DNA from: [Eubacterium] saphenum
Lineage (GTDB): Bacteria; Bacillota; Clostridia; Peptostreptococcales; Anaerovoracaceae
Assembly: GCA_004555725.1 (NCBI GenBank)
Contig: SFHC01000012.1
Span: 89-64,088 of the forward strand
Length of the DNA: 64,000 nucleotides
Direction: 5' to 3'
In this document: in pieces, positions 1-64,000 of the stretch
Position numbering within the stretch: the first letter of the stretch is position 1
How the letters are laid out: each line of letters begins with the position of its first letter
Notes under the pieces: generated by a model
The model's database searches: none
What the model was told of the DNA's origin: nothing
Seen by the model: only the letters and a program-made list of their open reading frames with translations
Program-made: the position numbers and the translations under genes

Positions 1-2515
1 TACAATCATTCTTCATATAATCGATGAGTAAATCGATGAGGTCATCATTATTATGTACAATTTCCCCAAATCCCATCGTTTTATAATGAAACGTACCTTC
101 CGCATAATGCTGAGGAATCGCATTATGATGCAGATAAATAAGCGGTTTCCGCATATATGCAAAGTCAAACTGTATCCCGGAAAAATCAGTAATCATAAGG
201 CTTGATTCACAGAACTCTTTCTCATAGCTCATATCTGATACAGCCGGAATAATGTCAACATAATCATTTTTATCGAAGTCATCTACCTGCGGACTCACAA
301 TTGGATGCAGGACATAATGAATGCGGTATCCATATTTTTTTACAGCATACAGCAGCCTGGGATCATTGATCAAACTATTGAAAACCTTGTAGTACGCCGT
401 TTCTTTAAACAGAGGATTATAGTCTCGCTCAACGCCTTCATTTTTCGAAACAAGCATAGCTGCCTGCATTCTCCACGTTGGTGAAAGCAAAATCTGTTTC
501 TTTGCCCGATTTACAAGCCCGTCGTATCTAGGGACACCCGTGAGTCTCAAAGCATCATGCCCTGCATAATCATATACAGGCTTCATAAGATTTTCAATTT
601 CATATTTTGACGCACAGAAATAAAGTCTCGTATTATCTCTGAGTCGGCGTTGTGCAACAGCAATCTTCTGAACGCTCATACCGTGCTGTACACAGCAAAC
701 ATGAAATTTTACCAGGTCTCGGATGTATGCAGACAGATCGAGAGAATAATCATTAAAAGCAAACACCGTAGAATTGGATATAATCATCATATCGGCATTA
801 AGAAACACAAGCCGATGTTTTAAAGTTCCTCTTATAAGAGGTTTGAATCCTTCTTGTTTTAATCTTGAACAATCCGGAGCATTCTTATCAATTAAATAGT
901 AACAGTCAATACCGTCTTTCTTTTTAGCTGAATATTTATAGAGATACTCCGAAGAATCACCACCCTTATATATCTTGTCATAAAACATCCAGATCTTTTT
1001 ATTTTTGTATTTTGGCCTCGAAAGATGATAAATCAGTCGCAGACGTCCTACACGTCTAACCTCTTTATCACTGTTTGTAAGCATCTCCCAAAGCGACCGA
1101 ATCTCTCGATATGCCACATACCATTTTTTTGCCGGCCGGATTATGATGGATTTCCCTTTTTGGAAGGCAATGTATTTCCCGAATCTCCAATAGGCATAAC
1201 GATAGGAATTACTCAGACGGCTTGTATGTGATTTATATTCTGGTGAAAGCATATAATCTCTGCCATTGCAGCTCATAATAAACTGCAGCTCCTGCCGAGG
1301 CGATTTTTCCTTAATTGGAACAGAAGCATGAAAGCTGATACGTTTATACGCTGCCTGACCAAAATACTTCGTCAGGGAATACTCACCTCTGTATGCCACA
1401 GGATACTTTTTATTATCTAACATGACATAATAATTTACACGGTCTTTGCTATATAATGATGGAACGGACAGATCCATCTCCCATTTTCCGTGTGAGTATT
1501 CAATAAACTGCACATTTACATGTATTTTTCCCGTACCTTGAATGATATAATTTTTATATCCCAGCAGTAATGTGTTCCCCTTCATATAAAACTCAAAATC
1601 CAGGTCGTAATTGTTGTACTTCATCTGCAAAAGAAGTCTTATAAATACAGCATCCTTGTGATAATAATTTTGATCATCACGATCGTGGAGGATGATGGAA
1701 TCATCCACATATTGTAGAATATCTCCGATCTTATCCTTATAGTTTTTTGCAGTTTTCCCCTGAATTACGTGTTTATTTCGGTTATTCTTGTTTGCTGCCA
1801 TTCTACAGAGAATAAAATACAGTGCAAAATACTGTAAAAACATCGGAACAGAACCATTGCAGCTTTCCACCTCCTGCAGCAAGGGAATTAAAAAGTCGTC
1901 CACTGCTTCAATATACCATTCCCTTTGAATTTCACCGCTGTAGATACCAAAATGACAGTCACGCGGATGAATATAAGTATACACCTTTGAGCCATAACAA
2001 AAATATTTCTGTTTCTGCAGCAAAATACGCAGAAGAAAGTTCTTTTCTGACTCAATTCCTTTGTCCTGCCAGAGAGCAATGTATTCCTGAATATTCGGGA
2101 CCCATGTTCCGTTCAAGGTTACCGGGAAACTGAAAACATTAATATTCAGGTCAACAATCCCGTCTTGTATAATATCAGTGTTCTCGCAGCAGTCGCCCTC
2201 GTTATTCAGGACTTGATCATTAATTCTTTTACTGCAGGAAATGATCAGCCTCTCTTTATTTTTTTTCTTAAATGGGAGCTGAAAAAAATCATCGGTAAAC
2301 TGATCTCCCTCATCTACAGCAGTAATGTACTTTCCCTCTGCGTGTAAAAGCATATCTCCAATATACTTGTTTCTGTACACCGGATCTTCTATTTCCTGCA
2401 TAAGGATCTGCGCATTCGGACACAAAGCATGTATCTGTTTTAATGTAACTGTCGTATTACAATCGTCTGTAAAATATAAAACTGTTAATCTATTGTCATC
2501 CTTCATCTTTGACAT
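1..2515 (-). CDS. CDP-glycerol glycerophosphotransferase (TagB/TagF) family protein, C-terminus cut by window edge
   Basis: Absent from the ORF track because no stop lies in the window. My translation of the minus strand from ATG 2515-2513 (MSKMKDDNRLTVLYFTDD...) stays open to base 1 (about 838 codons). The frame at the start and at the C-terminal motifs is consistent. TagF-type motifs are present: KKQILLSPTWRMQ, YRIHYVLHPIV, ITDFSGIQFDFAYMRKPLIYL. I do not recognise a family for the N-terminal ~450 aa. Confidence 0.75.
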   Translation of the reverse strand, partial: MSKMKDDNRLTVLYFTDDCNTTVTLKQIHALCPNAQILMQEIEDPVYRNKYIGDMLLHAEGKYITAVDEGDQFTDDFFQLPFKKKNKERLIISCSKRINDQVLNNEGDCCENTDIIQDGIVDLNINVFSFPVTLNGTWVPNIQEYIALWQDKGIESEKNFLLRILLQKQKYFCYGSKVYTYIHPRDCHFGIYSGEIQREWYIEAVDDFLIPLLQEVESCNGSVPMFLQYFALYFILCRMAANKNNRNKHVIQGKTAKNYKDKIGDILQYVDDSIILHDRDDQNYYHKDAVFIRLLLQMKYNNYDLDFEFYMKGNTLLLGYKNYIIQGTGKIHVNVQFIEYSHGKWEMDLSVPSLYSKDRVNYYVMLDNKKYPVAYRGEYSLTKYFGQAAYKRISFHASVPIKEKSPRQELQFIMSCNGRDYMLSPEYKSHTSRLSNSYRYAYWRFGKYIAFQKGKSIIIRPAKKWYVAYREIRSLWEMLTNSDKEVRRVGRLRLIYHLSRPKYKNKKIWMFYDKIYKGGDSSEYLYKYSAKKKDGIDCYYLIDKNAPDCSRLKQEGFKPLIRGTLKHRLVFLNADMMIISNSTVFAFNDYSLDLSAYIRDLVKFHVCCVQHGMSVQKIAVAQRRLRDNTRLYFCASKYEIENLMKPVYDYAGHDALRLTGVPRYDGLVNRAKKQILLSPTWRMQAAMLVSKNEGVERDYNPLFKETAYYKVFNSLINDPRLLYAVKKYGYRIHYVLHPIVSPQVDDFDKNDYVDIIPAVSDMSYEKEFCESSLMITDFSGIQFDFAYMRKPLIYLHHNAIPQHYAEGTFHYKTMGFGEIVHNNDDLIDLLIDYMKNDC

Positions 2516-2704
2516 GTACCATCAATACTCCTATTATATTGCAATTACTAACTGCTTCATCTTACCACAAACATTCCAGTAATGACAGATTCACGTAAGC
2601 GGTACAATAACTTTCTTTCATTATAACTGAACTTATCTGAATCTAAATCTATAATCGCCCGCGTTCATACATACCATAAAGCAAAGTTGTTTATGCTATA
2701 TTTC

Positions 2705-4429
2705 TTATTTCGTCATCTCATAATACCTCGCGTACGTTCCCTCCTGTCCCAGAAGCTGTTCATGGGTGCCATGTTCTGTAATAACACCGTTTTCGATGAC
2801 CAGGATCTCATCTGCATTTCTGATTGTGGACAGGCGATGTGCTATTGTTATCGTCGTGCGATTCTGAGACAGCTTTTCCAGGCTCTTCTGGATGTACTGC
2901 TCACTTTCATTATCTAAGGCACTGGTCGCTTCGTCCAGAATCAGAATGGAAGGGTTCTTCAGGAAGATGCGGGCGATCGAAACCCTCTGTTTCTGTCCAC
3001 CGGAAAGACGCGTGCCACGTTCTCCGACAAAAGTATTGTAGCCGTCAGGAAGCGACAGAATGAATTCATGCAGATCTGCCTCTTTTGCAGCTTTTATTAT
3101 TTCATCATCCGATGCGCCCGGTTTTCCATACGCGATATTTTCCCTGATGGTTCCTGAGAAGATATAAACATCCTGCTGCACAATCCCGATTGTACTGCGG
3201 AGAGACGCCAGTTTTATATTCCTGACGTCCTGACCAGAAATTGTTATACTTCCTTCTGTCACATCATAGAAACGCGGAATCAGCGAACAAATCGTTGTCT
3301 TTCCGCCGCCGGACGGGCCGACGAGTGCAATGGATTTTCCATGCGGAACAGTAAAATCGATATCATTTAATACATCTTCATTTTCATCATACTGGAACGC
3401 AACATGATGGAATTCAATATCCCCATTTGGATCATTCAGGTCTTTTGCATCCTTTGCATCCACAATCTCAGGCTCTGCTTCGATTACCTCGCGAAAGCGC
3501 TTAAAGCCTGAAAATCCCTTCTGCAGCATTTCTGTAAGCTCCACCAGAATCTGAACTGGACTGATGAAGATACCAATGTAGAGCGCATACATCGCAAGAT
3601 CGGCCGCCGTCATCTCACCCTTTGCGATAAAATACCCGCCAAAGATAAGCGTAACCAGATACATCATGCCGATAAAGAATGTGTTGAGGCTCTGAAATGT
3701 CCCCATTGCTCTGTAATTATTCTTTTTAGAATGCAGGAACGCCTCATTTCCGGCGTCAAATTTTTCTTTTTCAATATCTTCATTTGCAAATGCCTGCACC
3801 ATACGGATGCCGGACAGCGAATCCTGCAGAGAAGCATTGATGTCCCCTATTTTCTTTCGATTATCCGTAAAAGTCGCCTGCATAGAACGGTTCTGTTTAA
3901 GTGACACCATGATCATAACCGCAACAACAGCAGCCAGGATAAACGCGAGCTTCCACTGAATCAAAAACAGAAATACAAAGGATCCGATTAATTTGACGAC
4001 CGAGATAAACAGATTTTCCGGTCCATGGTGCGCCATCTCTGAGATGTCAAACAAATCCGATACCAGTTTGCTCATCATTTGCCCGGTGTTATTTTTGTCA
4101 TAATAAGAGAAGGAAAGCTGTTCATAGTGTTCAAACAGCTCCTGACGCATATCCCTCTCCATCTTTGCGCCCATAATGTGCCCTTGACAGCTGACGTAGT
4201 ATTTACAAAGCGCCTGTATAATATAGGCCGCCAGAAAAGCGGCAGCAAGCAGCGGAAGTCGGCGCAGAATGGCCTGCCCATCGCGCAGAAACAGCGTATT
4301 CGTCAGCACGCGAAGTGCCTGCGGAAATGCAAGATCCACAAAACTGATCACTGCTGCACAGAACAGATCAAAGTAAAATACAGCGCGGTATGGCCTGTAA
4401 TACTGAATAAATTTACGAATTGTCCTCAT
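2705..4429 (-). CDS. ABC transporter ATP-binding/permease fusion (exporter type)
   Basis: 574 aa. N-terminal multi-TM exporter domain. Walker A GPSGGGKTT, signature LSGGQKQRVSIARIF, Walker B ILILDEATSALD. Confidence 0.9.
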   Translation of the reverse strand: MRTIRKFIQYYRPYRAVFYFDLFCAAVISFVDLAFPQALRVLTNTLFLRDGQAILRRLPLLAAAFLAAYIIQALCKYYVSCQGHIMGAKMERDMRQELFEHYEQLSFSYYDKNNTGQMMSKLVSDLFDISEMAHHGPENLFISVVKLIGSFVFLFLIQWKLAFILAAVVAVMIMVSLKQNRSMQATFTDNRKKIGDINASLQDSLSGIRMVQAFANEDIEKEKFDAGNEAFLHSKKNNYRAMGTFQSLNTFFIGMMYLVTLIFGGYFIAKGEMTAADLAMYALYIGIFISPVQILVELTEMLQKGFSGFKRFREVIEAEPEIVDAKDAKDLNDPNGDIEFHHVAFQYDENEDVLNDIDFTVPHGKSIALVGPSGGGKTTICSLIPRFYDVTEGSITISGQDVRNIKLASLRSTIGIVQQDVYIFSGTIRENIAYGKPGASDDEIIKAAKEADLHEFILSLPDGYNTFVGERGTRLSGGQKQRVSIARIFLKNPSILILDEATSALDNESEQYIQKSLEKLSQNRTTITIAHRLSTIRNADEILVIENGVITEHGTHEQLLGQEGTYARYYEMTK

Positions 4430-4508
4430 ATTATACTCCCATTCATCGAATGAAAAACTCTCAGGTTATTCCTAAACCTTAACATAAGAACATTTGTTCG
4501 TCAAGCAT

Positions 4509-4549
4509 AAAAAATACCACACATTGGATTTTTATCCTCTGTGCGGTAT
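4509..4549 (-). terminator. rho-independent terminator after the nuclease gene
   Basis: Minus strand reads ATACCGCACA...TGTGTGGTAT followed by TTTTTT. Confidence 0.6.
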
Positions 4550-4577
4550 TTCCTTGCCTGTATTCATTTTGTCTAAT

Positions 4578-5672
4578 CTATGGATTGCAGATCTTACACG
4601 GACGATACCCATGCTGAATCAGGAATGAACGTTTTACACGCATGCTCCTCTTATTCCTCGGCAGTGTGCGGTTGGCTGCGCTGCATCCCGGCCTGTGGAA
4701 GACCTTGGTATTGACGTTCACAACATAAGTCTGTCTGGCATTGCTGTGCGAGCCGCTTCCGGAAGAACTGCCGGAATTTCCATAAGACGGCGTGCTTCCT
4801 CCGTGCGTTCCGGACTCTCCGTTAAGCGCCCGGCTGTCACCTGTCGCATAATTGATCTTAACGCCGGGCTGTACGTTGTAGCAGTATATGTTAAACCGGA
4901 TGCCTCTGCCGTGATCTTCGACGGACTCCGCCTCCATATGAACACCCCTGGCTACGAGTTCACGTCCCTTGAAAATCGGTGTGACTCTGTACAGCACATG
5001 ATGCCCGGTGCTTCTTACATACTGCGCAACCTCTGACTCAAACGGCTCCATTCCGTCAACATTCATATACCTCGTTCCGGTAATCAGATTTCTCTCATTG
5101 GCGTTTTCGCCGGTCAGCTGGTAGCCGATCAGATGGCAGCGGTTGTACAGATATTTCCCATCCACAAATGAATAGCGAATTGTATGCCATCCAGTCGGTT
5201 TGATCATTCCGATGCTTCCGCGTTTTTCTGTCGGCATCAGGTCCCGTCCGATGTTCGCGATACAGCTTGTGCACCGTCCGAGGGAGTCCATGGCTCCGTA
5301 TTTCTCATAGGAGCGCCTGATCAGCTGCGAAGATGAAAATCCGGGACGATTGCCATTGACCTTAACATAAGGACTGTTTTTATATGCCGGAATGGAGGAC
5401 AAATTTAACGCGCCAGAGGACGACCGGCTTTGAGAAGATGACGCTTTTGCCGTGATATGAGAAACAACTTTTTTAACCTTTTCCGAAGTATTCTTTGCCT
5501 GCTCCGTCTGCGTCTTCGACTTGGCCGGGCTGCTGCTCTGTTCAGAAGAAGTGCTTCCGCATCCGGCCATGGTGAACGTCATCGCCGCAGCAAGCGCAAT
5601 TGTGAGAATCAGCCGTCCTATTCTGCGCCCTGCTGCATGTGCAGTTCCGTATTCTTTGCTATTCTTTTCCAT
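4578..5672 (-). CDS. secreted/lipoprotein DNA/RNA non-specific endonuclease with C-terminal Cys4 zinc motif
   Basis: Start moved to ATG 5672 (GGAGAG RBS about 6 nt upstream; the track start at 5693 is TTG). Lipobox-like FTMAGCGS. Nuclease core RCHLIGYQLTGENANERNLITGTRYMN. C-terminal FHRPGCS...YRPCKICNP resembles an Ada-type metal-binding domain. Confidence 0.8.
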   Translation of the reverse strand: MEKNSKEYGTAHAAGRRIGRLILTIALAAAMTFTMAGCGSTSSEQSSSPAKSKTQTEQAKNTSEKVKKVVSHITAKASSSQSRSSSGALNLSSIPAYKNSPYVKVNGNRPGFSSSQLIRRSYEKYGAMDSLGRCTSCIANIGRDLMPTEKRGSIGMIKPTGWHTIRYSFVDGKYLYNRCHLIGYQLTGENANERNLITGTRYMNVDGMEPFESEVAQYVRSTGHHVLYRVTPIFKGRELVARGVHMEAESVEDHGRGIRFNIYCYNVQPGVKINYATGDSRALNGESGTHGGSTPSYGNSGSSSGSGSHSNARQTYVVNVNTKVFHRPGCSAANRTLPRNKRSMRVKRSFLIQHGYRPCKICNP

Positions 5673-5797
5673 GATCACTCTCCATTTCCTCAAAGAAATT
5701 GTTTGGTAAAGTTCAGAATAAGTATATCATGGAAACAGGTGTTCTGAATACCCGATGCCGTCAAAAACATTCGGTAAGTCTGCCGGTCACTGTGTGC

Positions 5798-5923
5798 CTA
5801 TTGAATTGGAAGGGAAACATGCATTTCTTTCAGTGCCTCTTCCAGTGCGGCATTGAAGCCGTCAATGTCTTCCGGTGTGATTGCTCCGAGGCTGCAGAGG
5901 CGGAACAGTTTCTCCAACACAGC
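5798..5923 (-). pseudogene. relic 3' end of a class V-like aminotransferase gene
   Basis: Minus-strand frame reads (stop)RAVLEKLFRLCSLGAITPEDIDGFNAALEEALKEMHVSLPIQ(stop). It has no ATG and no upstream coding sequence. FR(L/I)xxxG...ITxEDID...ALEEAL is the typical C-terminal tail of class V aminotransferases. Confidence 0.3.
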
Positions 5924-5944
5924 CCGTCATGCATACGGGCGCAC

Positions 5945-5990
5945 TAAAAAACGCATAGATATTGCATATTATCAGCACTATATCTATGCG
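5945..5990 (-). terminator. rho-independent terminator of the nhaC transcript
   Basis: Perfect 12-bp stem ACGCATAGATAT / ATATCTATGCGT, followed on the minus strand by TTTTTT. Confidence 0.7.
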
Positions 5991-6004
5991 TTACTCAGGC
6001 CGAA

Positions 6005-6310
6005 CCAGCATATACGACACAGCACTTGCCGCTCGCAGTTCGCTGCGCTCTCGCTTGCGGGTGCTGCCAGCATAAGGAATCCCCGCTGCTTCTGCTTCGC
6101 TCTCGCTTGCAGTCGCAGGGGCGATTCCATTAAGCAGTCCTCAATTATCTGTGCTTCACTCATGCTTGCACAAATAAAGGCAACTGCATTATACGACGTG
6201 TCGCTAGCCAATCGCGGTTCGCGCTGCTCCCGCTCTTGGGCGCCACCAGCATAAGGAGTTCCCATCGCTCAGCCGTCGCTTACGCTCGGCTTCGCGAGGG
6301 CAACTCCATT
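6005..6310. repeat. four degenerate ~62-nt GC-rich hairpin-forming repeats (two 130-nt double units)
   Basis: Sub-units begin at 6005 (CAGCATATACGAC), 6067 (CAGCATAAGGAATCCCC), 6183 (CTGCATTATACGAC) and 6246 (CAGCATAAGGAGTTCCC). The core CGCTCTCGCTTGC is shared. Each sub-unit folds into a long imperfect hairpin. They lie between the nhaC stop codon and its terminator. Confidence 0.6.
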
Positions 6311-7964
6311 ACAGCGTATCTGGGTCTACAGCGCCGATAGCGGCGGTTCTCATGTCGTCGTTCGGGTTGATCTTGCGGATAAAGAGCAGAACCAGAATGA
6401 CCATGAGGATTCCGCACGGGAGGGAAATCCATGCGCTTCTGGTGAATCCAGCGATAATGTAAGTAACGCAGGAAATTGCCGCTACAGTCATGGCATACGG
6501 GAGCTGTGTGGATACGTGATTCATATGGTAGCACTGCGCTCCGGCAGAGGACATGATGGTCGTGTCGGAAATCGGCGAGCAGTGGTCTCCGCAGACGGCG
6601 CCGGCCATGCATGCGGAAATCGCGATGATCATCAGCTTATAATCAGAAGACCCAAAGACTCCGGTGACGATTGGGATCAGGATTCCGAATGTTCCCCAGG
6701 ATGTTCCTGTAGCAAACGCCAGGATGCAGCCGATCACAAAGACGATTGCCGGAAGCAGGGACATATAGTTGGACGCATAGGTCTGAACAAAATGCTTGAC
6801 GAATACGGTGGAACCGAGGCTGTCGGTCATAGCCTTCAGAGACCATGCAAATGTCAGAATCAGGATCGGCGCTACCATTGCCTGGAATCCCTCTGGAAGA
6901 CATCCCATAAATTCTTCAAACGTCATGATTCTGCGAACCATATAGAAAATCAGGGTGAAGACCAGTGCGAAGAATGATCCGTATGCAAGTCCGACAGATG
7001 CGTCGCTTCCTGCAAATGCCTTAACCAGTGAAGTTCCCGAGAAGAATCCTCCGGTATAGATCATACCGAGTACGCAGCAGATAATCAGCACGATGATCGG
7101 AATTACCATATCCGCGACCGTTCCTCTGCTGTTCGGAATTTCAGATTCTTCCGGATAAGGGCGCTCCGATGTTGTATACAAGTCGTTATTGTGAATCGCA
7201 TTTCTTTCATGCTCAACCATCGGACCAAACTCCGTCTGCGTCATTACGATAGAGAACATGAACACGATGGTCAGCAGCGCATAGAAATTATACGGAATGC
7301 ACTGAATAAACACCGTAAAACCGTTATGTCCTTTTACCATACCGGAAACAGCTGCCGCCCAGGAAGAAATCGGAGCGATTACACAGACCGGCGCAGCAGT
7401 CGCGTCAATCAGATAGGCGAGCTTAGCTCTGGAAATATGGTGGTGGTCTGTGATTGGACGCATAACGGATCCCACTGTCAGACAGTTAAAATAGTCGTCG
7501 ATGAAAATCAGAATGCCGAGAACAATCGTCGCGATGGATGCACCCCTTCTCGATTTAATGTGCTTTGACGCCCACTTTCCAAACGCTGCAGATCCTCCTG
7601 CCTTGTTCATCAGTGCAACCAGCACACCCAGAATGACCAGGAAAATCAGAATTCCTACATCATAACTGTCGGACAGGGATGCAATCAGTCCATCCTTATA
7701 GACATGATTCATCGTTCCGGAAAAACTGAATCCAGAATACAACAGTCCGCCCGCGATAATTCCAACAAACAGTGAACTGTATACTTCCTTAGTGACCAGC
7801 GCAAGGCCGATTGCGATTGCCGGCGGCACCAGAGACCATGCCGTGTTTCTGGCACTGTCCTTGGTTGTCACCATCGCCGCGATGATCATAAACACAATGA
7901 CCACGCCAAAAGCGATCAGACTGGCAAGACCGCGCCTGCTTTTTTTCTCTTTCTGATTACTCAT
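6309..7964 (-). CDS. nhaC: Na+/H+ antiporter NhaC family transporter (riboswitch context suggests a lysine-related substrate)
   Basis: Start moved to ATG 7964 (MSNQKEKK; RBS AGAGGAG 10 nt upstream). 551 aa polytopic membrane protein with the NhaC-family block IFIDDYFNCLTVGSVMRPITD...AYLIDATAAPVCVIAPISSW. The track ORF 6309..8255 extends falsely over the riboswitch. Confidence 0.85.
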   Translation of the reverse strand: MSNQKEKKSRRGLASLIAFGVVIVFMIIAAMVTTKDSARNTAWSLVPPAIAIGLALVTKEVYSSLFVGIIAGGLLYSGFSFSGTMNHVYKDGLIASLSDSYDVGILIFLVILGVLVALMNKAGGSAAFGKWASKHIKSRRGASIATIVLGILIFIDDYFNCLTVGSVMRPITDHHHISRAKLAYLIDATAAPVCVIAPISSWAAAVSGMVKGHNGFTVFIQCIPYNFYALLTIVFMFSIVMTQTEFGPMVEHERNAIHNNDLYTTSERPYPEESEIPNSRGTVADMVIPIIVLIICCVLGMIYTGGFFSGTSLVKAFAGSDASVGLAYGSFFALVFTLIFYMVRRIMTFEEFMGCLPEGFQAMVAPILILTFAWSLKAMTDSLGSTVFVKHFVQTYASNYMSLLPAIVFVIGCILAFATGTSWGTFGILIPIVTGVFGSSDYKLMIIAISACMAGAVCGDHCSPISDTTIMSSAGAQCYHMNHVSTQLPYAMTVAAISCVTYIIAGFTRSAWISLPCGILMVILVLLFIRKINPNDDMRTAAIGAVDPDTL

Positions 7965-8013
7965 GAGCAATCTACTCCTCTCTTTTCCAAAGAAATATAA
8001 ACGGAATAACTTC

Positions 8014-8300
8014 ATAAAAATAAACAGCTGATGCGAAATCAGCTGCCTGAACATTTCCATATACAGCGCGACCGTCTGCGTCTCTGTCCGCAGCGTCATA
8101 CGACAAAAAATAATCGCGCAAGGTGAATCCAGGATAGCTCTCCGCACTTCTGCGACAGTCGCACAGATCTTATTCTGTACGCCCAGCTGAAACTGTCTGT
8201 ACACAAACGGTCCAACCTCGGCGCCTGTACCTTTCCTCCTCCCGGACATGTACATCCTATACAGGAAGGCTACTCATTAAACAGGCGCGCCTCTATCTCT
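8014..8300 (-). promoter_or_regulatory. lysine riboswitch (L box) with intrinsic terminator
   Basis: Minus strand reads GATAGAGGCGCGCC..AATGAGTAGCC..GGGAGGAGGAAAGG..GGCGCCGAGG..CTGG..ACTGTCGCAG..GGAGAGCTATC, matching the conserved L-box blocks. It is followed by hairpin CAGCTGAT/ATCAGCTG plus TTTATTTTT (8014-8045). Confidence 0.85.
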
Positions 8301-8383
8301 TCTGTTTATTATGTTACCTAGTGTCGCACAGATTCATCTCGCTGTCAACCCTGTACGGCAATATTTGCATTGATTTTTGTGCA

Positions 8384-8426
8384 GAATAACAAAATCCCGG
8401 GAATGTGCACACGCTGTTCCCGGGAT
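8384..8426 (-). terminator. rho-independent terminator after the histidine phosphatase gene
   Basis: Stem ATCCCGGGAA / TTCCCGGGAT, then TTTTGTTATT on the minus strand. Confidence 0.6.
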
Positions 8427-8433
8427 TAGACAA

Positions 8434-9054
8434 TTAACGAAACGTCGGCACCGGAGGTGTCATTCTCTCAGGATTTGAAAATGACTCCCCGTCCGTTCGG
8501 ATATAGAAAATACAGCAGTTGCCAAGCGGCGTCTTCCAGCAGGCACGGTCACCGGTCAAAGCGGTCAGAATACCATGCAGCGCCATACCATGTGTCACAG
8601 CCAGAACAGTTTCTTCCGCAGCAGATGCATCAGACCCCTGCGCTGCCTGCTTCACCGCATCCAGAAATCCGTTCACCCGGCTGATCAGATGGTCTGCATC
8701 TTCCACACCTGCAATGGGTGTTCCTTTCCAGGGATCATTCACATACTCCATCTCCTCCGCAGAAAGATCTTCCCATTTCTTTCCCTCAATCGGTCCAAAA
8801 TCAATTTCCAGCAGACGGGGATCCGTCTTAATCTCACCCTGTGGGCAGCCGCTGACCAGCGACGCCGTTTCCACGGCTCTCGACAGCGGACTTGCGTATA
8901 CACGAGAAAACTGGATTCCTCTTGCCTGAAACCATTTCGCGGCCTTTTCCGCCTGCGCTTTTCCTGCGTCATTCAACGCGATATCTCTCTGCCCCTGCAG
9001 CAAATGCTTCTGATTATATGGGGTTTCTCCATGCCTCATGAAATAAATGTCCAT
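8434..9054 (-). CDS. histidine phosphatase family protein (phosphoglycerate mutase-like)
   Basis: 206 aa. N-terminal RHG motif (YFMRHGETPYN) and ASPLSRAVETA block. Confidence 0.85.
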   Translation of the reverse strand: MDIYFMRHGETPYNQKHLLQGQRDIALNDAGKAQAEKAAKWFQARGIQFSRVYASPLSRAVETASLVSGCPQGEIKTDPRLLEIDFGPIEGKKWEDLSAEEMEYVNDPWKGTPIAGVEDADHLISRVNGFLDAVKQAAQGSDASAAEETVLAVTHGMALHGILTALTGDRACWKTPLGNCCIFYIRTDGESFSNPERMTPPVPTFR

Positions 9055-9070
9055 CTTCTGCCTTCCGTAT

Positions 9071-10045
9071 TTACCGCATCTGCGCGTAAATCATACGCTG
9101 GAATTCAGTCATTGCGCGCTTCGGACTCTTGATCTGCACTTTGCCGCCGAATTTAAACACCCATGCATAAAAGGAAGGTCCAAGCTGAGCAGATGCCGTC
9201 ACCTGAAAACGATTTCTGCTGATCGTATGCGTATTCACATTTTCACCGAACTTGGCGATAATGTCATTCATTACAGAGTTTTCACAGAGCAGTTGAACCG
9301 ATGCTGTATCATCATTGAACGGATCAAAAATCCTGTTTCGGTAATCCATAAGATCCAGACCGTCCGGGAGCGAATCGCCGTCTTCATCAAGTACCTCGAC
9401 ACTCTCCAGTCTCTCCGCGCGAAATTCTGCAATCCCCTGAAGTTTCTCCAGCCAGGCAATCAGATGACATCCCGACTCATCGCACCAGAATGCGTATGGA
9501 GTTGCCTTATAGACTTCCCCGTCATGACGCAGAACTTTTTGCTTGTCAGGGGTGTACTCCTGGTAGCGGAACAAGATCTTCTTTCCGCGGTCAATCGCGT
9601 CACTGACTGCCGCATACTCCGCAAGCTCCAGAGATTCATCACGATGCGCATGACGCAGTACTGACGCGTGGCGCATGAGCGCGTCCTTCTGATAGCAGCT
9701 GCCCATCCCGGCGATCTTGGCCGTCAGACGATCCGCCTCCTTATCCGTAAGCAGAGGAGACGACAGAATGACATCTTTCAGAAGTTTCATCTCATCGAAC
9801 GACAAAACGTGCTCTTCAAGGTAATAACGGTTCGGCGAACTCTTCATAAATACAATCTTGAATCCGATATCCATGAGCAGATTCATGTCCGTCTTGATTG
9901 TCTTCCTTTCTGCCGTCATACCAAGAGAATTAATATAATCCAGGATTTCATTGGTTGTGACCGGATGATCCTTATCTGTTTTCTGGTACAGCAGCTTGAG
10001 GATGTACAGAAGTCTCGCTTTCTTGATATTTGTTTTTTCAAGCAT
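9071..10045 (-). CDS. HTH + WYL-domain transcriptional regulator
   Basis: 324 aa. N-terminal HTH_11-like region (ARLLYILKLLYQKTDKDHPVTTNEILDYINSLGMTAERKTIKTDMNLL). Central WYL-type block (ILFRYQEYTP...ATPYAFWCDESGCHLIAW). Confidence 0.7.
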   Translation of the reverse strand: MLEKTNIKKARLLYILKLLYQKTDKDHPVTTNEILDYINSLGMTAERKTIKTDMNLLMDIGFKIVFMKSSPNRYYLEEHVLSFDEMKLLKDVILSSPLLTDKEADRLTAKIAGMGSCYQKDALMRHASVLRHAHRDESLELAEYAAVSDAIDRGKKILFRYQEYTPDKQKVLRHDGEVYKATPYAFWCDESGCHLIAWLEKLQGIAEFRAERLESVEVLDEDGDSLPDGLDLMDYRNRIFDPFNDDTASVQLLCENSVMNDIIAKFGENVNTHTISRNRFQVTASAQLGPSFYAWVFKFGGKVQIKSPKRAMTEFQRMIYAQMR

Positions 10046-10227
10046 CGTGACAACCTTCCTTTTACATTTCTATCTATAAATACACCACTAAATTAATATT
10101 CAGTTTAATACATTTCATATTATACCATTCACTCGTGACTAATGCATCCTTAATTGTGAAAATTTACTGAAATAAATCGCAATTATTTAATTGTATCCAC
10201 GCGAATGGCTGAATCACTGGATTATGA

Positions 10228-10259
10228 AAGATATCAAGCGATAGAGAATAAGATATCAA
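10228..10259. promoter_or_regulatory. direct repeat AAGATATCAA x2, 22 nt apart (candidate operator)
   Basis: Exact 10-nt copies at 10228-10237 and 10250-10259, in the shared intergenic region between the WYL regulator gene and sstT. Confidence 0.25.
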
Positions 10260-10524
10260 TAATCTATAGCATGTTAAAATAACTACTTATCAGACAAACA
10301 TGCAACTAATCACCATTTATATCCGATCATCGCGAATTCGCCTTCCATATTTTTACTTTTGTTGTTTTTGCCTTAAAATCCCTGTCGTATACAGTATTCA
10401 ATACTCAAAATATGGCATTTTGTTTAAAATTATCACGTATTTTCTATTTAAATTCAATAAGAAACGTAGTAGAATAAATATACGTTATAAAGTTATTATT
10501 TTTTGTTTCGTTAGGAGGACCATT

Positions 10525-11835
10525 ATGACAGTTCTAAAAGCAATAGCCCGAAAATATAACGATACGAGTCTGATTATCCGTATCGTTATCGGACTGATTA
10601 TCGGAGCTGCGCTTGGAGTCGCCTTCAAGAATCTCGCGGCCATCTCCATTCTTGGAGATCTGTTCGTCGGAGCGCTGAAAGCGATCGCGCCGGTTCTGGT
10701 ATTTGTCATCGTTATTGCCGCGCTTTGTCAGGGGTCCAGCAAGCTGGACCGCCGTTTCGGCACAGTCATCGTTCTGTACCTGGTTGGTACATCGATGGGC
10801 GGCGTCGTCGCAGTTATCGGAAGTTTCATGTTTCCGCAGACCATCAAGTTTGCCAAGGCTTACCACGCGGACAGTGTAGTGCACGGATTCGGGCAGATCG
10901 TCCATAATCTGCTGATGAATATCGTTGATAATCCTGTCAACGCACTGGTAAACGCAAACTATCTCGGCATTCTGGCATGGGCAGTTATTTTCGGCCTTGC
11001 GCTGAAGCGTTTTGCCGCACCTAATTCGCAGCGTTTCATGAAAGATCTCTCCGACGCCGTTCAGCAGGGCGTACGCTGGGTCATCAATTTTGCACCGTTT
11101 GGAATCATGGGCATCGTTTATACGAACGTTTCCACAAACGGTCTTTCGATCTTCACGACATACGGAAAACTCCTTCTGCTCCTGGTCGGATGCATGCTGA
11201 CAGCGGCGCTGATCGTCAATCCGCTGATCGAGTTCATCGTACTCAGAAGAAATCCTTATCCGCTTCTCTGGAGATGCATCAAAGGATCCGCGATCACTGC
11301 GTTCTTTACCAGAAGTTCTGCAGCAAATATCCCGGTCAACATGGGACTCTGCAAGCGTCTGGGTCTGGATGAAGACATGTATTCCGTCTCCATCCCGCTT
11401 GGATCCACGATTAACATGAATGGCGCATCCGTTACGATTTCCGTTATGACCATGGCCTGCGCACATACACTGGGCATCAACGTCGACCTTCCGTCAGCAA
11501 TTGTCCTCTGCATTCTCTCCGCGTTCGCAGCATGCGGAGCATCCGGAGTTGCAGGCGGCTCTCTGCTTCTGATCCCGATGGCCTGCTCACTGTTCGGCAT
11601 TTCCAATGAAATCGCCATGCAGGTTGTTGCCGTCGGATTCATTGTCGGTGTCGTTCAGGACGCTCTGGAAACTGCTCTGAACTCCTCCGGAGATGTTCTC
11701 TGGACTGCGACAGCAGAGTATCTTTCCTGGAAAAGAAAAGGCAAGAGCCTTCCGACTTTCATGGGCGGAACTACAGTAGTTGAGGAAAGCAATACCAGAA
11801 AGCATAAATACACGCAGAACAGCGATGAAAAATAA
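10525..11835 (+). CDS. sstT: serine/threonine transporter SstT (dicarboxylate/amino acid:cation symporter family)
   Basis: Start moved to ATG 10525 (RBS AGGAGG 6 nt upstream). The product begins MTVLKAIARKYNDTSLIIRIVIGLIIGAALG and contains FFTRSSAANIPVNM. The track start at 10300 lies in AT-rich non-coding DNA. Confidence 0.85.
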   Translation: MTVLKAIARKYNDTSLIIRIVIGLIIGAALGVAFKNLAAISILGDLFVGALKAIAPVLVFVIVIAALCQGSSKLDRRFGTVIVLYLVGTSMGGVVAVIGSFMFPQTIKFAKAYHADSVVHGFGQIVHNLLMNIVDNPVNALVNANYLGILAWAVIFGLALKRFAAPNSQRFMKDLSDAVQQGVRWVINFAPFGIMGIVYTNVSTNGLSIFTTYGKLLLLLVGCMLTAALIVNPLIEFIVLRRNPYPLLWRCIKGSAITAFFTRSSAANIPVNMGLCKRLGLDEDMYSVSIPLGSTINMNGASVTISVMTMACAHTLGINVDLPSAIVLCILSAFAACGASGVAGGSLLLIPMACSLFGISNEIAMQVVAVGFIVGVVQDALETALNSSGDVLWTATAEYLSWKRKGKSLPTFMGGTTVVEESNTRKHKYTQNSDEK

Positions 11836-11880
11836 GCTGTTCCTGTTATTACACGTATAAATCAATACGGATTTCTAAAA

Positions 11881-11932
11881 GCCGCTGCCGCGAACAACAA
11901 TAAGTCATTCGCGGCAGCGGCTCCTGTTTTTC
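11881..11932 (+). terminator. rho-independent terminator of sstT
   Basis: Stem GCCGCTGCCGCGAA / TTCGCGGCAGCGGC, followed by TCCTGTTTTT. Confidence 0.7.
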
Positions 11933-11944
11933 GGCATTAGATAC

Positions 11945-11994
11945 AAAAAAGCTGTCCGCATGACCTGCCTGAGGTCACAAAATTGCGGACAGCT
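11945..11994 (-). terminator. rho-independent terminator of the 12056-12451 gene
   Basis: Stem AGCTGTCCGCA / TGCGGACAGCT, followed on the minus strand by TTTTTT. Confidence 0.6.
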
Positions 11995-12055
11995 CTTCTA
12001 TTTCTCTTTTTCATGGAAAGGAATCTTAAACTCTCTTCAGTGCGTATCGATCTTG

Positions 12056-12451
12056 CTAGTCTTCTTTTGTCCCGGACAGCAGCGCCAGAATCTTATACGC
12101 AGTAAATGTCAGTGCCATGTATACCACATATGGAAGAGATGCCGACAGGATTGAATTCAGCGCCTGTCCCAAAATGCTGGATACACTCACTCCATAGCTT
12201 GATGCATAATTTCTGATATACAGGATATTGTAAATTAGTGTATAAACGAACATACCTGCAAGAACGCCGGTCAAAACCATAAGACAGATCTGCAGCCATT
12301 TTGTAGATCCTTTTTTCCTTTTCTTCTTACCCTGTTTGTTTTCAGCATTCTCCTGTGCGGCAGATTCAGGCGCTGCTGCCGTCTCTTCTGCAGTAATAAC
12401 AGTTTCTTCTGTGTTGTTCAGAGTTTCCTTTTCCATGGTTCCCCCATTCAT
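12056..12451 (-). CDS. hypothetical small membrane protein
   Basis: 131 aa. Acidic/Lys-rich N-terminus followed by two predicted TM helices. No recognisable family. The start may be the internal MEKETL. Confidence 0.5.
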   Translation of the reverse strand: MNGGTMEKETLNNTEETVITAEETAAAPESAAQENAENKQGKKKRKKGSTKWLQICLMVLTGVLAGMFVYTLIYNILYIRNYASSYGVSVSSILGQALNSILSASLPYVVYMALTFTAYKILALLSGTKED

Positions 12452-12475
12452 ATGAATTCGGCGATAACAAATCTG

Positions 12476-12823
12476 TTACTGAAAATACGGCGCGATCTTC
12501 TCTCGGATCGTACCGAGGATCCCGTTCAGATCGTCTTCCGCACATTCCCAGTCACTCATCAGCAGTCCCGCAACGCTTCTGTACAGCTGGTCACGGTAAT
12601 GCTCCACAGCTTCATCCAGAGTCGCGTGTTCTTTAAGCAGCGGCGAAACGTCGTACTTACTGTAATCCAGCGTCAATGTGAAGCGCCTGCGCGGCGCTCC
12701 GTCAGGACCGTCTGGAAAATCCATGACATCAACCGTGAGTTCCTGATTGAAGTCACGGCTGACTGTAAGTTTTACTTTTTTCTTCATTTTCAGCGCCTTC
12801 TTTCCTGAGTTTTCTTCTATCAT
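12476..12823 (-). CDS. hypothetical protein
   Basis: 115 aa ORF co-directional with its neighbours. No recognisable motif. The start is ambiguous between MIEEN and MKKKVK. Confidence 0.45.
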   Translation of the reverse strand: MIEENSGKKALKMKKKVKLTVSRDFNQELTVDVMDFPDGPDGAPRRRFTLTLDYSKYDVSPLLKEHATLDEAVEHYRDQLYRSVAGLLMSDWECAEDDLNGILGTIREKIAPYFQ

Positions 12824-12895
12824 ACCCGTATGTTCCGGCTGCTGTCAATTCATGATGCCCGTCCGCTGTCCGATCTGATGAGAACGGCAGACCGT

Positions 12896-14197
12896 TTATT
12901 CACTCTCCAGTTCCTCGGTCAGTCCCGCAAGAGTCTTGGTATCCGTGAACCGCTGACCGGATGTGGCCGATCCCATGACCACGCTGACATAGGTCTGTCC
13001 GTTGCATGTATATGCCCCGCAGAAGGAATATCCGCCCAGTGTAGTGGTTCCGGTCTTCAGTCCCTGGAAAGTTCCGGTTCCAAGCAGAGCATTCGAAGAG
13101 TAAAGGGAGTATTTTCTGCCCTTTCCAGAGTAGATGACTTTGGACTTGGTCAGGAGTACCTTCCGGATATCGCTCATTTTCGGCGATGTCATAATGTAAC
13201 TACCGACCAGCGCCTGATCCCTTGCGGTAGAATAATTTCCCGTGGTATCCAGGCCATGTGCGTTCTTATATACGGTTCTGGTGCAGCCAAGCTGCGCGGC
13301 TCTGGCATTCATCAGTGACGCAAAACGCGCTGTGCTTCCGCCGACTGCGATTCCAGACGCGCATGCCGCGTCATTAGCGGATGGCAGGAACATCGCATAG
13401 AGCAGATTCTGCACCGTCATCGTATCTCCGGATTTCAGTCCGATTCCCCACGGCGTCCGGGCTGCCTCGGAGGTTATCTTCACTTTATGTCCAAGAGAAT
13501 ACTTTTCACGAAGCAGAATTCCGGTCATCATCTTGGTCATGCTGGACGGTTTTCTTGTTGTATCTGCATTCTTCTGGTAAACCAGTTCGTGCGTGTCCGC
13601 GTTCATCACGACTGCTGTTTTGGCCGTCACCGGATTAAAGGTAGTCGTCATTTTCTTGGATACTTTGCTTGCTCCGACGGACTGCACGGCATCTTTCGAG
13701 GCATATCTCGGCGTCAGTGTGCCCGAGAATGACGCTCCGCTGCCGCTCACCTTGTTGATGACGATCTTATACTTGGTCATGCTTCTTGTTTTCCAGTAAT
13801 CGCTGAACACCAGCTTCACCTTGGATTCATATGTGTCTCCAGTCGTAACGGAACTCTCCTTCACCCATTTTTTTGCATCCTGATCATAATGATAGACACT
13901 GACAACTCTTCCGTATGCCGGGGCAACTTTGATCGTATCAGTCATCGTCTTCGTGTAGTCTTTGCGATTGTGTGAGGTCACGTATCCGGTCACGGTCGTC
14001 TGTGCAGGCGAAACCTCTGAGTCTGAAGACGCTGCCGCCTGCGCGTCATCTGCAAATACTCCTGCAGGAGCTGCCAGAGACGATGCGACGGCGAGCGCAA
14101 GCGCTATCGCGGCGGCCTTTCTGAGTCCGCGTCTGTGCTGCTGCCTTTCTGCTCTCTCATCGCCTGCATGCTTTAACGTTCTCATATTCCGGTTCAT
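12896..14197 (-). CDS. D-alanyl-D-alanine carboxypeptidase (S11, PBP5-like) with N-terminal extension
   Basis: Start moved to ATG 14197 (RBS AAAGGAG). SxxK = SMTK, SxN = SAND, KTG = KTGTT. Signal/anchor sequence AAAIALALAVASSLAAPAGVFA. Confidence 0.85.
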   Translation of the reverse strand: MNRNMRTLKHAGDERAERQQHRRGLRKAAAIALALAVASSLAAPAGVFADDAQAAASSDSEVSPAQTTVTGYVTSHNRKDYTKTMTDTIKVAPAYGRVVSVYHYDQDAKKWVKESSVTTGDTYESKVKLVFSDYWKTRSMTKYKIVINKVSGSGASFSGTLTPRYASKDAVQSVGASKVSKKMTTTFNPVTAKTAVVMNADTHELVYQKNADTTRKPSSMTKMMTGILLREKYSLGHKVKITSEAARTPWGIGLKSGDTMTVQNLLYAMFLPSANDAACASGIAVGGSTARFASLMNARAAQLGCTRTVYKNAHGLDTTGNYSTARDQALVGSYIMTSPKMSDIRKVLLTKSKVIYSGKGRKYSLYSSNALLGTGTFQGLKTGTTTLGGYSFCGAYTCNGQTYVSVVMGSATSGQRFTDTKTLAGLTEELESE

Positions 14198-14269
14198 TCT
14201 GCCGATTCTCCTTTCCAGATCACACGGAGACATAGAATTCACTCTCCCTGCTTCCCTGCATCGCTTACG

Positions 14270-14309
14270 ATAAAACAGCGGGCAGAATAAAAACTTCTAT
14301 TCTGCCCGC
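14270..14309 (-). terminator. rho-independent terminator of ilvA
   Basis: Stem GCGGGCAGAATA / TATTCTGCCCGC, then TGTTTTAT on the minus strand. Confidence 0.55.
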
Positions 14310-14394
14310 GGACTTTTATCCATATTCTAGTCTATTTCTTAAGAAAATGCAAATTATCTCTTAATAATTATTAAGAATCTGCAATGTGTATGTG

Positions 14395-15606
14395 TTACAG
14401 ACGCGCACCAATCTCATTCAGCGAGAAACCTGCATCGGTCAGTGCATTCATAATTTCCTTCTTATGCTCTGCGTCAAACGATTCAAATGTCACGCCGACT
14501 TCGACAGCCTGCGCGCGGTTGGTGCTGACCCAGCGGTTGTGGTCGATGCGGATGATGTTTGCCTTATGCTCTGCCGCAATCGAGGTCATCTTTGCCAGCT
14601 GACCCGGCTTGTCCGGAACACGGACGGAAACCGTAAATACACGGCCTCTCTGGATGAGTCCGTTCTGAATCATCGACCCCATTGTGGTGACATCCATATT
14701 CCCTCCGCTGAGGATGCAGACAACCTTTTTCCCTTTCAGATCCATCTGTTTCAGCGCAGAGACACTCAGCAGTCCTGAGTTCTCAACGACAAGCTTATGA
14801 TTCTCTACCATATCAATGAAAGAACCGACGAGATCCTCATCGTCTACACACAGAACTCTGTCGATATTATCTCTGGCATATGGGAATACATTCTCGCCCA
14901 CTTTCTTCACTGCCGTACCGTCCGCAATCGTCGTCGCACTTGCCAGTTCAACCGGATGACCTGCTTCCAGCGCAGCTGTCATGCTTGCCGCTTTTCTCGG
15001 CTCTACACCGATGACTTCGATTTCCGGTTTCAGCATCTTGGCGCAGACCGCGACACCCGTGGACAGACCGCCGCCTCCGATTGGAGCCAGAATCATATCC
15101 GCATCCGGGAGCTCATCCAGAATTTCAACAGCAATCGATCCCTGACCGGTGGATACATCAAAATCATCAAACGGATGAACCATTGTCAGACCCTGCTCTT
15201 CGGCGAGCTTCTGTGCATACGCATACGCGTCGTCATAAACATCTCCGTAGAGTACAACTTCAGCACCGTAAGCCTTGGTTCTCTTGACCTTAATGAGCGG
15301 AGTGCCGACAGGCATTACGATAACCGCACGGCATCCGAACTTCTGTGCCGCATATGCAACACCCTGCGCGTGATTTCCCGCAGAAGCCGTAACCAGTCCC
15401 TTGGCTCTGTCCTCTTCACTCATCTTGCTGATCTTATAATAAGATCCACGCACCTTATACGCACCTGTGCGCTGCAGATTCTCCGGCTTCAGATACACAT
15501 CCGCACCCGTCATTCTGCTGTAAAATTCACTGTGGATCAGATTTGTCGGGATTGTGACTTCCTTGACAACTCTGGCAGCTTCCAGAAAATTTTCCTTTGT
15601 ATACAT
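14395..15606 (-). CDS. ilvA: threonine ammonia-lyase (threonine dehydratase)
   Basis: 403 aa. PLP-lysine context QRTGAYKVRG, glycine loop APIGGGGLSTG, C-terminal ACT-like regulatory domain. Confidence 0.9.
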   Translation of the reverse strand: MYTKENFLEAARVVKEVTIPTNLIHSEFYSRMTGADVYLKPENLQRTGAYKVRGSYYKISKMSEEDRAKGLVTASAGNHAQGVAYAAQKFGCRAVIVMPVGTPLIKVKRTKAYGAEVVLYGDVYDDAYAYAQKLAEEQGLTMVHPFDDFDVSTGQGSIAVEILDELPDADMILAPIGGGGLSTGVAVCAKMLKPEIEVIGVEPRKAASMTAALEAGHPVELASATTIADGTAVKKVGENVFPYARDNIDRVLCVDDEDLVGSFIDMVENHKLVVENSGLLSVSALKQMDLKGKKVVCILSGGNMDVTTMGSMIQNGLIQRGRVFTVSVRVPDKPGQLAKMTSIAAEHKANIIRIDHNRWVSTNRAQAVEVGVTFESFDAEHKKEIMNALTDAGFSLNEIGARL

Positions 15607-15881
15607 CTTGTTGCCTCCATTAAATCAATCGTAATCCGTTATCTTTTGTGATTATAACACAAACAACTTGCATTGAAGAACCGGCTTTCGTATTTTTTTA
15701 GATAATCGGCGGAGTATTTTAATTCTTTGTTCATTAGACAAAAATTACCGAGCAAGAATATGTACATATATCCAAACACAAAAGGCCACGCCTTCAGTCA
15801 GCTTCCCAAATTCGTTTTTTCTTTCCGTGACGTAATAAAAACATCGCAAAAACGCTGTCCCGCCGCATCCGCGGCCAAGAA

Positions 15882-16556
15882 TCACGGAAGCATTCTCACC
15901 AGCTCCGGAAGATCTTTTACAATTGCCTGAACGCCATTTTCTTTCAGCTCCCGGTCTGTTCCGAACCCGTATTCCACCCCGATGCAGTCAATGCCGCTCT
16001 CCTTTGCTCCTGCAGCATCAAACATCGTGTCTCCGATCAATACCGTATCCTCTTTCCTAAACTCCGGACGCGCGTGACCGTGATATGCTCCTGCCCGGCA
16101 GAACGCTTCCTGCAGAACTTCTGATTTCGTGTCAATTCTGCCATCAAGACTTGCCCCGACAATCTCATCAAAACAGTCCTCCACCTTGAGATTGTGCAGG
16201 ATCTTTCTGCACATCACTTCCGGTTTAGAGGAAGAAAGAAACTGCACTTTACCCTTTGTCTGATAATACTGCAGCGTCTCCTTCACATGCGGAAACAGTT
16301 CACACTCAAACAGCCCGACCTTATTATACCGCTCGCGGTAGTACTCCACGCCCTGATCGGCCTGCATCTCGCTCAAACCTGCAAATTTCTGAAAAGACTC
16401 CCGAAGCGGAGGCCCGATGTATCGGCGCAGAGTTTCCGGATCCTGCTCATCGATTCCGAACTTCTGAAGGGCGTACTGCACACTGCGCGTCACCCCGTTA
16501 TAGCTGTTGATGATCGTTCCATCTAAATCCCAGAATATATATGTATAATCTCTCAT
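15882..16556 (-). CDS. HAD family hydrolase (phosphoglycolate phosphatase-like)
   Basis: 224 aa. Motif I FWDLDGTIINS and motif IV GDTMFD. Confidence 0.8.
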   Translation of the reverse strand: MRDYTYIFWDLDGTIINSYNGVTRSVQYALQKFGIDEQDPETLRRYIGPPLRESFQKFAGLSEMQADQGVEYYRERYNKVGLFECELFPHVKETLQYYQTKGKVQFLSSSKPEVMCRKILHNLKVEDCFDEIVGASLDGRIDTKSEVLQEAFCRAGAYHGHARPEFRKEDTVLIGDTMFDAAGAKESGIDCIGVEYGFGTDRELKENGVQAIVKDLPELVRMLP

Positions 16557-16757
16557 TGTCCATCCTTATCTATCTGAAAAAATACATCGGTCAGGTAATT
16601 TACAGTATATCATAACTGTATACAAGTTTTCTTCTGCAGAATGTAAAATCGGGCCTGATTTTAGCGCTGCGGACGAACAGAGCCTCAGGCTGCATGTCTG
16701 AGCCGGACAGATTTTCATGCGGAAATGTCCCGGACCGAGCTTTCCTCTACAGAACGA

Positions 16758-16786
16758 TTGCCCGCCGGCATATTATTGGCTATAAT
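16758..16786 (+). promoter_or_regulatory. sigma-70 type promoter of xpt
   Basis: -35 TTGCCC (16758-16763), 17-nt spacer, -10 TATAAT (16781-16786). Located about 47 nt upstream of the xpt ATG. Confidence 0.5.
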
Positions 16787-16832
16787 ATTGTATTGAATAA
16801 CTTGCTTGCAAAACAGGACACGGGAGGATCCA

Positions 16833-17417
16833 ATGAATTTTCTTGAAGAACGAATTTTAAAAGACGGCCATGTGCGTCCGGGAAATATCCTGAAGGTCGA
16901 CTCTTTTCTGAATCACCAGATCGATGTTTCTGTTCTCGATCAGATCGGAGAGGCATTCTATAAAAAATACGGCAGCTGCGGAATTACGCGCATTCTGACC
17001 ATTGAATCGTCCGGAATCGCGATCGCCGCTCTCACTGCAAGCTATTTCAAGGTTCCGTTCGTTTTCGCCAAAAAGGCAAAGAGCAAGAATATTGACGGGG
17101 ATGTGTTCACCTCCCGCGTACATTCTTATACGTACGATAAGGATTATGACATCACCTTATCAAAGAAATATCTCGGGCCTTCCGACAAGGTTCTGATCAT
17201 CGATGATTTTATGGCTACCGGAAAAGCAATGCACGGTCTGCTGGACATCTGCAGCCAGGCAGGCGCTGAAGTTGCCGGAATCGGAATTGCGATTGAGAAG
17301 GGCTTTCAGAAAGGCGGAGATGAACTGAGAAAGCAGGGATATGAAGTCACCAGCCTGGCGATCGTCGATAGCATGGAGGACTGTAAACTCGTTTTCCGCG
17401 ATCAGGAAGAACTCTAA
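16833..17417 (+). CDS. xpt: xanthine phosphoribosyltransferase
   Basis: Start moved to ATG 16833 (RBS GGGAGGA). LKVDSFLNHQID, TIESSGIA and the PRPP motif VLIIDDFMATG closely parallel Bacillus Xpt. Confidence 0.9.
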   Translation: MNFLEERILKDGHVRPGNILKVDSFLNHQIDVSVLDQIGEAFYKKYGSCGITRILTIESSGIAIAALTASYFKVPFVFAKKAKSKNIDGDVFTSRVHSYTYDKDYDITLSKKYLGPSDKVLIIDDFMATGKAMHGLLDICSQAGAEVAGIGIAIEKGFQKGGDELRKQGYEVTSLAIVDSMEDCKLVFRDQEEL

Positions 17418-17426
17418 AAAAACAAG

Positions 17427-17530
17427 GCAGAACCGTGCCGGGAATACGGTCTGTTTCTGCACAGAAACGCCGGGGCCGCCGCATCAGATGATTTCAGATC
17501 ATTTACGCGGCAGCCCCGTTTTTATCTTTT
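17427..17530. terminator. two hairpins between convergent xpt and fabZ (bidirectional terminators)
   Basis: Hairpin 1 is CAGAACCGT...ACGGTCTG with an A-run and T-run on either side. Hairpin 2 is GGGGCCGCCGC...GCGGCAGCCCC followed by GTTTTTATCTTTT. Confidence 0.6.
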
Positions 17531-17576
17531 CTCTCATTCTAATTTCGTATTCTGCTTCTCTCAGCAGGATCCGTTA

Positions 17577-18023
17577 TTATCCCTCCGGCTGCTCTGCATC
17601 AGAGATCGCAAAGGAGATTTCTGCGTCGACAGCGATTTCTCCGTCAACCTTCGCGACTGCTTTTCCAAAACCGACCGGACCTTTCTTTCCGGTAATTTCA
17701 CAGGACATTTCCAGCACATCGCCCGGTACAACGACCCTTCTGAACCGGCACTTCTTTACACCTCCAAATACGACAATCTTTCCCTGATACTCCGGCAGGG
17801 ACAGAATCGCGCACGCGCCGGTCTGCGCCAGCGCTTCCAGAATCAGCACACCCGGCATCACCGATTTCTGCGGAAAATGACCGAGAAACTGCATTTCATT
17901 TGCGGATACGCATTTGATTCCGCGCGCATATTCACCCGGCTCCATATCCACAATCCGGTCAACCAGAAGAAATGGATAACGGTGCGGAAGAATACTTCTG
18001 ATTTCATCATTATTCAGCTGCAT
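17577..18023 (-). CDS. fabZ: 3-hydroxyacyl-ACP dehydratase
   Basis: 148 aa. LPHRYPFLLVDRI and GHFPQKSVMPGVLILEA. Confidence 0.9.
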   Translation of the reverse strand: MQLNNDEIRSILPHRYPFLLVDRIVDMEPGEYARGIKCVSANEMQFLGHFPQKSVMPGVLILEALAQTGACAILSLPEYQGKIVVFGGVKKCRFRRVVVPGDVLEMSCEITGKKGPVGFGKAVAKVDGEIAVDAEISFAISDAEQPEG

Positions 18024-18035
18024 ACTGCTTCCTCC

Positions 18036-18776
18036 TTAAATATACATCCCGCCGCTGACGTTCAGGACCTGCCCGGTAATATACGCACTTTCCTCTTTTG
18101 CCAGGAAAGAAACCGCATTCGCAATATCTTCCGGAGCTCCCATCCGCTTCATCGGAATCGACGCGATCATCTGCTCACGGACTTTTTCCGGAAGCGCCCG
18201 CGTCATATCCGTATCCACTGCGCCCGGAGCGACCGCATTCACCGTGATATTTCTGGACGCTAGCTCCCTCGCCAGTGTACGTGTCATGCCGATGATCCCT
18301 GCCTTGCTCGCCGTATAATTGATCTGCCCCGGATTTCCGGTCAGAGCAGAAATTGATGAGATGCTGATGATCCTTCCGTAATGCGCTCTCATCATCGGAC
18401 GGCTGACGGCTTTCATCATCAGAAAGCAGCCCTTCAGATTGGTATCGATCACGCTCTGAAAGTCCTGAAGATCCATGCGCATCATCAGATTGTCTCTGGT
18501 AATTCCGGCATTATTAACCAGAATGTCGATTCGACCCAGTTTCTCCATGCAGTAATCTGCAAGCTGCGTACAGTCCTCCTGCTGCGCAACATCAGCCCGG
18601 AACGCATATGCTTCCGCACCAAGCACCCGGCATGCTTCTGCTGTCTCTTCTGCAGACTCTCTGCTTCCCGCGTAATTGATGATGACATTCGCTCCGTCCG
18701 CTGCAAGCTGAAGCGCGATGGCTCTTCCGATGCCTTTTCCTCCGCCAGTAATAATGGCTGCTCGACGTTCACTCAT
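18036..18776 (-). CDS. fabG: 3-oxoacyl-ACP reductase
   Basis: Start moved to ATG 18776 (MSERRAAIITGGGKGIGRAIA), adjacent to the fabD stop. SDR catalytic YTASKAG. Confidence 0.9.
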   Translation of the reverse strand: MSERRAAIITGGGKGIGRAIALQLAADGANVIINYAGSRESAEETAEACRVLGAEAYAFRADVAQQEDCTQLADYCMEKLGRIDILVNNAGITRDNLMMRMDLQDFQSVIDTNLKGCFLMMKAVSRPMMRAHYGRIISISSISALTGNPGQINYTASKAGIIGMTRTLARELASRNITVNAVAPGAVDTDMTRALPEKVREQMIASIPMKRMGAPEDIANAVSFLAKEESAYITGQVLNVSGGMYI

Positions 18777-18777
18777 G

Positions 18778-19719
18778 TTATGCCCCTGCCCCCTGTTCAA
18801 TTTGTCCTGAAAGATCCAGATTCTTAATATCCTCAACTGTGGAGATACTGTTGGTTTTCACTCTTCTGTCTGTCCGGTGCACAAATCCGGAAAGCGTTTT
18901 CCCCGGACCGATTTCAATGAACTGATCCGCTCCGTCCGCAATCATGCCGCGGATAATATCTTCCATATATACGCCGGACTGAACCTGGCACACCAGAAGC
19001 TCCTGAACGGACTCTCCCGGCGAGGCCGGTTTCCCAGTGCAGTTGAAATAGACCGGAAACTGCATCGGTCTGAATACCTCGTCATGAAAGCGCTTTTCTA
19101 AGACCTCTGCTGCGGGCGCCATATAGGATGTATGGAACGGTCCGCTTACCGGAAGACGCATGCACCTGCGGGCGCCGGCCTGCTGAGCAAACTGTTCGGC
19201 CTGTTCAACAGCTTCTTTCTCTCCGGAAATGACAATCTGCCCCGGACAGTTAAAGTTTGCCGCCTCTACCCGTCCAACCTTCTGCGCACGCTGAAGGCAG
19301 TCCATCAGTGTATCTCTGTCAAGGCCGAGAACCGCTGACATTTCAGTCTGAACCCCTTCAGACGCTTTCTCCATCGCTTCTGCCCGGCAGTGGATCAGAG
19401 ACACTGCCTGCTCCGGTGTAAACACGCCGGCTGCTGTCAGTGCGGAATACTCTCCTAAACTCAGTCCTGCCGCCATGTCCGGCCTGAACCCATGCTTCTT
19501 CAGCACGGCATATACGCCAAGGCCAAACGCAAGCAGGATTGGCTGCGTATTCACGGTCTCCTGGAGCTGCTCCTTGTTTCCGGAAAATGCGATTTCACGC
19601 TGTTTCTCCGGAAGAAGCTGAAAAACTGCCTGAAACTCAGGATACTCTTTATAAAAATCCTTTCCCATTCCCGGGAACTGGCTGCCCTGACCGGCAAACA
19701 GAAGCGCTGTCTTTCCCAT
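18778..19719 (-). CDS. fabD: malonyl-CoA:ACP transacylase
   Basis: Start moved to ATG 19719 (RBS GGAGGAG). FAGQGSQFPGMG and active-site GLSLGEYSAL. Confidence 0.9.
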   Translation of the reverse strand: MGKTALLFAGQGSQFPGMGKDFYKEYPEFQAVFQLLPEKQREIAFSGNKEQLQETVNTQPILLAFGLGVYAVLKKHGFRPDMAAGLSLGEYSALTAAGVFTPEQAVSLIHCRAEAMEKASEGVQTEMSAVLGLDRDTLMDCLQRAQKVGRVEAANFNCPGQIVISGEKEAVEQAEQFAQQAGARRCMRLPVSGPFHTSYMAPAAEVLEKRFHDEVFRPMQFPVYFNCTGKPASPGESVQELLVCQVQSGVYMEDIIRGMIADGADQFIEIGPGKTLSGFVHRTDRRVKTNSISTVEDIKNLDLSGQIEQGAGA

Positions 19720-19825
19720 GTTCTCCTCCGATAAATAATTCAATATTTTTAACTACATGGGATATCATAGCGGAGCGACCATTATATGTCAAGAATTTTA
19801 TTTAAATATTTTTAATAAACAAGGT

Positions 19826-19873
19826 AAAAGAACAGGCTGCAGCACATCCGATACTCTGCCTTGTGCTGCAGCC
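19826..19873 (-). terminator. rho-independent terminator after the SGNH hydrolase gene
   Basis: Stem GGCTGCAGCACA / TGTGCTGCAGCC, then TGTTCTTTT on the minus strand. Confidence 0.6.
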
Positions 19874-19941
19874 CGCGTCTTACTGTTTTCTATTCGATTT
19901 TCATCCGTTGAACAGCGGTTGTTGACCGCCTGCCGCCGGCC

Positions 19942-20568
19942 TTACTGATTTAGCAGGATCGGTTCAATCAGCAAAGCCATCTGCCGGTGTCCTTCCTCCG
20001 TAAAGTGCAGTCCGTCAAACGCCAGGGATAATTCTTCCCTGCTGAGATCCAGAAACTGACAGCGTTCCTGAACCGCAAGCTCCTGATAAAGATCGGCCAG
20101 ATGGAGCGAAGCCTGCCGCAGCGGCTCGCCCCCGGAAAGGTCCTGCGGAGGGGCAATCAACAGAATCTGGCAGCTTGATACAGCCTCTTCCGACGAACGT
20201 CTTCCTGCGCAGTTATGTCTGCTCAGAAACATCTTCACATGGATCAGCATCTGCTTCATTTTTTCTGCTGCAAGCGTCGGATCAGGGCTGGAAAACAGCA
20301 GATCATTAGAGCCGAGCATGACGGCGAACAGATTCAGAGGAACACAGTGTTTCAATGTGCGGTCCAGCGCCTGCAGGGTCAGAGCAGAAGACGGAATCTC
20401 CCGTCCGTTCATCCCGTCATCCATAATTTCCCAGGTATCTTTCAACCTCCGGCGGACTATCTCCGTCCATCGCTGTTCCTCAGGATAACGGCCGCCCATA
20501 AACCCTCTCGGATCATATCCATACGTATTTGAATCTCCGTAGAATAACACCCTTTTCCGCTCTGTCAT
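19942..20568 (-). CDS. SGNH/GDSL family hydrolase
   Basis: 208 aa. Block I FYGDSNTYG, block III LGSNDLL. Confidence 0.75.
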   Translation of the reverse strand: MTERKRVLFYGDSNTYGYDPRGFMGGRYPEEQRWTEIVRRRLKDTWEIMDDGMNGREIPSSALTLQALDRTLKHCVPLNLFAVMLGSNDLLFSSPDPTLAAEKMKQMLIHVKMFLSRHNCAGRRSSEEAVSSCQILLIAPPQDLSGGEPLRQASLHLADLYQELAVQERCQFLDLSREELSLAFDGLHFTEEGHRQMALLIEPILLNQ

Positions 20569-20583
20569 GGCGTTTTTTCCTTT

Positions 20584-21810
20584 CTAATTATCTTTTGTCA
20601 CGCTCGCTAGAACTTTATTCACCAGACTTCTCCAGGAAATCCGGCTGACATCCGCCGGAACAGATAACGGACTGCAAAGGCTTTTCTGCAGAGCATCCGC
20701 AAGATCCGCTTCAAAACGCGGAAGCTCCCCAGGGTCCGGTTCATCCGCATTCTTCATCGTCGGAAGATTCACCAGACGCACATCCGCCCCCGGAGCGTTC
20801 GCAGAGAGCCAGGCATCAATGCCCGGAAGCCTGGAAACGACAACCTTGTCCCCACAGGCCAGCGCCTCAATCACCACGAGCGGAATTCCATCAAAAAACG
20901 ACGGAAGAACAAACACATCTGCCCGGTTATACAGCGCCGCTAGATCCTCCTGCGCCATCCTCCCCGGGAACGCAATCGTATACCGGCACTGCTCTGCCAT
21001 AGACCGGATGATCCTGTATTCCTCCTGATTCCCTGCTCCGCCCGCCAGGACGACCTGAAGACTTCTCTTCGGAATATCCAGCTTGTCCAGCGCACGGATC
21101 AGACTCTTGACGCCCTTCTTCTCCGCAATCTTACCGGCAAAAACCAGAAGCTTTTCTCCTTCTTCCTCTGCACGCCGCTCTTTTTCTGCACGCGCATCAG
21201 AATCGATATGGAAGATTCCGTCATTGTATCCCATTCCGACGGTGACAATTTTTCCGGGGTCCACGCCGTAAATATCAACGGTTTTATCTGCCTGCGGTTT
21301 CTGCGGAACAAAGATCTTATCGAGAAGAGGGATTCTTTTTCGGATCCACTCCCGGTTCACCGGATTCTTCTCCATCTGCCGAAGGTCTGTGTTATGACAG
21401 AACCCGCAGACCGTCCGGCCTGGGAAACTCTCCCGCACCAGTGCAGTAAGCAGATAAAGATGATGACAGAGGATCAGATCCGGATTGAGGTCTGTCACAG
21501 CCTGGCGGATTTTCTTCAAAAAAGCATCCTTAAACTGCTGCGTCATCGGCTCCGTAAAATCGCAGTACCTCGTGCTGGTGTACGGCATCTCATCCGACAT
21601 CCCCGCAACCGGAAACGGCAGTTCCTCCGTTCCGTAATACACCGGATAGAATGCTGTGTTCTCTGGAAATTCCGGATGATCCTCACTCGTAATTCCCGCA
21701 ACAACTGCCTGCTGGTGTCCCTCCGCCGCCAGCGCCTTTACCACTTCTGTCAAATACACTCCGCTGCCCGTACTGCTCGGTTTCTGGGCCGTAATACTCA
21801 GTATCCGCAT
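20584..21810 (-). CDS. glycosyltransferase family 4 (GT-B)
   Basis: Probable start MRILSITAQKPSSTGSGVY at 21810 (RBS GGGAGAG; the track start at 21822 is also possible). C-terminal GT4 block VFVLPSFFDGIPLVVIEALACG. Confidence 0.8.
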   Translation of the reverse strand: MRILSITAQKPSSTGSGVYLTEVVKALAAEGHQQAVVAGITSEDHPEFPENTAFYPVYYGTEELPFPVAGMSDEMPYTSTRYCDFTEPMTQQFKDAFLKKIRQAVTDLNPDLILCHHLYLLTALVRESFPGRTVCGFCHNTDLRQMEKNPVNREWIRKRIPLLDKIFVPQKPQADKTVDIYGVDPGKIVTVGMGYNDGIFHIDSDARAEKERRAEEEGEKLLVFAGKIAEKKGVKSLIRALDKLDIPKRSLQVVLAGGAGNQEEYRIIRSMAEQCRYTIAFPGRMAQEDLAALYNRADVFVLPSFFDGIPLVVIEALACGDKVVVSRLPGIDAWLSANAPGADVRLVNLPTMKNADEPDPGELPRFEADLADALQKSLCSPLSVPADVSRISWRSLVNKVLASVTKDN

Positions 21811-21854
21811 ATTCTCTCCCATTTATTCAACTCATATTCCGGATTCTCTGAAAC

Positions 21855-23234
21855 CTACCGGATATCCTTATACATCTTCGCCAGTTTCCCCGGATCAGCC
21901 CCGTGAAGGTACATCTGACGCATATCATACATCTTTTTCATCAGCCGCAGCGTCCCCTTGGTGCTTCTGGGATACCGACGATCCGAACTGATGATTTTCT
22001 CATGCGCAACACCGTTAGATATTCCATGCCTCTTCAGGTTCAGAGAAAACTGATAATCTTCCATCAGCGGGATATCCGGAAATCCTCCCATTTTAAAGAA
22101 CAGCCTGCGGTCAATAAATATACCCTGATCGCCGAACATAATGCCCTCATTGCGCGCTCTCCGGTTCGACAAGATGCTGTTCGTCAGCATCAGAAACCGT
22201 CTGGTCGGAAATCCGATCCGGAAGCATCCCGCCAGATGCTCGGCGTAAACATGCCGGATCTCTCTCTGCGGATGAGCTGGAAGTTTGCTGTCACAGTGCA
22301 GAAAGAACAGGATATCTCCGGAAGCCTCTTCTGCCCCCAGATTCATCTGCCTGGCGCGTCCTTTTTCACTGTTCAGGATCATCATCTGCGGATCGATTCT
22401 GGACAGCGTTCCGTCCGTACTCTTTCCATCGACAAATATCACCTCGCAAGAGGCAAACGTCCGCCGCAGCTCCTTCTGGATATTCCGGATCATATTTTCT
22501 TCATTACAGACCGGAACAATCACTGAAATCTTAACGTGCTGAAGGATAAACCGGTCCGTGTGCGAAAACGAAGCTTCCGGATTCTTTCTGCGCCGGTCCA
22601 GCCGGTGAATCAGATCTTTTCTGGTATCCACATCACTGAGAACTTCTGCAAGGCTCAGAGAAAGACCGTGATCCAGTATGGCTGCTGCTGTATTTTCAAA
22701 AACCGTGCTGCCTCCGTACACCTGATCTTCAAAAAAGATATGCTGCGGAGCATTGCTCCCGATTAAATAATAACCGCCGTCTCTGGTAGGGCCAAGGACG
22801 GCGTCATGCGTCTTCAGCCTTGTGAATGCATCGTCAAATATACCCTTTGTCAGATCAGGAAGATCGGTCCCCGTGAGCACGCAGTGGTCATACCCTTCCC
22901 GGAAGACCTCCTTCATCGCCGCGTACATTCTCTCCCCCAGGTCCTCTCCGCTCTGACTCCGGTAAACCACACGTCCCTTACCATATTTCCAGCCTCCGCG
23001 CGGTTTATCCATCTGACGCCCGAAAATCTGCACCAGATTATCCGGATCACCCGGTTCTGCATAGTAGATAAACAGATCTGCATCGATCCCCCGAAGATTT
23101 CTATGGATATCACGCAGAAAACAAGAATGAAGCTCTGCGCACTGAACGGGCGTATAGTACGGCATCAGGCGGGTCTTGGTGTGCCCCGGATACGGAATTC
23201 TTGTAAACAGAATGACGGCTCTTCTTTCTGTCAT
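21855..23234 (-). CDS. fusion of a DUF2064 (TIGR04282-like nucleotidyltransferase fold) domain and a GT2 glycosyltransferase (TIGR04283-like)
   Basis: 459 aa. The N-terminus AVILFTRIPYPGHTKTRL is typical of DUF2064. The C-terminal half has ISVIVPVCNEE...FVDGKSTDGT...FLHCDS, typical of GT2. The start overlaps the upstream stop (TAATG). Confidence 0.7.
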   Translation of the reverse strand: MTERRAVILFTRIPYPGHTKTRLMPYYTPVQCAELHSCFLRDIHRNLRGIDADLFIYYAEPGDPDNLVQIFGRQMDKPRGGWKYGKGRVVYRSQSGEDLGERMYAAMKEVFREGYDHCVLTGTDLPDLTKGIFDDAFTRLKTHDAVLGPTRDGGYYLIGSNAPQHIFFEDQVYGGSTVFENTAAAILDHGLSLSLAEVLSDVDTRKDLIHRLDRRRKNPEASFSHTDRFILQHVKISVIVPVCNEENMIRNIQKELRRTFASCEVIFVDGKSTDGTLSRIDPQMMILNSEKGRARQMNLGAEEASGDILFFLHCDSKLPAHPQREIRHVYAEHLAGCFRIGFPTRRFLMLTNSILSNRRARNEGIMFGDQGIFIDRRLFFKMGGFPDIPLMEDYQFSLNLKRHGISNGVAHEKIISSDRRYPRSTKGTLRLMKKMYDMRQMYLHGADPGKLAKMYKDIR

Positions 23235-23686
23235 TACAGCAGTCCCTCCAGAATATTGATCGTATCTTTCACAATTACCGGACAGTGGGTCATCATGAGA
23301 TTCTTCTCCTGAATCGCCGCCATATCATCCGGATCCGCGGGATTGCCGCCGAGAAGCGCGCTGCATTCTTCTGAATCATACTTTTTAGCGAACTCCATGC
23401 GGAATTGCGTCATCTTCTTGTAGATCTCCGTCTTTCCATCTGTATCATCCTCATGGTCGTGACCGTACTTCAGCCCGAGCAGAAGAAAAGCCGCAACGAC
23501 CGCGCCGCAGGTCTTTCCCTGCAGCATGCCGCCTCCGAACGCGGAAGTCAGGCGCAGCATCACCTTCTGGTCCATGCAAAGCGGCTTGCTGTATGCCGAT
23601 GCAACCACCTGCGAACAGTCAATTCCGTGCATGAACAGATCCGTAATCTCTTCTATACTATAGTCAGTTCCCGGTTTCATAATCAA
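23234..23686 (-). CDS. C_GCAxxG_C_C family (putative redox-active) protein
   Basis: 150 aa. CSQVV...GKTCGAVVAAFLLLG...EECSALL...THCPVIV matches the Cys pattern of the family. Confidence 0.8.
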   Translation of the reverse strand: MIMKPGTDYSIEEITDLFMHGIDCSQVVASAYSKPLCMDQKVMLRLTSAFGGGMLQGKTCGAVVAAFLLLGLKYGHDHEDDTDGKTEIYKKMTQFRMEFAKKYDSEECSALLGGNPADPDDMAAIQEKNLMMTHCPVIVKDTINILEGLL

Positions 23687-23716
23687 CCTTCTTTCAAAAA
23701 ATATTTCGCTGAGTCA

Positions 23717-23756
23717 GAAAAAAGGACGAAACTTCCCGGCTGGAATTCTCGTCCTT
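23717..23756 (-). terminator. rho-independent terminator after the YdjY-like gene
   Basis: Stem AAGGACGA / TCGTCCTT, followed on the minus strand by TTTTTT. Confidence 0.6.
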
Positions 23757-23801
23757 TTCTATGTACGAATCTGGCGTTATTTCCGTGATCCGTATTCTGT
23801 A

Positions 23802-24461
23802 CTAGTCCTGAAGCGCAAAGGTTACCTTGACAATTGTTCCATCCTTAGGCAGAACCTTGGAATTACCCATTACCTTAACTTTTCCGCCTTCAATATCGCC
23901 AAAGCCATAAGCTGCATTGGATACGATTCCGGTTGCGCAGCTGTCGAGGCAGGCAATGCATCCGGTGTTGTTCTTATACGCGTTCTTGATGTTTCCGGAG
24001 AAACGGAAGTCGATCTTCGGCGTTCCCTTGTCTGTTTTCAATGTTTTCACAGCCGGAACATTTTTATGGCCCTTCCAGGAAACGGTTACCTTGACCTTCT
24101 GGCCGCCGGTTTTCTGACCCATCTTCTTAGGAATCATCTTATCCCACGGCTCACCGCCGATCTTAATCATTGCGCCATAGAAATCCTTCTCAGAACCCAG
24201 TGCAGTCATGACAGACTTATCTCCGTTGGAGCCGCCCTTAAATACGACATAATGACGGGTAGACTGTGTGAAATAAGTGCCGTTTACCTTGGCATAAACC
24301 GTAACGGTTCTCTTGGATGTATCCGCAGTAATCTTGCTGTAATCCTTCTTGCTGCTGGAAGAAGAGGAAGAAGAACCTGATCCTCCGCATGCGACCAGCG
24401 ATACAGCCATGATTACCCCCAGTGCTCCAACGACAAGCTTTTTCATTAAACTCGATTTCAT
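23802..24461 (-). CDS. YdjY-like lipoprotein
   Basis: 219 aa. Lipobox SLVACGG, poly-Ser linker, Cys cluster NTGCIACLDSCATG. The pairing with a TVP38 gene mirrors E. coli ydjX-ydjY-ydjZ. The family call is from memory and not verified. Confidence 0.55.
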   Translation of the reverse strand: MKSSLMKKLVVGALGVIMAVSLVACGGSGSSSSSSSSKKDYSKITADTSKRTVTVYAKVNGTYFTQSTRHYVVFKGGSNGDKSVMTALGSEKDFYGAMIKIGGEPWDKMIPKKMGQKTGGQKVKVTVSWKGHKNVPAVKTLKTDKGTPKIDFRFSGNIKNAYKNNTGCIACLDSCATGIVSNAAYGFGDIEGGKVKVMGNSKVLPKDGTIVKVTFALQD

Positions 24462-24519
24462 AACCTTTTTCCTTTCCCTATTTATGCGAATAATTTATTC
24501 TGATCAGCACTATTGTCCT

Positions 24520-25710
24520 CTATGCGCGCTGTTTCTTCGCCTTCCTGAAATGCAGGAAGAAAACAAGCCCGAATCCGACAATAGTGAATACCAGCATTAT
24601 TATATTAACGGTCTCAAACGGAACAGACAGAAGTCCGACACCCATTCTGGCAACCGCCGCAGGTGTGACCAACAGCGCGTTTCCGCTTGCAATCAGCATG
24701 ATTACGATGCATACAGCCACGTTAATGATGGAGAATTTCGGTCCGCATTTGAAACTGGTGAACATCAGTGCCAGCAGGAAAGTCAGAACCCATCCTGCGT
24801 AGAAGAGCCAGCCGACATTGACACGCATCGCGAGCCAAGTGGATCTGGTGCAGAGAACGCCGATTACCATTCCCCAGAACGCGGAATTGTACAGTTTTCC
24901 GATAACTACTGCCGGAGACATTCCGTCAGATACATATACCTGACCAGACGCCTCTGCCGCTGCCTTCTTCTTTTTCTCATTCATGGTGTAAACCTGACGG
25001 AGAAGCGCGATCAGAATCGCGAATGAGAACAAGCATACCAGGCCGATGAACAGCTTCTGAGCACCGCCGGTAAGCAGACCGCCTACATAGGAATATACGA
25101 TGCACGCAGGCAGCTGTCCGATTCCGGTAGCCAGGAAAAATCCGCCGAAGTCCATCGCTGTAAGTCCGGCTGCGTAGCTGACAATATCGAAGGAAATAAA
25201 CGGAAGAAGACGCGCAATCAGTATGCACTTCTTTCCCTGTTTTTCAAAGAATACTTCAATCTGATTCAGCGCACCCTTGGTGCAGATCTTTTCAACCACA
25301 TCACGTCCGAGAATCCTCGCGATGTAAAAGCAGAGCGCCGCTCCTGCCATGGATGATACAAAGGACAGAATGCATCCCTGCCACCATCCGAACAGATTGG
25401 CGTTGGTTAATGTAATGAAGAACGCCGGCAGCGGAGCCATGACAGACTGGAAAATCATCAGCAGCGCGGATACCAGCATCGCCCATTTACCATACTTGGA
25501 AATAAACGCTCTCATCTGCGCAAAGTCACCGCTCTTGAACATCGCCACAACCTTATTCAGGAAGGAGTGTACAGACGGAACATATAAGTAAATCAGGACA
25601 CACGCCACCACCACAGCGAGAAGAATAATCTTGCTGCCCCAGCGCTTCCAGAACCCCTGCTTCGGCTTCTCAGCTGCAGTGTTCAGCACATCGTTATTTT
25701 TCGTTTCCAT
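24520..25710 (-). CDS. TVP38/TMEM64 (DedA-related) family membrane protein with extra C-terminal TM region
   Basis: 396 aa. The core block LPAFFITLTNANLFGWWQGCILSFVSSMAGAALCFYIARILGR is typical of the family. About 150 additional C-terminal residues form further TM helices. Confidence 0.8.
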   Translation of the reverse strand: METKNNDVLNTAAEKPKQGFWKRWGSKIILLAVVVACVLIYLYVPSVHSFLNKVVAMFKSGDFAQMRAFISKYGKWAMLVSALLMIFQSVMAPLPAFFITLTNANLFGWWQGCILSFVSSMAGAALCFYIARILGRDVVEKICTKGALNQIEVFFEKQGKKCILIARLLPFISFDIVSYAAGLTAMDFGGFFLATGIGQLPACIVYSYVGGLLTGGAQKLFIGLVCLFSFAILIALLRQVYTMNEKKKKAAAEASGQVYVSDGMSPAVVIGKLYNSAFWGMVIGVLCTRSTWLAMRVNVGWLFYAGWVLTFLLALMFTSFKCGPKFSIINVAVCIVIMLIASGNALLVTPAAVARMGVGLLSVPFETVNIIMLVFTIVGFGLVFFLHFRKAKKQRA

Positions 25711-26025
25711 AATCCTCCTTAAAAAAACATACGATCGTCACACAAACTTTCAACAATCTTTTCCATTACCTCTTGTCCTGCATAATTCTATCATCATAGT
25801 CTGTAGATTAACAATTGAATTTCTCTATACTAGACCAGGTCTACATTGTTGTAAGGATATACAAAATTATTATCGATGCCTAAAAAGAATTAATGAAACT
25901 TATGATCAGGAAAAAAACATCCGAAAAGAAAATGGCTCAACTATAGATATTCTGAATATAATACTTCGGAAAAATATTACTGATTCACGACTTTTACCGT
26001 CGGCCAAAAGAGCCGGGAATGATTG

Positions 26026-26067
26026 AAAAACAGCCGGCGGCAGACAGAGACTCTGCCCGCCGCCGGC
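26026..26067 (-). terminator. rho-independent terminator of fprA
   Basis: GC-rich stem GCCGGCGGCAGA / TCTGCC(CG)CCGCCGGC, followed on the minus strand by TTTTT. Confidence 0.6.
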
Positions 26068-26105
26068 AATAACAACTGCTATTTTATGATCAAAGGATCC
26101 GCAGA

Positions 26106-27305
26106 CTACTTCATCGAAGCGATAATTTCATCTGCCAGCGCGTCCAGCTTCTCCTCTGTTTCTTCACCGACGGAAGACTTGATCTGAACCTCGTCCTCCA
26201 GGACATTCATGTTCTTCATTCCGCAGAGCAGTCCGTCCATGCATTTTCCGGCAGCCGGAGCCCATGTACCGTTATACACGACTGATACCGTTCTGTTCTG
26301 GAGATTCAGCCGTCCCATATCTTCTACAAAATTCTGCATCGGCGGATACAGGTTCATGTTATACGTAACCGAGAAAAGCGCAAGATTGCTGAACCGGAAC
26401 GCTTCACTGATCAGATAGGAAACGTGTGTCTTGCTGACATCATACATCTGAATGTTATGCATCCCTTTTTCATGCAGTTTAGCTGCAAGAATCTGCGCGG
26501 CGTTCTCCGTATGACCATACATAGAACCGTAAGCGATCAGAACACCCTTCTCCTCCGGTGTATAAGTCGCCCATTTTACATGCTTGTCGATAAACCAGTC
26601 GATGTCTTTTCTCCACACTGGTCCGTGCAGCGGGCAGATATACTTGATGTCCAGCTTTGACGCCTTCTTCAGGAGGTTCGCTGTCTGCGGACCGTACTTT
26701 CCAACAATATTGGTGTAATATCTTCTGGCTTCCGGAAGCCAGTCTCTTTCAAAGTTCACCTCATCCGCAAAGAGTGCCCCGTCCAGAGAACGGAAAGATC
26801 CGAATGCATCCGCGCTGAACAGGACCCCATTCGTCTTGTCATACGTCACCATAACTTCCGGCCAGTGAACCATCGGAGCATTGACGAATGTCACGACATG
26901 CTTTCCAAAGCTCAGTTCGCTGCCTTCTTTTGCCTCAATCCAGCGATCCGCAAAATCGTATCCGAACTGCTGGCCAAATGCCTGTCCTTTCTTGGTGCAG
27001 ACAACCTTTGCCGCAGGATACTCCTGCAGAACCAGTCCCAGTGTAGCCGCATGATCCGGCTCAAAGTGGTTGACAACGATATAATCCAGACTGCGTCCGT
27101 CAAGAACCGCATGCAGATTCTCCATAAACTGCTGGCCGACCGACCAGTCTGCCGTGTCAAATAAAACAGCCTTCTCATCCAGTAATACGTAAGAGTTATA
27201 GGAAACTCCGTCCGGAATCGGGTGGATATTCTCAAATAAGCTCAGACGTTTGTCATTGCCTCCGATCCAGTACAGATCTTCCGTTACCTTTCTCACACAG
27301 CGCAT
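26106..27305 (-). CDS. fprA: FprA-type flavodiiron protein (O2/NO reductase)
   Basis: 399 aa. Metallo-beta-lactamase-like di-iron motif NHFEPDHA. C-terminal flavodoxin-like domain (VLIAYGSMYGHTE). Confidence 0.85.
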   Translation of the reverse strand: MRCVRKVTEDLYWIGGNDKRLSLFENIHPIPDGVSYNSYVLLDEKAVLFDTADWSVGQQFMENLHAVLDGRSLDYIVVNHFEPDHAATLGLVLQEYPAAKVVCTKKGQAFGQQFGYDFADRWIEAKEGSELSFGKHVVTFVNAPMVHWPEVMVTYDKTNGVLFSADAFGSFRSLDGALFADEVNFERDWLPEARRYYTNIVGKYGPQTANLLKKASKLDIKYICPLHGPVWRKDIDWFIDKHVKWATYTPEEKGVLIAYGSMYGHTENAAQILAAKLHEKGMHNIQMYDVSKTHVSYLISEAFRFSNLALFSVTYNMNLYPPMQNFVEDMGRLNLQNRTVSVVYNGTWAPAAGKCMDGLLCGMKNMNVLEDEVQIKSSVGEETEEKLDALADEIIASMK

Positions 27306-27727
27306 TGTGATGCCTCCTCGTTCTACGATCTTTTAAACGATATTCTCCCTCTAACATTCCTATTTTGTCATATCCTCATGCAATTGTAAATCCTTTATCG
27401 CAAACTTTCACATATGTATACACGGATTCTTTATTTAATTAATTCATTGTGTATACGCATTCCGTTTCGACAAAACGTAAAAAGCAAGGAAAATACCTGT
27501 CTTTCCTCCCTTCCGTCAATCAGATACCGTTCACTATCTTGATTTCCTGTCAATATATTAGTTAAAATTTTTTTGATGATTCCACGCAACTTGAAAGCAA
27601 TTATGATATAATGCCTATAGGGTAAGTGATACAAATTTACTATTATTCACAAAACGATAATAGTATAGAATTAACAGATACACAATCAGGGAAATCAGCT
27701 GTAGCTATTGTCTGGGAAGGATTCATT

Positions 27728-28477
27728 ATGGAAAAGCGAAATTTATTCGATTCGATCGACAGACTGTCTATACAGGAATTGATTTCCTGCTTTGAACTTG
27801 AGTCAAAATCTTATCAGAAAGGTTCGACAATTCTGGAGTATGATGCAGGCAAGCCGTCCATTCTGGCCGTTCTCTGCTCCGGCAGCGCTAGATTAGAAAT
27901 GGCCGACGCGTCCGGAGACCTGTTTCTCATGGATCTGTATGAAAAAAACGACATTGTGGGAGATCTGTTTACGCTCCCGATTCCGAACCTGCATTATACA
28001 GTAACCGCGTCCTCTGAATGCAGTGTGCTGCTTCTGGATTACAGAAAGCTGCTGTCCCCTCAGGATAAACTGAAACATGAGCACGCGCAGCTGCTGAATA
28101 ATCTGATGAACATGATTGCGCAGAAATCCCAGCAGTTATCTATGCATCTTTCCATACTGTTTCAGCCGACCACACGCGATAAACTGCTGGGATATCTGAA
28201 ATTTATCCATTCACTCAATCCGGAGGAAGAGGAATTCATCATTCCGGTTTCACTGAGCAGTCTCGCGGAGTACCTGCATGTCGACCGTGCCTCGATGATG
28301 CGCACGCTGCAGCTCATGAAACGTGACGGACTGATTGAAAGCAAGGCCAGGAAATTCCGCCTGCTGGACGCCTCGCCGCAGATCTTTGTTCAGGAAACGG
28401 ATCACGGCATCCCGTCCAAGGAGTCTCGAAAAAGCGAAGGCGCCTTTATTCACGCTTATAAACACGAAAAGAAATAA
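27728..28477 (+). CDS. Crp/Fnr family transcriptional regulator
   Basis: Start moved to ATG 27728 (RBS GGGAAGGA). cNMP-binding-like N-terminal domain. C-terminal HTH SLSSLAEYLHVDRASMMRTLQLMKRDGLIE. Divergent from fprA. Confidence 0.8.
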   Translation: MEKRNLFDSIDRLSIQELISCFELESKSYQKGSTILEYDAGKPSILAVLCSGSARLEMADASGDLFLMDLYEKNDIVGDLFTLPIPNLHYTVTASSECSVLLLDYRKLLSPQDKLKHEHAQLLNNLMNMIAQKSQQLSMHLSILFQPTTRDKLLGYLKFIHSLNPEEEEFIIPVSLSSLAEYLHVDRASMMRTLQLMKRDGLIESKARKFRLLDASPQIFVQETDHGIPSKESRKSEGAFIHAYKHEKK

Positions 28478-28491
28478 ATCGAAAAAATGCA

Positions 28492-28544
28492 CATTCCCCC
28501 CGATCGGTGGACTCTTCCACTCGCCGGGGGGAATGTTTATTTTC
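28492..28544 (+). terminator. rho-independent terminator of the Crp/Fnr gene
   Basis: Stem CATTCCCCCCGA / TCGCCGGGGGGAATG, followed by TTTATTTTC. Confidence 0.65.
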
Positions 28545-28617
28545 CATTTCAGCCAGTAATACCTTTCCTCAAATCCGTATTTCTGGTCTTTTTCTTAATG
28601 CTCTTTCTGTGAAGGAA

Positions 28618-29715
28618 TTATGCCAGGGCGATCTGTTCGTCCGCTGCGTCCTGCTCCTGACATCCGCTGAAATTATCCTCTCGCTGTTCTTTTCTCATGC
28701 CATCCTGAAAACGCGCATATCCGTAATCGATGATTCGGTCTATAAGTTCCGTAAAGCTTACGCCTTTCTCTTTCCAGATCATCGGGAACATGCTGAGACT
28801 GGTGAATCCAGGGATCGTGTTCAGCTCATTGATGTACAGTTTTCCGGTTTTCCGGTCCACGAGAAAGTCCACGCGGGCGCATCCGGCGCAGTCCAGCGCC
28901 TGATATGCGCGAATCGCAGTCTGTTTCACCTGCTCAATCAGTTCATCGTCCAGCTGAGCCGGAACCTGAATGATCGTGCCTGCGTCTTCCTGATACTTTG
29001 CCGTATAATCATAAAAATCTCTGGCTGCCTGAATGCTTCCGACTGCTGCGCACTCCGGACGGTCATTTCCAATCACGCCGGTTTCCACCTCCAGAGCGTC
29101 AACGCCGTTTTCTACAACAATTCTCCGGTCAAAGCGCGCAGCTTCAAGCATACCGTTTTTCAGCTCTTCTCTGGTGCGGACCTTGGAGATTCCTACACTG
29201 GATCCTGTATTTGCCGGCTTGACGAACATCGGATAATGCAGATCCGCTTCACAGCGGTCAGCTGCTTCTTCCAGATGCGAGGAGAGTTCATCTCTTAAAA
29301 TCAGCTGAAAATCCGGTGTCGGAAGGCTGCAGCTCTGGAACACAAGCTTAGATGCCGCCTTATCCATAGCCAGTGAAGACGCCAGAACTCCGCATCCGGC
29401 ATACGGAACACCCAGCATCTCAAACAGTCCCTGAATGGTTCCGTCCTCACCGTATTTCCCATGAAGAACCGGAAAGACAAGATCCAGATCATGCAGTTTC
29501 TCCAGGCTGAACGGTTCTGCATATTCCTCCCAGTTTTCATCTGTCATCATGGAAACCGGACCGCAGAATTTCTTCCATTCGCCGCTCTTGCTGATGCCGA
29601 TCAGGACCGGCTCATGTTTCTGTTTATTGATGGCTTCTGCAACCGATCTTGCGGATACCAGAGACACCTCATGCTCTGTGGATTTTCCCCCAAAGATAAT
29701 TCCGATTCTATCCAT
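28618..29715 (-). CDS. ddl: D-alanine--D-alanine ligase
   Basis: 365 aa. IIFGGKSTEHEVSLVSA. The omega-loop reads FYDYTAKY, with the Tyr typical of D-Ala-D-Ala rather than D-Ala-D-Lac ligases. About 25 aa acidic C-terminal tail. Confidence 0.9.
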   Translation of the reverse strand: MDRIGIIFGGKSTEHEVSLVSARSVAEAINKQKHEPVLIGISKSGEWKKFCGPVSMMTDENWEEYAEPFSLEKLHDLDLVFPVLHGKYGEDGTIQGLFEMLGVPYAGCGVLASSLAMDKAASKLVFQSCSLPTPDFQLILRDELSSHLEEAADRCEADLHYPMFVKPANTGSSVGISKVRTREELKNGMLEAARFDRRIVVENGVDALEVETGVIGNDRPECAAVGSIQAARDFYDYTAKYQEDAGTIIQVPAQLDDELIEQVKQTAIRAYQALDCAGCARVDFLVDRKTGKLYINELNTIPGFTSLSMFPMIWKEKGVSFTELIDRIIDYGYARFQDGMRKEQREDNFSGCQEQDAADEQIALA

Positions 29716-29951
29716 TTCTGCTTCTGCCCCTTTCGCCTTCTACTCGCGCAGTTCTGTTCTCTCAGTTAGTTTTCTCTTCGTATAAGAATCTACCACTTCT
29801 GCAATTACAATTCCATACGAAGATATTGAAACTATTTTCAATGAATAAAAAACTGCCCGTCTTCCAGCATCTGATGACGCCGGAGAACGGACAGTTCCCT
29901 TGCACCGTTATTCTTTTGTCAGAAAACAACTGTGTACAGATCATCCGGCTG

Positions 29952-31199
29952 CTATACGCCTGCGCCGAGGAAACCGCCGACCAGAACACCGAGATATGTT
30001 CCGATGACGTATCCGAAAGTGCCGACAAGCATGACTGGTCCGACCAGCTTGCTCCAGCCCTGTGAAATAGCCATTCCTGCTGCAGTCGTCGGTCCTCCGA
30101 TATTGGCATTGGATGCCAGGATGCAGTCTTCCAGATCGAAATGGAGAAGTTTGCCACCGATGAAGCAGAACAGCATATTGACCACAACCATGATCAGAGT
30201 GAACAGGAACAGTGACGGAGTCTTGGTCAGAATCTGAACGATGGACGCCGGTACTCCGATGACAAACAGGAACATGTAAATGAAATATGTTCCGATTTCC
30301 TGTGAACCGTTCAGCTTGCTGATCTTGTCTTCACCGTATGTAGCGGCGATCATGGACAGTGTGGTAATCCAGACGTACTGGCTTCCGAAGAACATGTTGC
30401 ACATCTTCAGGACTGGGCTGGATGTCGGAATCGCAGCGGTGATGCCTGCAGAAATCAGATTGGACAGGAACACGATGGTAACTGAGTATCCCAGATTCAG
30501 CGCGATGTCCTTCAGAGAGATGTCCTTGCGGCTCCAGTATGCCGCAGCCTGTGTCTTGGATTCATCCAATCCCTGACTCTCAACCTCATCAATGTGCGGA
30601 TGGGTGAAGTGTTTGCGGAAGAATTTCATTCCGGCAAACATAATCAGTACAAAGAAGTAGACAGCCATCAGGAGGTTATCCGCAACGGTGGTTGCACCAA
30701 CTGTACCGCCTGGAACCTTGAACTGCGCAGCCAGCGCCGCAAAGTTCACACCGCCGCCGATATAAGATCCGGTCATCATCGCCGCAACATCTGCTGGGTG
30801 CGGAACCACGTCCTTCAGCAGACCGAACGCACAGAATGCGCCGACAACCGTTCCGACCGCGCCGATCAGGAAAACGATCATCATCTTTCCGGTTTCTTTC
30901 CAGATCTTCTTCATATTGCACTGCATGAGAAGAAGCGGAATACCCAGCGGAACAGCATAGCCCCAGATGACATCATCATACAATGTGCTGTGGATTGGGA
31001 TAATGCCAACATTAGAAAGCACGAGCGCAATGATCAGTGCGATAATTGCTCCGGAAACCTTGGATGCCCAGGTATATTTCTGTTCCAGGTAAATTGCCGC
31101 AGCCGTACTGACGAGCAGCACAAACAGCAGAGCCCAGGTATCCGATGCGGCAATCAGAGATGACCTGCCCAGCGTGTGCTGGAAAAAAGAACTTAACAT
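29952..31199 (-). CDS. DUF819 family polytopic membrane protein (putative transporter)
   Basis: 415 aa, more than 10 predicted TM helices. The N-terminus ...WALLFVLLVSTAAAIYLEQKYTWASKVSGAIIALIIALVLSNVGIIP is typical of DUF819. Confidence 0.75.
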   Translation of the reverse strand: MLSSFFQHTLGRSSLIAASDTWALLFVLLVSTAAAIYLEQKYTWASKVSGAIIALIIALVLSNVGIIPIHSTLYDDVIWGYAVPLGIPLLLMQCNMKKIWKETGKMMIVFLIGAVGTVVGAFCAFGLLKDVVPHPADVAAMMTGSYIGGGVNFAALAAQFKVPGGTVGATTVADNLLMAVYFFVLIMFAGMKFFRKHFTHPHIDEVESQGLDESKTQAAAYWSRKDISLKDIALNLGYSVTIVFLSNLISAGITAAIPTSSPVLKMCNMFFGSQYVWITTLSMIAATYGEDKISKLNGSQEIGTYFIYMFLFVIGVPASIVQILTKTPSLFLFTLIMVVVNMLFCFIGGKLLHFDLEDCILASNANIGGPTTAAGMAISQGWSKLVGPVMLVGTFGYVIGTYLGVLVGGFLGAGV

Positions 31200-31310
31200 A
31201 GTCAGTGAACTCCTTTCTTTTCATGAATATTTTGATTCTATCCATTGTTCAAGTGTTGAAAATAATTTTAATACTGTTCAGGAAATTCTGCAAGCACTTC
31301 TCTGCGACTA

Positions 31311-32024
31311 TCAGAAGGTGAAAATCCCCTGATAGATCGCTTTCTGACCCCTTGCGTGCGCCCAGTTCATATCACCGTACTCATAATGCCACCACTCTGA
31401 CGGCAGATTGGTGAACCCAGCTTCCAGCATGATATGATAGAGAATCCTGCGGTTATTCCGAATTTCTTCTGCATCCTCACATCCTTCCGCTTCCGGAGTT
31501 TCATAAAATGCCGTCCTTGTCGCTTTGGAAAACGCGTCAAATTCCGTTCCCATCTTCAGCAGACGGCCATCTGGCCCTTCAATGGTGAGATCCAGGGCGC
31601 CTCCGGTCGTGTGCGCCGGCGGAAACTCTGTGTCATTCACCGGATTTGCCACAAACATAGAGATTCTGCGGATTCTTTCTTTTTCATCGAGTTTCTCCAG
31701 ATGAAAATCCTTAATGATAGCTTCAGAATAAGACTCGAACAGTTCTTTCTGCAGCGCAAATGGTCTCCAGGCATCCCAGATCACAAACCGGTATCCGTCC
31801 GGAAGGCCCTGCGCCGCTTTCTGCAGCATCTCCTGCACTTCCGTCCGCAGAAGGCATCGCGTTTCTGCATGCACACACCCTCTTTCCGGGTACTGCATCT
31901 CTATTCTGATCTTCTCATTTTCCTGCACCGGAACCAAAGGTGAATCCTTAAATTCATGTTCCCTGTAAATCCCCGGATCCGGTTCTACGGGAATTGGTTT
32001 TATCTTGTAGTCCGACATTTCCAC
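31311..32024 (-). CDS. ddpX: D-alanyl-D-alanine dipeptidase (M15D, VanX/DdpX type)
   Basis: 237 aa. Zn-ligand motifs HTTGGALD (HxxGxAxD) and EWWHYEY (ExxH). Confidence 0.85.
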   Translation of the reverse strand: MEMSDYKIKPIPVEPDPGIYREHEFKDSPLVPVQENEKIRIEMQYPERGCVHAETRCLLRTEVQEMLQKAAQGLPDGYRFVIWDAWRPFALQKELFESYSEAIIKDFHLEKLDEKERIRRISMFVANPVNDTEFPPAHTTGGALDLTIEGPDGRLLKMGTEFDAFSKATRTAFYETPEAEGCEDAEEIRNNRRILYHIMLEAGFTNLPSEWWHYEYGDMNWAHARGQKAIYQGIFTF

Positions 32025-32269
32025 ATTCCTCCTTTAATATGTAAAACCCTGTATTCAATATATTGAACGATCATTTGTTATTATAATAGCACATATTTTT
32101 GTATATGTAAACCAATAACCGCGGTCTTTTTGTTGTGCAATTATACAATATACACGATCATGTAAATATTTATCCTATAACCGCACGTATATATGTTAAT
32201 TATTTCACACGCAGCAGAATGATACTCCCCCCTTTGACCGTTTCATCCGATCCGCACCTTCAGCATATG

Positions 32270-32313
32270 AAAAACCGCGGGGTTCAGAGCATTTCTGCTT
32301 CGATTCCCCGCGG
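32270..32313 (-). terminator. rho-independent terminator of the beta-helix protein gene
   Basis: Stem CCGCGGGG / CCCCGCGG, followed on the minus strand by TTTTT. Confidence 0.6.
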
Positions 32314-32340
32314 CCCCAGCCTTTCACTTTTATACTTAAC

Positions 32341-33258
32341 TTAATACTTAACCGTTTTATTGCCTTTGATGCTGATCTTCGATGTGTGCTTAGTAATAAA
32401 CGGTTTGTAGTGGTACCAGATCTTGTTATTACTGATCTTTACACTGGTGGTCAGTTTATTTCCTCTTACCGTCTGGGCGCATTCAATTCCTGTCGGATAA
32501 TGAATCTTACATCCACTAATGGTAATAGTTCTGCAAGGCGTCCCGTCAAACGTTCTTCCTCTCGGATTATTAACTGCTGCTGTGCAGGCATCCAGCTGAA
32601 TCGCGCCGTTGTTCGAAGATCCGTAATAGAAACCTGCCTTCCCGCTTGCGGTCATTCCTATATTGCAGTTCTGGATTTTGCAGTTTTTACATCCTGTAAG
32701 CTCAATAATATGGGCATTGTAGCAGTTATACAGCGTTGCATCTTTAATGGTGATATTTTTTGCGTGCAGGAAGTTAACGACATTGCATCCGTTTTTATAC
32801 CCTTCTTTGCTTCCCGCTCCGGCTCTGGTCTTTTTTGTGCCGATCCATGTGCCGCCTTTGATCGTAATGTCATGCACCGCATTGTATCCCTTAATCTTAG
32901 AATTGTTGCATCGTTCATCCGGCTGGCTCAGCATCGTGCAGCCTGGCATATCCTCCACAATCGTCGCGCCGGTCGCGTCAATTGTCGTATTGCTCGGCAC
33001 TCGGATCATTCCCGAAATATGATAGGTATGGCCAGGCTGAAACTTTACGGTCTTTCCGCCGTTTCCGACAGCCGTTTTAATTGCCGTCCAGTATCCTGCC
33101 GTCGACTTGGGAGACATCGACTCTGGCGTAATCATCACCACATTCTGACTGGTTGAGGTTTCTGCCGTCTGCGCTGCAAACACTGCCGGCGCCGGAACTA
33201 TACTCATCGCCGTTCCAACAACCGCTGCCATAATCCACCCAAGTAACTTCTTCTTCAT
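32341..33258 (-). CDS. secreted right-handed parallel beta-helix repeat protein
   Basis: 305 aa. Signal peptide ending VFAAQT. Repeated PbH1-like turns (ITIKGGTW, ITIKDATLYNCYNAHIIELTGCKNCKIQNCNI, ITISGCKIH). Confidence 0.65.
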   Translation of the reverse strand: MKKKLLGWIMAAVVGTAMSIVPAPAVFAAQTAETSTSQNVVMITPESMSPKSTAGYWTAIKTAVGNGGKTVKFQPGHTYHISGMIRVPSNTTIDATGATIVEDMPGCTMLSQPDERCNNSKIKGYNAVHDITIKGGTWIGTKKTRAGAGSKEGYKNGCNVVNFLHAKNITIKDATLYNCYNAHIIELTGCKNCKIQNCNIGMTASGKAGFYYGSSNNGAIQLDACTAAVNNPRGRTFDGTPCRTITISGCKIHYPTGIECAQTVRGNKLTTSVKISNNKIWYHYKPFITKHTSKISIKGNKTVKY

Positions 33259-33402
33259 GAAATATCGCCCTCCTTTCTCGTTCCCTCATTTCCATGAAAT
33301 ATACTCATGAACATTACTATTGTACTCCTCTTTTAACATCACGGCAATTTTGTCACAGCATATTATTAATTCAGACAAAAACAACCCAGCAAGGAGACAA
33401 GT

Positions 33403-34434
33403 TTATTTCCAGGAAACACGCGCAAGAAATTCGCTGTCCTGGATCTGCGCGCTTTTCACCGCCCGGGTAATCGCTTCCTGCATGACCTGCGAGGCAAGAC
33501 TTCCGGTTAAATTGACATCTGCTTTTATATCTCCGATGCTGGCAGCGTAGATCGTATCTCCGTCCGACATCGTCGCAACCGGACGAATGCAGCGCGCGTA
33601 GGCGTTCTGCGCCATTGAAGCAATTTTATTCATCTGTGCTTTATGAAACTCTGCATTGGTTATTACCGCGCCGATGGTAGTGTTCTGCGGAACTGCAGAA
33701 CCTTCTTCAGCTTGTTTTCCGTCCGCTGCTGTTCTGCATTCCTTCTGCGCCCTCTGACTTTCTCTATAGACTTCAGCCATGTATGCCTCCGCGTCCAGCC
33801 AATCGGTCCGTTCATCATTCTTCATGCCGGCGAGTTTCTGTCCGGTAGACGGATCATAGACATCTCCCATGGCATTGACAGAAACAACAGCGGCCATCTT
33901 CAGTTCCCCAAGCTGGACGGCGAACCATCCGAGACCGGATTTACAGGCATTGCGCATCGTTTTCAGCTTGCCGACGGTCGCGCCGGTTCCTGCTCCGGCA
34001 TTTCCCATTACAAGGGGTTTCTGCAACAATGCATTTTCACAGGCCGCATATCCCATAGATGCATCCGGACGGACATCGGCACGCCCGTAGTTCAGATCGT
34101 AAATACAGGACTGGCAGACAAGCGGAACCAGAGCGAACGATGTCTGATACCCGATTCCACGCTTTTCCAGACACTCCATCACGCCCTGTGCCGCAGCCAG
34201 GCCATATGCGGAACCGCCGGAAAGCACAATGCTGTGGATGCGGTTCTCTGCTGTTTCTGAATACGTCAGACCCGTTTCCCTCGACGCAGGCCCTCCTCCG
34301 CTGATTTTACATCCCGCTGCCGCACCCCGCGGAAAAACAAGTGCGGTAACTCCTGTTCCGGCCTCTTCATCCTGTGCATTTCCCGCATACAAACCTTCTA
34401 TCTCCTGCAGATCAATTTCTTTATCCCACATCAT
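33403..34434 (-). CDS. P1 (S58, DmpA/BapA-like) family aminopeptidase
   Basis: Probable start MMWDKEIDL at 34434 (the track start at 34560 adds a Lys/Cys-rich leader). GTGVTALVF...ISGGGPASRETG...LSGGSAYGLAAA blocks. Confidence 0.75.
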   Translation of the reverse strand: MMWDKEIDLQEIEGLYAGNAQDEEAGTGVTALVFPRGAAAGCKISGGGPASRETGLTYSETAENRIHSIVLSGGSAYGLAAAQGVMECLEKRGIGYQTSFALVPLVCQSCIYDLNYGRADVRPDASMGYAACENALLQKPLVMGNAGAGTGATVGKLKTMRNACKSGLGWFAVQLGELKMAAVVSVNAMGDVYDPSTGQKLAGMKNDERTDWLDAEAYMAEVYRESQRAQKECRTAADGKQAEEGSAVPQNTTIGAVITNAEFHKAQMNKIASMAQNAYARCIRPVATMSDGDTIYAASIGDIKADVNLTGSLASQVMQEAITRAVKSAQIQDSEFLARVSWK

Positions 34435-34716
34435 TTCAGCATACGTTCCTTTCTCATCCGTACATGTACATCCTGCATCTGAACATCTTTCTTTACTTTT
34501 CTTCTCCTGCTTGAGATACTTTGATGAAGCTGTCCGTAATTCTATGCGGCGCATGTACACCTATGTTTTTTTGCCCTTTTGCTGACAAAAGCCAGTTCTT
34601 CTGCTTTACAAAATATTTTACCACGGTAAAATAAAAATATGGAAATACAATGCATAAAAGTATTTCAGACGTGCGTGTATAAATAATTTCAAATAGTCAG
34701 AAAGGAATGTATAGAA

Positions 34717-35094
34717 ATGTCTTATGAACTCATTTACAAACTGACCCATTATCCTGGTTTTGTATATAAAATGAATGATCATTATTATTATATCGGAAGA
34801 TGTCAGTTTGAAGAGGTTACAGATCAGGACGTCACCGACAGCTACGAGATGTTCCATATCTTTGGCCGCGAAAAGAATAATCTCGATACGGCGCAGTATT
34901 TTGCAAAACTGCGCGCATATGCCGATATGGCTCTGACACCTCCGGCTGACCCGGAAGGCGCAAAAAAGAAACTGGAAGAATTTCTTGATGAGCTGAATCC
35001 GATGGAAGCGGCCCTTTTCGGCGGCCAGGTTACCGATTTTGAGCATTGCTTTGAAATGTTCAACGGACCTCTGGATGAAGTCAAGATGGACTGA
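34717..35094 (+). CDS. hypothetical protein
   Basis: 125 aa. RBS AAAGGAA upstream. One of the few plus-strand genes here. No family recognised. Confidence 0.5.
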   Translation: MSYELIYKLTHYPGFVYKMNDHYYYIGRCQFEEVTDQDVTDSYEMFHIFGREKNNLDTAQYFAKLRAYADMALTPPADPEGAKKKLEEFLDELNPMEAALFGGQVTDFEHCFEMFNGPLDEVKMD

Positions 35095-35169
35095 CGGAAC
35101 GGATTTCTGTTGTGTATCGTCCCATCTTCTTCAGCAGATTACACAGTTAAACATACTGCACATAACAAC

Positions 35170-35230
35170 GGCGGCGCGCACACGAGACTCCGGGTTCTCC
35201 GGAATTCCGCGTACGCGCCGCCTTATCATT
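35170..35230. terminator. GC-rich hairpin between convergent genes
   Basis: Stem GGCGGCGCG / CGCGCCGCC with a ~35-nt loop, followed by TTATCATTT on the plus strand. Confidence 0.45.
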
Positions 35231-35337
35231 TCGATTTGCTTTTCACTTCTTCCTGTTCGTGCCGTTTGTTACTCTGCAGGAATTCAGTCCGTCAGCTCCT
35301 TGCGTTTGCCTTTTGCCGCCCGGAAAACACAGCCCGG

Positions 35338-36531
35338 CTATTTCAGTTTCTGAATAAACCGCATGCCGCTCGGATTCTTACTCTGGATCAGCGTATTAAA
35401 ATCAACAATAATATCACCGGCCTGATCCGGACGCTGGTACATGGACGATCCGGCAATCCAGCAGTTCCCGTCTCTGACAGCCTTCAGCTTCCTTATCGCC
35501 GGATCCTTCGCCTTCAGATCAGCTAATGTTCTCACACTGCTGTCGATGCTTCCGTTATAGACGATGATATCTGCGTCTTTTGTCAGCTCGTAGAATTTCT
35601 CCATGTTCATCGGCACGGAAATGCTCTTGCTCGTTTTTCCGACGGAATCATATGCATATGTCCCGCCTGCCATCTTGATCATCGCCGGAACGTAATCATC
35701 GGAGCGGCGGACGACAGCTTTCCCGTCTGTGGAAATGTAGAAGAAAGCGACTGTTTTATGCACACCTTTCTTCAAATGTCTGGTTTTCTCTTCCTGCTTA
35801 TTAAAAAACTTCTCCGCCTGACTTTCCCGGTTCATCAAAACGCCGTAAAGCTTGATCCATTCCATTCTGCCAAGCGGGGTGTCTTCATAACTTGAGCGGT
35901 CCACCAAGACCGGAATATGCAGTTTTTCTATCATATTTTTCACTTCCGGCGTGTGATAGATCATCGTGGACTCCAGCGCAAGATCAGACTTCTCTTTTAC
36001 CAGAAGTTCATAATCCGGCTCGCTGTACTTTCCTGCGAACAGCATCTCTTTCTTTTCCATCCGCTTTTTCGGCTCGGAAAATGACCACTCCGATGCCCGG
36101 ATTGAACTCATCCGAACGGCCTGATCGCCCTGAATGTCACAGAGGAGGGACATTGCCGCCGTCGCTGCCAGATAGACATTCTTCAGCGGCTGCCGGATCA
36201 CTGTAATATCATCAGAAAGCCCTTTTGGCTTGCTCTTTCCCTTTGGAACAACCAGAAAGCTGCCCTCTTGCTTAATAGAAATAACCTTATATCCGCCCTG
36301 ATAACGGTATACCTGAAACTGCTTTGCATAATCCAGTTTCAGGGAAGACTGATACTTCAATCCGGAAATATCCGGATGGCTGCCGGAGCTGCTCCTGGCA
36401 GATCTGCTTCCGGAGCCGGACGAGGATCCCGGTCCGCCGCATCCGGTGATCAGCGCCATCACCATGATAATCGACAGCACGAGCGCGGCCGTCTGTTTTG
36501 CCTTTCCCTTTATTTCTGCATATCTGTTCAT
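35338..36531 (-). CDS. ABC transporter substrate-binding lipoprotein, cluster A (BtuF/FhuD/Peripla_BP_2 type)
   Basis: 397 aa. Lipobox ALITGCGG and a Ser/Gly linker. N-lobe (LKLDYAKQFQVYRY...VIRQPLKNVYL) and C-lobe typical of siderophore/heme/cobalamin binding proteins. Last gene of the riboswitch-gated unit. Confidence 0.85.
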   Translation of the reverse strand: MNRYAEIKGKAKQTAALVLSIIMVMALITGCGGPGSSSGSGSRSARSSSGSHPDISGLKYQSSLKLDYAKQFQVYRYQGGYKVISIKQEGSFLVVPKGKSKPKGLSDDITVIRQPLKNVYLAATAAMSLLCDIQGDQAVRMSSIRASEWSFSEPKKRMEKKEMLFAGKYSEPDYELLVKEKSDLALESTMIYHTPEVKNMIEKLHIPVLVDRSSYEDTPLGRMEWIKLYGVLMNRESQAEKFFNKQEEKTRHLKKGVHKTVAFFYISTDGKAVVRRSDDYVPAMIKMAGGTYAYDSVGKTSKSISVPMNMEKFYELTKDADIIVYNGSIDSSVRTLADLKAKDPAIRKLKAVRDGNCWIAGSSMYQRPDQAGDIIVDFNTLIQSKNPSGMRFIQKLK

Positions 36532-36585
36532 CTGATTCTGCTCTTTTCTCTGTTTCCGTATGTTAATATTTGCTTTCTGACAGAA

Positions 36586-39093
36586 TTATCTGCTCTGCGA
36601 TCTGGCATAGCTGCTGAACCAGTTTTCTGCTTCTTTCTCACAGCCCAGCACCGCACCGTAAACCTTCACCCACTCTGCCTGTGCCAGTGTTCCTTTTTCA
36701 CGCGCAGAACGATCGATCAGCACCGGCGTTTCCATTGCTGTAAACAGCTGAATGGCATTATCCAGCTGTGCATACTGTTTACCTGCGTTCTGCTGCGAGA
36801 CAGCTGTTGCGCTCCCCTGTGCAGCGGTCGACTCTGAATCTGGCGCATACCTGTGTACAAAAGACCGGAGGCTTGTTGGGAGAAGGTGATCCGGAAGAAT
36901 TCCGATCACAGAAGCCAGAAAATGCTTGACCGGATGCTGTTCAGCCCTTGCCCTGTCGGCTTTTGTCTGTGCAGCCTCTCCGCGCCCCTGCAACTGCCCT
37001 TCTTCTCTCGGGACTGCTCCGGACGGAAGAATACATAGATCTGTCTTTTCTTCAACGAGATCCCGATAATCCACATGTTTCCAGTCTCCCGGAAACTGGA
37101 CCCGGCCGCTCTTGACACGGCCGCGCAGATCCTGCTCCGCTGACGCCGGCAGACAGCGATACGCTCTGGCGCTGTTGAAGCCGAATGAGCTGAACCGTCC
37201 GGACTGATTCAAAATTCCCGCAAATCGCAGAGCGCTCTGCGAATCAGTATACCCGTGCTTTGGCGTGTGAATAACGATACAGTTCTTATCCAGGCCAGCC
37301 GGGACCGATGCCCCGCTCGGCACAACCAGGTAATTGATGATCCTTCCTTTATAGAGCTGCTGTGTCCGCTCACTCTGCGTCTTCCCTTCCTTTTTTTCCA
37401 GTTCTTCACGGCCGCTTTCGACCTTCGTCTTTTGTTTCTTGTTCCCGTCTGCGCTTCTTCCGGCAGCGTACTTCTCCAAATCCACCTGAATCAGTGTAAT
37501 TCCCCGGCTGTAACGGAAGATCTTAAACAGCTCTGCGTGCTCGACTTTTACAGAAGACTGTTTCTTCAGACCAGCAATTTCCGGCGCTTTCCTGGACAGT
37601 TTCTTTTGTCCGCTCTTCAGCTGCCGTGCAGAAGAAGAATTCCCGCCCTTTCCGCTCAGACCGACATACAAGGTGTACGTAATCCAGTGCGGCTGTGACA
37701 TCGCGACGGTTCTGCCCACAACCTTGTTGTTGGCGTTCAGATGAACCGGAATCACGAACACAGAAGTGCTTCCACCGCTTCCCGACCGCATAAACGTTCT
37801 GCCGTCCGCGCGCAGCTGGTCATAATAAGGACTGTCAAACACGATCGTCGCGTATGCCTTGCCTCCAGTCACCGTGATTTTACTGCATGAAATGCCCTTC
37901 AGCCGTCCTGATCCGCCCGACCAGCTGAACGAACTCGGCGTATAGACGCCGTCCTTTCTGCCCGCGCGGCTGTCCACCCTCGACGTGCTTCCCGACCGGT
38001 CGCTTGTCGACTTTGAGATTCTGTCTTTCTTGTGGTTATTGTGAAATACCTTCTGGACCGTTGTTCCTTCTGCAGTGCTTCTGCGCTTAATTGTATTCTT
38101 CCCTTTCGGAATCACTGTCGCACTGCCCTTGACACGCACGATTCCGCTCGTATAAAATGCAGCCTTATGCTGGTACCATCGGTTTCTCCTCTTGGAATGC
38201 CCGGCGAGCTGAAATTTCTTATTCAGCGTTTTTACCGGAATGGTGTATGAATAATAATTATTGTGGTTTGAGTATCGGATCCAGGTCGATTTCGCCGCTT
38301 TTTCCGCCTGCGCCGCCGTCCCCGGATACAGATAATCGTACCCCTGTCCGGTGAGCGTAATCTTTGCCTTCATTTTCCCGTTCTTCACCGTGAGGATCGC
38401 GTATGTTCCGCCCTGATACGGCTGAATATTGAACATATACTGATCGGTCCACGCCTGAATACGGTAGGTCCCGTTTTTCAGGACGCCGTTCTTAAAGTAT
38501 TTCTTTGATGACGATGACGTTTCCTTCGGCGGCGTCTTTTCTTTCTTATCACTTTTACTTCCTCCGGAATTTTTACTGATGTACGTCTTCGCTCCTTTGT
38601 TCAGACCGACATTCAGCGCATAAGCAATAGCATGGGGCGCACCCATTCTGGTGGTCACCGCGGATACATCAGTAGGTTCATTTATCCGGACGGGCACGAC
38701 AAAGGTTGATGTGCCAAGGGTATGATCGACATCAGAGACATACTCTTTACCGTCAACCGTCATCCTTGTGTAATACGCGCTGTGAAAGACAATCTCTGCA
38801 GACGCACCGCTGTCATCAATTTTTACCCAGTCACATGTGATCTTTACTTTTCCCGTTCCTCCGGAAAAAGTAAACGACGACGGCACATACTTTCCTGCAG
38901 ATATTCCGGACTGCCCGGCACTCTTAGAACCGGATAAAACAGAATCCGATGCCGCAGATGTCTCCGTTTCTGCGTGTGAGGAAAATTCCGGAAACGTCTC
39001 TGCCGCAGCCGTGCTGAAGCTCAGCAGTACGGCCGCAGACAGAGCCGCGGCGCCTATCCTCTTCATGATCGCCTTATGATATTTAATCTGCAT
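36586..39093 (-). CDS. secreted multidomain protein: signal peptide - D2 - D1 - D2 - half substrate-binding protein (N-lobe only)
   Basis: ATG 39093 (RBS GGGAG). Signal peptide ...LLSFSTAAAETF. Two copies of a ~100-aa domain I call D2 (PSSF(T/S)(F/W)SGG(T/S)G...IVF.S.YY...DG...FV(V/I)PV...PH.I.Y.L.VGL) at nt 38602-38895 and 37654-37950. One copy of a domain I call D1 at nt 38149-38475. The C-terminal 330 aa (nt 36589-37578) are paralogous to the N-lobe of the downstream SBP. Confidence 0.7.
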   Translation of the reverse strand: MQIKYHKAIMKRIGAAALSAAVLLSFSTAAAETFPEFSSHAETETSAASDSVLSGSKSAGQSGISAGKYVPSSFTFSGGTGKVKITCDWVKIDDSGASAEIVFHSAYYTRMTVDGKEYVSDVDHTLGTSTFVVPVRINEPTDVSAVTTRMGAPHAIAYALNVGLNKGAKTYISKNSGGSKSDKKEKTPPKETSSSSKKYFKNGVLKNGTYRIQAWTDQYMFNIQPYQGGTYAILTVKNGKMKAKITLTGQGYDYLYPGTAAQAEKAAKSTWIRYSNHNNYYSYTIPVKTLNKKFQLAGHSKRRNRWYQHKAAFYTSGIVRVKGSATVIPKGKNTIKRRSTAEGTTVQKVFHNNHKKDRISKSTSDRSGSTSRVDSRAGRKDGVYTPSSFSWSGGSGRLKGISCSKITVTGGKAYATIVFDSPYYDQLRADGRTFMRSGSGGSTSVFVIPVHLNANNKVVGRTVAMSQPHWITYTLYVGLSGKGGNSSSARQLKSGQKKLSRKAPEIAGLKKQSSVKVEHAELFKIFRYSRGITLIQVDLEKYAAGRSADGNKKQKTKVESGREELEKKEGKTQSERTQQLYKGRIINYLVVPSGASVPAGLDKNCIVIHTPKHGYTDSQSALRFAGILNQSGRFSSFGFNSARAYRCLPASAEQDLRGRVKSGRVQFPGDWKHVDYRDLVEEKTDLCILPSGAVPREEGQLQGRGEAAQTKADRARAEQHPVKHFLASVIGILPDHLLPTSLRSFVHRYAPDSESTAAQGSATAVSQQNAGKQYAQLDNAIQLFTAMETPVLIDRSAREKGTLAQAEWVKVYGAVLGCEKEAENWFSSYARSQSR

Positions 39094-39216
39094 CAATATG
39101 CACTCCCTGATCTCTGTCTCCTTAGAAAAGAAAGCTGCAGCCCCAGCCTCCTGCCGGTTCGATATATATCCCCCGCATATGAACTGGATTGACCGCAGCC
39201 CTTTTTATCCGCTTGG

Positions 39217-40011
39217 TTATTTAATCTTTGCCGCCTTCACCTTGCTCCATCCGGAGTAGCCGGACTTGTATCCGTTGAAATGCTCCGTGCGGACGCGGAA
39301 ATAGTACGTCTTTCCACTCTTCAGATTCTTCACCGTTTTCTCTGTCACATCGTTATAATACACGCTGGCGGTTTTTGCGCCCTTCATGGTTTTTTTGGAC
39401 GCGTACTGAACCTGATAGCCAGTTCCGTTTTTCGTGACCTTTTTCCAGGAAAGAATTGCCGCTTTTTTCTTTGGCGTTAATTTCTTGATCGTAGTTTTTG
39501 CCGGCGCGGCAATCTTGGCGTGCTCAAGATTCTTTTCCTTACCCGTGTAAGTCAGCGTAAGCGTATGCTGGTACCACGTCTGCCGTTTCGCGCTGTGTCC
39601 GAGAACGGAAAGGGTCGTATCGCCCTTGACCAGATCTTTTCCATCTTTCGTCAGCGGAATCGTAAAGTAGTAGGAGTCGCCGCGTCTGACCTTATGCTCG
39701 ATCTGGCCGGCTGCATCTTTCTCCGCTTCTTCTGAAGAAGTCCCCACATACAGTTTATCAAACCCCTGTGCTGCAAGCCGGAAAGTGACTGTTTCCTGTC
39801 CGTTTTTTACCGTCAGAAATGCCATCTGGTTATCCAGGGCATTCACATGGAACATAGGACTGTCTGTTTTTGCAGGAATGGCATACACCCCGTCCGGTAT
39901 CTTTGCTGCTTCCGTATTGCTTCCTGTGTCCGTGTCCGCAAATGCGGCCATGCTCATCGCCATAACTCCGGCGCATGCCGCTGCACCGATTTTTAATGCT
40001 GTTTTTCTCAA
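39217..40011 (-). CDS. secreted protein: signal peptide - D1 domain - fibronectin type III-like domain
   Basis: TTG start at 40011 with RBS AAGGAG. Signal peptide ...MSMAAFADTD. D1 (nt 39547-39894) is homologous to the D1 domain of the 835-aa protein. The C-terminal AAILSWKKVTKNGTGYQVQYA...KTYYFRVRT looks like FN3. Confidence 0.65.
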   Translation of the reverse strand: MRKTALKIGAAACAGVMAMSMAAFADTDTGSNTEAAKIPDGVYAIPAKTDSPMFHVNALDNQMAFLTVKNGQETVTFRLAAQGFDKLYVGTSSEEAEKDAAGQIEHKVRRGDSYYFTIPLTKDGKDLVKGDTTLSVLGHSAKRQTWYQHTLTLTYTGKEKNLEHAKIAAPAKTTIKKLTPKKKAAILSWKKVTKNGTGYQVQYASKKTMKGAKTASVYYNDVTEKTVKNLKSGKTYYFRVRTEHFNGYKSGYSGWSKVKAAKIK

Positions 40012-40032
40012 CTTTCTTCTCCTTATTTCATT

Positions 40033-41421
40033 TTATTTCATCATTGCTGCCGTATGCTGAACATAGATCTTCTGAATCGATTTCAGTGATCCGAGTCCGG
40101 CTACCTGCGCACTTACCTTAAACCCTGCTTTTTTCAGCTGCGATTTCCAGGAATCCGCATCGTTACCGGCGATATCATTATTCGCATGGTCTCCTGCGAC
40201 AACCATCATGCCGCGGATGACCACCTTCTTATATCCCTTCTTCTTCAGTTTCTTAATAATTGACGCAGAAGAGGTTGCCGCCGGCTTGCCTTCAACCGTT
40301 CCGACATAGACATTTTTATATCCCAGCTTATCGTAGTCCTTCTGCATTCTCGTGTACGTTACACGGTTCGCGTGAGAGGTTCCATGTCCAATAAATACGA
40401 ACGCCGTCTTATTTCCCGCCTTCTTCAGTGATGAAGTCTTAACTCCGGCCTGTCTTGCAGACGATTCCGCGAGCGCCTTCGCGACCGTTTTTCTATCTTT
40501 ATCTGATTTCAGCAGCGGACTGGCGATTTTCACAGTCTTCACACTGCCCTTATTTGCCTTTACATTTGCCTTCAGTAAATCATACTCTTCTCCGCTCATC
40601 AGTGTTGTCGGCTGAACGATCAGCGTCTTGACGCCTGCCTTATTGGCTTTTTCCAGTGCTTCTCTCACCGTGTCAATCCGGTATTCATCTCTTGCCAGAA
40701 TATGATTGATGATGACCTGTGAAGTAAATGCTCTTCTTACGGAATATTTCTTCCCATACTTATACTGGAGCGCCTTCTCGATTCCTCCGATCGTCTGGTA
40801 ACGGCTCGCATTGAAACTCGTTCCAAAGCTGACGACCAGAATCTCCGCTTTCTTATCCGGTGCTGCGCATACCTTTTTGGTCCATGCTTTATCCTTGGAA
40901 GCACTTCCGATCGGTGCCGCAGTGGAAAAATAATCCGCTCCGCCTGCTCCCGGATACTCGTACCCGTCCGGGATTTCCGGCACAGCCTTCTTATCGGCGT
41001 CAGAAAGCTTATCATACGCGTATTTTGCAATTTTTGCCACTCTTGCAACCATCTCCGTCTGTGCCTTCTGCTCTTCCGGAGTTGTCTTCGGATGAATGTA
41101 AATCTCACCGATCAATCCGGCAACCAGGAGCGGGCTGTCATTTTTGTCCACAAAAGCCTTTCCCTGTTCCAGCGTCATCTGTGTAATCTTACCGGTAATC
41201 TCCCTGACATTATCTTTAGAAATCGTAACTTTTTCTGCAGTCTGCGCACCGGTTTCTGCCTTCACAGCACTCTCCTCCTGTACAGTTTTTGCCGATGTAC
41301 CTGCCACCTGTGTCCCCGCATTCTGCGCGTCCGCAAATGCTGGCGCAGCAGCGAGCATGCTGGTTGCAACGGCTGCTGACAAAGCTGCAGTCATAAACTT
41401 ATTCAGCTGTTTCTTTTTCAT
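40033..41421 (-). CDS. exported CbiK-type class II chelatase homologue with ~170-aa N-terminal extension
   Basis: Start moved to ATG 41421 (RBS GGAAAGGAAA). Signal peptide MKKKQLNKFMTAALSAAVATSMLAAAPAFADA. The C-terminal 290 aa align with sirohydrochlorin cobaltochelatase CbiK (ILVVSFGTSF..., FIGHGTSH, VVAGDHANNDIAG, GLGSLKSIQKIYVQH). Confidence 0.8.
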   Translation of the reverse strand: MKKKQLNKFMTAALSAAVATSMLAAAPAFADAQNAGTQVAGTSAKTVQEESAVKAETGAQTAEKVTISKDNVREITGKITQMTLEQGKAFVDKNDSPLLVAGLIGEIYIHPKTTPEEQKAQTEMVARVAKIAKYAYDKLSDADKKAVPEIPDGYEYPGAGGADYFSTAAPIGSASKDKAWTKKVCAAPDKKAEILVVSFGTSFNASRYQTIGGIEKALQYKYGKKYSVRRAFTSQVIINHILARDEYRIDTVREALEKANKAGVKTLIVQPTTLMSGEEYDLLKANVKANKGSVKTVKIASPLLKSDKDRKTVAKALAESSARQAGVKTSSLKKAGNKTAFVFIGHGTSHANRVTYTRMQKDYDKLGYKNVYVGTVEGKPAATSSASIIKKLKKKGYKKVVIRGMMVVAGDHANNDIAGNDADSWKSQLKKAGFKVSAQVAGLGSLKSIQKIYVQHTAAMMK

Positions 41422-41463
41422 GATATCTGTTTCCTTTCCCGGTTCTTGAAAAGAGCCGCTCTC

Positions 41464-41750
41464 AATAAAATAACCTTCTGCCAAAATATGGCAAAAGGCA
41501 TACGGATAGAATGGAATCTATCGCATGTGCCAGTATCTCGTGGCGCGGAATACTCCGCTGCGATCATATCCAGGCAGGTCTCCTGACTCGCAGATTATGA
41601 CTTCTGCCGCCTTCCCACGCGCTGAGAGTGCGCGCAGTGGCATGGGTTGGCTTCTGCAATCCGCTTACAGTGACGAAGTTCGTACAGGACTTTCACCTGT
41701 TTCCCTTTTCAATGGCAGCCTGTTCTCTTATAGACTGTCATCACCTGAAC
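41464..41750 (-). promoter_or_regulatory. cobalamin (B12) riboswitch with intrinsic terminator
   Basis: Minus strand reads GGTGATGAC...AAAAGGGAAACAGGTGAAAGTCCTGTAC...CACTGTAAGCGGA...GCCACTG...GGGAAGGC...AGTCAGGAGACCTGCC, which covers the B12-box and flanking conserved blocks. The terminator is CCTTTTGCCA-TATT-TGGCAGAAGG plus TTATTTTATT (41464-41498). Confidence 0.9.
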
Positions 41751-41759
41751 GATATAAAA

Positions 41760-41788
41760 ATTATAGCATGTAGTCGTTGAGCTTTCAA
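41760..41788 (-). promoter_or_regulatory. sigma-70 type promoter in front of the B12 riboswitch
   Basis: Minus strand has TTGAAA (41788-41783), a 17-nt spacer and TATAAT (41765-41760). It sits about 57 nt downstream of the cbiC stop. Confidence 0.55.
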
Positions 41789-41844
41789 TTTTCAATCAAA
41801 AAATGACGCTTGATCCAGCCTCTTCTCAGATTCGCCGCCTCGAT

Positions 41845-42552
41845 TCACCCGCGGTTATCCGGATCCAGCCAACCCGCCGCCGTGTACAGAAGCGCATTCA
41901 CAATAGCAGCGGCTACATTGCTTCCGCCCTTTCTTCCCATCGCTATAATCGCCGGCACCTGACATTCTTCACAGGCAGCGAGCAGCATCTCCTTACTCTC
42001 CACTACATTTACAAAACCGACCGGAACACCAACCACCAGCGCCGGGCGCAGACCTCTGCGGATCTGTTCGGAAAGGGAGATCAGCGCCGTTGGCGCATTC
42101 CCGGAAACAAACACTGCATGCGGATGATTTTTCCCCGCATATTCCATAGATGCCCGGGCACGTGTGATGCCTTCTTCTTTTGCTGCCGATGCAATCCCGG
42201 GATCCGCCATATAGCAGACTGCCCGCACATCCAGTTTCTCCATCGCCCGTTTACTGATTCCAGTCAGCGCCATATTGGTATCCGTCACGATGATTTTAGA
42301 ACGTGCCGGCGAATCTCCGGCTAAGCCGGCATTACGCATGGAAAAATACCGGACGCCTGCCTGAGGCCCGTTTCCCGTAAACCGCAGAGTCTCCGCATAC
42401 TCAAAATCCGCGCTGGTATGAATCGCCCGCAGAATAACCGCACGCATCGCCGGATCTTCCGAAAGATGAATTCCTCTTTCATCCAGCTCCTGCGTAATGA
42501 TGCGCATACTGGTGCGTTCAATGTCTCCAGGTTTTACATGCTGTATTCCCAT
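41845..42552 (-). CDS. cbiC: cobalt-precorrin-8 methylmutase
   Basis: Start moved to ATG 42552 (RBS AAAGGAG). IHTSADFEYAETL and FVSGNAPTAL blocks. Confidence 0.9.
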   Translation of the reverse strand: MGIQHVKPGDIERTSMRIITQELDERGIHLSEDPAMRAVILRAIHTSADFEYAETLRFTGNGPQAGVRYFSMRNAGLAGDSPARSKIIVTDTNMALTGISKRAMEKLDVRAVCYMADPGIASAAKEEGITRARASMEYAGKNHPHAVFVSGNAPTALISLSEQIRRGLRPALVVGVPVGFVNVVESKEMLLAACEECQVPAIIAMGRKGGSNVAAAIVNALLYTAAGWLDPDNRG

Positions 42553-42609
42553 CACAGCCGCTCCTTTCTCTGTTCGTCTCCTGCCCTGTTTATCCACAGA
42601 AGCTCTGCT

Positions 42610-44163
42610 TTATCCCCGCTGCTGCCTGCGGAATACGATATCATAAACCGCGTCCATGTCTAGCGCAGCCCGGACACTGTTCGCGAGTTTATCATATTCC
42701 CTGTCTTCATACTCTTTTCGGCTTATCCGTTTTTTCCCCGTGTAAGAAAGGCCCTTTCTCTCACAGAGCCATGCAGCCAGCTTTTCTGTAACTTCTCCGC
42801 TGTCAAAAAGGCCGTGCAGGTATGTGCCAAACACATTGCCGCTCCAGCAGCCATCATCTTTTCCCTCGCCGTTTTCTGTCTTGTCCGGATAGTTCTGATT
42901 CCCGTCATCCTGCGCAATACGGCTGAACGCCTTTCCACGCACATCCGTAACACCCATATGAATTTCATATGCGTCAACCGAAGCACCGGAAAACGGTTCC
43001 GCTAAAACAGTTCCGCACATCCGTGTCCGCGTCTTTTTCCCGGTAAACACTGTCCTGACCGGAAGGAGCCCCATTCCTTTCATACCGTCAAGACTGCCTT
43101 CTGTATGCTCCGGATTAAGAAGCTCCTCGCCCAGCATCTGATATCCTCCGCAGATCCCGAGAACCGCTCCGCCACGGCCCGCAAACTTCCGGACAGTCAT
43201 TTCCAGGCCTGACTCCCTCAGCCATGCCAAGTCATCCAGGGTGCTTTTTGTCCCCGGAAGAATGACCAGATCCGGAGAACCGAATTCATCCGCGCGTTCG
43301 ACATACCGCACATCCATCATCGAGTCCGACTCCAGCGGGGCCAGATCCGTAAAATTAGAAATCCGCGGAAACCGAATCACTGCAATATCGAGCACCGCGC
43401 GGGAATCATCCTGCTGCCCTGTCCGCCGCAGGCGCGGAGCCAGAGAATCTTCTTCATCAATATCCACATACATGTACGGGATAACGCCCAGAACCGGAAT
43501 GCCCGTCCGCTCTTCAATCATGCGCACGCCCGGCGTCAGGATATCCTTATCTCCCCGGAACTTATTGATCAGCATGCCCTTAATCCTTCTGCGCTCGGAT
43601 TCTTCCAGCAGGGCCGCCGTTCCATAAAGCTGCGCAAACACGCCTCCGCGGTCAATATCTCCCGCCAGCAGAACTGGAGCATCCACCATCTCTGCAAGCC
43701 CCATATTCACAATATCGTGCTGTTTAAGATTAATTTCCGCAGGACTTCCCGCACCCTCGATCACAATGATGTCATTTTCCCGTTCCAGTGAATGGTACGC
43801 TTCCATAATATCCGGAATGAGCTTCTCCTTATACCGGAAATACTCACGGGCATCCATATCCCCGAGCACTTTTCCGTTAACGATCACCTGGCTGCCGACG
43901 TCACTGGACGGCTTCAGAAGAATCGGATTCATTCGCACATCCGGCTCGACTCCTGCAGCTTCAGCCTGCATAACCTGCGCGCGCCCCATTTCCAGTCCGT
44001 CTGCAGTAATCCAGCTGTTCAGCGCCATATTCTGACTCTTAAACGGAACTGTCTTCCAGCCGTCCTGACGGAAGATGCGGCAAAGAGCGCCGCACAAGAG
44101 GCTTTTTCCTGCTCCTGACATTGTTCCCTGCACCATAATGTTCCATGCTTTTCGACCGTTCAT
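42610..44163 (-). CDS. cbiP: cobyric acid synthase
   Basis: 517 aa. P-loop GTMSGAGKS. C-terminal glutamine amidotransferase domain with ICGGYQMLG. Confidence 0.92.
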   Translation of the reverse strand: MNGRKAWNIMVQGTMSGAGKSLLCGALCRIFRQDGWKTVPFKSQNMALNSWITADGLEMGRAQVMQAEAAGVEPDVRMNPILLKPSSDVGSQVIVNGKVLGDMDAREYFRYKEKLIPDIMEAYHSLERENDIIVIEGAGSPAEINLKQHDIVNMGLAEMVDAPVLLAGDIDRGGVFAQLYGTAALLEESERRRIKGMLINKFRGDKDILTPGVRMIEERTGIPVLGVIPYMYVDIDEEDSLAPRLRRTGQQDDSRAVLDIAVIRFPRISNFTDLAPLESDSMMDVRYVERADEFGSPDLVILPGTKSTLDDLAWLRESGLEMTVRKFAGRGGAVLGICGGYQMLGEELLNPEHTEGSLDGMKGMGLLPVRTVFTGKKTRTRMCGTVLAEPFSGASVDAYEIHMGVTDVRGKAFSRIAQDDGNQNYPDKTENGEGKDDGCWSGNVFGTYLHGLFDSGEVTEKLAAWLCERKGLSYTGKKRISRKEYEDREYDKLANSVRAALDMDAVYDIVFRRQQRG

Positions 44164-44298
44164 CCTGTATCTCTCTTCTACTTCCTATTATTCTCACCTG
44201 TCAGTTATTCTTTGTTTCCATCGTTTCTGTCTGTTCTGCCGATTTCTGCTCTATGCTCTTCCGGCATTCCTGTGATCTGCCTGCGTTCGCATTCTGTT

Positions 44299-45507
44299 CT
44301 ATGCTTCTCTGCATTTCTCTGTTCCGGCGATTTCAGGATCCCTGCAGTTTCTTTCCTGCATACATGCCCGGACAGCCTGTACCAGACGGACATTATCACT
44401 GTGTCCTCTGACGCAGACACGAATCCAGTTCCTGTCCAGTCCATGGTAATTCCCGCAGTCCCTTACCAGAATGCCGCGTTCAGCGAGTGGCTCAGCGAGC
44501 TTTCTGTCAGCATGAATGAGCAGATAATTGGCTTCCGCGCGGCTGATAAATGTAATGCCCTTGATCTTCAGAAGTTCCTGACGGAGATATCCCCGCTCTT
44601 TTTGATTCTGCTCACGATACTGTTCAATATATCCAGTCTCCTGAAGAGCAGCAAGTCCGGCAGCCTCTGCTCCTGCGGATATCGGCCATGAAGGGCCGCA
44701 TAATGCTGCGCGCCTGCGAATCTCTCGGTCAAAAAATATACCGTACCCGAGGCGGATTCCGGGCATGGCAAACAGTTTGGTAAATGAACGGAGGAGAATC
44801 AGATTGGCGCAGTTCTGCGCTTCGGAAATAAAGCTGTGCGCGCTTGGTTCATCCGTCAGTCCGATAAACGATTCATCCACAACCAGCAGGATTCCGCGTT
44901 TTTGACATTCTTCCAGCAAGGCTTGCAGCGCTTTCCGATTTGTCGTTCTCCCAGTCGGATTATTTGGCTCACAGAGAATAATCATCTCCGCCTGACGCTC
45001 ATATTCCTGCCGCTGAAAACCCGTATGCTCTGCATCCCGTTCCGCAAGTTCCAGCAATTCATCGATTCTTCCATCCAGAAGAAATTCATCTTCTTCTCTA
45101 AGCAGAAAACGGCTGACAGCAGAACCCGCCGCAGTCAGCGCGCGCTCATATTCACTGAATGTCGGCGCCGTGATCACTGCGCGAGATGGCCTGCAGCTTA
45201 ACAAGACGCGGAAAATAAGGTCCGAAGCCCCCGCTCCCGGAAGAATCTGCCATTGCTGAAGACTCTCCTTTTCCGCCAGAGCCGCTGTCAGTCTGCTCTG
45301 CACCGGATCAGGGTACTCCTGTGCATGCTGAAGCGCGCGTTCTGCGGCCTGTCTTACAGAATCCGGCATCCCCAGCGGATTCACATTAACTGAAAAATCC
45401 AGCGGGACTATTCCATACTGCTCCCGGTACCGGTTTAATTCTCCTCCATGCTCACTGCTCTGAAAAAAATCCAAGTCTTTTCCTTTCTGATAATCATAAT
45501 TCTGCAA
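44299..45507 (-). CDS. cobD: threonine-phosphate decarboxylase (class I/II aminotransferase fold)
   Basis: 402 aa. HGGELNRY...DFSVNVNPLGMP N-terminus. PLP-lysine context LRSFTKLFAMPGIRLGY. Confidence 0.85.
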   Translation of the reverse strand: MQNYDYQKGKDLDFFQSSEHGGELNRYREQYGIVPLDFSVNVNPLGMPDSVRQAAERALQHAQEYPDPVQSRLTAALAEKESLQQWQILPGAGASDLIFRVLLSCRPSRAVITAPTFSEYERALTAAGSAVSRFLLREEDEFLLDGRIDELLELAERDAEHTGFQRQEYERQAEMIILCEPNNPTGRTTNRKALQALLEECQKRGILLVVDESFIGLTDEPSAHSFISEAQNCANLILLRSFTKLFAMPGIRLGYGIFFDREIRRRAALCGPSWPISAGAEAAGLAALQETGYIEQYREQNQKERGYLRQELLKIKGITFISRAEANYLLIHADRKLAEPLAERGILVRDCGNYHGLDRNWIRVCVRGHSDNVRLVQAVRACMQERNCRDPEIAGTEKCREA

Positions 45508-45589
45508 TGTTTCCCGTCCCTCTCTGCAGAACCTCCGTTTGACCGGACCTCAGAGCGACGTTTCACTCACGGCTTTATTACTCTTACAC

Positions 45590-46591
45590 TCAGCGGAGCA
45601 GAATCCAGAAGATCACCGCCCGGAGAGTGAAGAAAATAACTAAACCGGCAGAAGATGCCGCTCCCAGCATCCTGCAGCAGCGCAGGATATCACCTCGCTC
45701 AATCGGACGATCCGCATCGCCGATAGCCGGCTTATCATAGATTTTGCCGAAATACTGCGCCGGACCTGCCAGCTGCACATGAAGCGATCCGGCGCAGGCG
45801 GATTCCGTCTGCGCGGAGTTCGGGCTTGCATGCTTCCTGCTGTCTCTTTTCCATATCCGCAGCGCGTTTTTTCCGTCATTTCCGGTCATCGCTGCGCCGA
45901 GCGCCCAGAGAAGCGCCGCGATTCTGGATGGAATGTAATTCACCACATCATCCATCCGCGCACCGACCCTGCCAAAATAGAGATACCGTTCATTCCTGTA
46001 CCCGATCATGCTGTCCAGGGTATTCACCGCCTTATACGTCAGAGCCAGCGGTGCGCCGCCGATCGCCATATAAAACAGCGGGGCGATCACACCGTCAGAA
46101 AAGTTTTCCGCAACTGTTTCACAATCTGCCTTGATGACTCCGGTTTCATCCAGTACAAACGTGTCTCGTCCCACAATTCTGCCCACATCCTTCTGTGCCT
46201 GTTCCAGCGTTCCCTCCGGCGGCAGGCTGTGGTAGACGTTCACAGCTTCTTTCTGCAGACCCCGCATTGCGAGTGCCTGCCAGCACCAGAGTGTCTGCAG
46301 AGCAAATCCGAGAACCGGATGAATACGCAATGCAGCTGTACAGAGAAAACCTGTAACCAGCAATGTCGTAATGACGGTGATTCCGGCAGTCAATGCGCCT
46401 CCTGCAAGTTCACCTCCTGAAGTTTTTGGGAAAAGCTTCCTGAAAAAACGTTCCAGAGAAGAAATTTCCTTCCCTATGATCACGACCGGATGAGGAAAAT
46501 GAAAAGGATCGGCCAGAAGCAGATCCAGCAGCGCACCCGCTCCTGCAGAAGCTTCTGTAATGATAAAATACATGATCCAGTGGTTCATCAA
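45590..46591 (-). CDS. cbiB: adenosylcobinamide-phosphate synthase
   Basis: 333 aa membrane protein. FPHPVVIIGK and HASPNSAQTESACAG blocks. ATGA overlap with the cbiA stop. Confidence 0.9.
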   Translation of the reverse strand: MMNHWIMYFIITEASAGAGALLDLLLADPFHFPHPVVIIGKEISSLERFFRKLFPKTSGGELAGGALTAGITVITTLLVTGFLCTAALRIHPVLGFALQTLWCWQALAMRGLQKEAVNVYHSLPPEGTLEQAQKDVGRIVGRDTFVLDETGVIKADCETVAENFSDGVIAPLFYMAIGGAPLALTYKAVNTLDSMIGYRNERYLYFGRVGARMDDVVNYIPSRIAALLWALGAAMTGNDGKNALRIWKRDSRKHASPNSAQTESACAGSLHVQLAGPAQYFGKIYDKPAIGDADRPIERGDILRCCRMLGAASSAGLVIFFTLRAVIFWILLR

Positions 46592-48009
46592 AATCCTCCT
46601 CTGTTCCTCTCCATTTGAGAGTGCCTGTATGCTTCTGCCGCGCAGATAAACCTCTTCACCACCTGCGGATGCGCGGCAAGATAGAGGTGCGGAAAACCCG
46701 CATACCAGGACGGTCCGGCGTACCCCTCACTCCAGTTCCTGGATGACAGCGGTTTCTTCATCTGGAACGCGTCTCCGTCTTCATCCGATTTCCAGTAATG
46801 GAATTCGTGAACGCTCATTGATTCTCCCCGCTTAAACAGAAGACTGTCCTCTTTTGCCTGCATTTCCGCGTATCCGAACCGAACCAGTTTTCCGGCAGAT
46901 CTGCCGGTTCCCGGAAACACACCGGCCATCGGCCAGAGCGCCCCGTCCGCATCACGGAGAAATTTCTGCAGATACAAAAACCCGCCGCATTCTGCAATTA
47001 CCGGCATACCGGAACAGATACTTTTCCGTATACTGTCACGCATTGACCGGTTCTCGGAAAGCTGTCGGGCATACAGCTCCGGATATCCGCCCGGAAGTAC
47101 GATGGCATCGGCATCCTCCGGCACATATGGTTCATGGACAGGACTGAAGTAAACGACGTTTCCGCCCTGACGATCCAGTTCTTCCTGTGTCTCCTGATAA
47201 CAAAATGTAAACGCCTCATCACGCGCCAGCGCAATAACCGGGCGAACATGCTCTGCAAGGACCCAGGAACGTCCGATATCCACACCGGAATCCTGATCTT
47301 CCTGCATTGCAGGAACGGGAACCGAAAACAGCGATTCTATCTTCTTCCAGTCAAGATGCTCTTCCATCGCATCCGCAATCACTTTGATATTCTGCTGCAG
47401 ATCTTCAATCTCATCAGCCTGATACAGCCCGAGATGCCTGGATTCCACATGAACATCCGGAAGCTCCGGAAGATAACCGACCACCGGGATACCTGTTTCC
47501 TGTTCCAGAATTTCCTTCATCAGTCCCGCATAAGATTTTTTACACCGGTTCAGAATGATTCCGGCAATCCGGCTGTCCGAACGGAACTGCTGCAGGCCCT
47601 TTACTTCTGCCGCTGCCGACAGACTGCTTCCTGACGGATTCAGAACAAGCAGAACCGGAATGTCCAGCGTATTCGCAAGATGCCAGCAGCTCCCCCGGTC
47701 TGTCTTACCAGAAAGTCCGTCATACAGTCCCATCACGCCTTCAACTACAGCAGACCCATGTTCCGCAAGCTCTCTCTGATAGCAGCTGCGGACATACGAC
47801 TCATCCGACATCACCAGATCCAGATTGTGGCTGCTGACATTCAGAACACTCCGGTGAAACATCGGATCGATGTAATCCGGACCGGTCTTGAACGCACAGG
47901 GAAACAGACCTTTTCTCTTCAGTATTTCCAGCAGTCCGCAGACAAGGAAGGTTTTTCCGCTGCTTGATGCAGGCGCAGAAACCGCAATTTGAACTTTTCT
48001 CTTTTTCAT
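46588..48009 (-). CDS. cbiA: cobyrinate a,c-diamide synthase
   Basis: 473 aa. P-loop SSGKTFLVCGL, TGPDYIDPMFH. C-terminal GATase domain with AECGGFLYL. Confidence 0.9.
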   Translation of the reverse strand: MKKRKVQIAVSAPASSSGKTFLVCGLLEILKRKGLFPCAFKTGPDYIDPMFHRSVLNVSSHNLDLVMSDESYVRSCYQRELAEHGSAVVEGVMGLYDGLSGKTDRGSCWHLANTLDIPVLLVLNPSGSSLSAAAEVKGLQQFRSDSRIAGIILNRCKKSYAGLMKEILEQETGIPVVGYLPELPDVHVESRHLGLYQADEIEDLQQNIKVIADAMEEHLDWKKIESLFSVPVPAMQEDQDSGVDIGRSWVLAEHVRPVIALARDEAFTFCYQETQEELDRQGGNVVYFSPVHEPYVPEDADAIVLPGGYPELYARQLSENRSMRDSIRKSICSGMPVIAECGGFLYLQKFLRDADGALWPMAGVFPGTGRSAGKLVRFGYAEMQAKEDSLLFKRGESMSVHEFHYWKSDEDGDAFQMKKPLSSRNWSEGYAGPSWYAGFPHLYLAAHPQVVKRFICAAEAYRHSQMERNRGGF

Positions 48010-48037
48010 GCACCTTCTCCTTCTCTATCATCCGCCA

Positions 48038-49300
48038 TTATCCACTGATCACATATACCGGATTCTCCGCAAGCATCATGTGACAGCCTCTGACTGATCT
48101 GGAACGGCTCACCGCAACCTGCATGACTTCCGGCTCCCTTCCCAGATCACGCAGAACTTCCAGCCCCTCGCTGACTGTTTCAAGAACGATTCCCGTAAAC
48201 ACGATCCGAACCTCCGGGTTTCGTCTTACCGCTTCACGGATGATCTCCCGGATTGTTCCATCTGACCCGCCGATAAATACGGCATCCGGCTTCGGAAGAT
48301 CATGCAGCGCATCCGGAGCCTCCCCTCTGACCAGGTGCATATTGGTCAGATGAAATTTCCTGCGGTTTTTCAGAATCAACGAACAGGCTTCTTCCTTGCG
48401 TTCAATCGCATAAACGGCTCCTCCCTTTGCCTGACGCGCGAGTTCCACCGATACGCTCCCGGTTCCCGCGCCGACATCCCAGATCGTTTCCTCCGGCGCA
48501 GCCTGCATCTTAGAGACTGCACACAGACGAACCTCTCTCTTGGTCATCGGTACCTGACCGCGGATAAACGCGTTATCCGGAATGCCCATGACCGGAAACA
48601 CATCACGGACGCCTTCAACCAACACGACCGCAAGCAGAGAAAACTCCGTTTCCGCCGCATCACGACAGTATGAAGACGTAATCTTTTCTTCATTCATACC
48701 GAGATTTTCACCCACCCAGACACGCTGCTCTCCAAGACCTGCGTCACAGAGATCACGGCAGAGTTTCTGCGCTCCCGTTCTGCCGCCGGTCAGGAAGAAC
48801 GTATCCCTGCCAAGGCGCAGCTCTCCTGCCGGATCACAGTCCCTGCCGTGTGCGGAAACCAGAGTCCAGTTCTGCCACGGCCTGCGGATTGCAGCGGAAA
48901 GCATCTGAATCGAAGAAATGCCCGGGAACACGGTCAGTGAAAACCCGAGCGTGTCTTCATTAATAGAACTCTGCGGATCTGTACTTCCCGGAACCCTCTT
49001 CTCCAGTTCTTTCAAAAACGACCCCGCACCGCTGTAAAACCCGGTGTCACCGCTGTACAGCAATGCAATATTCTTATCCGCCCAGACATCTCTTTTCTCC
49101 AAAAGCAGATCAGCAATCCGGCCGGGCCAGATTTCCTGCCGGAATTCCGGACTGTGTTCTCCGTCATCCGGAAAAGCCCGCTGCGCCAGTGCAAGCAGCC
49201 GCGGCGCGCCAATCAAAAGATCCGCTTCCATTGCCGCATGCCGCGCATCCGGAATCAGACATTCCATTCCTGCTCCAAGTCCGATCAATGCTACTTTCAT
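48038..49300 (-). CDS. cbiET: fused cobalt-precorrin-7 C5-methyltransferase / cobalt-precorrin-6B C15-methyltransferase (decarboxylating)
   Basis: 420 aa. N-terminal tetrapyrrole methylase (CbiE) half. C-terminal SAM methyltransferase half with WDVGAGTGSVSVE (CbiT). Confidence 0.9.
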   Translation of the reverse strand: MKVALIGLGAGMECLIPDARHAAMEADLLIGAPRLLALAQRAFPDDGEHSPEFRQEIWPGRIADLLLEKRDVWADKNIALLYSGDTGFYSGAGSFLKELEKRVPGSTDPQSSINEDTLGFSLTVFPGISSIQMLSAAIRRPWQNWTLVSAHGRDCDPAGELRLGRDTFFLTGGRTGAQKLCRDLCDAGLGEQRVWVGENLGMNEEKITSSYCRDAAETEFSLLAVVLVEGVRDVFPVMGIPDNAFIRGQVPMTKREVRLCAVSKMQAAPEETIWDVGAGTGSVSVELARQAKGGAVYAIERKEEACSLILKNRRKFHLTNMHLVRGEAPDALHDLPKPDAVFIGGSDGTIREIIREAVRRNPEVRIVFTGIVLETVSEGLEVLRDLGREPEVMQVAVSRSRSVRGCHMMLAENPVYVISG

Positions 49301-49307
49301 CTGCTTT

Positions 49308-50135
49308 TTACTCCTTTATCTTCACCGGGTCCTCCCGAACTTCTGACGTTCCCGCCGCCGCACCGTACTCTGCACCGCCGGACCGGCTTCTGGTCTCATT
49401 TTTCACATACTGCAGAATGTCCTCTGCCCTGCTCGCCGGCAGCAGTTCCTCCGGACGGCGAATCATGACCAGTTCAATTCCACATTCCTCCGCCGCCTCA
49501 ATTTTCTGGAACATGCCTCCCTGCCGGCCGCTCTCTTTTGTAACCAGATAGGAAATCTCCAGGTCACGGATCATACATACATTCATCGCCGCTGAAAACG
49601 GCCCCTGCATGGCAATGATGTTCTTTCTTGGAATTCCTGCTTCTTTACACGCTTCCAGAGCCTGCACAGACGGCAGCACCCTGGGATGCAGTCGTTCCGG
49701 ACCCAGCGCCGAAAAATCCATGAGGTTCTTCGATCCTGTGGTCAGCAGAATATTTCCCGGCAAATTCCGCAGATACGCACAGGCATCCTGTACAGAATCC
49801 ACCCGCTTCAGACTCCGGCTTTCCGGAAGCGGCTCTTCTTCACGCACATACCGGAACACTTTCTTATCTTTCCTGCTGCAGGCCGTCAGAATGCTTCTGC
49901 TGATATGCTCTGCAAACGGATGCGTCGCATCGACACAGAAATCAACATCATCCAGCATCTGTTCAATCTCGTTTTCCGGACGAATCCCGCATAATGCGGT
50001 CAGATTTTTCCTGTGCCCCAGCGTCTCGATCCCATAATCCGTCGCTGCACTGTAAATGACCCGGCATCCTTCATCGGCAAGCTTTACTGCCAGTTCCCGT
50101 CCTTCAGTTGTCCCTCCGAAAATCAATGCTCTCAT
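49308..50135 (-). CDS. cbiJ: cobalt-precorrin-6A reductase
   Basis: 275 aa. The N-terminus MRALIFGGTTEGREL is typical of CbiJ/CobK. Confidence 0.88.
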   Translation of the reverse strand: MRALIFGGTTEGRELAVKLADEGCRVIYSAATDYGIETLGHRKNLTALCGIRPENEIEQMLDDVDFCVDATHPFAEHISRSILTACSRKDKKVFRYVREEEPLPESRSLKRVDSVQDACAYLRNLPGNILLTTGSKNLMDFSALGPERLHPRVLPSVQALEACKEAGIPRKNIIAMQGPFSAAMNVCMIRDLEISYLVTKESGRQGGMFQKIEAAEECGIELVMIRRPEELLPASRAEDILQYVKNETRSRSGGAEYGAAAGTSEVREDPVKIKE

Positions 50136-50167
50136 GCGTTTTTTCTGCTCCTGCCAGGCACAGCTTC

Positions 50168-50905
50168 CTACAGCCTCTTATTCTCATAGCCTCTCGGTGT
50201 CACCATACGTCCTCCGATGTTTTCTGTTGCAGACGAACCGATGAACACTGTCGTAAACATATCAATATCTTCACCCGGAAGTTCGCCCAGCGTCAGTACC
50301 TTCTTTTCCATGCCGTCTCTTCCGATATTCTTCACCCATCCGCACACAGTTTCCGGGCTCTTTTTCTTAAGCAGCACCTCACAGGCTTTGCTCAGTGCAT
50401 CTCTGCGGTGTCTGGATCTCGGATTATACAGACAAAGGGCAAAATCTCCTTCTGCCGCCATATTCAGCCTCTTTTCGATAATTTCTTCCGGCGTCAGGAG
50501 ATTGGACAAGGAGATCACACAGAAATCATGTCCGAGAGGCGCGCCAAGCACAGCCGCGCCCGATACAGCCGCCGTAACACCTGCGACCACCTGCACATCC
50601 GCGTCCGGATATTCCGGAAGAAGCTGCAGAAGTAAACCAGCCATACCGTAAATACCGGCATCTCCGCTGCATACCAGAGCCGTATCCGCACCGTTCTGCG
50701 CATACTCCAGAGCCATCCGGCAGCGCTCAACTTCCCTTTTCATCGGTGTCGAAAAATACTGTTTCTCCGGATACTGCTGTTTTACCAGGTCAATATATAC
50801 GGTGTATCCGCCGATATACGTGCAGCGCGCGATGATATCGGCTGCCTCCTGCGTCATGTACTCTGGATTTCCCGGTCCTATTCCCACTGCATAAACGACT
50901 GCCAT
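50168..50905 (-). CDS. cbiH: cobalt-precorrin-3B C17-methyltransferase
   Basis: Probable start at 50905 (MAVVYAVGIGPGNPEYMT; RBS AAGAGGGA). The track start at 50932 is also possible. Tetrapyrrole methylase fold. Confidence 0.88.
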   Translation of the reverse strand: MAVVYAVGIGPGNPEYMTQEAADIIARCTYIGGYTVYIDLVKQQYPEKQYFSTPMKREVERCRMALEYAQNGADTALVCSGDAGIYGMAGLLLQLLPEYPDADVQVVAGVTAAVSGAAVLGAPLGHDFCVISLSNLLTPEEIIEKRLNMAAEGDFALCLYNPRSRHRRDALSKACEVLLKKKSPETVCGWVKNIGRDGMEKKVLTLGELPGEDIDMFTTVFIGSSATENIGGRMVTPRGYENKRL

Positions 50906-50967
50906 TCTGTCCCTCTTTTCTCTGTTTTCCATCTTTCTATTGCTGCAAACACACGGTTTCCAGTTAT

Positions 50968-52086
50968 TTATTTGTCTTTCTCACCTTCATCTGCATCAGA
51001 TCTGCCCCAGCTGAGCTGCACGTCCTTCACAGCCGCAGCCATCGTGACTCCATACAGGCTGAACTTTTTTGCGATGATGCAGTCCGCAGTTCCCCCACAG
51101 GCTGCTGCAGCGCTTCGTTCACAGACATTGTCCGTCCCGACCGTTTTCAGTACAAAAGCAGACCTGCTGAAATCTCCCTTTACTGCATTCAGCTGATCCT
51201 TATCGAAGGTCTGAAACGGAATCCGGCGTCTGCTGCAGAATCCGAGAATTCCCTGCTCTCTGCTCTTGACATCAATGCTAGCGGCTTTTTGAAGAGCAGC
51301 GTCCGGAAACCCGTATCCCTCAGAAAACACCCTCCAGCATTTTTCCACTGCCTCTTCAGAGATTCCCTTCCGGCATCCGATTCCAAGAACCAGAACTTTC
51401 GGCACCAGATGCAGTCCGCGATCATACGGACGAACCCGCACATCAATCAGCACATCCGATTTCTCCCGAAACGGAAAAGCATCGCTGTCCTTCAGACCGC
51501 CTGCAGGCCTTACAACAACCCCGACGCCGGATGGACGCGCACCTCTCACCGGCCACACAGAATACACCAGAATTCCGTCACGGTTATTGAGTACAGCAGA
51601 AGAAACATTAACAATCCTGGAAGGCTCCAGAATCTGTAACTTCTGCTCATCAGCCCAGACATCTACAGCAAATTTCCCTCTTGCATCAGTTCCTGTCGTA
51701 AGAACCGGCTGAAGATGAAGAAGCCCCGCAATCCTTTCTGCATCCCTGTTCGCTCCTCCAAGATGTCCGGACAGAATCGGGATAACGTAGCGTCCACATT
51801 CATCCATGACAAGAACCGCTGGATCGATACACTTATTCTGCACCAGGGGCGCAATGCTGCGCACTGCAATTCCGCAGGCGCCGATGAAAATCAGACAGCT
51901 TGCTTCCTGAAAATATTTCTCCGTCCACTCTGCAGCAGACAGCGGCCGTCCAGAGCGGTCTGCCGCAGCCTTCCTGCATCCGTCTTCCTGCAGCTTCTCC
52001 ACTGTACGTTCAGCCAGACGCATACCTTCATCAGTAAACGCCAGTATCTGATAGGATCTCTCTGCCGCTTTCTTATCTGCAGTCAT
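50968..52086 (-). CDS. cbiG: cobalt-precorrin-5A hydrolase
   Basis: 372 aa. Position between cbiF and cbiH, and two-domain CbiG-like layout (FIGACGIAVRSIAP..., GIGCRKG...). ATGA overlap with cbiF. Confidence 0.85.
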   Translation of the reverse strand: MTADKKAAERSYQILAFTDEGMRLAERTVEKLQEDGCRKAAADRSGRPLSAAEWTEKYFQEASCLIFIGACGIAVRSIAPLVQNKCIDPAVLVMDECGRYVIPILSGHLGGANRDAERIAGLLHLQPVLTTGTDARGKFAVDVWADEQKLQILEPSRIVNVSSAVLNNRDGILVYSVWPVRGARPSGVGVVVRPAGGLKDSDAFPFREKSDVLIDVRVRPYDRGLHLVPKVLVLGIGCRKGISEEAVEKCWRVFSEGYGFPDAALQKAASIDVKSREQGILGFCSRRRIPFQTFDKDQLNAVKGDFSRSAFVLKTVGTDNVCERSAAAACGGTADCIIAKKFSLYGVTMAAAVKDVQLSWGRSDADEGEKDK

Positions 52087-52862
52087 GACTGTTTTTTCTC
52101 CTGATCCTCTGGTTTCACCTCCCGGAACTCCGTCGCAAATGAAGGATCATACAGCCGGCTCTTTTCATACCGGCTGCCGAGAAAATCACCAACCAGAATC
52201 AGTGCTGTCTTAGTAATTCCCGCCCTTTCAGCTTCTTCCGCAAGAGTTCCGACTGTGCAGCGCACGGTTTTCTCATCCGGCCATGTTGCCTTGTACACAA
52301 TTGCCGCCGGCGTATTCTCCGTATATGCACCCTGAAGGAGATCCTTCTGCAGCGCGGGAATCATTCCGGATGACAGAAACAAAACCATCGTCGATCCATG
52401 GGATGCGAGTTTCGGAATGCTTTCCATTTCCGGGACAGGAGTCCTGCCTGCTTTCCTCGTAATGATCACCGTCTGAGACACATCCGGAAGCGTATACTCC
52501 GTGCAGAGTGCTGAAGCTGCGCCGCAGAAACTGGACACGCCCGGCGTATCATCATATGCAATTCCCATTTCATCCAGTGCATCCATCTGCTCACGGACCG
52601 CACCGTACAGACTCATATCCCCAGTATGCAGACGCACGGTTTCCAGGCCTTCTCTTTCCGCCTGTTTCATGACATCCAGGACTTCATCCAGCGTCATTAC
52701 CGCACTGTTAAACACCTTGCAGTTCTTTTTTGTCAGCTGAAGCAGCTCCGGATTCACCAAACTTCCCGCATAAATCACAACGTCTGCTTCCTTCAGCATT
52801 TTCTGACCGCGTACCGTGATTAAATCCACAGCTCCCGGCCCTGCGCCGATGAAATGAACCAT
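52083..52862 (-). CDS. cbiF: cobalt-precorrin-4 C11-methyltransferase
   Basis: 259 aa. MVHFIGAGPGAVDLITVRG...ADVVIYAGSLV. Confidence 0.9.
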   Translation of the reverse strand: MVHFIGAGPGAVDLITVRGQKMLKEADVVIYAGSLVNPELLQLTKKNCKVFNSAVMTLDEVLDVMKQAEREGLETVRLHTGDMSLYGAVREQMDALDEMGIAYDDTPGVSSFCGAASALCTEYTLPDVSQTVIITRKAGRTPVPEMESIPKLASHGSTMVLFLSSGMIPALQKDLLQGAYTENTPAAIVYKATWPDEKTVRCTVGTLAEEAERAGITKTALILVGDFLGSRYEKSRLYDPSFATEFREVKPEDQEKKQS

Positions 52863-54029
52863 TTATTCTCCCTCCGAAATCTTCACATTCCAGTCTTTCA
52901 ATATTGCTTCCGCGGCTGCCGTTAATCCAAGCAGTGTATCCGTGTTGTACACTGCCGCGCCGACCTGAACAGCTCCCTCCGCCCTGCGGTCCAGATGGTG
53001 CTGTATCCGTTCAAGCAGAGCATCCATCACATCATGGAACAGTCCCGCTCTTCTGAGAATATCCACCGCCTCATCCGTCACCGCACAGTGCATCAGAGCC
53101 CGGCACGTCTGCGAATCCGCTCCCAGACAGGCGGCATGCGCCGTCAGAAGTTCCATTCGGCAGTCCCCCATCCGTGAGTGCGTGTTCATCATACCACCGG
53201 CGAGTTTCACCATCTTTCCGAAATGCCCGACCAGCAGTATCCGTTTATACGCAAGCGTTTTAGCGATATCCACTGCGTCACCGATGAAATTGGAGCACTG
53301 CACAAGCGGAGCACGCTTCAGCACTCCGCCCATATGCCCCTGCTCCAGAAACGTCTGTCCGTAATTGCCCGGAACAAGAATCAAATTCTCCGACACCGTC
53401 CTCTTCTGCTTCATGTCCACTTCAATCGTGTCCACCAGCGCCTGCTCGCTCATCGGCTCCACGATTCCCGTCGTTCCGAGAATTGAAATGCCTCCCATGA
53501 CGCCAAGCTGTGGATTGAACGTCTTTTCCGCCAGTTTCTCACCTTCAGGGACAAAAATCACCGCGGCTGCGCCGCGCTCTGCAAGGGGATAATCAAAACG
53601 CTCCGCACACGTCCTCATCGCCTCTTCAATCATTTCTCTCGGGACATGATTGATTGCCGCTGCGCCAACAGGCTGATCCAGCCCCGGTTTCGTCACTCTG
53701 CCGACACCTTTGCCTCCGTCAATCAAAATTCCCGGCTTCTCCCTCAGTGAAACCCGGGCGCCGATCAGCGCGCCGTCCGTTGCATCACAATCGTCCCCGG
53801 CATCTTTTCTGACCATGCAGATTGCATCTGTACGGCCTGCATTTTCAAACACGCATTCTGCTGGCCGGACATCTACCGGGATTCCCTTTCGCGTCATCAG
53901 ACGCAGTCTCTCAGGAGCATGCCCTGTCAGAAGCATCTGGAATGCGCCGGAAGCCGCAAGCGCCGCACAGGTGCCAGTCGTAAACCCGAGCCGCAGCATC
54001 TTATTCCCACTTCTTACATATTCTTCCAT
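52863..54029 (-). CDS. cbiD: cobalt-precorrin-5B C1-methyltransferase
   Basis: Start moved to ATG 54029 (MEEYVRSGNKMLRLGFTTGTCAA), overlapping the end of the ATPase gene. ATG 53999 is an alternative. The LR.G(F/Y)TTGTCA block is diagnostic. Confidence 0.88.
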   Translation of the reverse strand: MEEYVRSGNKMLRLGFTTGTCAALAASGAFQMLLTGHAPERLRLMTRKGIPVDVRPAECVFENAGRTDAICMVRKDAGDDCDATDGALIGARVSLREKPGILIDGGKGVGRVTKPGLDQPVGAAAINHVPREMIEEAMRTCAERFDYPLAERGAAAVIFVPEGEKLAEKTFNPQLGVMGGISILGTTGIVEPMSEQALVDTIEVDMKQKRTVSENLILVPGNYGQTFLEQGHMGGVLKRAPLVQCSNFIGDAVDIAKTLAYKRILLVGHFGKMVKLAGGMMNTHSRMGDCRMELLTAHAACLGADSQTCRALMHCAVTDEAVDILRRAGLFHDVMDALLERIQHHLDRRAEGAVQVGAAVYNTDTLLGLTAAAEAILKDWNVKISEGE

Positions 54030-55210
54030 CCGCTCTCCCAAGTCTGAAAAAAATCCTCCGGCGAATAACACTTCTGTAACGCACGCGCATATTCCCGCAG
54101 CCTGTTCAGCGCGTCCGGCGCCTTCATTCCTTGCGGACATCCTGCGTCAATCACATACCCTGCCCGATCAACCATCCTCTTTGCCTCCTGCAATTCTTCC
54201 TTCCCCGGCAGGCAGAAAGGCGGTACGCTTACAGTGTTCACTGCCGTTTCCCTGGCCAGATGATAATCTGCATCCAGTTCACTCAGCAGCCCTGCAGAAA
54301 ACGGAATGCCCAGTTTCTGAAGCTTTCGGTAGACTGGAATGCCCGTTCCGCCCATAGACAAAACGACCACCTTGTCCAAGTCTTCCTTTTGTCCCTGCTG
54401 AACCTGCATTTCCTGCGGCGCGGCAAACTCAACGGTACTGAACAACGCATCATAATAGCCGTTCTGCATTCCGTACAGCTGCTGTATCGTCTCCCGGCGA
54501 AACACGGTTTCCGGCGGACCGGCCTGTATAATTTTCTGTTCCCCGACACAGACCACAAGATCCGACACTTTCTGCGCCAGATCGATTTCATGCAGCGACA
54601 TCAGAACCGTCATCCCCCTGCTTCTGGTCATTCTCTGCAGAACCGACAGCAGCTCCAGTTTATACTTGATGTCAAGATAAGACGTCGGCTCGTCCAGAAC
54701 CAGCAGCTTCGGCTCCTGACAAAGCGCACGCGCAAGGAGAATCCTCTGTTTCTGCCCGTCACTGATCTGCAGAAAATCACAGTCTGCAATAGCCTCCGCA
54801 TGGACATCATGCAGTGCCTGGTTTACCTTAAGTTCATCCACATCGGATAAGAGCCCAAATGCGCCGGTATACGGATACCGTCCAACCGCAACAATATCCC
54901 TGCACGTCAGAAGCTCCGGGTTCACCCTCTCGGTCAGCACAGCCGCCATTCTCTGCGCCGCTTCCCGCTGCGAGTACGCGCTCAGGCTGCGTCCAAAAAG
55001 CTGGATGTCCCCGGAAATGACCGGGAGCTCCCTTGTAATACTCTTCAAGAGCGTAGATTTCCCTGCTCCATTTGGCCCGATCAGCGTTGTGATTCTTCCA
55101 GCCGGAATCTCAAGATTCACCGGCCCCAGCACCCGTTTATGCCCGTACCCGACACATACAGAACGGAGGACAAGGGCAGTCTGACACGTTCCTTCGAGAC
55201 CACTATCCAT
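54014..55210 (-). CDS. ABC transporter ATP-binding protein (FecE/BtuD type) with ~140-aa C-terminal extension
   Basis: Start moved to ATG 55210 (RBS AAGGAGG). Walker A GPNGAGKST, signature ISDGQKQRILLARAL, Walker B LLVLDEPTSYLD. Residues from about 260 to 398 lie outside the ABC fold. Confidence 0.85.
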   Translation of the reverse strand: MDSGLEGTCQTALVLRSVCVGYGHKRVLGPVNLEIPAGRITTLIGPNGAGKSTLLKSITRELPVISGDIQLFGRSLSAYSQREAAQRMAAVLTERVNPELLTCRDIVAVGRYPYTGAFGLLSDVDELKVNQALHDVHAEAIADCDFLQISDGQKQRILLARALCQEPKLLVLDEPTSYLDIKYKLELLSVLQRMTRSRGMTVLMSLHEIDLAQKVSDLVVCVGEQKIIQAGPPETVFRRETIQQLYGMQNGYYDALFSTVEFAAPQEMQVQQGQKEDLDKVVVLSMGGTGIPVYRKLQKLGIPFSAGLLSELDADYHLARETAVNTVSVPPFCLPGKEELQEAKRMVDRAGYVIDAGCPQGMKAPDALNRLREYARALQKCYSPEDFFQTWESGWKNM

Positions 55211-56381
55211 GGCGCAACCTCCTTCTCTGCAGCATGATGTACAGCACGATCGGCGCTCCAAAGATCGACGTAACCGTGCTGATGTTCAGCTCCGTCGGAG
55301 CAAATGCCGTCCGCGCGATCAGATCACAGACCATGCAGAACAGCGATCCCGTCAGAAACGAAGCCGGTATAACCAGAATCGGTCTGGATGTCCCGAGCAT
55401 TTGCTTGGCCAGAAACGGAACAGCGATTCCAACGAAAGAGATCGGACCTGCAAATGCCGTCACACATCCGGACAGCAAACTCGACAGGAGAATAATCTCT
55501 GCCCGAAAACGCTTTACATTAACACCCATGCTTGCCGCATACGCCTCTCCCAGCTGATAAGCGCCAATCGGCTTGGAAAGCAGGAACGTCAAAACCGACG
55601 CAGCAAGGACAATCATCCCGGAAACCCGCACATCCTGCCAGCTCATGCCGGAAAACGACCCCATTGACCATCCGTGCAGATTGACGACATCGGAATCTTT
55701 TGCAAACGTCGTCAGAAAATCCGTTGCCGCGCTGCAGATGTATCCGATCATGATTCCGGCAAGCAGCAGCGCCGCTGAATTCTTGATCCACTGCGAAAAC
55801 AGCAGCACCAGCCCTGTCGCCGCAAGCGCTCCGAGAAACGCCGCCGTCACAAGCACTCCGGAACCGAGCTGCGGAATGCGGGTGATCAGGAGAATCATCA
55901 CAATTGCGACCGCAAGCTTGGCGCCGGACGAAATCCCCAGCACAAAAGGCCCTGCTATTGGATTTTCAAAGAACGTCTGGAGCAGAAAACCGGCAAGCGC
56001 GATCGCCCCTCCAAGCATCATGCCTGTCAGGATTCTCGGAAGCCGGATCGTCCATATAATATTGAGGACATCAGCCCTTCCAGTTTTGAAAATTACAGCT
56101 TTGATCAGCTCCGGAACAGAAATCCGGACATTTCCGGTATTGACAGAGATAACCGTCACAGCACCGAGCGCCAGAAACAGCAAAAGAAAGACTGCCGTAT
56201 AGCGCGACCGCCTTCTTTTCTTTGTTCTTCTCCAATGAAAATTATTTCTGCTGCCGGCACTCAAATTCTGCCCGGCAGATTCAATATCTGTCAGTTTTGA
56301 TTCCGTTCTCTGTTGTCCTGTATTTCTGCCTTCCAAGAGGCCTGTTTCCTTTCCTATTTCTTTTTGTCCTCTGTCACTCAC
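55203..56381 (-). CDS. ABC transporter permease, FecCD/BtuC family
   Basis: 392 aa (GTG start in the track; the true start is uncertain). IRLPRILTGMMLGGAIALAGFLLQTFFENPIAGPFVLGISSGA is typical of FecCD. It overlaps the ATPase start by 8 nt. Confidence 0.85.
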   Translation of the reverse strand: MSDRGQKEIGKETGLLEGRNTGQQRTESKLTDIESAGQNLSAGSRNNFHWRRTKKRRRSRYTAVFLLLFLALGAVTVISVNTGNVRISVPELIKAVIFKTGRADVLNIIWTIRLPRILTGMMLGGAIALAGFLLQTFFENPIAGPFVLGISSGAKLAVAIVMILLITRIPQLGSGVLVTAAFLGALAATGLVLLFSQWIKNSAALLLAGIMIGYICSAATDFLTTFAKDSDVVNLHGWSMGSFSGMSWQDVRVSGMIVLAASVLTFLLSKPIGAYQLGEAYAASMGVNVKRFRAEIILLSSLLSGCVTAFAGPISFVGIAVPFLAKQMLGTSRPILVIPASFLTGSLFCMVCDLIARTAFAPTELNISTVTSIFGAPIVLYIMLQRRRLRHG

Positions 56382-56444
56382 CAGATAATACTACCATAAA
56401 TCACAGTTTTTTTCCCGGTGATCTTGCATTATAGAAGAAACCTA

Positions 56445-57242
56445 TCAGGAAATGCGGAAGTGACCGATAATCTCCTTCTCCTTTTTTGGCAAAATATCCT
56501 GGATGTAGCTCTTCTGATTCGGCTTGCCGTTATGGATAATGTACGCAATTCCGTTCTTGTCTCTCTCAGCTGAAACTACACCGATGTGTTCTTTAAAGAC
56601 GACAATATCGCCGCCCTGCCATTGATCCGTATCATGAATGTCCGTCGTCAATGATTTTGCATGGTGCTTGAAATAGACGTACAGATTTTCCACACGCCGA
56701 AAATCAATATTGGAATCCGGAACCGAAATCGACGTATACCAGCCCGGATGCTTTTCCACGTCCTTGTTCACCAGCGTATGCATGTTATATCCGGCATTCA
56801 GAAGCGCATAATTCACCACATCCGTGCATACGCCATACTCATCCGTCGGCCAGCCGCCCTGGTAATATTCACTCTTGTACTTCGGATTTGTCTTCACATA
56901 TTTCAAAGCGCCCTGCAGAATTTCTGTCTGATCATCCACCCCGTCGTTATTCTTATCCACTTTTGATTTATATTCATTTGCAGAAGAATCCTTGTATGAC
57001 CTTTTTGAGAAAACCGATGTATGCCTGATGTTCCCCCCGCTGCTGCCAGCCGAAGTCATCACCCTATGTGCAAGGCCTCCTGCTGCAGTTCCCAGAAGCA
57101 GCGCCACCAGAAGCATTCTGATCAGCATACGCCGATGTCTCCTTTTTCTTGCTGTACGGATCCGCAGCAAACGATCCTCTCGCTCCTTCCTGTCCTTCTT
57201 TATCTTTGATTCCTGTTCATCATCTATATGTAAATTGTTCAT
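56445..57242 (-). CDS. DUF1287 domain protein with N-terminal membrane anchor
   Basis: Probable start MNNLHIDDEQ at 57242 (the track start at 57311 is GTG). TM segment MLIRMLLVALLLGTAAGGL. C-terminal GVCTDVVNYALLNAGY...GDIVVF...HIGVV is typical of DUF1287. Confidence 0.7.
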   Translation of the reverse strand: MNNLHIDDEQESKIKKDRKEREDRLLRIRTARKRRHRRMLIRMLLVALLLGTAAGGLAHRVMTSAGSSGGNIRHTSVFSKRSYKDSSANEYKSKVDKNNDGVDDQTEILQGALKYVKTNPKYKSEYYQGGWPTDEYGVCTDVVNYALLNAGYNMHTLVNKDVEKHPGWYTSISVPDSNIDFRRVENLYVYFKHHAKSLTTDIHDTDQWQGGDIVVFKEHIGVVSAERDKNGIAYIIHNGKPNQKSYIQDILPKKEKEIIGHFRIS

Positions 57243-57613
57243 CTTACGATAATTCTCCCTGATATCTGTAATCGATAGTTCTGCGCATCGAACCGCCCTA
57301 TGGCGATTCACTGACGTTCCGCACGATCATCATCGCCGACTGACAGTGTAGCCTCCTGCACGGCTGATCCATATTATACCGGCACTATTTGAAAAGCATG
57401 TGACAATCGAATCATTTTTCCGCACATATCCCCATACAATCTGATCGCATTCTCATTCAAACAAACACAGAAGAATTTAAACATTCCTTTGATTCGGTTT
57501 ACATTCATCGTCTGGTATGCTAATCTGAACGTATCAGGAGGTGAAAGCAGGAAAACTCCGCATACCAATCCCGCCAGAGGATAAGACCCGCCGCGGAGTC
57601 TGCTGTATAGATA

Positions 57614-57718
57614 TGGATAAGAAAAAAACAGCACTGATCGTCAGCACAATCGCAGCTATCACTGCAGCGCTCGCAACACTGTGTGTAGTCATCACAAAGA
57701 AAAAACGCGGCGCGTAAT
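57614..57718 (+). CDS. possible 34-aa single-TM peptide
   Basis: MDKKKTALIVSTIAAITAALATLCVVITKKKRGA, below the track size cut-off. Followed directly by a strong hairpin terminator. The RBS is weak (GGAG 14 nt upstream). Confidence 0.3.
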
Positions 57719-57758
57719 AAAACAGCCTCGGCGGACACCCTGCCGAGGCTGTTTTATT
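57717..57758. terminator. bidirectional-looking hairpin terminator
   Basis: Stem ACAGCCTCGGC / GCCGAGGCTGT, flanked by AATAAA on one side and TTTTATT on the other. Confidence 0.55.
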
Positions 57759-57864
57759 ACGATGGACTAAATTTACAGTCAAATTTAGAGAATACGTATC
57801 TCATCAAAATGGAAAGGGACTGCTGAGATGAACTCGAGAGACAGCCTGCGAATGAATACATATA

Positions 57865-57922
57865 TAAAAAAGCCCAAAGACCTTCTGTGATGACGGAATC
57901 AATCATCACAAAGAGGCCTTTG
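57865..57922 (-). terminator. rho-independent terminator of the GntR gene
   Basis: Minus strand reads GGCCTCTTTGTGATGA...TCATCACAGAAGGTC, followed by TTTGGGCTTTTTT. Confidence 0.55.
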
Positions 57923-57970
57923 CGGCTGAAGTAATCCTGTTTCCATAAGCATTTTTCAAACAGTATCGCA

Positions 57971-58702
57971 TTATACTGCGTTATCGACTTGCTGTTCTGC
58001 AAGTTGTTCCTCAAAATATGTACCCCGTACTTTCTCAAACAGATGATCCGTATCGCCGTCGCGCATTGTGTCTAACAGTTTCTGATGCGCATCCAGCAAT
58101 TTATCCGTTTCTCCCAGCTGTACCATAGTTGAAACGGTCTCAAACCGAAGGGCATACGTCAGTGAACGCACAACCCGGTTGATTTTGTCTGCCATAGGGT
58201 TTCTGGCCATTTCAGCGATTTTATCATGAAAACGGTTGTCCGCCTGAAAAATCTCTTCTATGTCCTTCTTCACCATTGCAGCTTTCATTTCGCCAAGCAG
58301 ATCCTCAAGCTCGTCAAGATCTTTTTCATTATGGTGAAGGATTGCAAGGTGAATCATCCCGACTTCTGTCATCTCCCGGAGATCCATCAGATTCTCAAAT
58401 GAATCCTGATGAAGGATAATGCCGTAAACCATCGGATCGATCATGCTTTCATTATATCCATCGCAAATGAATGTCCCTTCTGCTCGTTTGCTTTCAAGAA
58501 CGCCCATATAGGTCAGAATTTTGATTGCCTCCCGGACACTACTCCTCGCTACACCAAGCGATTCCGCCAGCTCCGGCTCTGTCGGTATTTTATCTCCAGG
58601 CTTTAATTCGCCTGCGCGCATCGCATCAGTAAGACAGTTGATTACGCTTTGTACGACAGACTCCCTTTTTATACTTTTCAGGTATGAAGGTGTTCTGCTC
58701 AT
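57971..58702 (-). CDS. GntR family transcriptional regulator, FadR/FCD subfamily
   Basis: 243 aa. Winged HTH PTEPELAESLGVARSSVREAIKILTYMGVLESKRAEGTFI. All-helical C-terminal FCD-like domain. Confidence 0.85.
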   Translation of the reverse strand: MSRTPSYLKSIKRESVVQSVINCLTDAMRAGELKPGDKIPTEPELAESLGVARSSVREAIKILTYMGVLESKRAEGTFICDGYNESMIDPMVYGIILHQDSFENLMDLREMTEVGMIHLAILHHNEKDLDELEDLLGEMKAAMVKKDIEEIFQADNRFHDKIAEMARNPMADKINRVVRSLTYALRFETVSTMVQLGETDKLLDAHQKLLDTMRDGDTDHLFEKVRGTYFEEQLAEQQVDNAV

Positions 58703-58720
58703 TATAATTTGCCTCCTATG

Positions 58721-58740
58721 ATAATATCATATGATATTAT
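58721..58740. promoter_or_regulatory. perfect 20-bp palindrome ATAATATCATATGATATTAT (candidate operator)
   Basis: Self-complementary over all 20 nt. It lies 4 nt upstream of the GntR gene RBS (GGAGGC at 58717-58712 on the minus strand). Confidence 0.4.
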
Positions 58741-58800
58741 ATCATTTTTCTTAATGTAAATCGAAGAGGAATAGTGACAATATAACAAATTGATATCCTT

Positions 58801-58853
58801 AATAAACACAGAAGCCCCTTCCATCTTGTATCTGCTGGACTGTGGGGCTTCTG
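58801..58853 (-). terminator. rho-independent terminator of the GltS-like transporter gene
   Basis: Stem CAGAAGCCCC / GGGGCTTCTG, followed on the minus strand by TGTTTATT. Confidence 0.6.
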
Positions 58854-58893
58854 TATATATTTCTTTCTTATTTCTATTGCTGTCCGTTAGTCA

Positions 58894-60216
58894 TTACTTT
58901 CTGCCGACAATAAAGCCAAGAAGCAGAGCGGCCGCCAGCAGTCCGAATGTTCCGAGCGCAAGTGACCGGAATCCGGCAGCAGTGACAATGAACATAGGAG
59001 CAATGGTCAGATAGAAGTTCTGCGTACTGATCTGCCAGAGCGGAGTTGCTGCAACCAGGTTCGGGCCGGCATCGGTCTCCATCTCCGGATCGGCGATGCG
59101 GAGAAGCATCATTCCGGTAGCTGTAGAACCGGTCCACGCACCAAACATGACAATCGCGTTCTCAAGCCAGTTCGTTTTCAGCCAAAGTCTCGGCAGAATC
59201 ATCAGAATCGCTGTGGTTAAAAGCAATCCAACAGCTGCGATTGTAAGAATTGCTCCCGCATTATTCAGAATAACGTCCAGCTTCATTGTAGCAATTGCTG
59301 AAGCGATCAAGTACTCCAGGGCAAGTGAACCAATATGTTCCAGAGACTCATTATCGATCAATTCAACCATCGGTGTCTTTTTGACGACTACGCCAAACAC
59401 CAGCGAAACCAGAATGGCAGGAACATAAATTGCAAATCCGGCAAACAGCGGTACCATGTGCAGAATGTACAGCAATCCATAGGAGACCAGCATGATTCCC
59501 AGCACGATTGCGAAGTGCAGTGCCAGCGGATCAAATGCCATGTCTGATGTATAGGCCTGCATGAACTTAAACTGGTGCTCCTTCTTGAGGATGCCTTTGT
59601 ATTCCTCATCTGTAAGATTTCCAGTGTTCTCAGCAACAACCCAGCCTTTGCGGATTCCCAGATTCAGGATTGCAATACCTACGATAACACCATACAGCAT
59701 ACCAAGCGTCGCATATGTGGTTCCAAACGATGACGCAGCATCGTAGCTCCAGTACCCCAGAGTCTTGTAGATTCCTGCAATCGTCTGCGGGATACCATGT
59801 GCGCCGTAGAAACCACCGAACGGAAGCAGAGCCGCTCCATCCGGAAGTCCGAACAGTCTGCCGAGTCCCATTGCAGAAAGCACCTGAGCGGAGATAACTG
59901 TTGCTGAGATCAGGAAGACCAGGAAACACTTCTTGATCATATTCTTATTAAACTTCAATCCGATAAACTGGGTTACAAAAAGGATCGCCAGTAAAGGATT
60001 GGCAAAACTACTTACATTTTCTGACCAGTGAATGTAAACCGGGCAGAATTTTCCCAATACTTCCGGGCCAACCAAAACTCCAAAGAGACCAGCGACAACA
60101 GATACTGGAATAAACAGCTTCTGCAGCACTTTTAACTTTGCTCTGAGAAACATGCCGATCAATAATAACAGACTTGCCCACGAGAAGTCCATCAATATTT
60201 GCTGAAAAACATCCAT
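58894..60216 (-). CDS. sodium/glutamate symporter (GltS/ESS) family-like transporter
   Basis: Start moved to ATG 60216 (MDVFQQILMDF; RBS GAGGAA). 440 aa with about 12 TM helices. The N-terminal LLLLIGMFLRAKLKVLQKLFIPVSVVAGLFG resembles GltS. The substrate is unknown. Confidence 0.65.
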   Translation of the reverse strand: MDVFQQILMDFSWASLLLLIGMFLRAKLKVLQKLFIPVSVVAGLFGVLVGPEVLGKFCPVYIHWSENVSSFANPLLAILFVTQFIGLKFNKNMIKKCFLVFLISATVISAQVLSAMGLGRLFGLPDGAALLPFGGFYGAHGIPQTIAGIYKTLGYWSYDAASSFGTTYATLGMLYGVIVGIAILNLGIRKGWVVAENTGNLTDEEYKGILKKEHQFKFMQAYTSDMAFDPLALHFAIVLGIMLVSYGLLYILHMVPLFAGFAIYVPAILVSLVFGVVVKKTPMVELIDNESLEHIGSLALEYLIASAIATMKLDVILNNAGAILTIAAVGLLLTTAILMILPRLWLKTNWLENAIVMFGAWTGSTATGMMLLRIADPEMETDAGPNLVAATPLWQISTQNFYLTIAPMFIVTAAGFRSLALGTFGLLAAALLLGFIVGRK

Positions 60217-60357
60217 TCTTTTTTCCTCATTTTCTATGCCAGACATAAAGCTCAATAATGTCTGGCTATACTTCTCACACCAGTACTGGAGTCTGTATTC
60301 CTTCCCGGTGTGAGAAGTTAGTGTACCTGACTTTATCGATATCGCTTAGCAGTTCAA

Positions 60358-61290
60358 TTACATTGTCTGTGCAATATCCACAATATGTTCGACTGTAATG
60401 CCGTTCTTAGCGAGCAGTCTTTCGTACGGCGCAGATTCACCAAACTGATCCTGGATACCGACTCTCTTCACCTTTCCTTTGCCCATTTCTGCGGCAACTT
60501 CGCAGACTGCACTGCCAAGGCCGTTAATGATGTTGTGATCCTCGACGGTGATGATCTTTCCGATGTCATTGATGCAATCTCTGACTGCCTTTACATCAAG
60601 CGGTTTGATGGTGTGCATGTCGATCAGTCTGCAGGAAATACCCTTTTCTTCCAGAACCTTAGCAGCCTTCATTGCAATAGAAACCGTGTCTCCGTTTGCG
60701 ATGATTGCGACGTCTTTACCATCCTGGATCTGGTGAGCTTTACCAATCTCGAACTCTACATCCGGACCGTAGATCTGTTCCATATCGTCACGAGTAAATC
60801 TAAGATACATCGGACCATATGTTTCCGCTGCGGCGCGCACCAGCTTGCGAGCCTGATTGTAATCCGCCGGCATCATGATCGTGATATTCGGAATTGTTCT
60901 CAGAATACCCATATCCTCAATTGCCTGGTGAGAAGCACCGTCATTCGCCGGTGTTACACCGCCATGAGAGCAGGCAATTTTTACGTTCAAATTTGTGTAA
61001 CAGATTTCCTGGCGGATCATTTCACAGATACGCATGGATCCGAATGCTGCGTAGGTAACTACGAACGGAACCTTTCCGCATGTTGCCAGTCCTGCTGCAA
61101 CACCTGCACCGTTCTGTTCCGCAATACCGACGTTCACATACTGGTCCGGAAGCTGCTTTCTGAACTCTGTAGTTTTACAACTCTTGCCGATATCGATATC
61201 AAGAACAACGACTTCCGGATGGTCTTTTCCTACCTCTACTATCTCATCGCCAAAACCGTTACGTGTAGCGATTTTCTTCAGTTCGCTCAT
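60358..61290 (-). CDS. transketolase, C-terminal (pyrimidine-binding) subunit
   Basis: Start moved to ATG 61290 (RBS AGGAGG). NVGIAEQNGAGVAAG block. 310 aa. Confidence 0.9.
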   Translation of the reverse strand: MSELKKIATRNGFGDEIVEVGKDHPEVVVLDIDIGKSCKTTEFRKQLPDQYVNVGIAEQNGAGVAAGLATCGKVPFVVTYAAFGSMRICEMIRQEICYTNLNVKIACSHGGVTPANDGASHQAIEDMGILRTIPNITIMMPADYNQARKLVRAAAETYGPMYLRFTRDDMEQIYGPDVEFEIGKAHQIQDGKDVAIIANGDTVSIAMKAAKVLEEKGISCRLIDMHTIKPLDVKAVRDCINDIGKIITVEDHNIINGLGSAVCEVAAEMGKGKVKRVGIQDQFGESAPYERLLAKNGITVEHIVDIAQTM

Positions 61291-61303
61291 TTTCGTCCTC
61301 CTG

Positions 61304-62140
61304 TTAGTCAATCAGCTGTGCCTTAAGTTCTGCCATTGCCTGCGCGTATTCTTCGTCGTTCGGTGCCTTTCCGTGCCAGCCGCATTCATTCTCCATGTAG
61401 CTGACGCCCTTTCCCTTGACTGTTTTGCCGATCAGCGCCTTTGGCTTTCCGTTCAAGGAAGCATAGCACTTATCGATTACCTCACAGGTCTGCTCCATAT
61501 CATTACCATCATAGTTGAACACTTCCCATCCGAAGGCCTCGAACTTCTTCCCGAGATCTCCGTTAGGCATTACTTCATCCGTTGTTCCATCGAGCTGAAG
61601 ATTATTCACATCTACAAACATAATCAGATTATCCAGCTCATATTTATGCGCAGTATTGGCAGCTTCCCAGATCTCGCCTTCCTGTGCTTCTCCGTCTCCG
61701 ACAACGACGAAAACCTTATAATCCTTCTTATCCATTTTTCCTGCGAGTGCCATTCCAACTCCGCAGGCAAGGCCCTGACCCAGTGAACCTGTGGAAATAT
61801 CAATACCCGGGCACTTAACCATGGAAGGATGACCCTGAAGCTTGGAACCTTCTTTACGAAGTGTGTCCAGCTCCTCCTCCGGAAAATATCCCAGTGTAGC
61901 AAGGCACGCGTACTGGATCGGGCAGACGTGGCCTTTTGACAGGATCAACCGATCGCGATCTTCCCATCTAGGATTTTTCGGATCTACGTTCATGTACTTG
62001 AAGTAGCATGCAGTTACGAACTCTGCTGCAGACAATGAACCACCCGGATGACCGGACTGCGCTTTATAAATCATATCGATGACCTTCATGCGCATTTCTG
62101 TTGCTTTATTCTTCAGGTCTTTTACTGAAATGTCTTTCAT
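61304..62140 (-). CDS. transketolase, N-terminal (TPP-binding) subunit
   Basis: Start moved to ATG 62140 (RBS GGAGGAA). SGHPGGSLS and VVGDGEAQEGEIWEA motifs. 278 aa. Confidence 0.9.
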   Translation of the reverse strand: MKDISVKDLKNKATEMRMKVIDMIYKAQSGHPGGSLSAAEFVTACYFKYMNVDPKNPRWEDRDRLILSKGHVCPIQYACLATLGYFPEEELDTLRKEGSKLQGHPSMVKCPGIDISTGSLGQGLACGVGMALAGKMDKKDYKVFVVVGDGEAQEGEIWEAANTAHKYELDNLIMFVDVNNLQLDGTTDEVMPNGDLGKKFEAFGWEVFNYDGNDMEQTCEVIDKCYASLNGKPKALIGKTVKGKGVSYMENECGWHGKAPNDEEYAQAMAELKAQLID

Positions 62141-62177
62141 AGTTTTTCCTCCGCTATATATTACAAGATCGATATAA

Positions 62178-63116
62178 TTATCTTCCAAGGTAGAGGGACT
62201 GCTTTGCAAGAACAAGGTTGAGAATCATGTCATTGCAAGGTGTTGGGATGCCATACTTCTTTCCAAGTTCAGACACGGCACCATTGATGATGCGGATTTC
62301 TGTCTCACGATGATGTGTTACATCCTGAACCATAGAGCTGATTGTTTCATCTGTCTTAATGGAAACGTCATATGCGTGCTCCAGCTCTGTCTCATAGTCC
62401 AGAGTGCAGCCGCTCGCATTGGCAACCGCGATCGCTTCTTTAATCAGCATCTCAGTTGTATTGTTAGCATACGGATTCTTTTTGATAAAGCCGTTTGGTG
62501 TCTCGAGAAGTGCGCTGACACCGTTAATTGCAACATTGGCCAGAAGTTTATGCCAGATTGCATTGAATACATTCTCGTGAACATCTGTCTCAAGACCGCA
62601 TGCACGGAATGTCTCCGCTGCCTCTTCGACTTTTTCCATCGGAGCCTTTACTGTTCCCATATTTGTCCGGCCGTAACCAGAATGCTTTACATGTCCCGGT
62701 GCAATCGGTGTCGCACCGAAAGCCGTATTTCCGATAATGATCTGCTCTTCAGGTACAACCTTTGCAATCTCATCATAGTTTCCATATCCGTTCTGCAGAC
62801 ACATAACCATCGTATGTTTATCAATCATCGGAAGAGCATTGCGTACCGCATCCTCAAGATACTGGTAATGAACAAATACGATCAGCAGATCTACAACGCC
62901 AATCTCCTTCGGATCTGTCGTTGCAATTGCCGGATGAACGGAAATCGTCTTTCCGTCTCCATGTCCCGGAGCACATTTATCAACCAGAATTCCATCCTTC
63001 TTGATTGCTTCAATGACAGGTGCGTAGGTGTCCAGAACACAAACTTCATTCTTGTCTACCAGATAGCTTGCATAGCAGCTTCCGATTGCTCCACATCCTA
63101 CAAATCCAATTTTCAT
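62178..63116 (-). CDS. ketopantoate reductase (ApbA/PanE) family oxidoreductase
   Basis: Start moved to ATG 63116 (MKIGFVGCGAIGS with GxGxxG; RBS AAAGGAG). 312 aa. Confidence 0.85.
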   Translation of the reverse strand: MKIGFVGCGAIGSCYASYLVDKNEVCVLDTYAPVIEAIKKDGILVDKCAPGHGDGKTISVHPAIATTDPKEIGVVDLLIVFVHYQYLEDAVRNALPMIDKHTMVMCLQNGYGNYDEIAKVVPEEQIIIGNTAFGATPIAPGHVKHSGYGRTNMGTVKAPMEKVEEAAETFRACGLETDVHENVFNAIWHKLLANVAINGVSALLETPNGFIKKNPYANNTTEMLIKEAIAVANASGCTLDYETELEHAYDVSIKTDETISSMVQDVTHHRETEIRIINGAVSELGKKYGIPTPCNDMILNLVLAKQSLYLGR

Positions 63117-63167
63117 AAGCTCATTCTCCTTTTCCTCAGAATTAATTTTAATCACTTTTCCGCATTA

Positions 63168-63198
63168 TGTCAGTTTGTCTTTTGTCGTTTGTCTGACA
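63168..63198. promoter_or_regulatory. repeat-rich element TGTCAG-(GTTTGTC x3)-CTGACA upstream of the reductase/transketolase operon (candidate operator)
   Basis: Plus strand reads TGTCAGTTTGTCTTTTGTCGTTTGTCTGACA. It has terminal 6-bp inverted repeats and an inner palindrome TGTC-T-GACA (63190-63198). Located 52-82 nt upstream of ATG 63116. Confidence 0.3.
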
Positions 63199-63368
63199 TA
63201 TGATTTACCTATATTTTACTCACGTTTCAGAATAAATGCAACCGGAAATATTAAAATTTTTAGAAAAAAATAAGATAAACTTTCAACTATTGGGGAACAA
63301 AGCAAATGCCAGATAATCTGGAGAATGCAACTCCCTCCCTATGCTATGAGCACCTGGACCCACAATGT

Positions 63369-63402
63369 AAAAACCAACACCTGGAACAGCTTCCAAGTGT
63401 CG
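63369..63402 (-). terminator. rho-independent terminator of the 63471-63707 gene
   Basis: Minus strand reads CCGACACTTGGAA-GCTG-TTCCAGGTGTTGG, followed by TTTTT. Confidence 0.5.
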
Positions 63403-63470
63403 GTTCATGAACCGGTTCTATGTATAACCTGGTGACATCAATGTAAATTGTCCGTATGATTAATTTTCAC

Positions 63471-63707
63471 TTACTGATGGAAAATCTCCTTTGTGACAAA
63501 CTCGAGGATATCATCCGCGCTCGCCTCCGGTGAAGACTCGAGATAATCAATCAGTTTCTGCTGGTCATCACTGCGGATTTCCTGGCAAAGCGCTGCACCA
63601 AACTCATTACTCGCTCCCGGTACATTGAACAAAAGCGTCCGGAGACGCATCATCCGTTCATAGGCAGGATTAACCTGCTGCTTTTTACCAAAATGAAGGT
63701 GAAACAT
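63471..63707 (-). CDS. hypothetical small protein
   Basis: Start moved to ATG 63707 (MFHLHFGKKQQ; RBS GGAGG 9 nt upstream). 78 aa, acidic C-terminal half. No family recognised. Confidence 0.45.
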   Translation of the reverse strand: MFHLHFGKKQQVNPAYERMMRLRTLLFNVPGASNEFGAALCQEIRSDDQQKLIDYLESSPEASADDILEFVTKEIFHQ

Positions 63708-63946
63708 ACTCTTATTCCTCCCCATATGTCAATACTAATCGCTCCTGACTCATTCCCCTTTTCCCGGCTCCCCCGCTTCGGGGACACCATGATAAATACC
63801 ATTATAGCGATACAAAGGGAGAATGTACAGTTTCAGTCACGCCAACACGCGGGTCACACAAGAAACGTATGACTATCGATACAGAAATGTGGATACTGAG
63901 GAGTCGCAAAAACTCGAAAACTATCTATTATGAAAATGTCGCTCAA

Positions 63947-63985
63947 GCAAAATAAAGCCCTGGAACCATGTGATTCCAGGGCTTT
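63947..63985 (-). terminator. rho-independent terminator of a minus-strand gene lying beyond the right edge
   Basis: Stem AAAGCCCTGGAA / TTCCAGGGCTTT, followed on the minus strand by ATTTTGCTT. Confidence 0.45.
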
Positions 63986-64000
63986 ACCGAATGCGCAATG

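Follow-up and report, generated by a model that had tools for sequence, protein, structure and literature searches.

The window, that is, the whole stretch of 64,000 nucleotides analysed, carries on its minus strand four closely spaced genes for exported proteins (p1 to p4), a regulatory leader in front of them and, farther upstream, a pair of transporter genes. SBP stands for substrate-binding protein in the features below.

41760 to 41788, minus strand: sigma-70-type promoter, TTGAAA-17-(TG)TATAAT, 11 of 12 positions matching, extended -10
41556 to 41763, minus strand: cobalamin (AdoCbl) riboswitch aptamer, Rfam covariance match to RF00174
41463 to 41499, minus strand: intrinsic terminator of the expression platform, hairpin GCCUUUUGCC...GGCAGAAGGU, then UAUUUUAUU
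40033 to 41421, minus strand: p1, exported CbiK-family (class II chelatase) protein, 462 aa (PF06180, predicted signal peptide)
40042 to 40851, minus strand: CbiK core of p1, residues 191-460 (PF06180 at 194-460, E 2e-65)
39217 to 40011, minus strand: p2, secreted D1 + FN3 protein, 264 aa (D1 profile, PF00041, predicted signal peptide)
39511 to 39915, minus strand: NEAT-like D1 of p2, residues ~33-167 (E 1e-32 to the D1 profile)
39253 to 39507, minus strand: titin-like FN3 of p2, residues 169-253 (PF00041, E 9e-7)
36586 to 39096, minus strand: p3, secreted D2-D1-D2 + SBP N-lobe protein (domain profiles, predicted signal peptide)
38587 to 38904, minus strand: D2a of p3, residues 65-170 (D2 profile)
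38086 to 38496, minus strand: D1 of p3, residues 201-337 (D1 profile)
37597 to 37959, minus strand: D2b of p3, residues 380-500 (D2 profile)
36589 to 37584, minus strand: SBP N-lobe and backbone helix of p3, residues 505-836 (SBP profile)
35338 to 36531, minus strand: p4, complete cluster-A (BtuF/FhuD/IsdE-type) substrate-binding lipoprotein, 397 aa (PF01497, lipobox)
55203 to 56381, minus strand: FecCD/BtuC-type permease (PF01032, E 5e-77)
54014 to 55261, minus strand: ABC ATPase, FecE/BtuD type (PF00005, E 7e-28, from residue 46)

The upstream neighbour of the leader is cbiC (PF02570, E 6e-62), which ends at 41845. The first-pass annotation had placed a promoter, a cobalamin riboswitch and a terminator directly after this gene, and we found each of them there. 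The promoter is the top-scoring site in the 7.5 kb scanned (34500-42000). The RF00174 scan returned a single cobalamin riboswitch in the window, at 41763-41556 on the minus strand, where it scored 104 bits (E 6e-25; gathering score 31.5) with a match spanning model positions 1-189 of 189; a purpose-built covariance model gave 110 bits for the same riboswitch. The terminator hairpin (41499-41473) has 10-11 bp, five of them G-C pairs, ahead of the T-run, and is contained in the minimum-free-energy structure of the leader from 41560 to 41455 (-40 kcal/mol, z = -4.7). From established riboswitch biology, the terminator would remain unformed and p1 to p4 would be transcribed at low intracellular adenosylcobalamin, and transcription would stop at 41473-41499 when adenosylcobalamin is high.

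The four genes, separated by 21, 120 and 54 nt, encode the products originally proposed, and all of these carry a signal peptide or a lipobox, as judged by rules on sequence. The N-termini of p1, p2 and p3 show a K/R-rich start, a hydrophobic core and an AxA site (AFA/D, AFA/D and AAA/E, respectively), and p4 has the lipobox ITGC at residues 28-31, suggesting that the first three would be exported by Sec and the last lipid-anchored on the outer side of the membrane. Counted from a TTG codon p3 has 836 aa, and from the next ATG 835 aa; the 835-aa protein P0001 is 99% identical to it. A sequence scan of p2 revealed neither an LPXTG motif nor a transmembrane segment, and a wall anchor was not recognisable in the sequences of p1, p2 or p3. 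As for p4, it matches Peripla_BP_2 (PF01497, E 2e-27) and, at full length, the profile of SBPs encoded beside p3-like genes; its top NCBIfam match is IsdE, far below threshold (E 5e-5, 22.6 vs 298 bits).

D1 and D2 were recognised by no Pfam or NCBIfam model above threshold. The D1 domains of p2 and p3 are 33% identical (E 1e-16), D2a and D2b of p3 are 41% identical (E 6e-16), and D1 is homologous to D2 (hhalign probability 96.4%). AlphaFold models reached a pLDDT of 92 for D1 of p3 and 87 for D2b. When these were compared with the PDB by Foldseek, every match for D1 from rank 1 to rank 23 was a NEAT domain (highest probability 1.00, lowest E 1e-4), and so was each of the top eight for D2, with IsdX1, IsdX2-N5, Shp, IsdA, IsdB, Hal and Hbp2 heading the lists at moderate TM-scores of 0.45-0.6. 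Sub-threshold Pfam NEAT matches occur in 19 of 32 D1 sequences (20.8 vs 32.8 bits), and when the D1 and D2 profiles were aligned by hhalign with the NEAT sequence of IsdA, no significant match resulted. Judged by their predicted structures, D1 and D2 are relatives of the heme-catching NEAT domain that had gone unrecognised, and do not belong to some unrelated carbohydrate-binding or adhesin family; the analogy with Isd systems therefore rests on a shared fold, beyond the logic of the operon. The D2 family comprises ~1,400 clusters at 50% identity.

The YxxxY motif that ligates heme iron in canonical NEAT domains is absent from D1, and D2 has HxxxY at that motif. Among 287 D1 instances, Met221 (95%), Phe222 (95%) and Trp307 (98%) are conserved, and among 349 D2 instances Cys404 (93%), Met466 (99%), His470 (85%) and Tyr474 (99%). 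The models place the conserved Met of D1 in a predicted short helix, and His-x3-Tyr would open the last strand of D2. These are candidate ligand residues, and an axial Cys ligand to the cobalt of a corrin is already known from the uptake protein BtuM (PMC6072759).

The C-terminus of p3 covers positions 17-241 of the 393-position SBP profile, which correspond to the N-lobe and the inter-lobe helix, and there the protein ends, so that the label "half-SBP" given to it at first is accurate. A variable number of D1/D2 domains followed by D2 and the SBP N-terminal lobe was found in 123 of 124 representatives, with D2 immediately before the SBP-like part in all 124 and between 1 and 11 or more D1/D2 domains per protein. 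In the rare variants P0104 (locus L091) and P0114 (L092), D1-(D1)-D2 is fused to a complete SBP, whose gene is directly followed by those for FecCD and the ATPase; these two loci have no SBP gene other than the fusion. Fusions also involve CbiK, which is joined to D1-D2 in the lipoprotein P0106 (L007) and to D1-D1 in L037. The half-SBP of p3 probably serves to position the protein on p4 or on the permease, since p3 is otherwise without an anchor.

The wide variation in domain number would also suit NEAT-like domains acting as receptors or scaffolds, which would bind the cell wall or B12 carriers (haptocorrin, intrinsic factor or the B12 binders of other bacteria), so that only p4, and perhaps p1, would touch the corrinoid in a module still serving B12 uptake. 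IsdB-N1 and IsdH-N1/N2 bind hemoglobin, not heme, and the distinct invariant residues of the D1 and D2 subfamilies recall the division of labour among the NEAT domains of IsdB and IsdH. Hemoglobin complexes are present among the Foldseek matches of D1, from which the canonical YxxxY is missing. Nevertheless, we consider such a role unlikely: near-invariant Met, His, Cys, Tyr and Trp are typical of ligand or stacking positions rather than of protein-protein interfaces, the fusion of D2 to the only SBP of the transporter in some species fits ligand hand-off better, and metagenomes from the rumen and from the environment, settings with different host carriers, also contain the D1/D2 family.

We surveyed 93 loci, including the window, for cobalamin riboswitches on the same strand and upstream of the module. 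They were present in 59 of the 93, or in 59 of the 65 with an assessable operon start, as in the other 28 the module is cut by a contig end or lies less than 200 nt from one. The six assessable negatives consist of two loci inside cob/cbi operons, one 5'-truncated, one fragmented and two orphan D2-halfSBP genes. The riboswitch is present at all ten long-contig loci (L001-L010), where it precedes the module's first ORF by 15-350 nt (measured stop-to-stop), and at one full-SBP-fusion locus. Among metagenome loci it was detected in 47 of 80, and in 27 of the 33 misses the operon start is cut off or lies less than 200 nt from a contig end; the 47 matches have 29 different bit scores and therefore do not represent a single clone. 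The earlier expectation that orthologous loci stand behind B12 riboswitches was thus borne out. Synteny and riboswitch control are conserved in Lachnospiraceae-like, Anaerovoracaceae and Oscillospiraceae-like genomes, which, together with the covalent fusion of D1/D2 to SBP and to CbiK, argues against p1, p2 and p3 being unrelated surface proteins (adhesins, wall proteins) that are simply cotranscribed with a BtuF gene. FN3 domains and the cell-wall-binding repeats in a neighbour of one homologue would be in keeping with adhesins, but we regard this as very unlikely, the least credible of the explanations weighed.

The genes for the FecCD permease and the ATPase open the cbi array and lie 12.6-15 kb upstream of p1 to p4 (13-15 kb in the first-pass annotation); in the window they are not under the riboswitch. 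The listed ATPase ORF probably extends too far at its 5' end. The permease is the presumed membrane partner of p4; a FecCD gene comes directly after the SBP gene in nine related loci (L002, L004-L010, L091), and SBP-FecCD-ATPase follows the module in L002 and L004-L010; L006 and L009 have a CobA/BtuR adenosyltransferase gene behind the transporter. The module adjoins cbi genes in the window, L001, L003, L006, L009, L010, L054 and L059, and lies away from them in L002, L007 and L008. Since the window contains a full cbi array, the host makes B12 itself and scavenging is not obligatory. Neither a cytoplasmic CbiK nor a CbiX is encoded in this array.

In p1, a linker and a helical extension of ~160 aa separate the signal peptide from the CbiK core. 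Its score of 171 bits, compared with an equivalog cut-off of 400, rules p1 out as a biosynthetic CbiK equivalog. Its closest PDB match is 9b86, the heme-binding protein FetB (7.7e-33), followed by the S. enterica CbiK 1qgo, whose His145, Glu175 and His207 align with the conserved GHG, VE and GDH of p1, the His-Glu-His set being kept. FetB of P. gingivalis is, like p1, an exported CbiK homologue, and has been reported to make Mn-protoporphyrin (PMC13065792). The CbiK gene is absent from many riboswitch-controlled modules (L002, L005, L006, L008, L009), indicating that it is accessory and not core. With its metal site kept, p1 would act as an optional accessory, either by binding a tetrapyrrole or a corrinoid or by altering the metal in it.

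The retained metal site and the activity reported for FetB could alternatively point to a module for cobalt acquisition or for extracellular metalation of a tetrapyrrole, in which the exported CbiK would bind Co2+ or insert or remove metal, and the NEAT-like proteins and the SBP would import the product. Cobalt supply in B12 producers is often controlled by B12 riboswitches, and the lack of a cytoplasmic CbiK or CbiX in the cbi array of the window, as well as two cobW genes near the L092 module, would agree with this. However, importers of the FecCD type that work with cluster-A SBPs transport chelates, corrinoids or heme, and free Co2+ is not among their known cargoes. Taking into account also the many modules without CbiK, the BtuR genes after the transporter and the modules at loci without cbi genes, we find this explanation decidedly unlikely.

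True uptake of heme or iron-porphyrin, B12-regulated for example through the precursors shared by heme and B12, would accord with every top structural neighbour of D1 and D2 binding heme, with FetB as the closest match of p1 and with IsdE as the top NCBIfam match of p4. It seems highly improbable given the riboswitches at nearly all assessable loci and the two further loci inside cob/cbi operons, the BtuR and cbi neighbours, the changed iron-ligating motif and the scores of D1/D2 under the Pfam NEAT threshold. Furthermore, the Pfam-annotated genes at the examined loci included neither heme oxygenase nor sortase.

Taken together, p1 to p4 probably form a B12-repressed, Isd-like extracytoplasmic capture-and-delivery module for corrinoids, serving a BtuFCD-type importer. 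Our inference of the corrinoid step draws on regulation, synteny, the fold and the domain fusions; the ligands of D1, D2 and p1 would be cobamides and/or incomplete precursors, not heme, in contrast to the closest solved relatives, which are all heme proteins (NEAT domains for D1/D2, FetB for p1 and, far below threshold, IsdE for p4). In this corrinoid relay, whose geometry we assume, p2 with one divergent NEAT-fold domain and p3 with three would bind corrinoid in the pocket used for heme by canonical NEAT domains, and the ligand would be passed inward. The last D2, directly before the SBP N-lobe, would hand it to the complete SBP p4, which would dock on the FecCD permease and the ATPase, whose genes head the cbi array. 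The NEAT fold and the riboswitches at related loci support the relay first suggested for this locus, in which corrinoid binding is the inferred part. That suggestion included the statement that no equivalent had been described in Firmicutes, and this agrees with our searches of the searchable literature, where no description of such a module was found, and with a 2026 review that calls Gram-positive extracellular cobamide capture "entirely uncharacterized" (PMC13616437). If our reading is true, gut Clostridia, in which no such machinery has been described, would possess cell-surface capture of B12-type cofactors for an ABC importer.

The four minus-strand genes lying behind the cobalamin riboswitch, here called p1 to p4, probably encode an extracellular corrinoid capture relay that is repressed by B12 and feeds an ABC importer, corrinoid being the ligand that we infer. 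The genes and their control elements, together with the importer genes, are listed below in window coordinates.

Features of the capture locus and of the importer genes
55203-56381, minus strand: FecCD permease gene, at the head of the cbi array
54014-55261, minus strand: ABC ATPase gene, at the head of the cbi array
ending at 41845, minus strand: cbiC (PF02570)
41788-41760, minus strand: near-consensus promoter, TTGAAA-17 nt-TG-TATAAT, directly after cbiC
41763-41556, minus strand: cobalamin riboswitch (RF00174, 104 bits against a gathering threshold of 31.5, E 6e-25, model positions 1-189)
41499-41473, minus strand: terminator hairpin, then UAUUUUAUU; hairpin and U-run lie 57 nt downstream of the aptamer
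41421-40033, minus strand: p1, 462 aa, with a CbiK core at residues 194-460 (E 2e-65)
40011-39217, minus strand: p2, 264 aa, D1 (residues ~33-167) plus fn3
39096-36586, minus strand: p3, 836 aa (835 aa if counted from the following ATG), D2-D1-D2 (D2a at residues 65-170, D1 at 201-337, D2b at 380-500) and an SBP-like C-terminus
36531-35338, minus strand: p4, 397 aa, Peripla_BP_2 (E 2e-27)

The first-pass annotation had described a promoter, a canonical cobalamin riboswitch and an intrinsic terminator right after cbiC, and all three are present, with the covariance match on the leader far above its threshold. This match is the sole cobalamin riboswitch in the 64-kb window. Judged by its sequence, the element appears to be a genuine cobalamin riboswitch, comprising a full aptamer that scores above threshold and an expression platform, and folding of the leader gave -40 kcal/mol (z = -4.7). 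AdoCbl riboswitches with terminators turn genes off when B12 is plentiful. The description of p1-p4 as tightly spaced genes with exported products was also borne out: the intergenic gaps are 21, 120 and 54 nt, and a rule-based reading of the N-termini found K/R-rich, hydrophobic signal peptides with AxA-type sites in p1, p2 and p3 and the lipobox ITGC in p4, with no LPXTG motif or second hydrophobic segment in any of the four. Likewise, FecCD and ATPase genes had been reported 13-15 kb upstream, heading the cbi array, and were found there. The genes downstream of p4 are unrelated to B12 (S58 peptidase, D-Ala-D-Ala enzymes and others).

The cbi array itself (41845-54140, minus strand) includes CbiD, methylases, CbiG, CbiJ, CbiET-like, CbiA, CbiB, CobD, CobQ and CbiC. 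With FecCD and the ATPase in the lead it spans 41845-56381 (minus strand) and has no cobalamin riboswitch in front, a second such element before the FecCD-cbi array having been looked for in the window and not found; upstream of FecCD lie a DUF1287 gene (56445-57311) and a GntR/FCD regulator gene (57971-58702). In this window, then, the capture proteins are riboswitch-gated but the membrane parts of the importer and B12 synthesis seem not to be. In a related locus, L010, the gene order is riboswitch-CbiK-D1-p3-SBP-FecCD-ATPase-CbiD and onward, and the two arrangements look like circular permutations of one ancestral operon. Elsewhere in the window, a lysine riboswitch (RF00168, 83.9 bits) at 8127-8303 on the minus strand overlaps the 5' end of an ORF at 6309-8255.

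Orthologous loci were checked for B12 riboswitches. All 10 related loci on long contigs (L001-L010) have a cobalamin riboswitch on the same strand, 15-350 nt before the first ORF of the module, which is the CbiK gene where there is one and otherwise a p3-like gene. The usual order is riboswitch, (CbiK), (D1-FN3), p3-like, SBP, FecCD, ATPase. A CobA/BtuR adenosyltransferase gene often comes next (L006, L009), or cbi genes do (L010); in L002, L007 and L008 the module lies away from cbi genes. A covariance model made from the L001-L010 riboswitches was applied to 80 metagenome loci, collected with a narrower D2 alignment (A3), and matched upstream of D2 in 47 of them. These 47 riboswitches do not represent one clone, since 29 different scores occur among them. 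Among the 33 misses, the contig end cuts the first module ORF in 24 and leaves less than 200 nt upstream of it in 3. Two further loci encode fusions to a complete SBP: L091 also carries the riboswitch, and L092 has just 66 nt upstream. Overall, a cobalamin riboswitch is present in 59 of 65 assessable loci, which cannot be chance because the element is present a few times per genome.

The six assessable negatives are varied. Two lie inside cob/cbi operons (L059, in which CbiA precedes the p3-like gene by 27 nt, and L054, with CobT upstream and CbiD downstream), and the others are a 5'-truncated gene beside AT-rich foreign genes (L055), a fragmented gene (L063) and two orphan D2-halfSBP genes (L069 and L086). 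We considered the riboswitch-negative loci as evidence against B12 control and rejected them as such, 28 of the 34 being without an operon start and 2 of the other 6 lying in cob/cbi operons. In L055, AT-rich genes (1169-5085) are inserted upstream of a p3-like gene that has neither signal peptide nor riboswitch, and the locus is probably a disrupted one. Split p3-like genes, made up of several ORFs, were seen in L005 (9962-12858), L063 and L089, reflecting frameshift decay or assembly error.

Some further elements were seen around these loci. L010 has a second, divergent cobalamin riboswitch (6278-6457, minus strand, 80 bits) before a gene of the xanthine/uracil permease family (PF00860; 4894-6207, minus strand), whose product may import a lower-ligand base (a purine or benzimidazole, for example) under B12 regulation. 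In L002, from an Anaerovoracaceae genome, 16 tRNA genes (16117-17575, plus strand) stand directly downstream of the transporter operon, and copies of the Clostridiales-1 sRNA (RF01699) occur near the modules of L005 (7306-7678) and L009 (22031-22198).

The two repeat domain types of p2 and p3, D1 and D2, had at first not been placed in a known family, and our searches found no curated model that covers them: NCBIfam has no family for p2 or p3, and Pfam gives just a subthreshold NEAT match on D1 (PF05031 on p3 D1, 19-21 bits, E 5e-4 to 2e-3, below the gathering threshold of 32.8 bits). Pfam NEAT was matched at E < 0.1 by 19 of 32 diverse D1 sequences, the best at 3.7e-5, and by neither of the two D2 domains of p3 at E up to 0.1. 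The D1 domains of p2 and p3 are related to each other (E 1e-16), as are the first and last D2 domains of p3, D2a and D2b (41% identity, E 6e-16), and the D1 and D2 profiles are homologous (hhalign probability 96.4%, E 1.4e-9). Searches of PDB chains with the p2 and p3 sequences returned nothing for D1 or D2, and the FN3 domain matched titin only; profile searches of PDB sequences gave a marginal match of D1 to IsdX2-N5 (E 0.2) and irrelevant sortase B matches for D2. Alignment of both profiles to the IsdA NEAT domain by hhalign was not significant, using an IsdA sequence whose length (350) and residues S82, Y166 and Y170 fit the published numbering.

AlphaFold2 models obtained with the family alignments are all-beta sandwiches, with pLDDT of 92.3 for D1 and 87.4 for D2; the D1 model has nine strands and a short helix at residues 20-22, near the N-terminus. 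When the models were compared with the PDB by Foldseek, ranks 1-23 for D1 were all NEAT domains (IsdX1, IsdX2-NEAT5, Shp, IsdA, IsdB, Hal and IsdH; E down to 1e-4, probability 1.00), and so were ranks 1-8 for D2 (Hal, Hbp2-N2, IsdX1, IsdA and IsdH). An unrelated carbohydrate-binding or adhesin fold had been raised as a contrary outcome, and NEAT domains alone stood at the top of both lists. The models thus appear to share the NEAT fold, that is, an eight-stranded Ig-like beta-sandwich plus a short helix. Since the TM-scores against NEAT are moderate (0.45-0.62), we call D1 and D2 divergent NEAT-fold domains and not members of Pfam NEAT.

In NEAT domains, heme sits between the short helix and the beta7-beta8 hairpin, and successive domains hand it on until it reaches an SBP. 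The heme sites of IsdB-N2 and Shp use Met, and IsdB and Shp are both among the fold matches of D1. The heme-ligating NEAT motifs YxxxY (last strand) and SxxxxY (3-10 helix) are not conserved in D1 or D2. With strand positions taken from predicted secondary structure, the last strand opens with W-Y-(D/Q)-(R/H)-x in D1, which has no second Tyr at +4, and with H-x-I-x-Y (HxxxY) in D2. D1 has a near-invariant Met-Phe in its short helix; D2 has an invariant Met in the hairpin loop before HxxxY and an invariant Cys on an earlier strand. Among 287 instances of D1, Met is conserved in 95%, Phe in 95% and Trp in 98% (Met221, Phe222 and Trp307 of p3), and among 349 instances of D2, Cys is conserved in 93%, Met in 99%, His in 85% and Tyr in 99% (Cys404, Met466, His470 and Tyr474). 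All are residues of ligand type and candidate ligands. For Cys as an axial ligand to cobalt, the uptake protein BtuM offers a precedent (PMC6072759). The NEAT-like domains might instead recognize proteins that carry B12, or serve as scaffolds; given the pattern of conserved residues, we regard this as unlikely. In the capture relay that we favor, p2 and p3 would bind corrinoids in a NEAT-type pocket and relay them to D2b.

The C-terminus of p3 had been described as half of an SBP, and it indeed matches only positions 17-241 of a 393-position SBP profile, after which the protein ends. PF01497 has no match in it at E < 0.1, and by its sequence this region does not appear to be a two-lobe cluster A SBP. 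We rejected the possibility that it is a truncated pseudogene or a remnant of a p4 duplication, as the SBP-like part ends around position 225-260 of the profile, after the N-lobe and the inter-lobe helix, in 123 of 124 family representatives; the same truncation in so many proteins marks the half-SBP as a conserved module and not a decayed gene. D2 stands immediately before it in 124 of 124. Between the N-lobe sheet and the backbone helix, p3 contains an insertion of some 96 aa (residues ~690-785, window 36730-37030) that is charged, of low complexity and poorly conserved; it measures about 43 aa in the representative P0011.

The p4 product, annotated earlier as a complete BtuF/FhuD-type lipoprotein, stands up as such (PF01497, 96.4 bits against 27.5; full-length match to the profile of neighboring SBPs), and its sequence places it, by prediction, among cluster A/class III SBPs. 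The cargo that cluster A SBPs bring to FecCD/BtuC permeases consists of corrinoids, heme or siderophores. No significant match of p4 was found to the sequences of solved SBPs, E. coli BtuF included, and its cobalamin specificity is inferred from the riboswitch and gene context only. In the proposed relay, the half-SBP would hold D2b beside p4 or the permease, and D2b would pass the corrinoid to p4 for import.

The assignment of p1 to the CbiK-type chelatases also holds (PF06180, 221 bits). His145, Glu175 and His207 of S. enterica CbiK align to conserved p1 residues (1qgo alignment), and p1 would accordingly have the class II chelatase fold of CbiK. It does not seem to be the biosynthetic, cytoplasmic equivalog, scoring 171 bits against a cut-off of 400 for NF047852 and having a predicted Sec signal peptide and an N-terminal extension of 160 aa. 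Its nearest solved structure is the exported heme-binding FetB of P. gingivalis (9b86, E 7.7e-33), followed by S. enterica CbiK and the D. vulgaris chelatase. FetB has recently been linked to Mn-protoporphyrin production (PMC13065792). A cytoplasmic CbiK/CbiX cobaltochelatase was not seen in the window, where exported p1 is the sole CbiK homologue. A system for cobalt capture or extracellular metalation, centered on CbiK, would fit the conservation of His145, Glu175 and His207, by which metal or tetrapyrrole chemistry by p1 is still possible; the CbiK gene is missing from many modules, for which reason we treat it as accessory, and we hold such a system to be quite improbable. Within a corrinoid relay, p1 would bind or modify a tetrapyrrole or corrinoid at the surface.

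All 119 clusters recovered by a word-indexed search are named "hypothetical protein", and those with a named source come from Bacillota (Blautia glucerasea, whose p3 homologue is P0073 of L008, Eubacterium sp., Anaerovoracaceae and Porcipelethomonas). An exhaustive D2 profile search gave 1,394 representatives of 50%-identity clusters at E <= 1e-3 (1,075 at E <= 1e-10), with up to nine D2 matches per protein. Family proteins have up to 11 or more domains in a regular order, with D1 and D2 in variable number, D2 always last, and then the SBP-like region. In the representatives P0104 and P0114, D1-(D1)-D2 is fused to a complete SBP, and at their loci (L091 1506-3992 and L092 67-1998) FecCD and the ATPase come directly next, with no separate SBP gene. 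P0106 is a CbiK-D1-D2 lipoprotein in the position of p3 (L007), L037 encodes D1-D1-CbiK, and in L004 and L010 the exported CbiK begins with a degenerate D1-like domain and also has an FN3 domain. These fusions physically tie the NEAT-like domains to the transporter SBP and to the CbiK homologue. The sole alternative outside B12 or metal uptake would take p1-p3 for unrelated surface proteins; with such fusions and so constant a riboswitch, we find it scarcely credible.

Two neighbors of these genes may be mentioned. Two cobW-family genes lie downstream in L092 (4936-6278). In L036, a gene directly upstream of the p3-like gene (153-914, plus strand) encodes the degenerate D1-like N-domain that also opens the exported CbiK of L004 and L010 (MFTPQEGTT...), followed by cell-wall-binding GW/YYF repeats, and its product might serve to anchor the system to the wall.

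The module has much in common with the Isd/NEAT relays (S. aureus IsdH/B/A/C to IsdE-IsdF, the B. anthracis hemophores IsdX1/IsdX2, S. pyogenes Shp to HtsA), namely proteins, secreted or at the surface, in which NEAT-fold domains number from one to many and whose genes adjoin those of a cluster A SBP lipoprotein and a FecCD importer, and a short helix and last beta-hairpin with conserved residues of Met, Tyr or His type. True heme uptake would draw on these likenesses. Unlike Isd, however, which is under Fur/iron control, the module is controlled by a cobalamin riboswitch, its D1 and D2 fall below the Pfam NEAT threshold and are without YxxxY, its last domain is fused to half, rarely a whole, SBP, and its predicted ligand is a corrinoid. 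A sortase signal (LPXTG/NPQTN) was found in 0 of 139 family representatives, and no sortase or heme oxygenase gene among the Pfam-annotated genes of the window or L002-L010. The marks of Isd-type heme acquisition (sortase anchoring, sortase, heme oxygenase, Fur/iron regulation) thus appear to be absent from this material, and we consider heme uptake very unlikely. The "Clostridial Group" NEAT domains, from multi-NEAT proteins of anaerobic Firmicutes, likewise show a conserved Met and no YXXXY (Honsa et al. 2014, PMC4143258), but differ from D1 and D2 in being recognized by Pfam NEAT and mostly LPXTG-bearing. The same authors considered a non-heme role for them possible, with no link to B12 (PMC4143258).

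With the Bacteroides proteins BtuG/BtuH/BtuJ (DUF4465) and BtuB, the module shares riboswitch-controlled accessory binders and cobamide capture for a transporter, demonstrated on the Bacteroides side and predicted here. BtuG/H/J are surface-exposed and form a multiprotein extracellular relay (PMC6143338, PMC8941943, PMC13616437). They are Gram-negative outer-membrane lipoproteins feeding a TonB-dependent transporter, whereas the module is Gram-positive and secreted and would feed an SBP; D1 and D2 have no Pfam match to them, and neither the beta-propeller BtuG nor the BtuH C-terminal domain nor DUF4465 appears among the top 50 Foldseek PDB matches listed. The module would act like an Isd/NEAT relay and have the same purpose as the BtuG/H/J relay, yet it is a member of neither. 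BtuFCD is comparable in its core importer (here p4, FecCD and ATPase) and B12 riboswitch control, with a btuR-like gene downstream in some loci; p4 differs in being a lipoprotein with a long Ser/Gly linker, accompanied by a truncated SBP copy fused to NEAT-like domains. As for p1, it shares with FetB (IhtB) and D. vulgaris CbiK(P) the class II chelatase fold, a signal peptide and an adjoining ABC or TonB tetrapyrrole uptake system, but the other two come from Gram-negative bacteria, are tied to heme or porphyrin, and lack its N-terminal extension of ~160 aa; FN3, D1 or D1-D2, carried by p1 relatives, are not reported for FetB or CbiK(P). In Desulfovibrio, a B12 element precedes cbiK-cbiL-btuCDF (PMC545781).

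In open-access papers and bioRxiv we found no description of NEAT domains together with cobalamin, corrinoids or riboswitches, or of Gram-positive cobamide surface capture, an absence that is not proof. According to a 2026 review, the extracellular capture of cobamides by Gram-positives (Bacillota) is "entirely uncharacterized" (PMC13616437), and the earlier statement that no equivalent is described in Firmicutes agrees with both. What would be new here is a NEAT-type relay re-targeted to corrinoids, together with a novel half-SBP module. On the wider proposal our opinion is evenly divided: D1 and D2 may represent an extensive, so far unannotated branch of the NEAT superfamily, one that switched from iron-porphyrin to cobalt-corrin and, with the half-SBP and the exported CbiK, the first known Gram-positive extracellular relay for cobamide scavenging. 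Counted at 50% identity, this branch comprises about 1,400 clusters, and in what was once the heme pocket its ligand residues would be Met, His, Cys and Tyr. Such a "corrinophore" system would be found widely among Clostridia of the gut and rumen; taking B12 from carrier proteins of the host or of competitors, and selecting or remodeling certain corrinoids, may be among its further functions.

Competition for B12-type cofactors shapes gut communities. To our knowledge, the capture machinery is known in detail for Bacteroidota only (BtuG, BtuH, BtuJ), and the module, clearly marked by its regulation and present in many Clostridia of gut and rumen, is a concrete and testable candidate for Bacillota, the other dominant gut phylum. 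Annotation would gain from it no fewer than two new domain families, the conserved half-SBP fused to binding domains would come to light as an unusual building block, and exported CbiK-family proteins would acquire a Gram-positive context. On the practical side, about a thousand "hypothetical" proteins could be annotated, corrinoid competitors among gut Firmicutes predicted, and new corrinoid-binding scaffolds obtained. If the proposal is true, NEAT, the textbook fold of heme piracy in pathogens, extends to a second tetrapyrrole cofactor in commensal anaerobes.

Follow-up and report, generated by a model that had tools for sequence, protein, structure and literature searches.

The window analysed here (the whole 64-kb stretch of DNA) holds, on its minus strand, an ORF at positions 40033-41421 that specifies a CbiK-like protein of 462 aa. 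Preceded by a cobalamin riboswitch, this gene opens a unit of four genes. The first-pass annotation had positioned this gene correctly but did not give its strand; the riboswitch, the partner genes, the btuC and btuD genes heading the neighbouring cbi operon and the absence of cbiL, all of which were found here, were lacking from it. The features upstream of and within the CbiK-like gene are the following:

41760-41788, minus strand: promoter-like site that immediately precedes the riboswitch (TTGAAA-17-TATAAT, extended by TG; 11 of 12 consensus positions matched, a consensus match only)
41556-41763, minus strand: cobalamin riboswitch aptamer (RF00174; 104 bits versus a gathering score of 31.5, full-length model)
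41463-41499, minus strand: intrinsic terminator with an 11-bp stem and a T-tract, located after the aptamer and before the start codon
41332-41421, minus strand: start codon and type I (Sec) signal peptide covering aa 1-30, with cleavage predicted between AFA and DA (sequence reading and heuristic)
41227-41331, minus strand: low-complexity, disordered linker (aa 31-65; pLDDT <50 for residues 22-60)
40852-41226, minus strand: conserved helical N-module (aa 66-190; pLDDT >90, conservation)
40036-40851, minus strand: CbiK-fold class II chelatase domain (aa 191-462; Pfam, Foldseek and alignment)

Start codon and export of the CbiK-like protein

The terminator at 41463-41499 is the expression platform of the riboswitch. 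The ATG at position 41421 has a ribosome-binding site, AAAGGA, ∼10 nt upstream (∼41432-41437). A longer form starting at a TTG codon at 41484, which might have provided a cytoplasmic N-terminus, was considered implausible since this codon lies inside the terminator stem (41499-41473). The positions of the riboswitch terminator and of the ribosome-binding site therefore place the start at the ATG that opens the signal peptide. In the latter, MKKKQLNK/FMTAALSAAVATSMLAAAP/AFA-DA, the n-region is basic and the h-region hydrophobic, and an A-x-A motif marks the cleavage site, so that the type I signal peptide ending before DA that had been recognised earlier was seen again here.

Inspection of the signal peptide revealed neither a lipobox nor a twin-arginine motif. 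When the N-termini of relatives were scored for export signals with a heuristic based on hydrophobicity and charge (rather than with SignalP), 115 of 120 homologues appeared signal-like, 89 of them with lipoboxes; the same was true of 76 of 80 genomic loci, 63 with lipoboxes. Export is thus a property of the family and not an artefact of start calling. Since the protein of the window bears no lipid or cell-wall anchor, its retention at the cell surface is assumed.

The CbiK domain, the N-module and the B12 genes of the window

The CbiK domain gave a match to Pfam PF06180 over aa 194-460 (E = 1.8e-65) and Foldseek TM scores of 0.87-0.89 against the solved CbiK structures 1qgo, 9b86 and 2xvx, which agrees with the full-length CbiK fold described at first pass. 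The two catalytic or metal-binding histidines are retained, as had been claimed: H346 (in FIGHGTSH, codon 40384-40386) and H412 (in VVAGDHANND, codon 40186-40188) align with H145 and H207 of Salmonella CbiK, while E377 (codon 40291-40293) and F199 align with E175 and F10. These four residues are invariant among 36 exported homologues. A His/Glu/His triad so strictly kept would exceed the obvious needs of a passive binder and fits with retained catalysis. The protein shares with Salmonella enterica CbiK (1qgo, 2xwp) the two-lobed class II chelatase fold (TM 0.89) and the F10/H145/E175/H207 set, but the Salmonella enzyme is a cytoplasmic protein of 264 aa with no signal peptide or N-module, and its gene lies inside the cbi operon.

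The region preceding the CbiK domain had been described as ∼170 unassigned residues; it is indeed unassigned, but measures 160 residues (aa 31-190), shared between the linker (31-65) and the helical module (66-190). The N-module ends in a DYF...G..D loop (consensus DYFGxDTGDASKDDPLN) and always sits directly N-terminal to CbiK domains belonging to one clade. No significant relative of it was found in Pfam or among PDB sequences, even using a 27-sequence profile, the best matches of which (a yeast EAF1 helix at E = 0.055 and scattered COX4 noise) are not credible.

Among the genes of the window are cbiD, F, G, H, J, ET, A, B, P and C. When its six reading frames were scanned with an HMM, a single CbiK domain was detected, and Pfam scans of plausible gene ORFs of at least 150 aa found neither CbiX nor CobN, in line with the earlier view that this is the sole chelatase homologue of the window. 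Being the only CbiK homologue next to such a set of cbi genes, and given that public annotation names exported proteins of this kind sirohydrochlorin cobaltochelatase, the protein might be taken for the ordinary cytoplasmic enzyme of the pathway, its signal peptide and N-terminal extension arising from a wrong start call. This appears very improbable. The signal peptide and the N-module have been kept under selection in hundreds of homologues, most of them with lipoboxes; the N-module is modelled with pLDDT >90; many relatives of the protein are fused to extracellular NEAT-like and fn3 domains; and the terminator and ribosome-binding site fix the start as indicated above. In addition, the score against the NCBIfam cobaltochelatase equivalog NF047852 was 171.2 bits, far under its cut-off of 400. 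The gene cbiL was also missing from the 64-kb window, which points to a second biosynthetic locus elsewhere in the genome rather than to the filling of a gap by the CbiK-like gene.

Partner proteins and a putative BtuFCD-type importer

The gaps between the genes of the four-gene unit are 21, 120 and 54 nt; a gap of 777 nt comes next. The partner genes, and the importer genes of the adjacent cbi operon, are:

39217-40011, minus strand: secreted protein of 264 aa in which a signal peptide is followed by domain B (aa 31-168; NEAT-like, divergent) and by an fn3 domain of basic character (aa 169-262) (Pfam fn3, profiles, AlphaFold)
36586-39096, minus strand: secreted protein of 836 aa with three NEAT-like domains and a binding-protein-like half (Pfam, hhalign, BLASTP)
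35338-36531, minus strand: BtuF/IsdE-type substrate-binding lipoprotein (Peripla_BP_2, PF01497, E = 2.3e-27; lipobox LITGC followed by GG), last gene of the riboswitch-controlled unit
55203-56381, minus strand: BtuC-like FecCD permease (PF01032, E = 5e-77), first gene of the adjacent cbi operon
54014-55261, minus strand: BtuD-like ABC ATPase (PF00005); the start of the listed ORF is probably placed too far upstream

The 836-aa protein contains domains A (∼aa 60-170), B (205-328) and A' (∼375-485), and its C-terminal half is homologous to the N-lobe of the adjacent binding protein (BLASTP, E = 2e-12 and 6e-10). Its exact start is uncertain, with MKRIG at aa 11 a likely one. For the binding lipoprotein the sole NCBIfam match was IsdE, a weak one below the equivalog cut-off. 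Sequence searches revealed no relatives of the binding protein or of the 836-aa protein among solved structures. LPXTG sortase signals were not found in the secreted proteins of the unit.

All the parts of a BtuFCD-type importer (Peripla_BP_2, FecCD permease and ABC ATPase) are thus encoded in the window, and the BtuC-like permease is presumed to be the membrane partner of the four-gene unit. Its best NCBIfam match was BtuC (208 bits, cut-off 334), and that of the ATPase was 'corrinoid ABC transporter ATPase' (206 bits, cut-off 537). The btuC-cbi operon showed no riboswitch of its own upstream of btuC/btuD within the window (E values up to 1). Pfam scans of the window detected neither a cobalt transporter nor a TonB-dependent receptor.

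The assignment of the partner domains to the NEAT family is marginal as judged from profile scores. The Pfam NEAT model (PF05031) gave 19.1 bits (E = 0.0018), under its gathering score of 32.8. When a domain B profile was compared with PDB sequences, the top four matches were all NEAT domains, at E ∼0.02 and aligned end to end; domain A is homologous to domain B (hhalign 99.7%, E = 2e-25). AlphaFold models domain B as a beta-sandwich with seven main strands; a short helix, residues 58-60, occupies the position of the lip. Foldseek run with the two-domain model of the 264-aa protein returned generic tandem Ig/fn3 matches only, since the fn3 domain dominates. A word-indexed search with this protein yielded only seven close relatives, and the diversity of domain B was therefore drawn from CbiK fusions and from the loci described below.

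The arrangement resembles the Isd relay (IsdX1, IsdX2, IsdA/B/C/H, IsdE and IsdF), in which secreted or surface proteins, each with one to several beta-sandwich domains of NEAT type, supply a Peripla_BP_2 lipoprotein and its FecCD permease. An end-to-end alignment with NEAT5 of IsdX2 was obtained for the domain B profile, although this similarity is marginal. It differs from Isd in several respects. The YxxxY motif that provides the haem-iron ligand is not matched in domain B, in which the position of the ligand itself, the first Tyr, varies and the second Tyr alone is retained, within W-Y-x-H. LPXTG signals are absent, a cobalamin riboswitch replaces iron regulation, and a component with a chelatase fold has been added.

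Recurrence of the module and the probable ligand

The module recurs in 80 other genomes, mostly of Lachnospiraceae and Eubacteriaceae. In 22 loci domain B forms part of the exported CbiK protein itself, and in 61 the next gene encodes it, one or the other being the case in 80 of 80; within CbiK proteins, which reach 1,623 aa, it is present in one to three copies. Genes for SBP, BtuC or BtuD lie downstream in 64 of the 72 loci for which at least 5 kb of downstream DNA was available, and in most loci the exported CbiK gene is followed by those for the binding protein, the FecCD permease and the ABC ATPase. The btuC and btuD genes of other genomes are found inside the same riboswitch-headed operon as the exported CbiK. 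The module heads de novo cbi operons in many genomes; 18 of the same 72 loci showed late or salvage genes only (cbiP, cbiB, cobD) within the 10 kb read. None of the 80 loci contained a second CbiK domain within ∼10 kb of the gene.

Of the 76 loci for which sufficient upstream DNA was available, 74 have a cobalamin riboswitch 12-441 nt ahead of the gene and in its orientation, the two without it being L011 and L064; it was missing as well from the more distant standalone locus L003. Riboswitch-type elements also precede the homologous gene in L001, L006, L007 and L008. An Rfam check on a sample confirmed five of five positives (L009, L050, L066, L071 and L079) and two of two negatives. Locus L009 lies on the complete chromosome of Eubacterium sp. 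F2 (NZ_CP176393.1) and encodes an orthologue with 83% identity.

In a neighbour-joining tree of 147 CbiK domains, a crude method, the CbiKs carrying the N-module group as a clade of their own (62 of 64), with Salmonella CbiK, Desulfovibrio CbiK(P) and Porphyromonas FetB/IhtB all outside it. The phylogeny suggested at first pass, against CbiK, CbiK(P) and IhtB, thus assigns the protein of the window to an N-module clade separate from all three.

In Desulfovibrio, the gene of the exported CbiK(P) follows a cobalamin riboswitch and has btuCDF-type transport genes linked to it (PMC545781, PMC11124144). The protein of the window resembles CbiK(P) of D. vulgaris (2xvx, 2xvy, 2xvz) in its exported CbiK fold with an intact His/Glu/His cobalt site (TM 0.88), and its gene likewise combines an export signal with a cobalamin riboswitch and linkage to a BtuCDF-type transporter. 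However, identity is 29%, the weakest among the three PDB sequence matches, and CbiK(P) belongs to a Gram-negative periplasm, with N-module and NEAT-like partners neither seen nor found reported for it in this analysis. Moreover, the residues of its inter-subunit haem site, His96 and His103, correspond in the alignment to Asp281 and Lys288, Asp281 being nearly invariant across the exported CbiK family.

The best PDB sequence match was IhtB/FetB of Porphyromonas gingivalis (9b86; E = 7.7e-33, 35% identity), which shares with the protein of the window an EYD motif where CbiK(P) has a haem histidine. IhtB is a surface-exposed CbiK-like protein encoded beside IhtCDE, which comprise a lipoprotein, a permease of FecCD type and an ATPase (PMC12094164), and the gene of the window, too, lies near genes for a lipoprotein, a FecCD permease and an importer ATPase. 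FetB binds haem, shows Co and Mn chelatase activity on porphyrins in vitro and is required for the production of Mn-protoporphyrin (PMC13065792). In contrast to the Firmicute protein, which has no lipobox, IhtB/FetB is an outer-membrane lipoprotein from a species of Bacteroidota, its gene being accompanied by one for a TonB-dependent receptor; a B12 riboswitch, an N-module and NEAT-like partners are unmentioned in its published descriptions (PMC12094164, PMC13065792).

These likenesses might indicate a system for the acquisition of haem or porphyrin, with an Isd-like NEAT relay, haem binding as in IhtB or CbiK(P) and a merely incidental link to the B12 riboswitch. The NEAT-like partner domains, the weak match of the binding protein to IsdE, its only one in NCBIfam, and the haem binding of CbiK(P) and IhtB/FetB, the exported CbiKs that have been characterised (PMC13065792, PMC11124144, PMC12094164), all agree with this. 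Even so, such a role seems quite unlikely: 74 of 76 loci have the cobalamin riboswitch, cbi genes are physically linked to the module, domain B does not conserve the iron-ligand tyrosine of NEAT domains, the haem histidines of CbiK(P) are replaced as described, and the protein falls outside the FetB and CbiK(P) branches. The joining of a chelatase fold to NEAT-like domains, by fusion or adjacency, in 80 of 80 loci suggests a tetrapyrrole relay with a ligand other than haem.

The reading that we favour, with moderate confidence, is that the CbiK-like protein would be a surface receptor, possibly also a chelatase or dechelatase, in an Isd-like relay for corrinoid import, and not the chelatase of the pathway. 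That the protein handles a tetrapyrrole or corrinoid outside the cytoplasm and is not the pathway enzyme had already been proposed in the first-pass annotation, and is supported by the export signals, the fusions, the riboswitch, the operon structure, the recurrence in 80 genomes and the score of 171 bits against a cut-off of 400. From the riboswitch and the type of transporter we infer that the class of ligand is most likely corrinoid; cobamides or incomplete corrinoids (cobinamide, cobyric acid) would be the most likely ones. The cobalamin riboswitch would switch off the four-gene unit by transcription termination. When corrinoid is scarce, the three secreted proteins (CbiK-like, NEAT-like/fn3 and that with three NEAT-like domains) and the BtuF-like lipoprotein would be made and, together with BtuC and BtuD from the head of the neighbouring cbi operon, would form a Gram-positive surface capture-and-import system that follows the plan of the Isd haem relay but is reserved for a cobalt tetrapyrrole. 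The CbiK domain would grip the macrocycle in its old chelatase cleft, where His346 and His412 would lie near the metal, and the N-module would serve as a lid or docking surface. The ligand would then be passed to the NEAT-like domains, from these to the lipoprotein and finally to the ABC importer.

Whether the CbiK domain would only bind its ligand, or also insert or remove metal, bears on an alternative that we regard as rather unlikely, namely that the protein is an active surface chelatase or dechelatase which inserts Co2+ into an extracellular tetrapyrrole, or removes or exchanges the metal of one. The resulting cobalt-tetrapyrrole might be imported through the NEAT-like relay and the BtuFCD-type importer as a source of cobalt for de novo B12 synthesis; in a second variant, the protein would act on scavenged metallo-tetrapyrroles, repairing them or stripping their metal, a role that has been proposed for IhtB/FetB. 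As class II chelatases work without ATP, extracellular catalysis would be feasible. The invariance of H346, E377, H412 and F199 across the exported family, the failure to find a cobalt transporter in the window and the position of the module at the head of de novo cbi operons in many genomes favour this possibility, as does the in vitro Co/Mn chelatase activity of FetB, the best PDB sequence match (PMC13065792). On the other hand, the 18 of 72 loci with only late or salvage genes fit the import of ready-made corrinoids better than a supply of cobalt. FecCD and Peripla_BP_2 importers under the control of cobalamin riboswitches are classically corrinoid importers, and we know of no extracellular metal-free tetrapyrrole substrate for these gut anaerobes. 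Surface chelation would in any case be compatible with the corrinoid relay, as binding plus catalysis. The stronger proposal that the exported CbiK loads or unloads the cobalt of an extracellular tetrapyrrole, so that a 'cobaltophore'-like import feeds B12 synthesis instead of simple vitamin scavenging, appears unlikely.

Gut bacteria of the Lachnospiraceae and Eubacteriaceae, among them Roseburia, Blautia, Agathobacter, Butyrivibrio and Eubacterium, play a major part in the sharing of B12 in the gut. The capture of corrinoids at the cell surface has been described for BtuG, BtuH and BtuJ of Bacteroides, and the riboswitch-controlled module is a concrete candidate for the machinery that performs it in Gram-positive gut bacteria. 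In Bacteroides, riboswitch-controlled extracellular corrinoid binders (BtuG, BtuH and BtuJ) feed BtuB and BtuFCD (PMC6143338, PMC8941943, PMC13616437). The logic would be the same, capture of corrinoids at the surface followed by a transporter. The folds, to our knowledge, and the envelope are unrelated, and we know of no BtuG, BtuH or BtuJ reported to have a chelatase or NEAT-like fold. The literature searched, many subscription papers being beyond reach, contained no account of an exported Firmicute CbiK family or of NEAT-like corrinoid binders; the exported CbiK module, common in gut Clostridia, is apparently unstudied so far. With it, the combination of a CbiK-like protein and a FecCD-type importer extends to three phyla, which bears on the role of the exported CbiKs CbiK(P) and IhtB/FetB.

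CbiK/CbiX is a signature gene in the genome-based prediction of B12 prototrophy (PMC6593275), and discrepancies in such predictions have been noted (PMC7360928). Since the exported paralogue is annotated as a cobaltochelatase, counting it as CbiK could yield false calls of B12-synthesis capacity.

Export, fold and active site

The CbiK-like protein, its transcription unit and the adjoining cbi operon comprise the following elements (window coordinates):

41788–41760, minus strand: strong promoter-like site, 5′ of the cobalamin riboswitch
41556–41763, minus strand (that of the CbiK-like gene): full-length cobalamin riboswitch (Rfam, 104 bits)
41499–41473, minus strand: terminator (11-bp stem plus T-tract), 3′ of the riboswitch
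41421 (ATG) to 40033, minus strand: CbiK-like protein, 462 aa
residues 31–65 of this protein: disordered linker
residues 66–190: helical N-module, modelled with confidence
downstream gene 1, minus strand: 264-aa secreted protein; domain B (no family assigned) plus a basic fn3 domain
downstream gene 2, 36586–39096, minus strand: 836-aa secreted protein, no Pfam match above threshold
downstream gene 3, minus strand: Peripla_BP_2 lipoprotein (lipobox LITGC/GG)
41845–56381, minus strand: cbi operon (FecCD permease, ABC ATPase, cbiD, F, G, H, J, ET, A, B, cobD, cbiP, cbiC)

The frame of the CbiK-like protein can be extended to a TTG at 41484, which lies within the terminator stem, while an AAAGGA ribosome-binding site is found ~10 nt 5′ of the ATG at 41421; the protein therefore begins with MKKKQLNKFMTAALSAAVATSMLAAAPAFA/DA. 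This N-terminus looks like a signal peptide: a hydrophobic core follows a basic n-region, and the cleavage motif is of the A-x-A type, with no lipobox or twin-arginine motif. Heuristic calls gave a signal-like N-terminus in 115 of the 120 best homologues (89 of these with a lipobox), the remaining five looking like fragments missing the N-terminus, and in 76 of 80 loci (63 with a lipobox), these being the best 80 of at least 593 relatives confirmed in species-representative genomes. Both counts support the signal peptide reported in the first-pass annotation.

Residues 194–460 match CbiK (Pfam PF06180, E 1.8e-65). An AlphaFold model derived from 36 family members reached a mean pLDDT of 87.8 and a pTM of 0.82, and its CbiK part gave TM values of 0.87–0.89 against Salmonella CbiK, P. 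gingivalis FetB and D. vulgaris CbiK(P). In alignment, His346 corresponds to His145 of the Salmonella enzyme, Glu377 to Glu175, His412 to His207 and Phe199 to Phe10; all four are invariant in the 36-sequence alignment, and the two catalytic/metal-binding histidines said to be retained are His346 and His412. The unassigned stretch before the fold, put earlier at ~170 residues, is 160 residues long and consists of the linker and the N-module. A conserved loop, in most relatives with the consensus DYFGxDTGDASKDDPLN, closes the latter, which has no credible PDB or Pfam relative when searched with a 27-sequence profile, and directly precedes the CbiK domain in all of the best 80 loci. Every element of the original observation on this protein was thus correct.

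A cysteine is conserved in the second helix of most N-modules (alignment A5, consensus TDxxCxxAKxAWD), the window's own subclade being without it. According to PMC6072759, the cobalt ligand in the B12 transporter BtuM is a cysteine, so this residue is possibly worth testing. The whole N-module plus CbiK unit is duplicated in tandem in homologues P0007–P0037 and loci L023, L024, L069 and L082 (~750–1,600 aa); the two copies in P0021 are nearly identical, which suggests a recent duplication and a benefit from multivalency.

Regulation, synteny and domain fusions

With promoter-like site, riboswitch and terminator in front of it, the CbiK-like gene opens a transcription unit under B12 attenuation; cbiC, whose end lies 423 nt upstream, is not part of this unit. 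The three genes that follow are spaced by 21, 120 and 54 nt, after which comes a gap of 777 nt. The riboswitch, these downstream genes and the transporter genes at the head of the neighbouring cbi operon, all missed in the first-pass annotation, are the most informative features around the gene.

The best 80 loci were surveyed using nhmmer with a riboswitch alignment, HMMs for three domains, and phmmer with the window proteins. They belong mainly to Lachnospiraceae (Butyrivibrio, Pseudobutyrivibrio, Blautia, Roseburia, Agathobacter, Mediterraneibacter, Marvinbryantia, Eubacterium ramulus and others) and Eubacteriaceae, with some Oscillospiraceae; among the matches listed, the closest relative was that of Eubacterium sp. 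F2 (83% identity). A riboswitch lay upstream on the same strand in 74 of the 76 loci with at least 400 nt of upstream sequence, 12–441 nt from the gene (median 170); besides four earlier loci, Rfam agreed with five sampled positives and both negatives. SBP, BtuC or BtuD genes lay downstream in 64 of the 72 loci with at least 5 kb on that side. In 17 loci these were followed by at least one de novo gene (cbiD, F, G, H, J or ET); in 18 of the 72, the 10 kb read downstream showed only late genes (cbiP, cbiB, cobD). None of the 80 loci had another CbiK domain within ~10 kb.

The best NCBIfam matches of the permease and ATPase in the window's cbi operon were BtuC and 'corrinoid ABC transporter ATPase', both below cut-offs. 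Even a permissive scan gave no cobalamin riboswitch for this operon, from which cbiK/cbiX and cbiL are both absent. No other CbiK domain occurs in the 64-kb window, and neither CbiX nor CobN was detected in plausible genes among ORFs of at least 150 aa, in agreement with the earlier statement that the protein is the window's sole chelatase homologue. That the window has no cbiL either suggests a second locus, which would hold this gene together with a cytoplasmic cbiK/cbiX. In other genomes, a single operon carries the cbi genes and, at its head, riboswitch, exported CbiK, NEAT-like genes and btuFCD; the arrangement therefore seems to have been rearranged in the [Eubacterium] saphenum lineage and in Eubacterium sp. 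F2.

Domain B is a constant companion of the exported CbiK. It was the product of the next gene in every locus first examined, and in the best 80 of the at least 593 relatives it was fused to the CbiK protein in 22 and encoded by the next gene in 61, one or the other holding in all 80. Fusions are C-terminal in an abundant 543-aa group and N-terminal in others. An exhaustive search of 1.84 billion representative proteins yielded 441 clusters of this exported family at E up to 1e-30, and many members, of up to 1,623 aa, are ordered (domain B)1–3, N-module, CbiK. Domain B looks like a divergent NEAT domain, an assignment that is marginal: the Pfam NEAT match is sub-threshold (E 0.0018), and the top four PDB matches of its profile are all NEAT structures (IsdX1, IsdX2-N5) at E ~0.02. 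The alignment to IsdX2-N5 spans end to end, placing the conserved 'sMF' on the lip helix and 'W-Y-x-H' opposite the YxxxY strand; conservation does not extend to the iron-ligand Tyr. AlphaFold (pLDDT 77) predicts a beta-sandwich in which a short helix occupies the lip position; Foldseek with the two-domain model (domain B plus fn3) returned nothing informative.

The C-terminal half of the 836-aa protein (residues 505–830) repeats, in diverged form and with long insertions, the N-lobe of the binding lipoprotein encoded next to it (BLASTP 2e-12, 6e-10), and may be a docking or hand-over domain. Besides one domain B, this 836-aa protein carries two further repeats ('domain A'), which hhalign identifies as homologues of domain B (99.7%, E 2e-25). 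With multi-NEAT receptors, a lipoprotein and a FecCD permease, the operon resembles an Isd-type relay, but it is headed by a chelatase-fold protein.

That the gene is a mis-started cytoplasmic pathway enzyme is highly improbable, the start codon, the conservation of export, the operon context, the partner domains and the conservation across genomes all arguing strongly against it. The earlier interpretation, of an extracytoplasmic protein that is not the pathway chelatase, holds as far as sequence evidence reaches.

Relation to known exported CbiKs and proposed role

Among solved proteins, FetB/IhtB is closest by sequence (E 7.7e-33), ahead of Salmonella CbiK and, in third place, CbiK(P). In a crude neighbour-joining tree of 147 CbiK domains, proteins with the N-module form one clade (62/64), and these three all fall outside it. 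Beside or inside the clade lie a few clostridial CbiKs that are truly short and have no signal peptide, which suggests that it descended from a cytoplasmic clostridial CbiK. The gene for CbiK(P) lies behind a cobalamin riboswitch, beside btuCDF-type genes (PMC545781, PMC11124144), and IhtB/FetB, a proposed dechelatase that inserts Co and Mn into a porphyrin in vitro, has its gene next to those for an importer made up of lipoprotein, permease and ATPase (PMC12094164, PMC13065792). Three phyla thus combine an exported CbiK with an importer of FecCD type. The protein belongs to the known exported CbiK-like proteins; the Firmicute members form a separate clade with their own N-module and NEAT-like partners, for which no description was found in literature of incomplete coverage, and the Gram-positive B12-regulated surface module is widespread and apparently uncharacterised.

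On balance, a B12-repressed surface system that captures a cobalt tetrapyrrole for a BtuFCD-type importer is somewhat favoured, with the CbiK-fold protein as receptor. The ligand would most likely be cobamides or incomplete corrinoids, bound in the old chelatase cleft and then handed to the importer. Haem uptake is an unlikely role: the riboswitch is a cobalamin one, the NEAT iron ligand is missing, and the haem histidines of CbiK(P), His96 and His103, are replaced by Asp281 and Lys288. The main alternative, rather doubtful but less so than haem uptake, is that the site is still catalytic and inserts, removes or exchanges metal outside the cell, possibly as a route of cobalt acquisition. In its favour are the invariance of the His/Glu/His triad and the fact that FetB has chelatase activity, but no extracellular substrate is known, and in the 18 loci described, only late or salvage genes were seen. 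Catalysis is compatible with the receptor reading, and the two are not mutually exclusive.

Further observations at the loci and in the window

In L003 (10001–11805), also among the loci first examined, a 397-aa exported CbiK lipoprotein and a 176-aa domain B protein lie beside hrcA-grpE-dnaK with neither riboswitch nor transporter, so the CbiK and NEAT-like pair can exist outside a B12-regulated context. Lachnospiraceae-type loci occur in assemblies labelled Thermoguttaceae, Bacteroidaceae, Spirochaetaceae and Treponema (L022, L034, L060, L064, L081), reflecting either horizontal transfer or metagenome-bin contamination. L008 bears a second, divergently oriented cobalamin riboswitch (7305–7484, minus strand, 80 bits) before a xanthine/uracil permease-family gene (5921–7234, minus strand), whose product could be a transporter under B12 control with a purine or benzimidazole lower ligand as its substrate. 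c-di-GMP-I riboswitches were present near the exported-CbiK genes in L008 (213–288, plus strand), followed by a gene for a 1,817-aa Flg_new-repeat surface protein, and in L071 (1850–1925, plus strand).

In the window itself, the minus-strand cluster at 28618–34560, downstream of the operon, encodes an S58 (DmpA-like) peptidase, a beta-helix protein, a VanX-like D-Ala-D-Ala dipeptidase, a DUF819 membrane protein and a D-Ala-D-Ala ligase, and probably serves unrelated cell-wall metabolism; the S58 peptidase and ligase genes also lie downstream of the operon in a close relative (L001). A lysine riboswitch (RF00168, 83.9 bits; 8127–8303, minus strand) at the 5′ end of an Na+/H+ antiporter-family (NhaC-type) gene overlaps the listed start of that ORF (6309–8255), which presumably encodes a lysine transporter in an arrangement of known kind.
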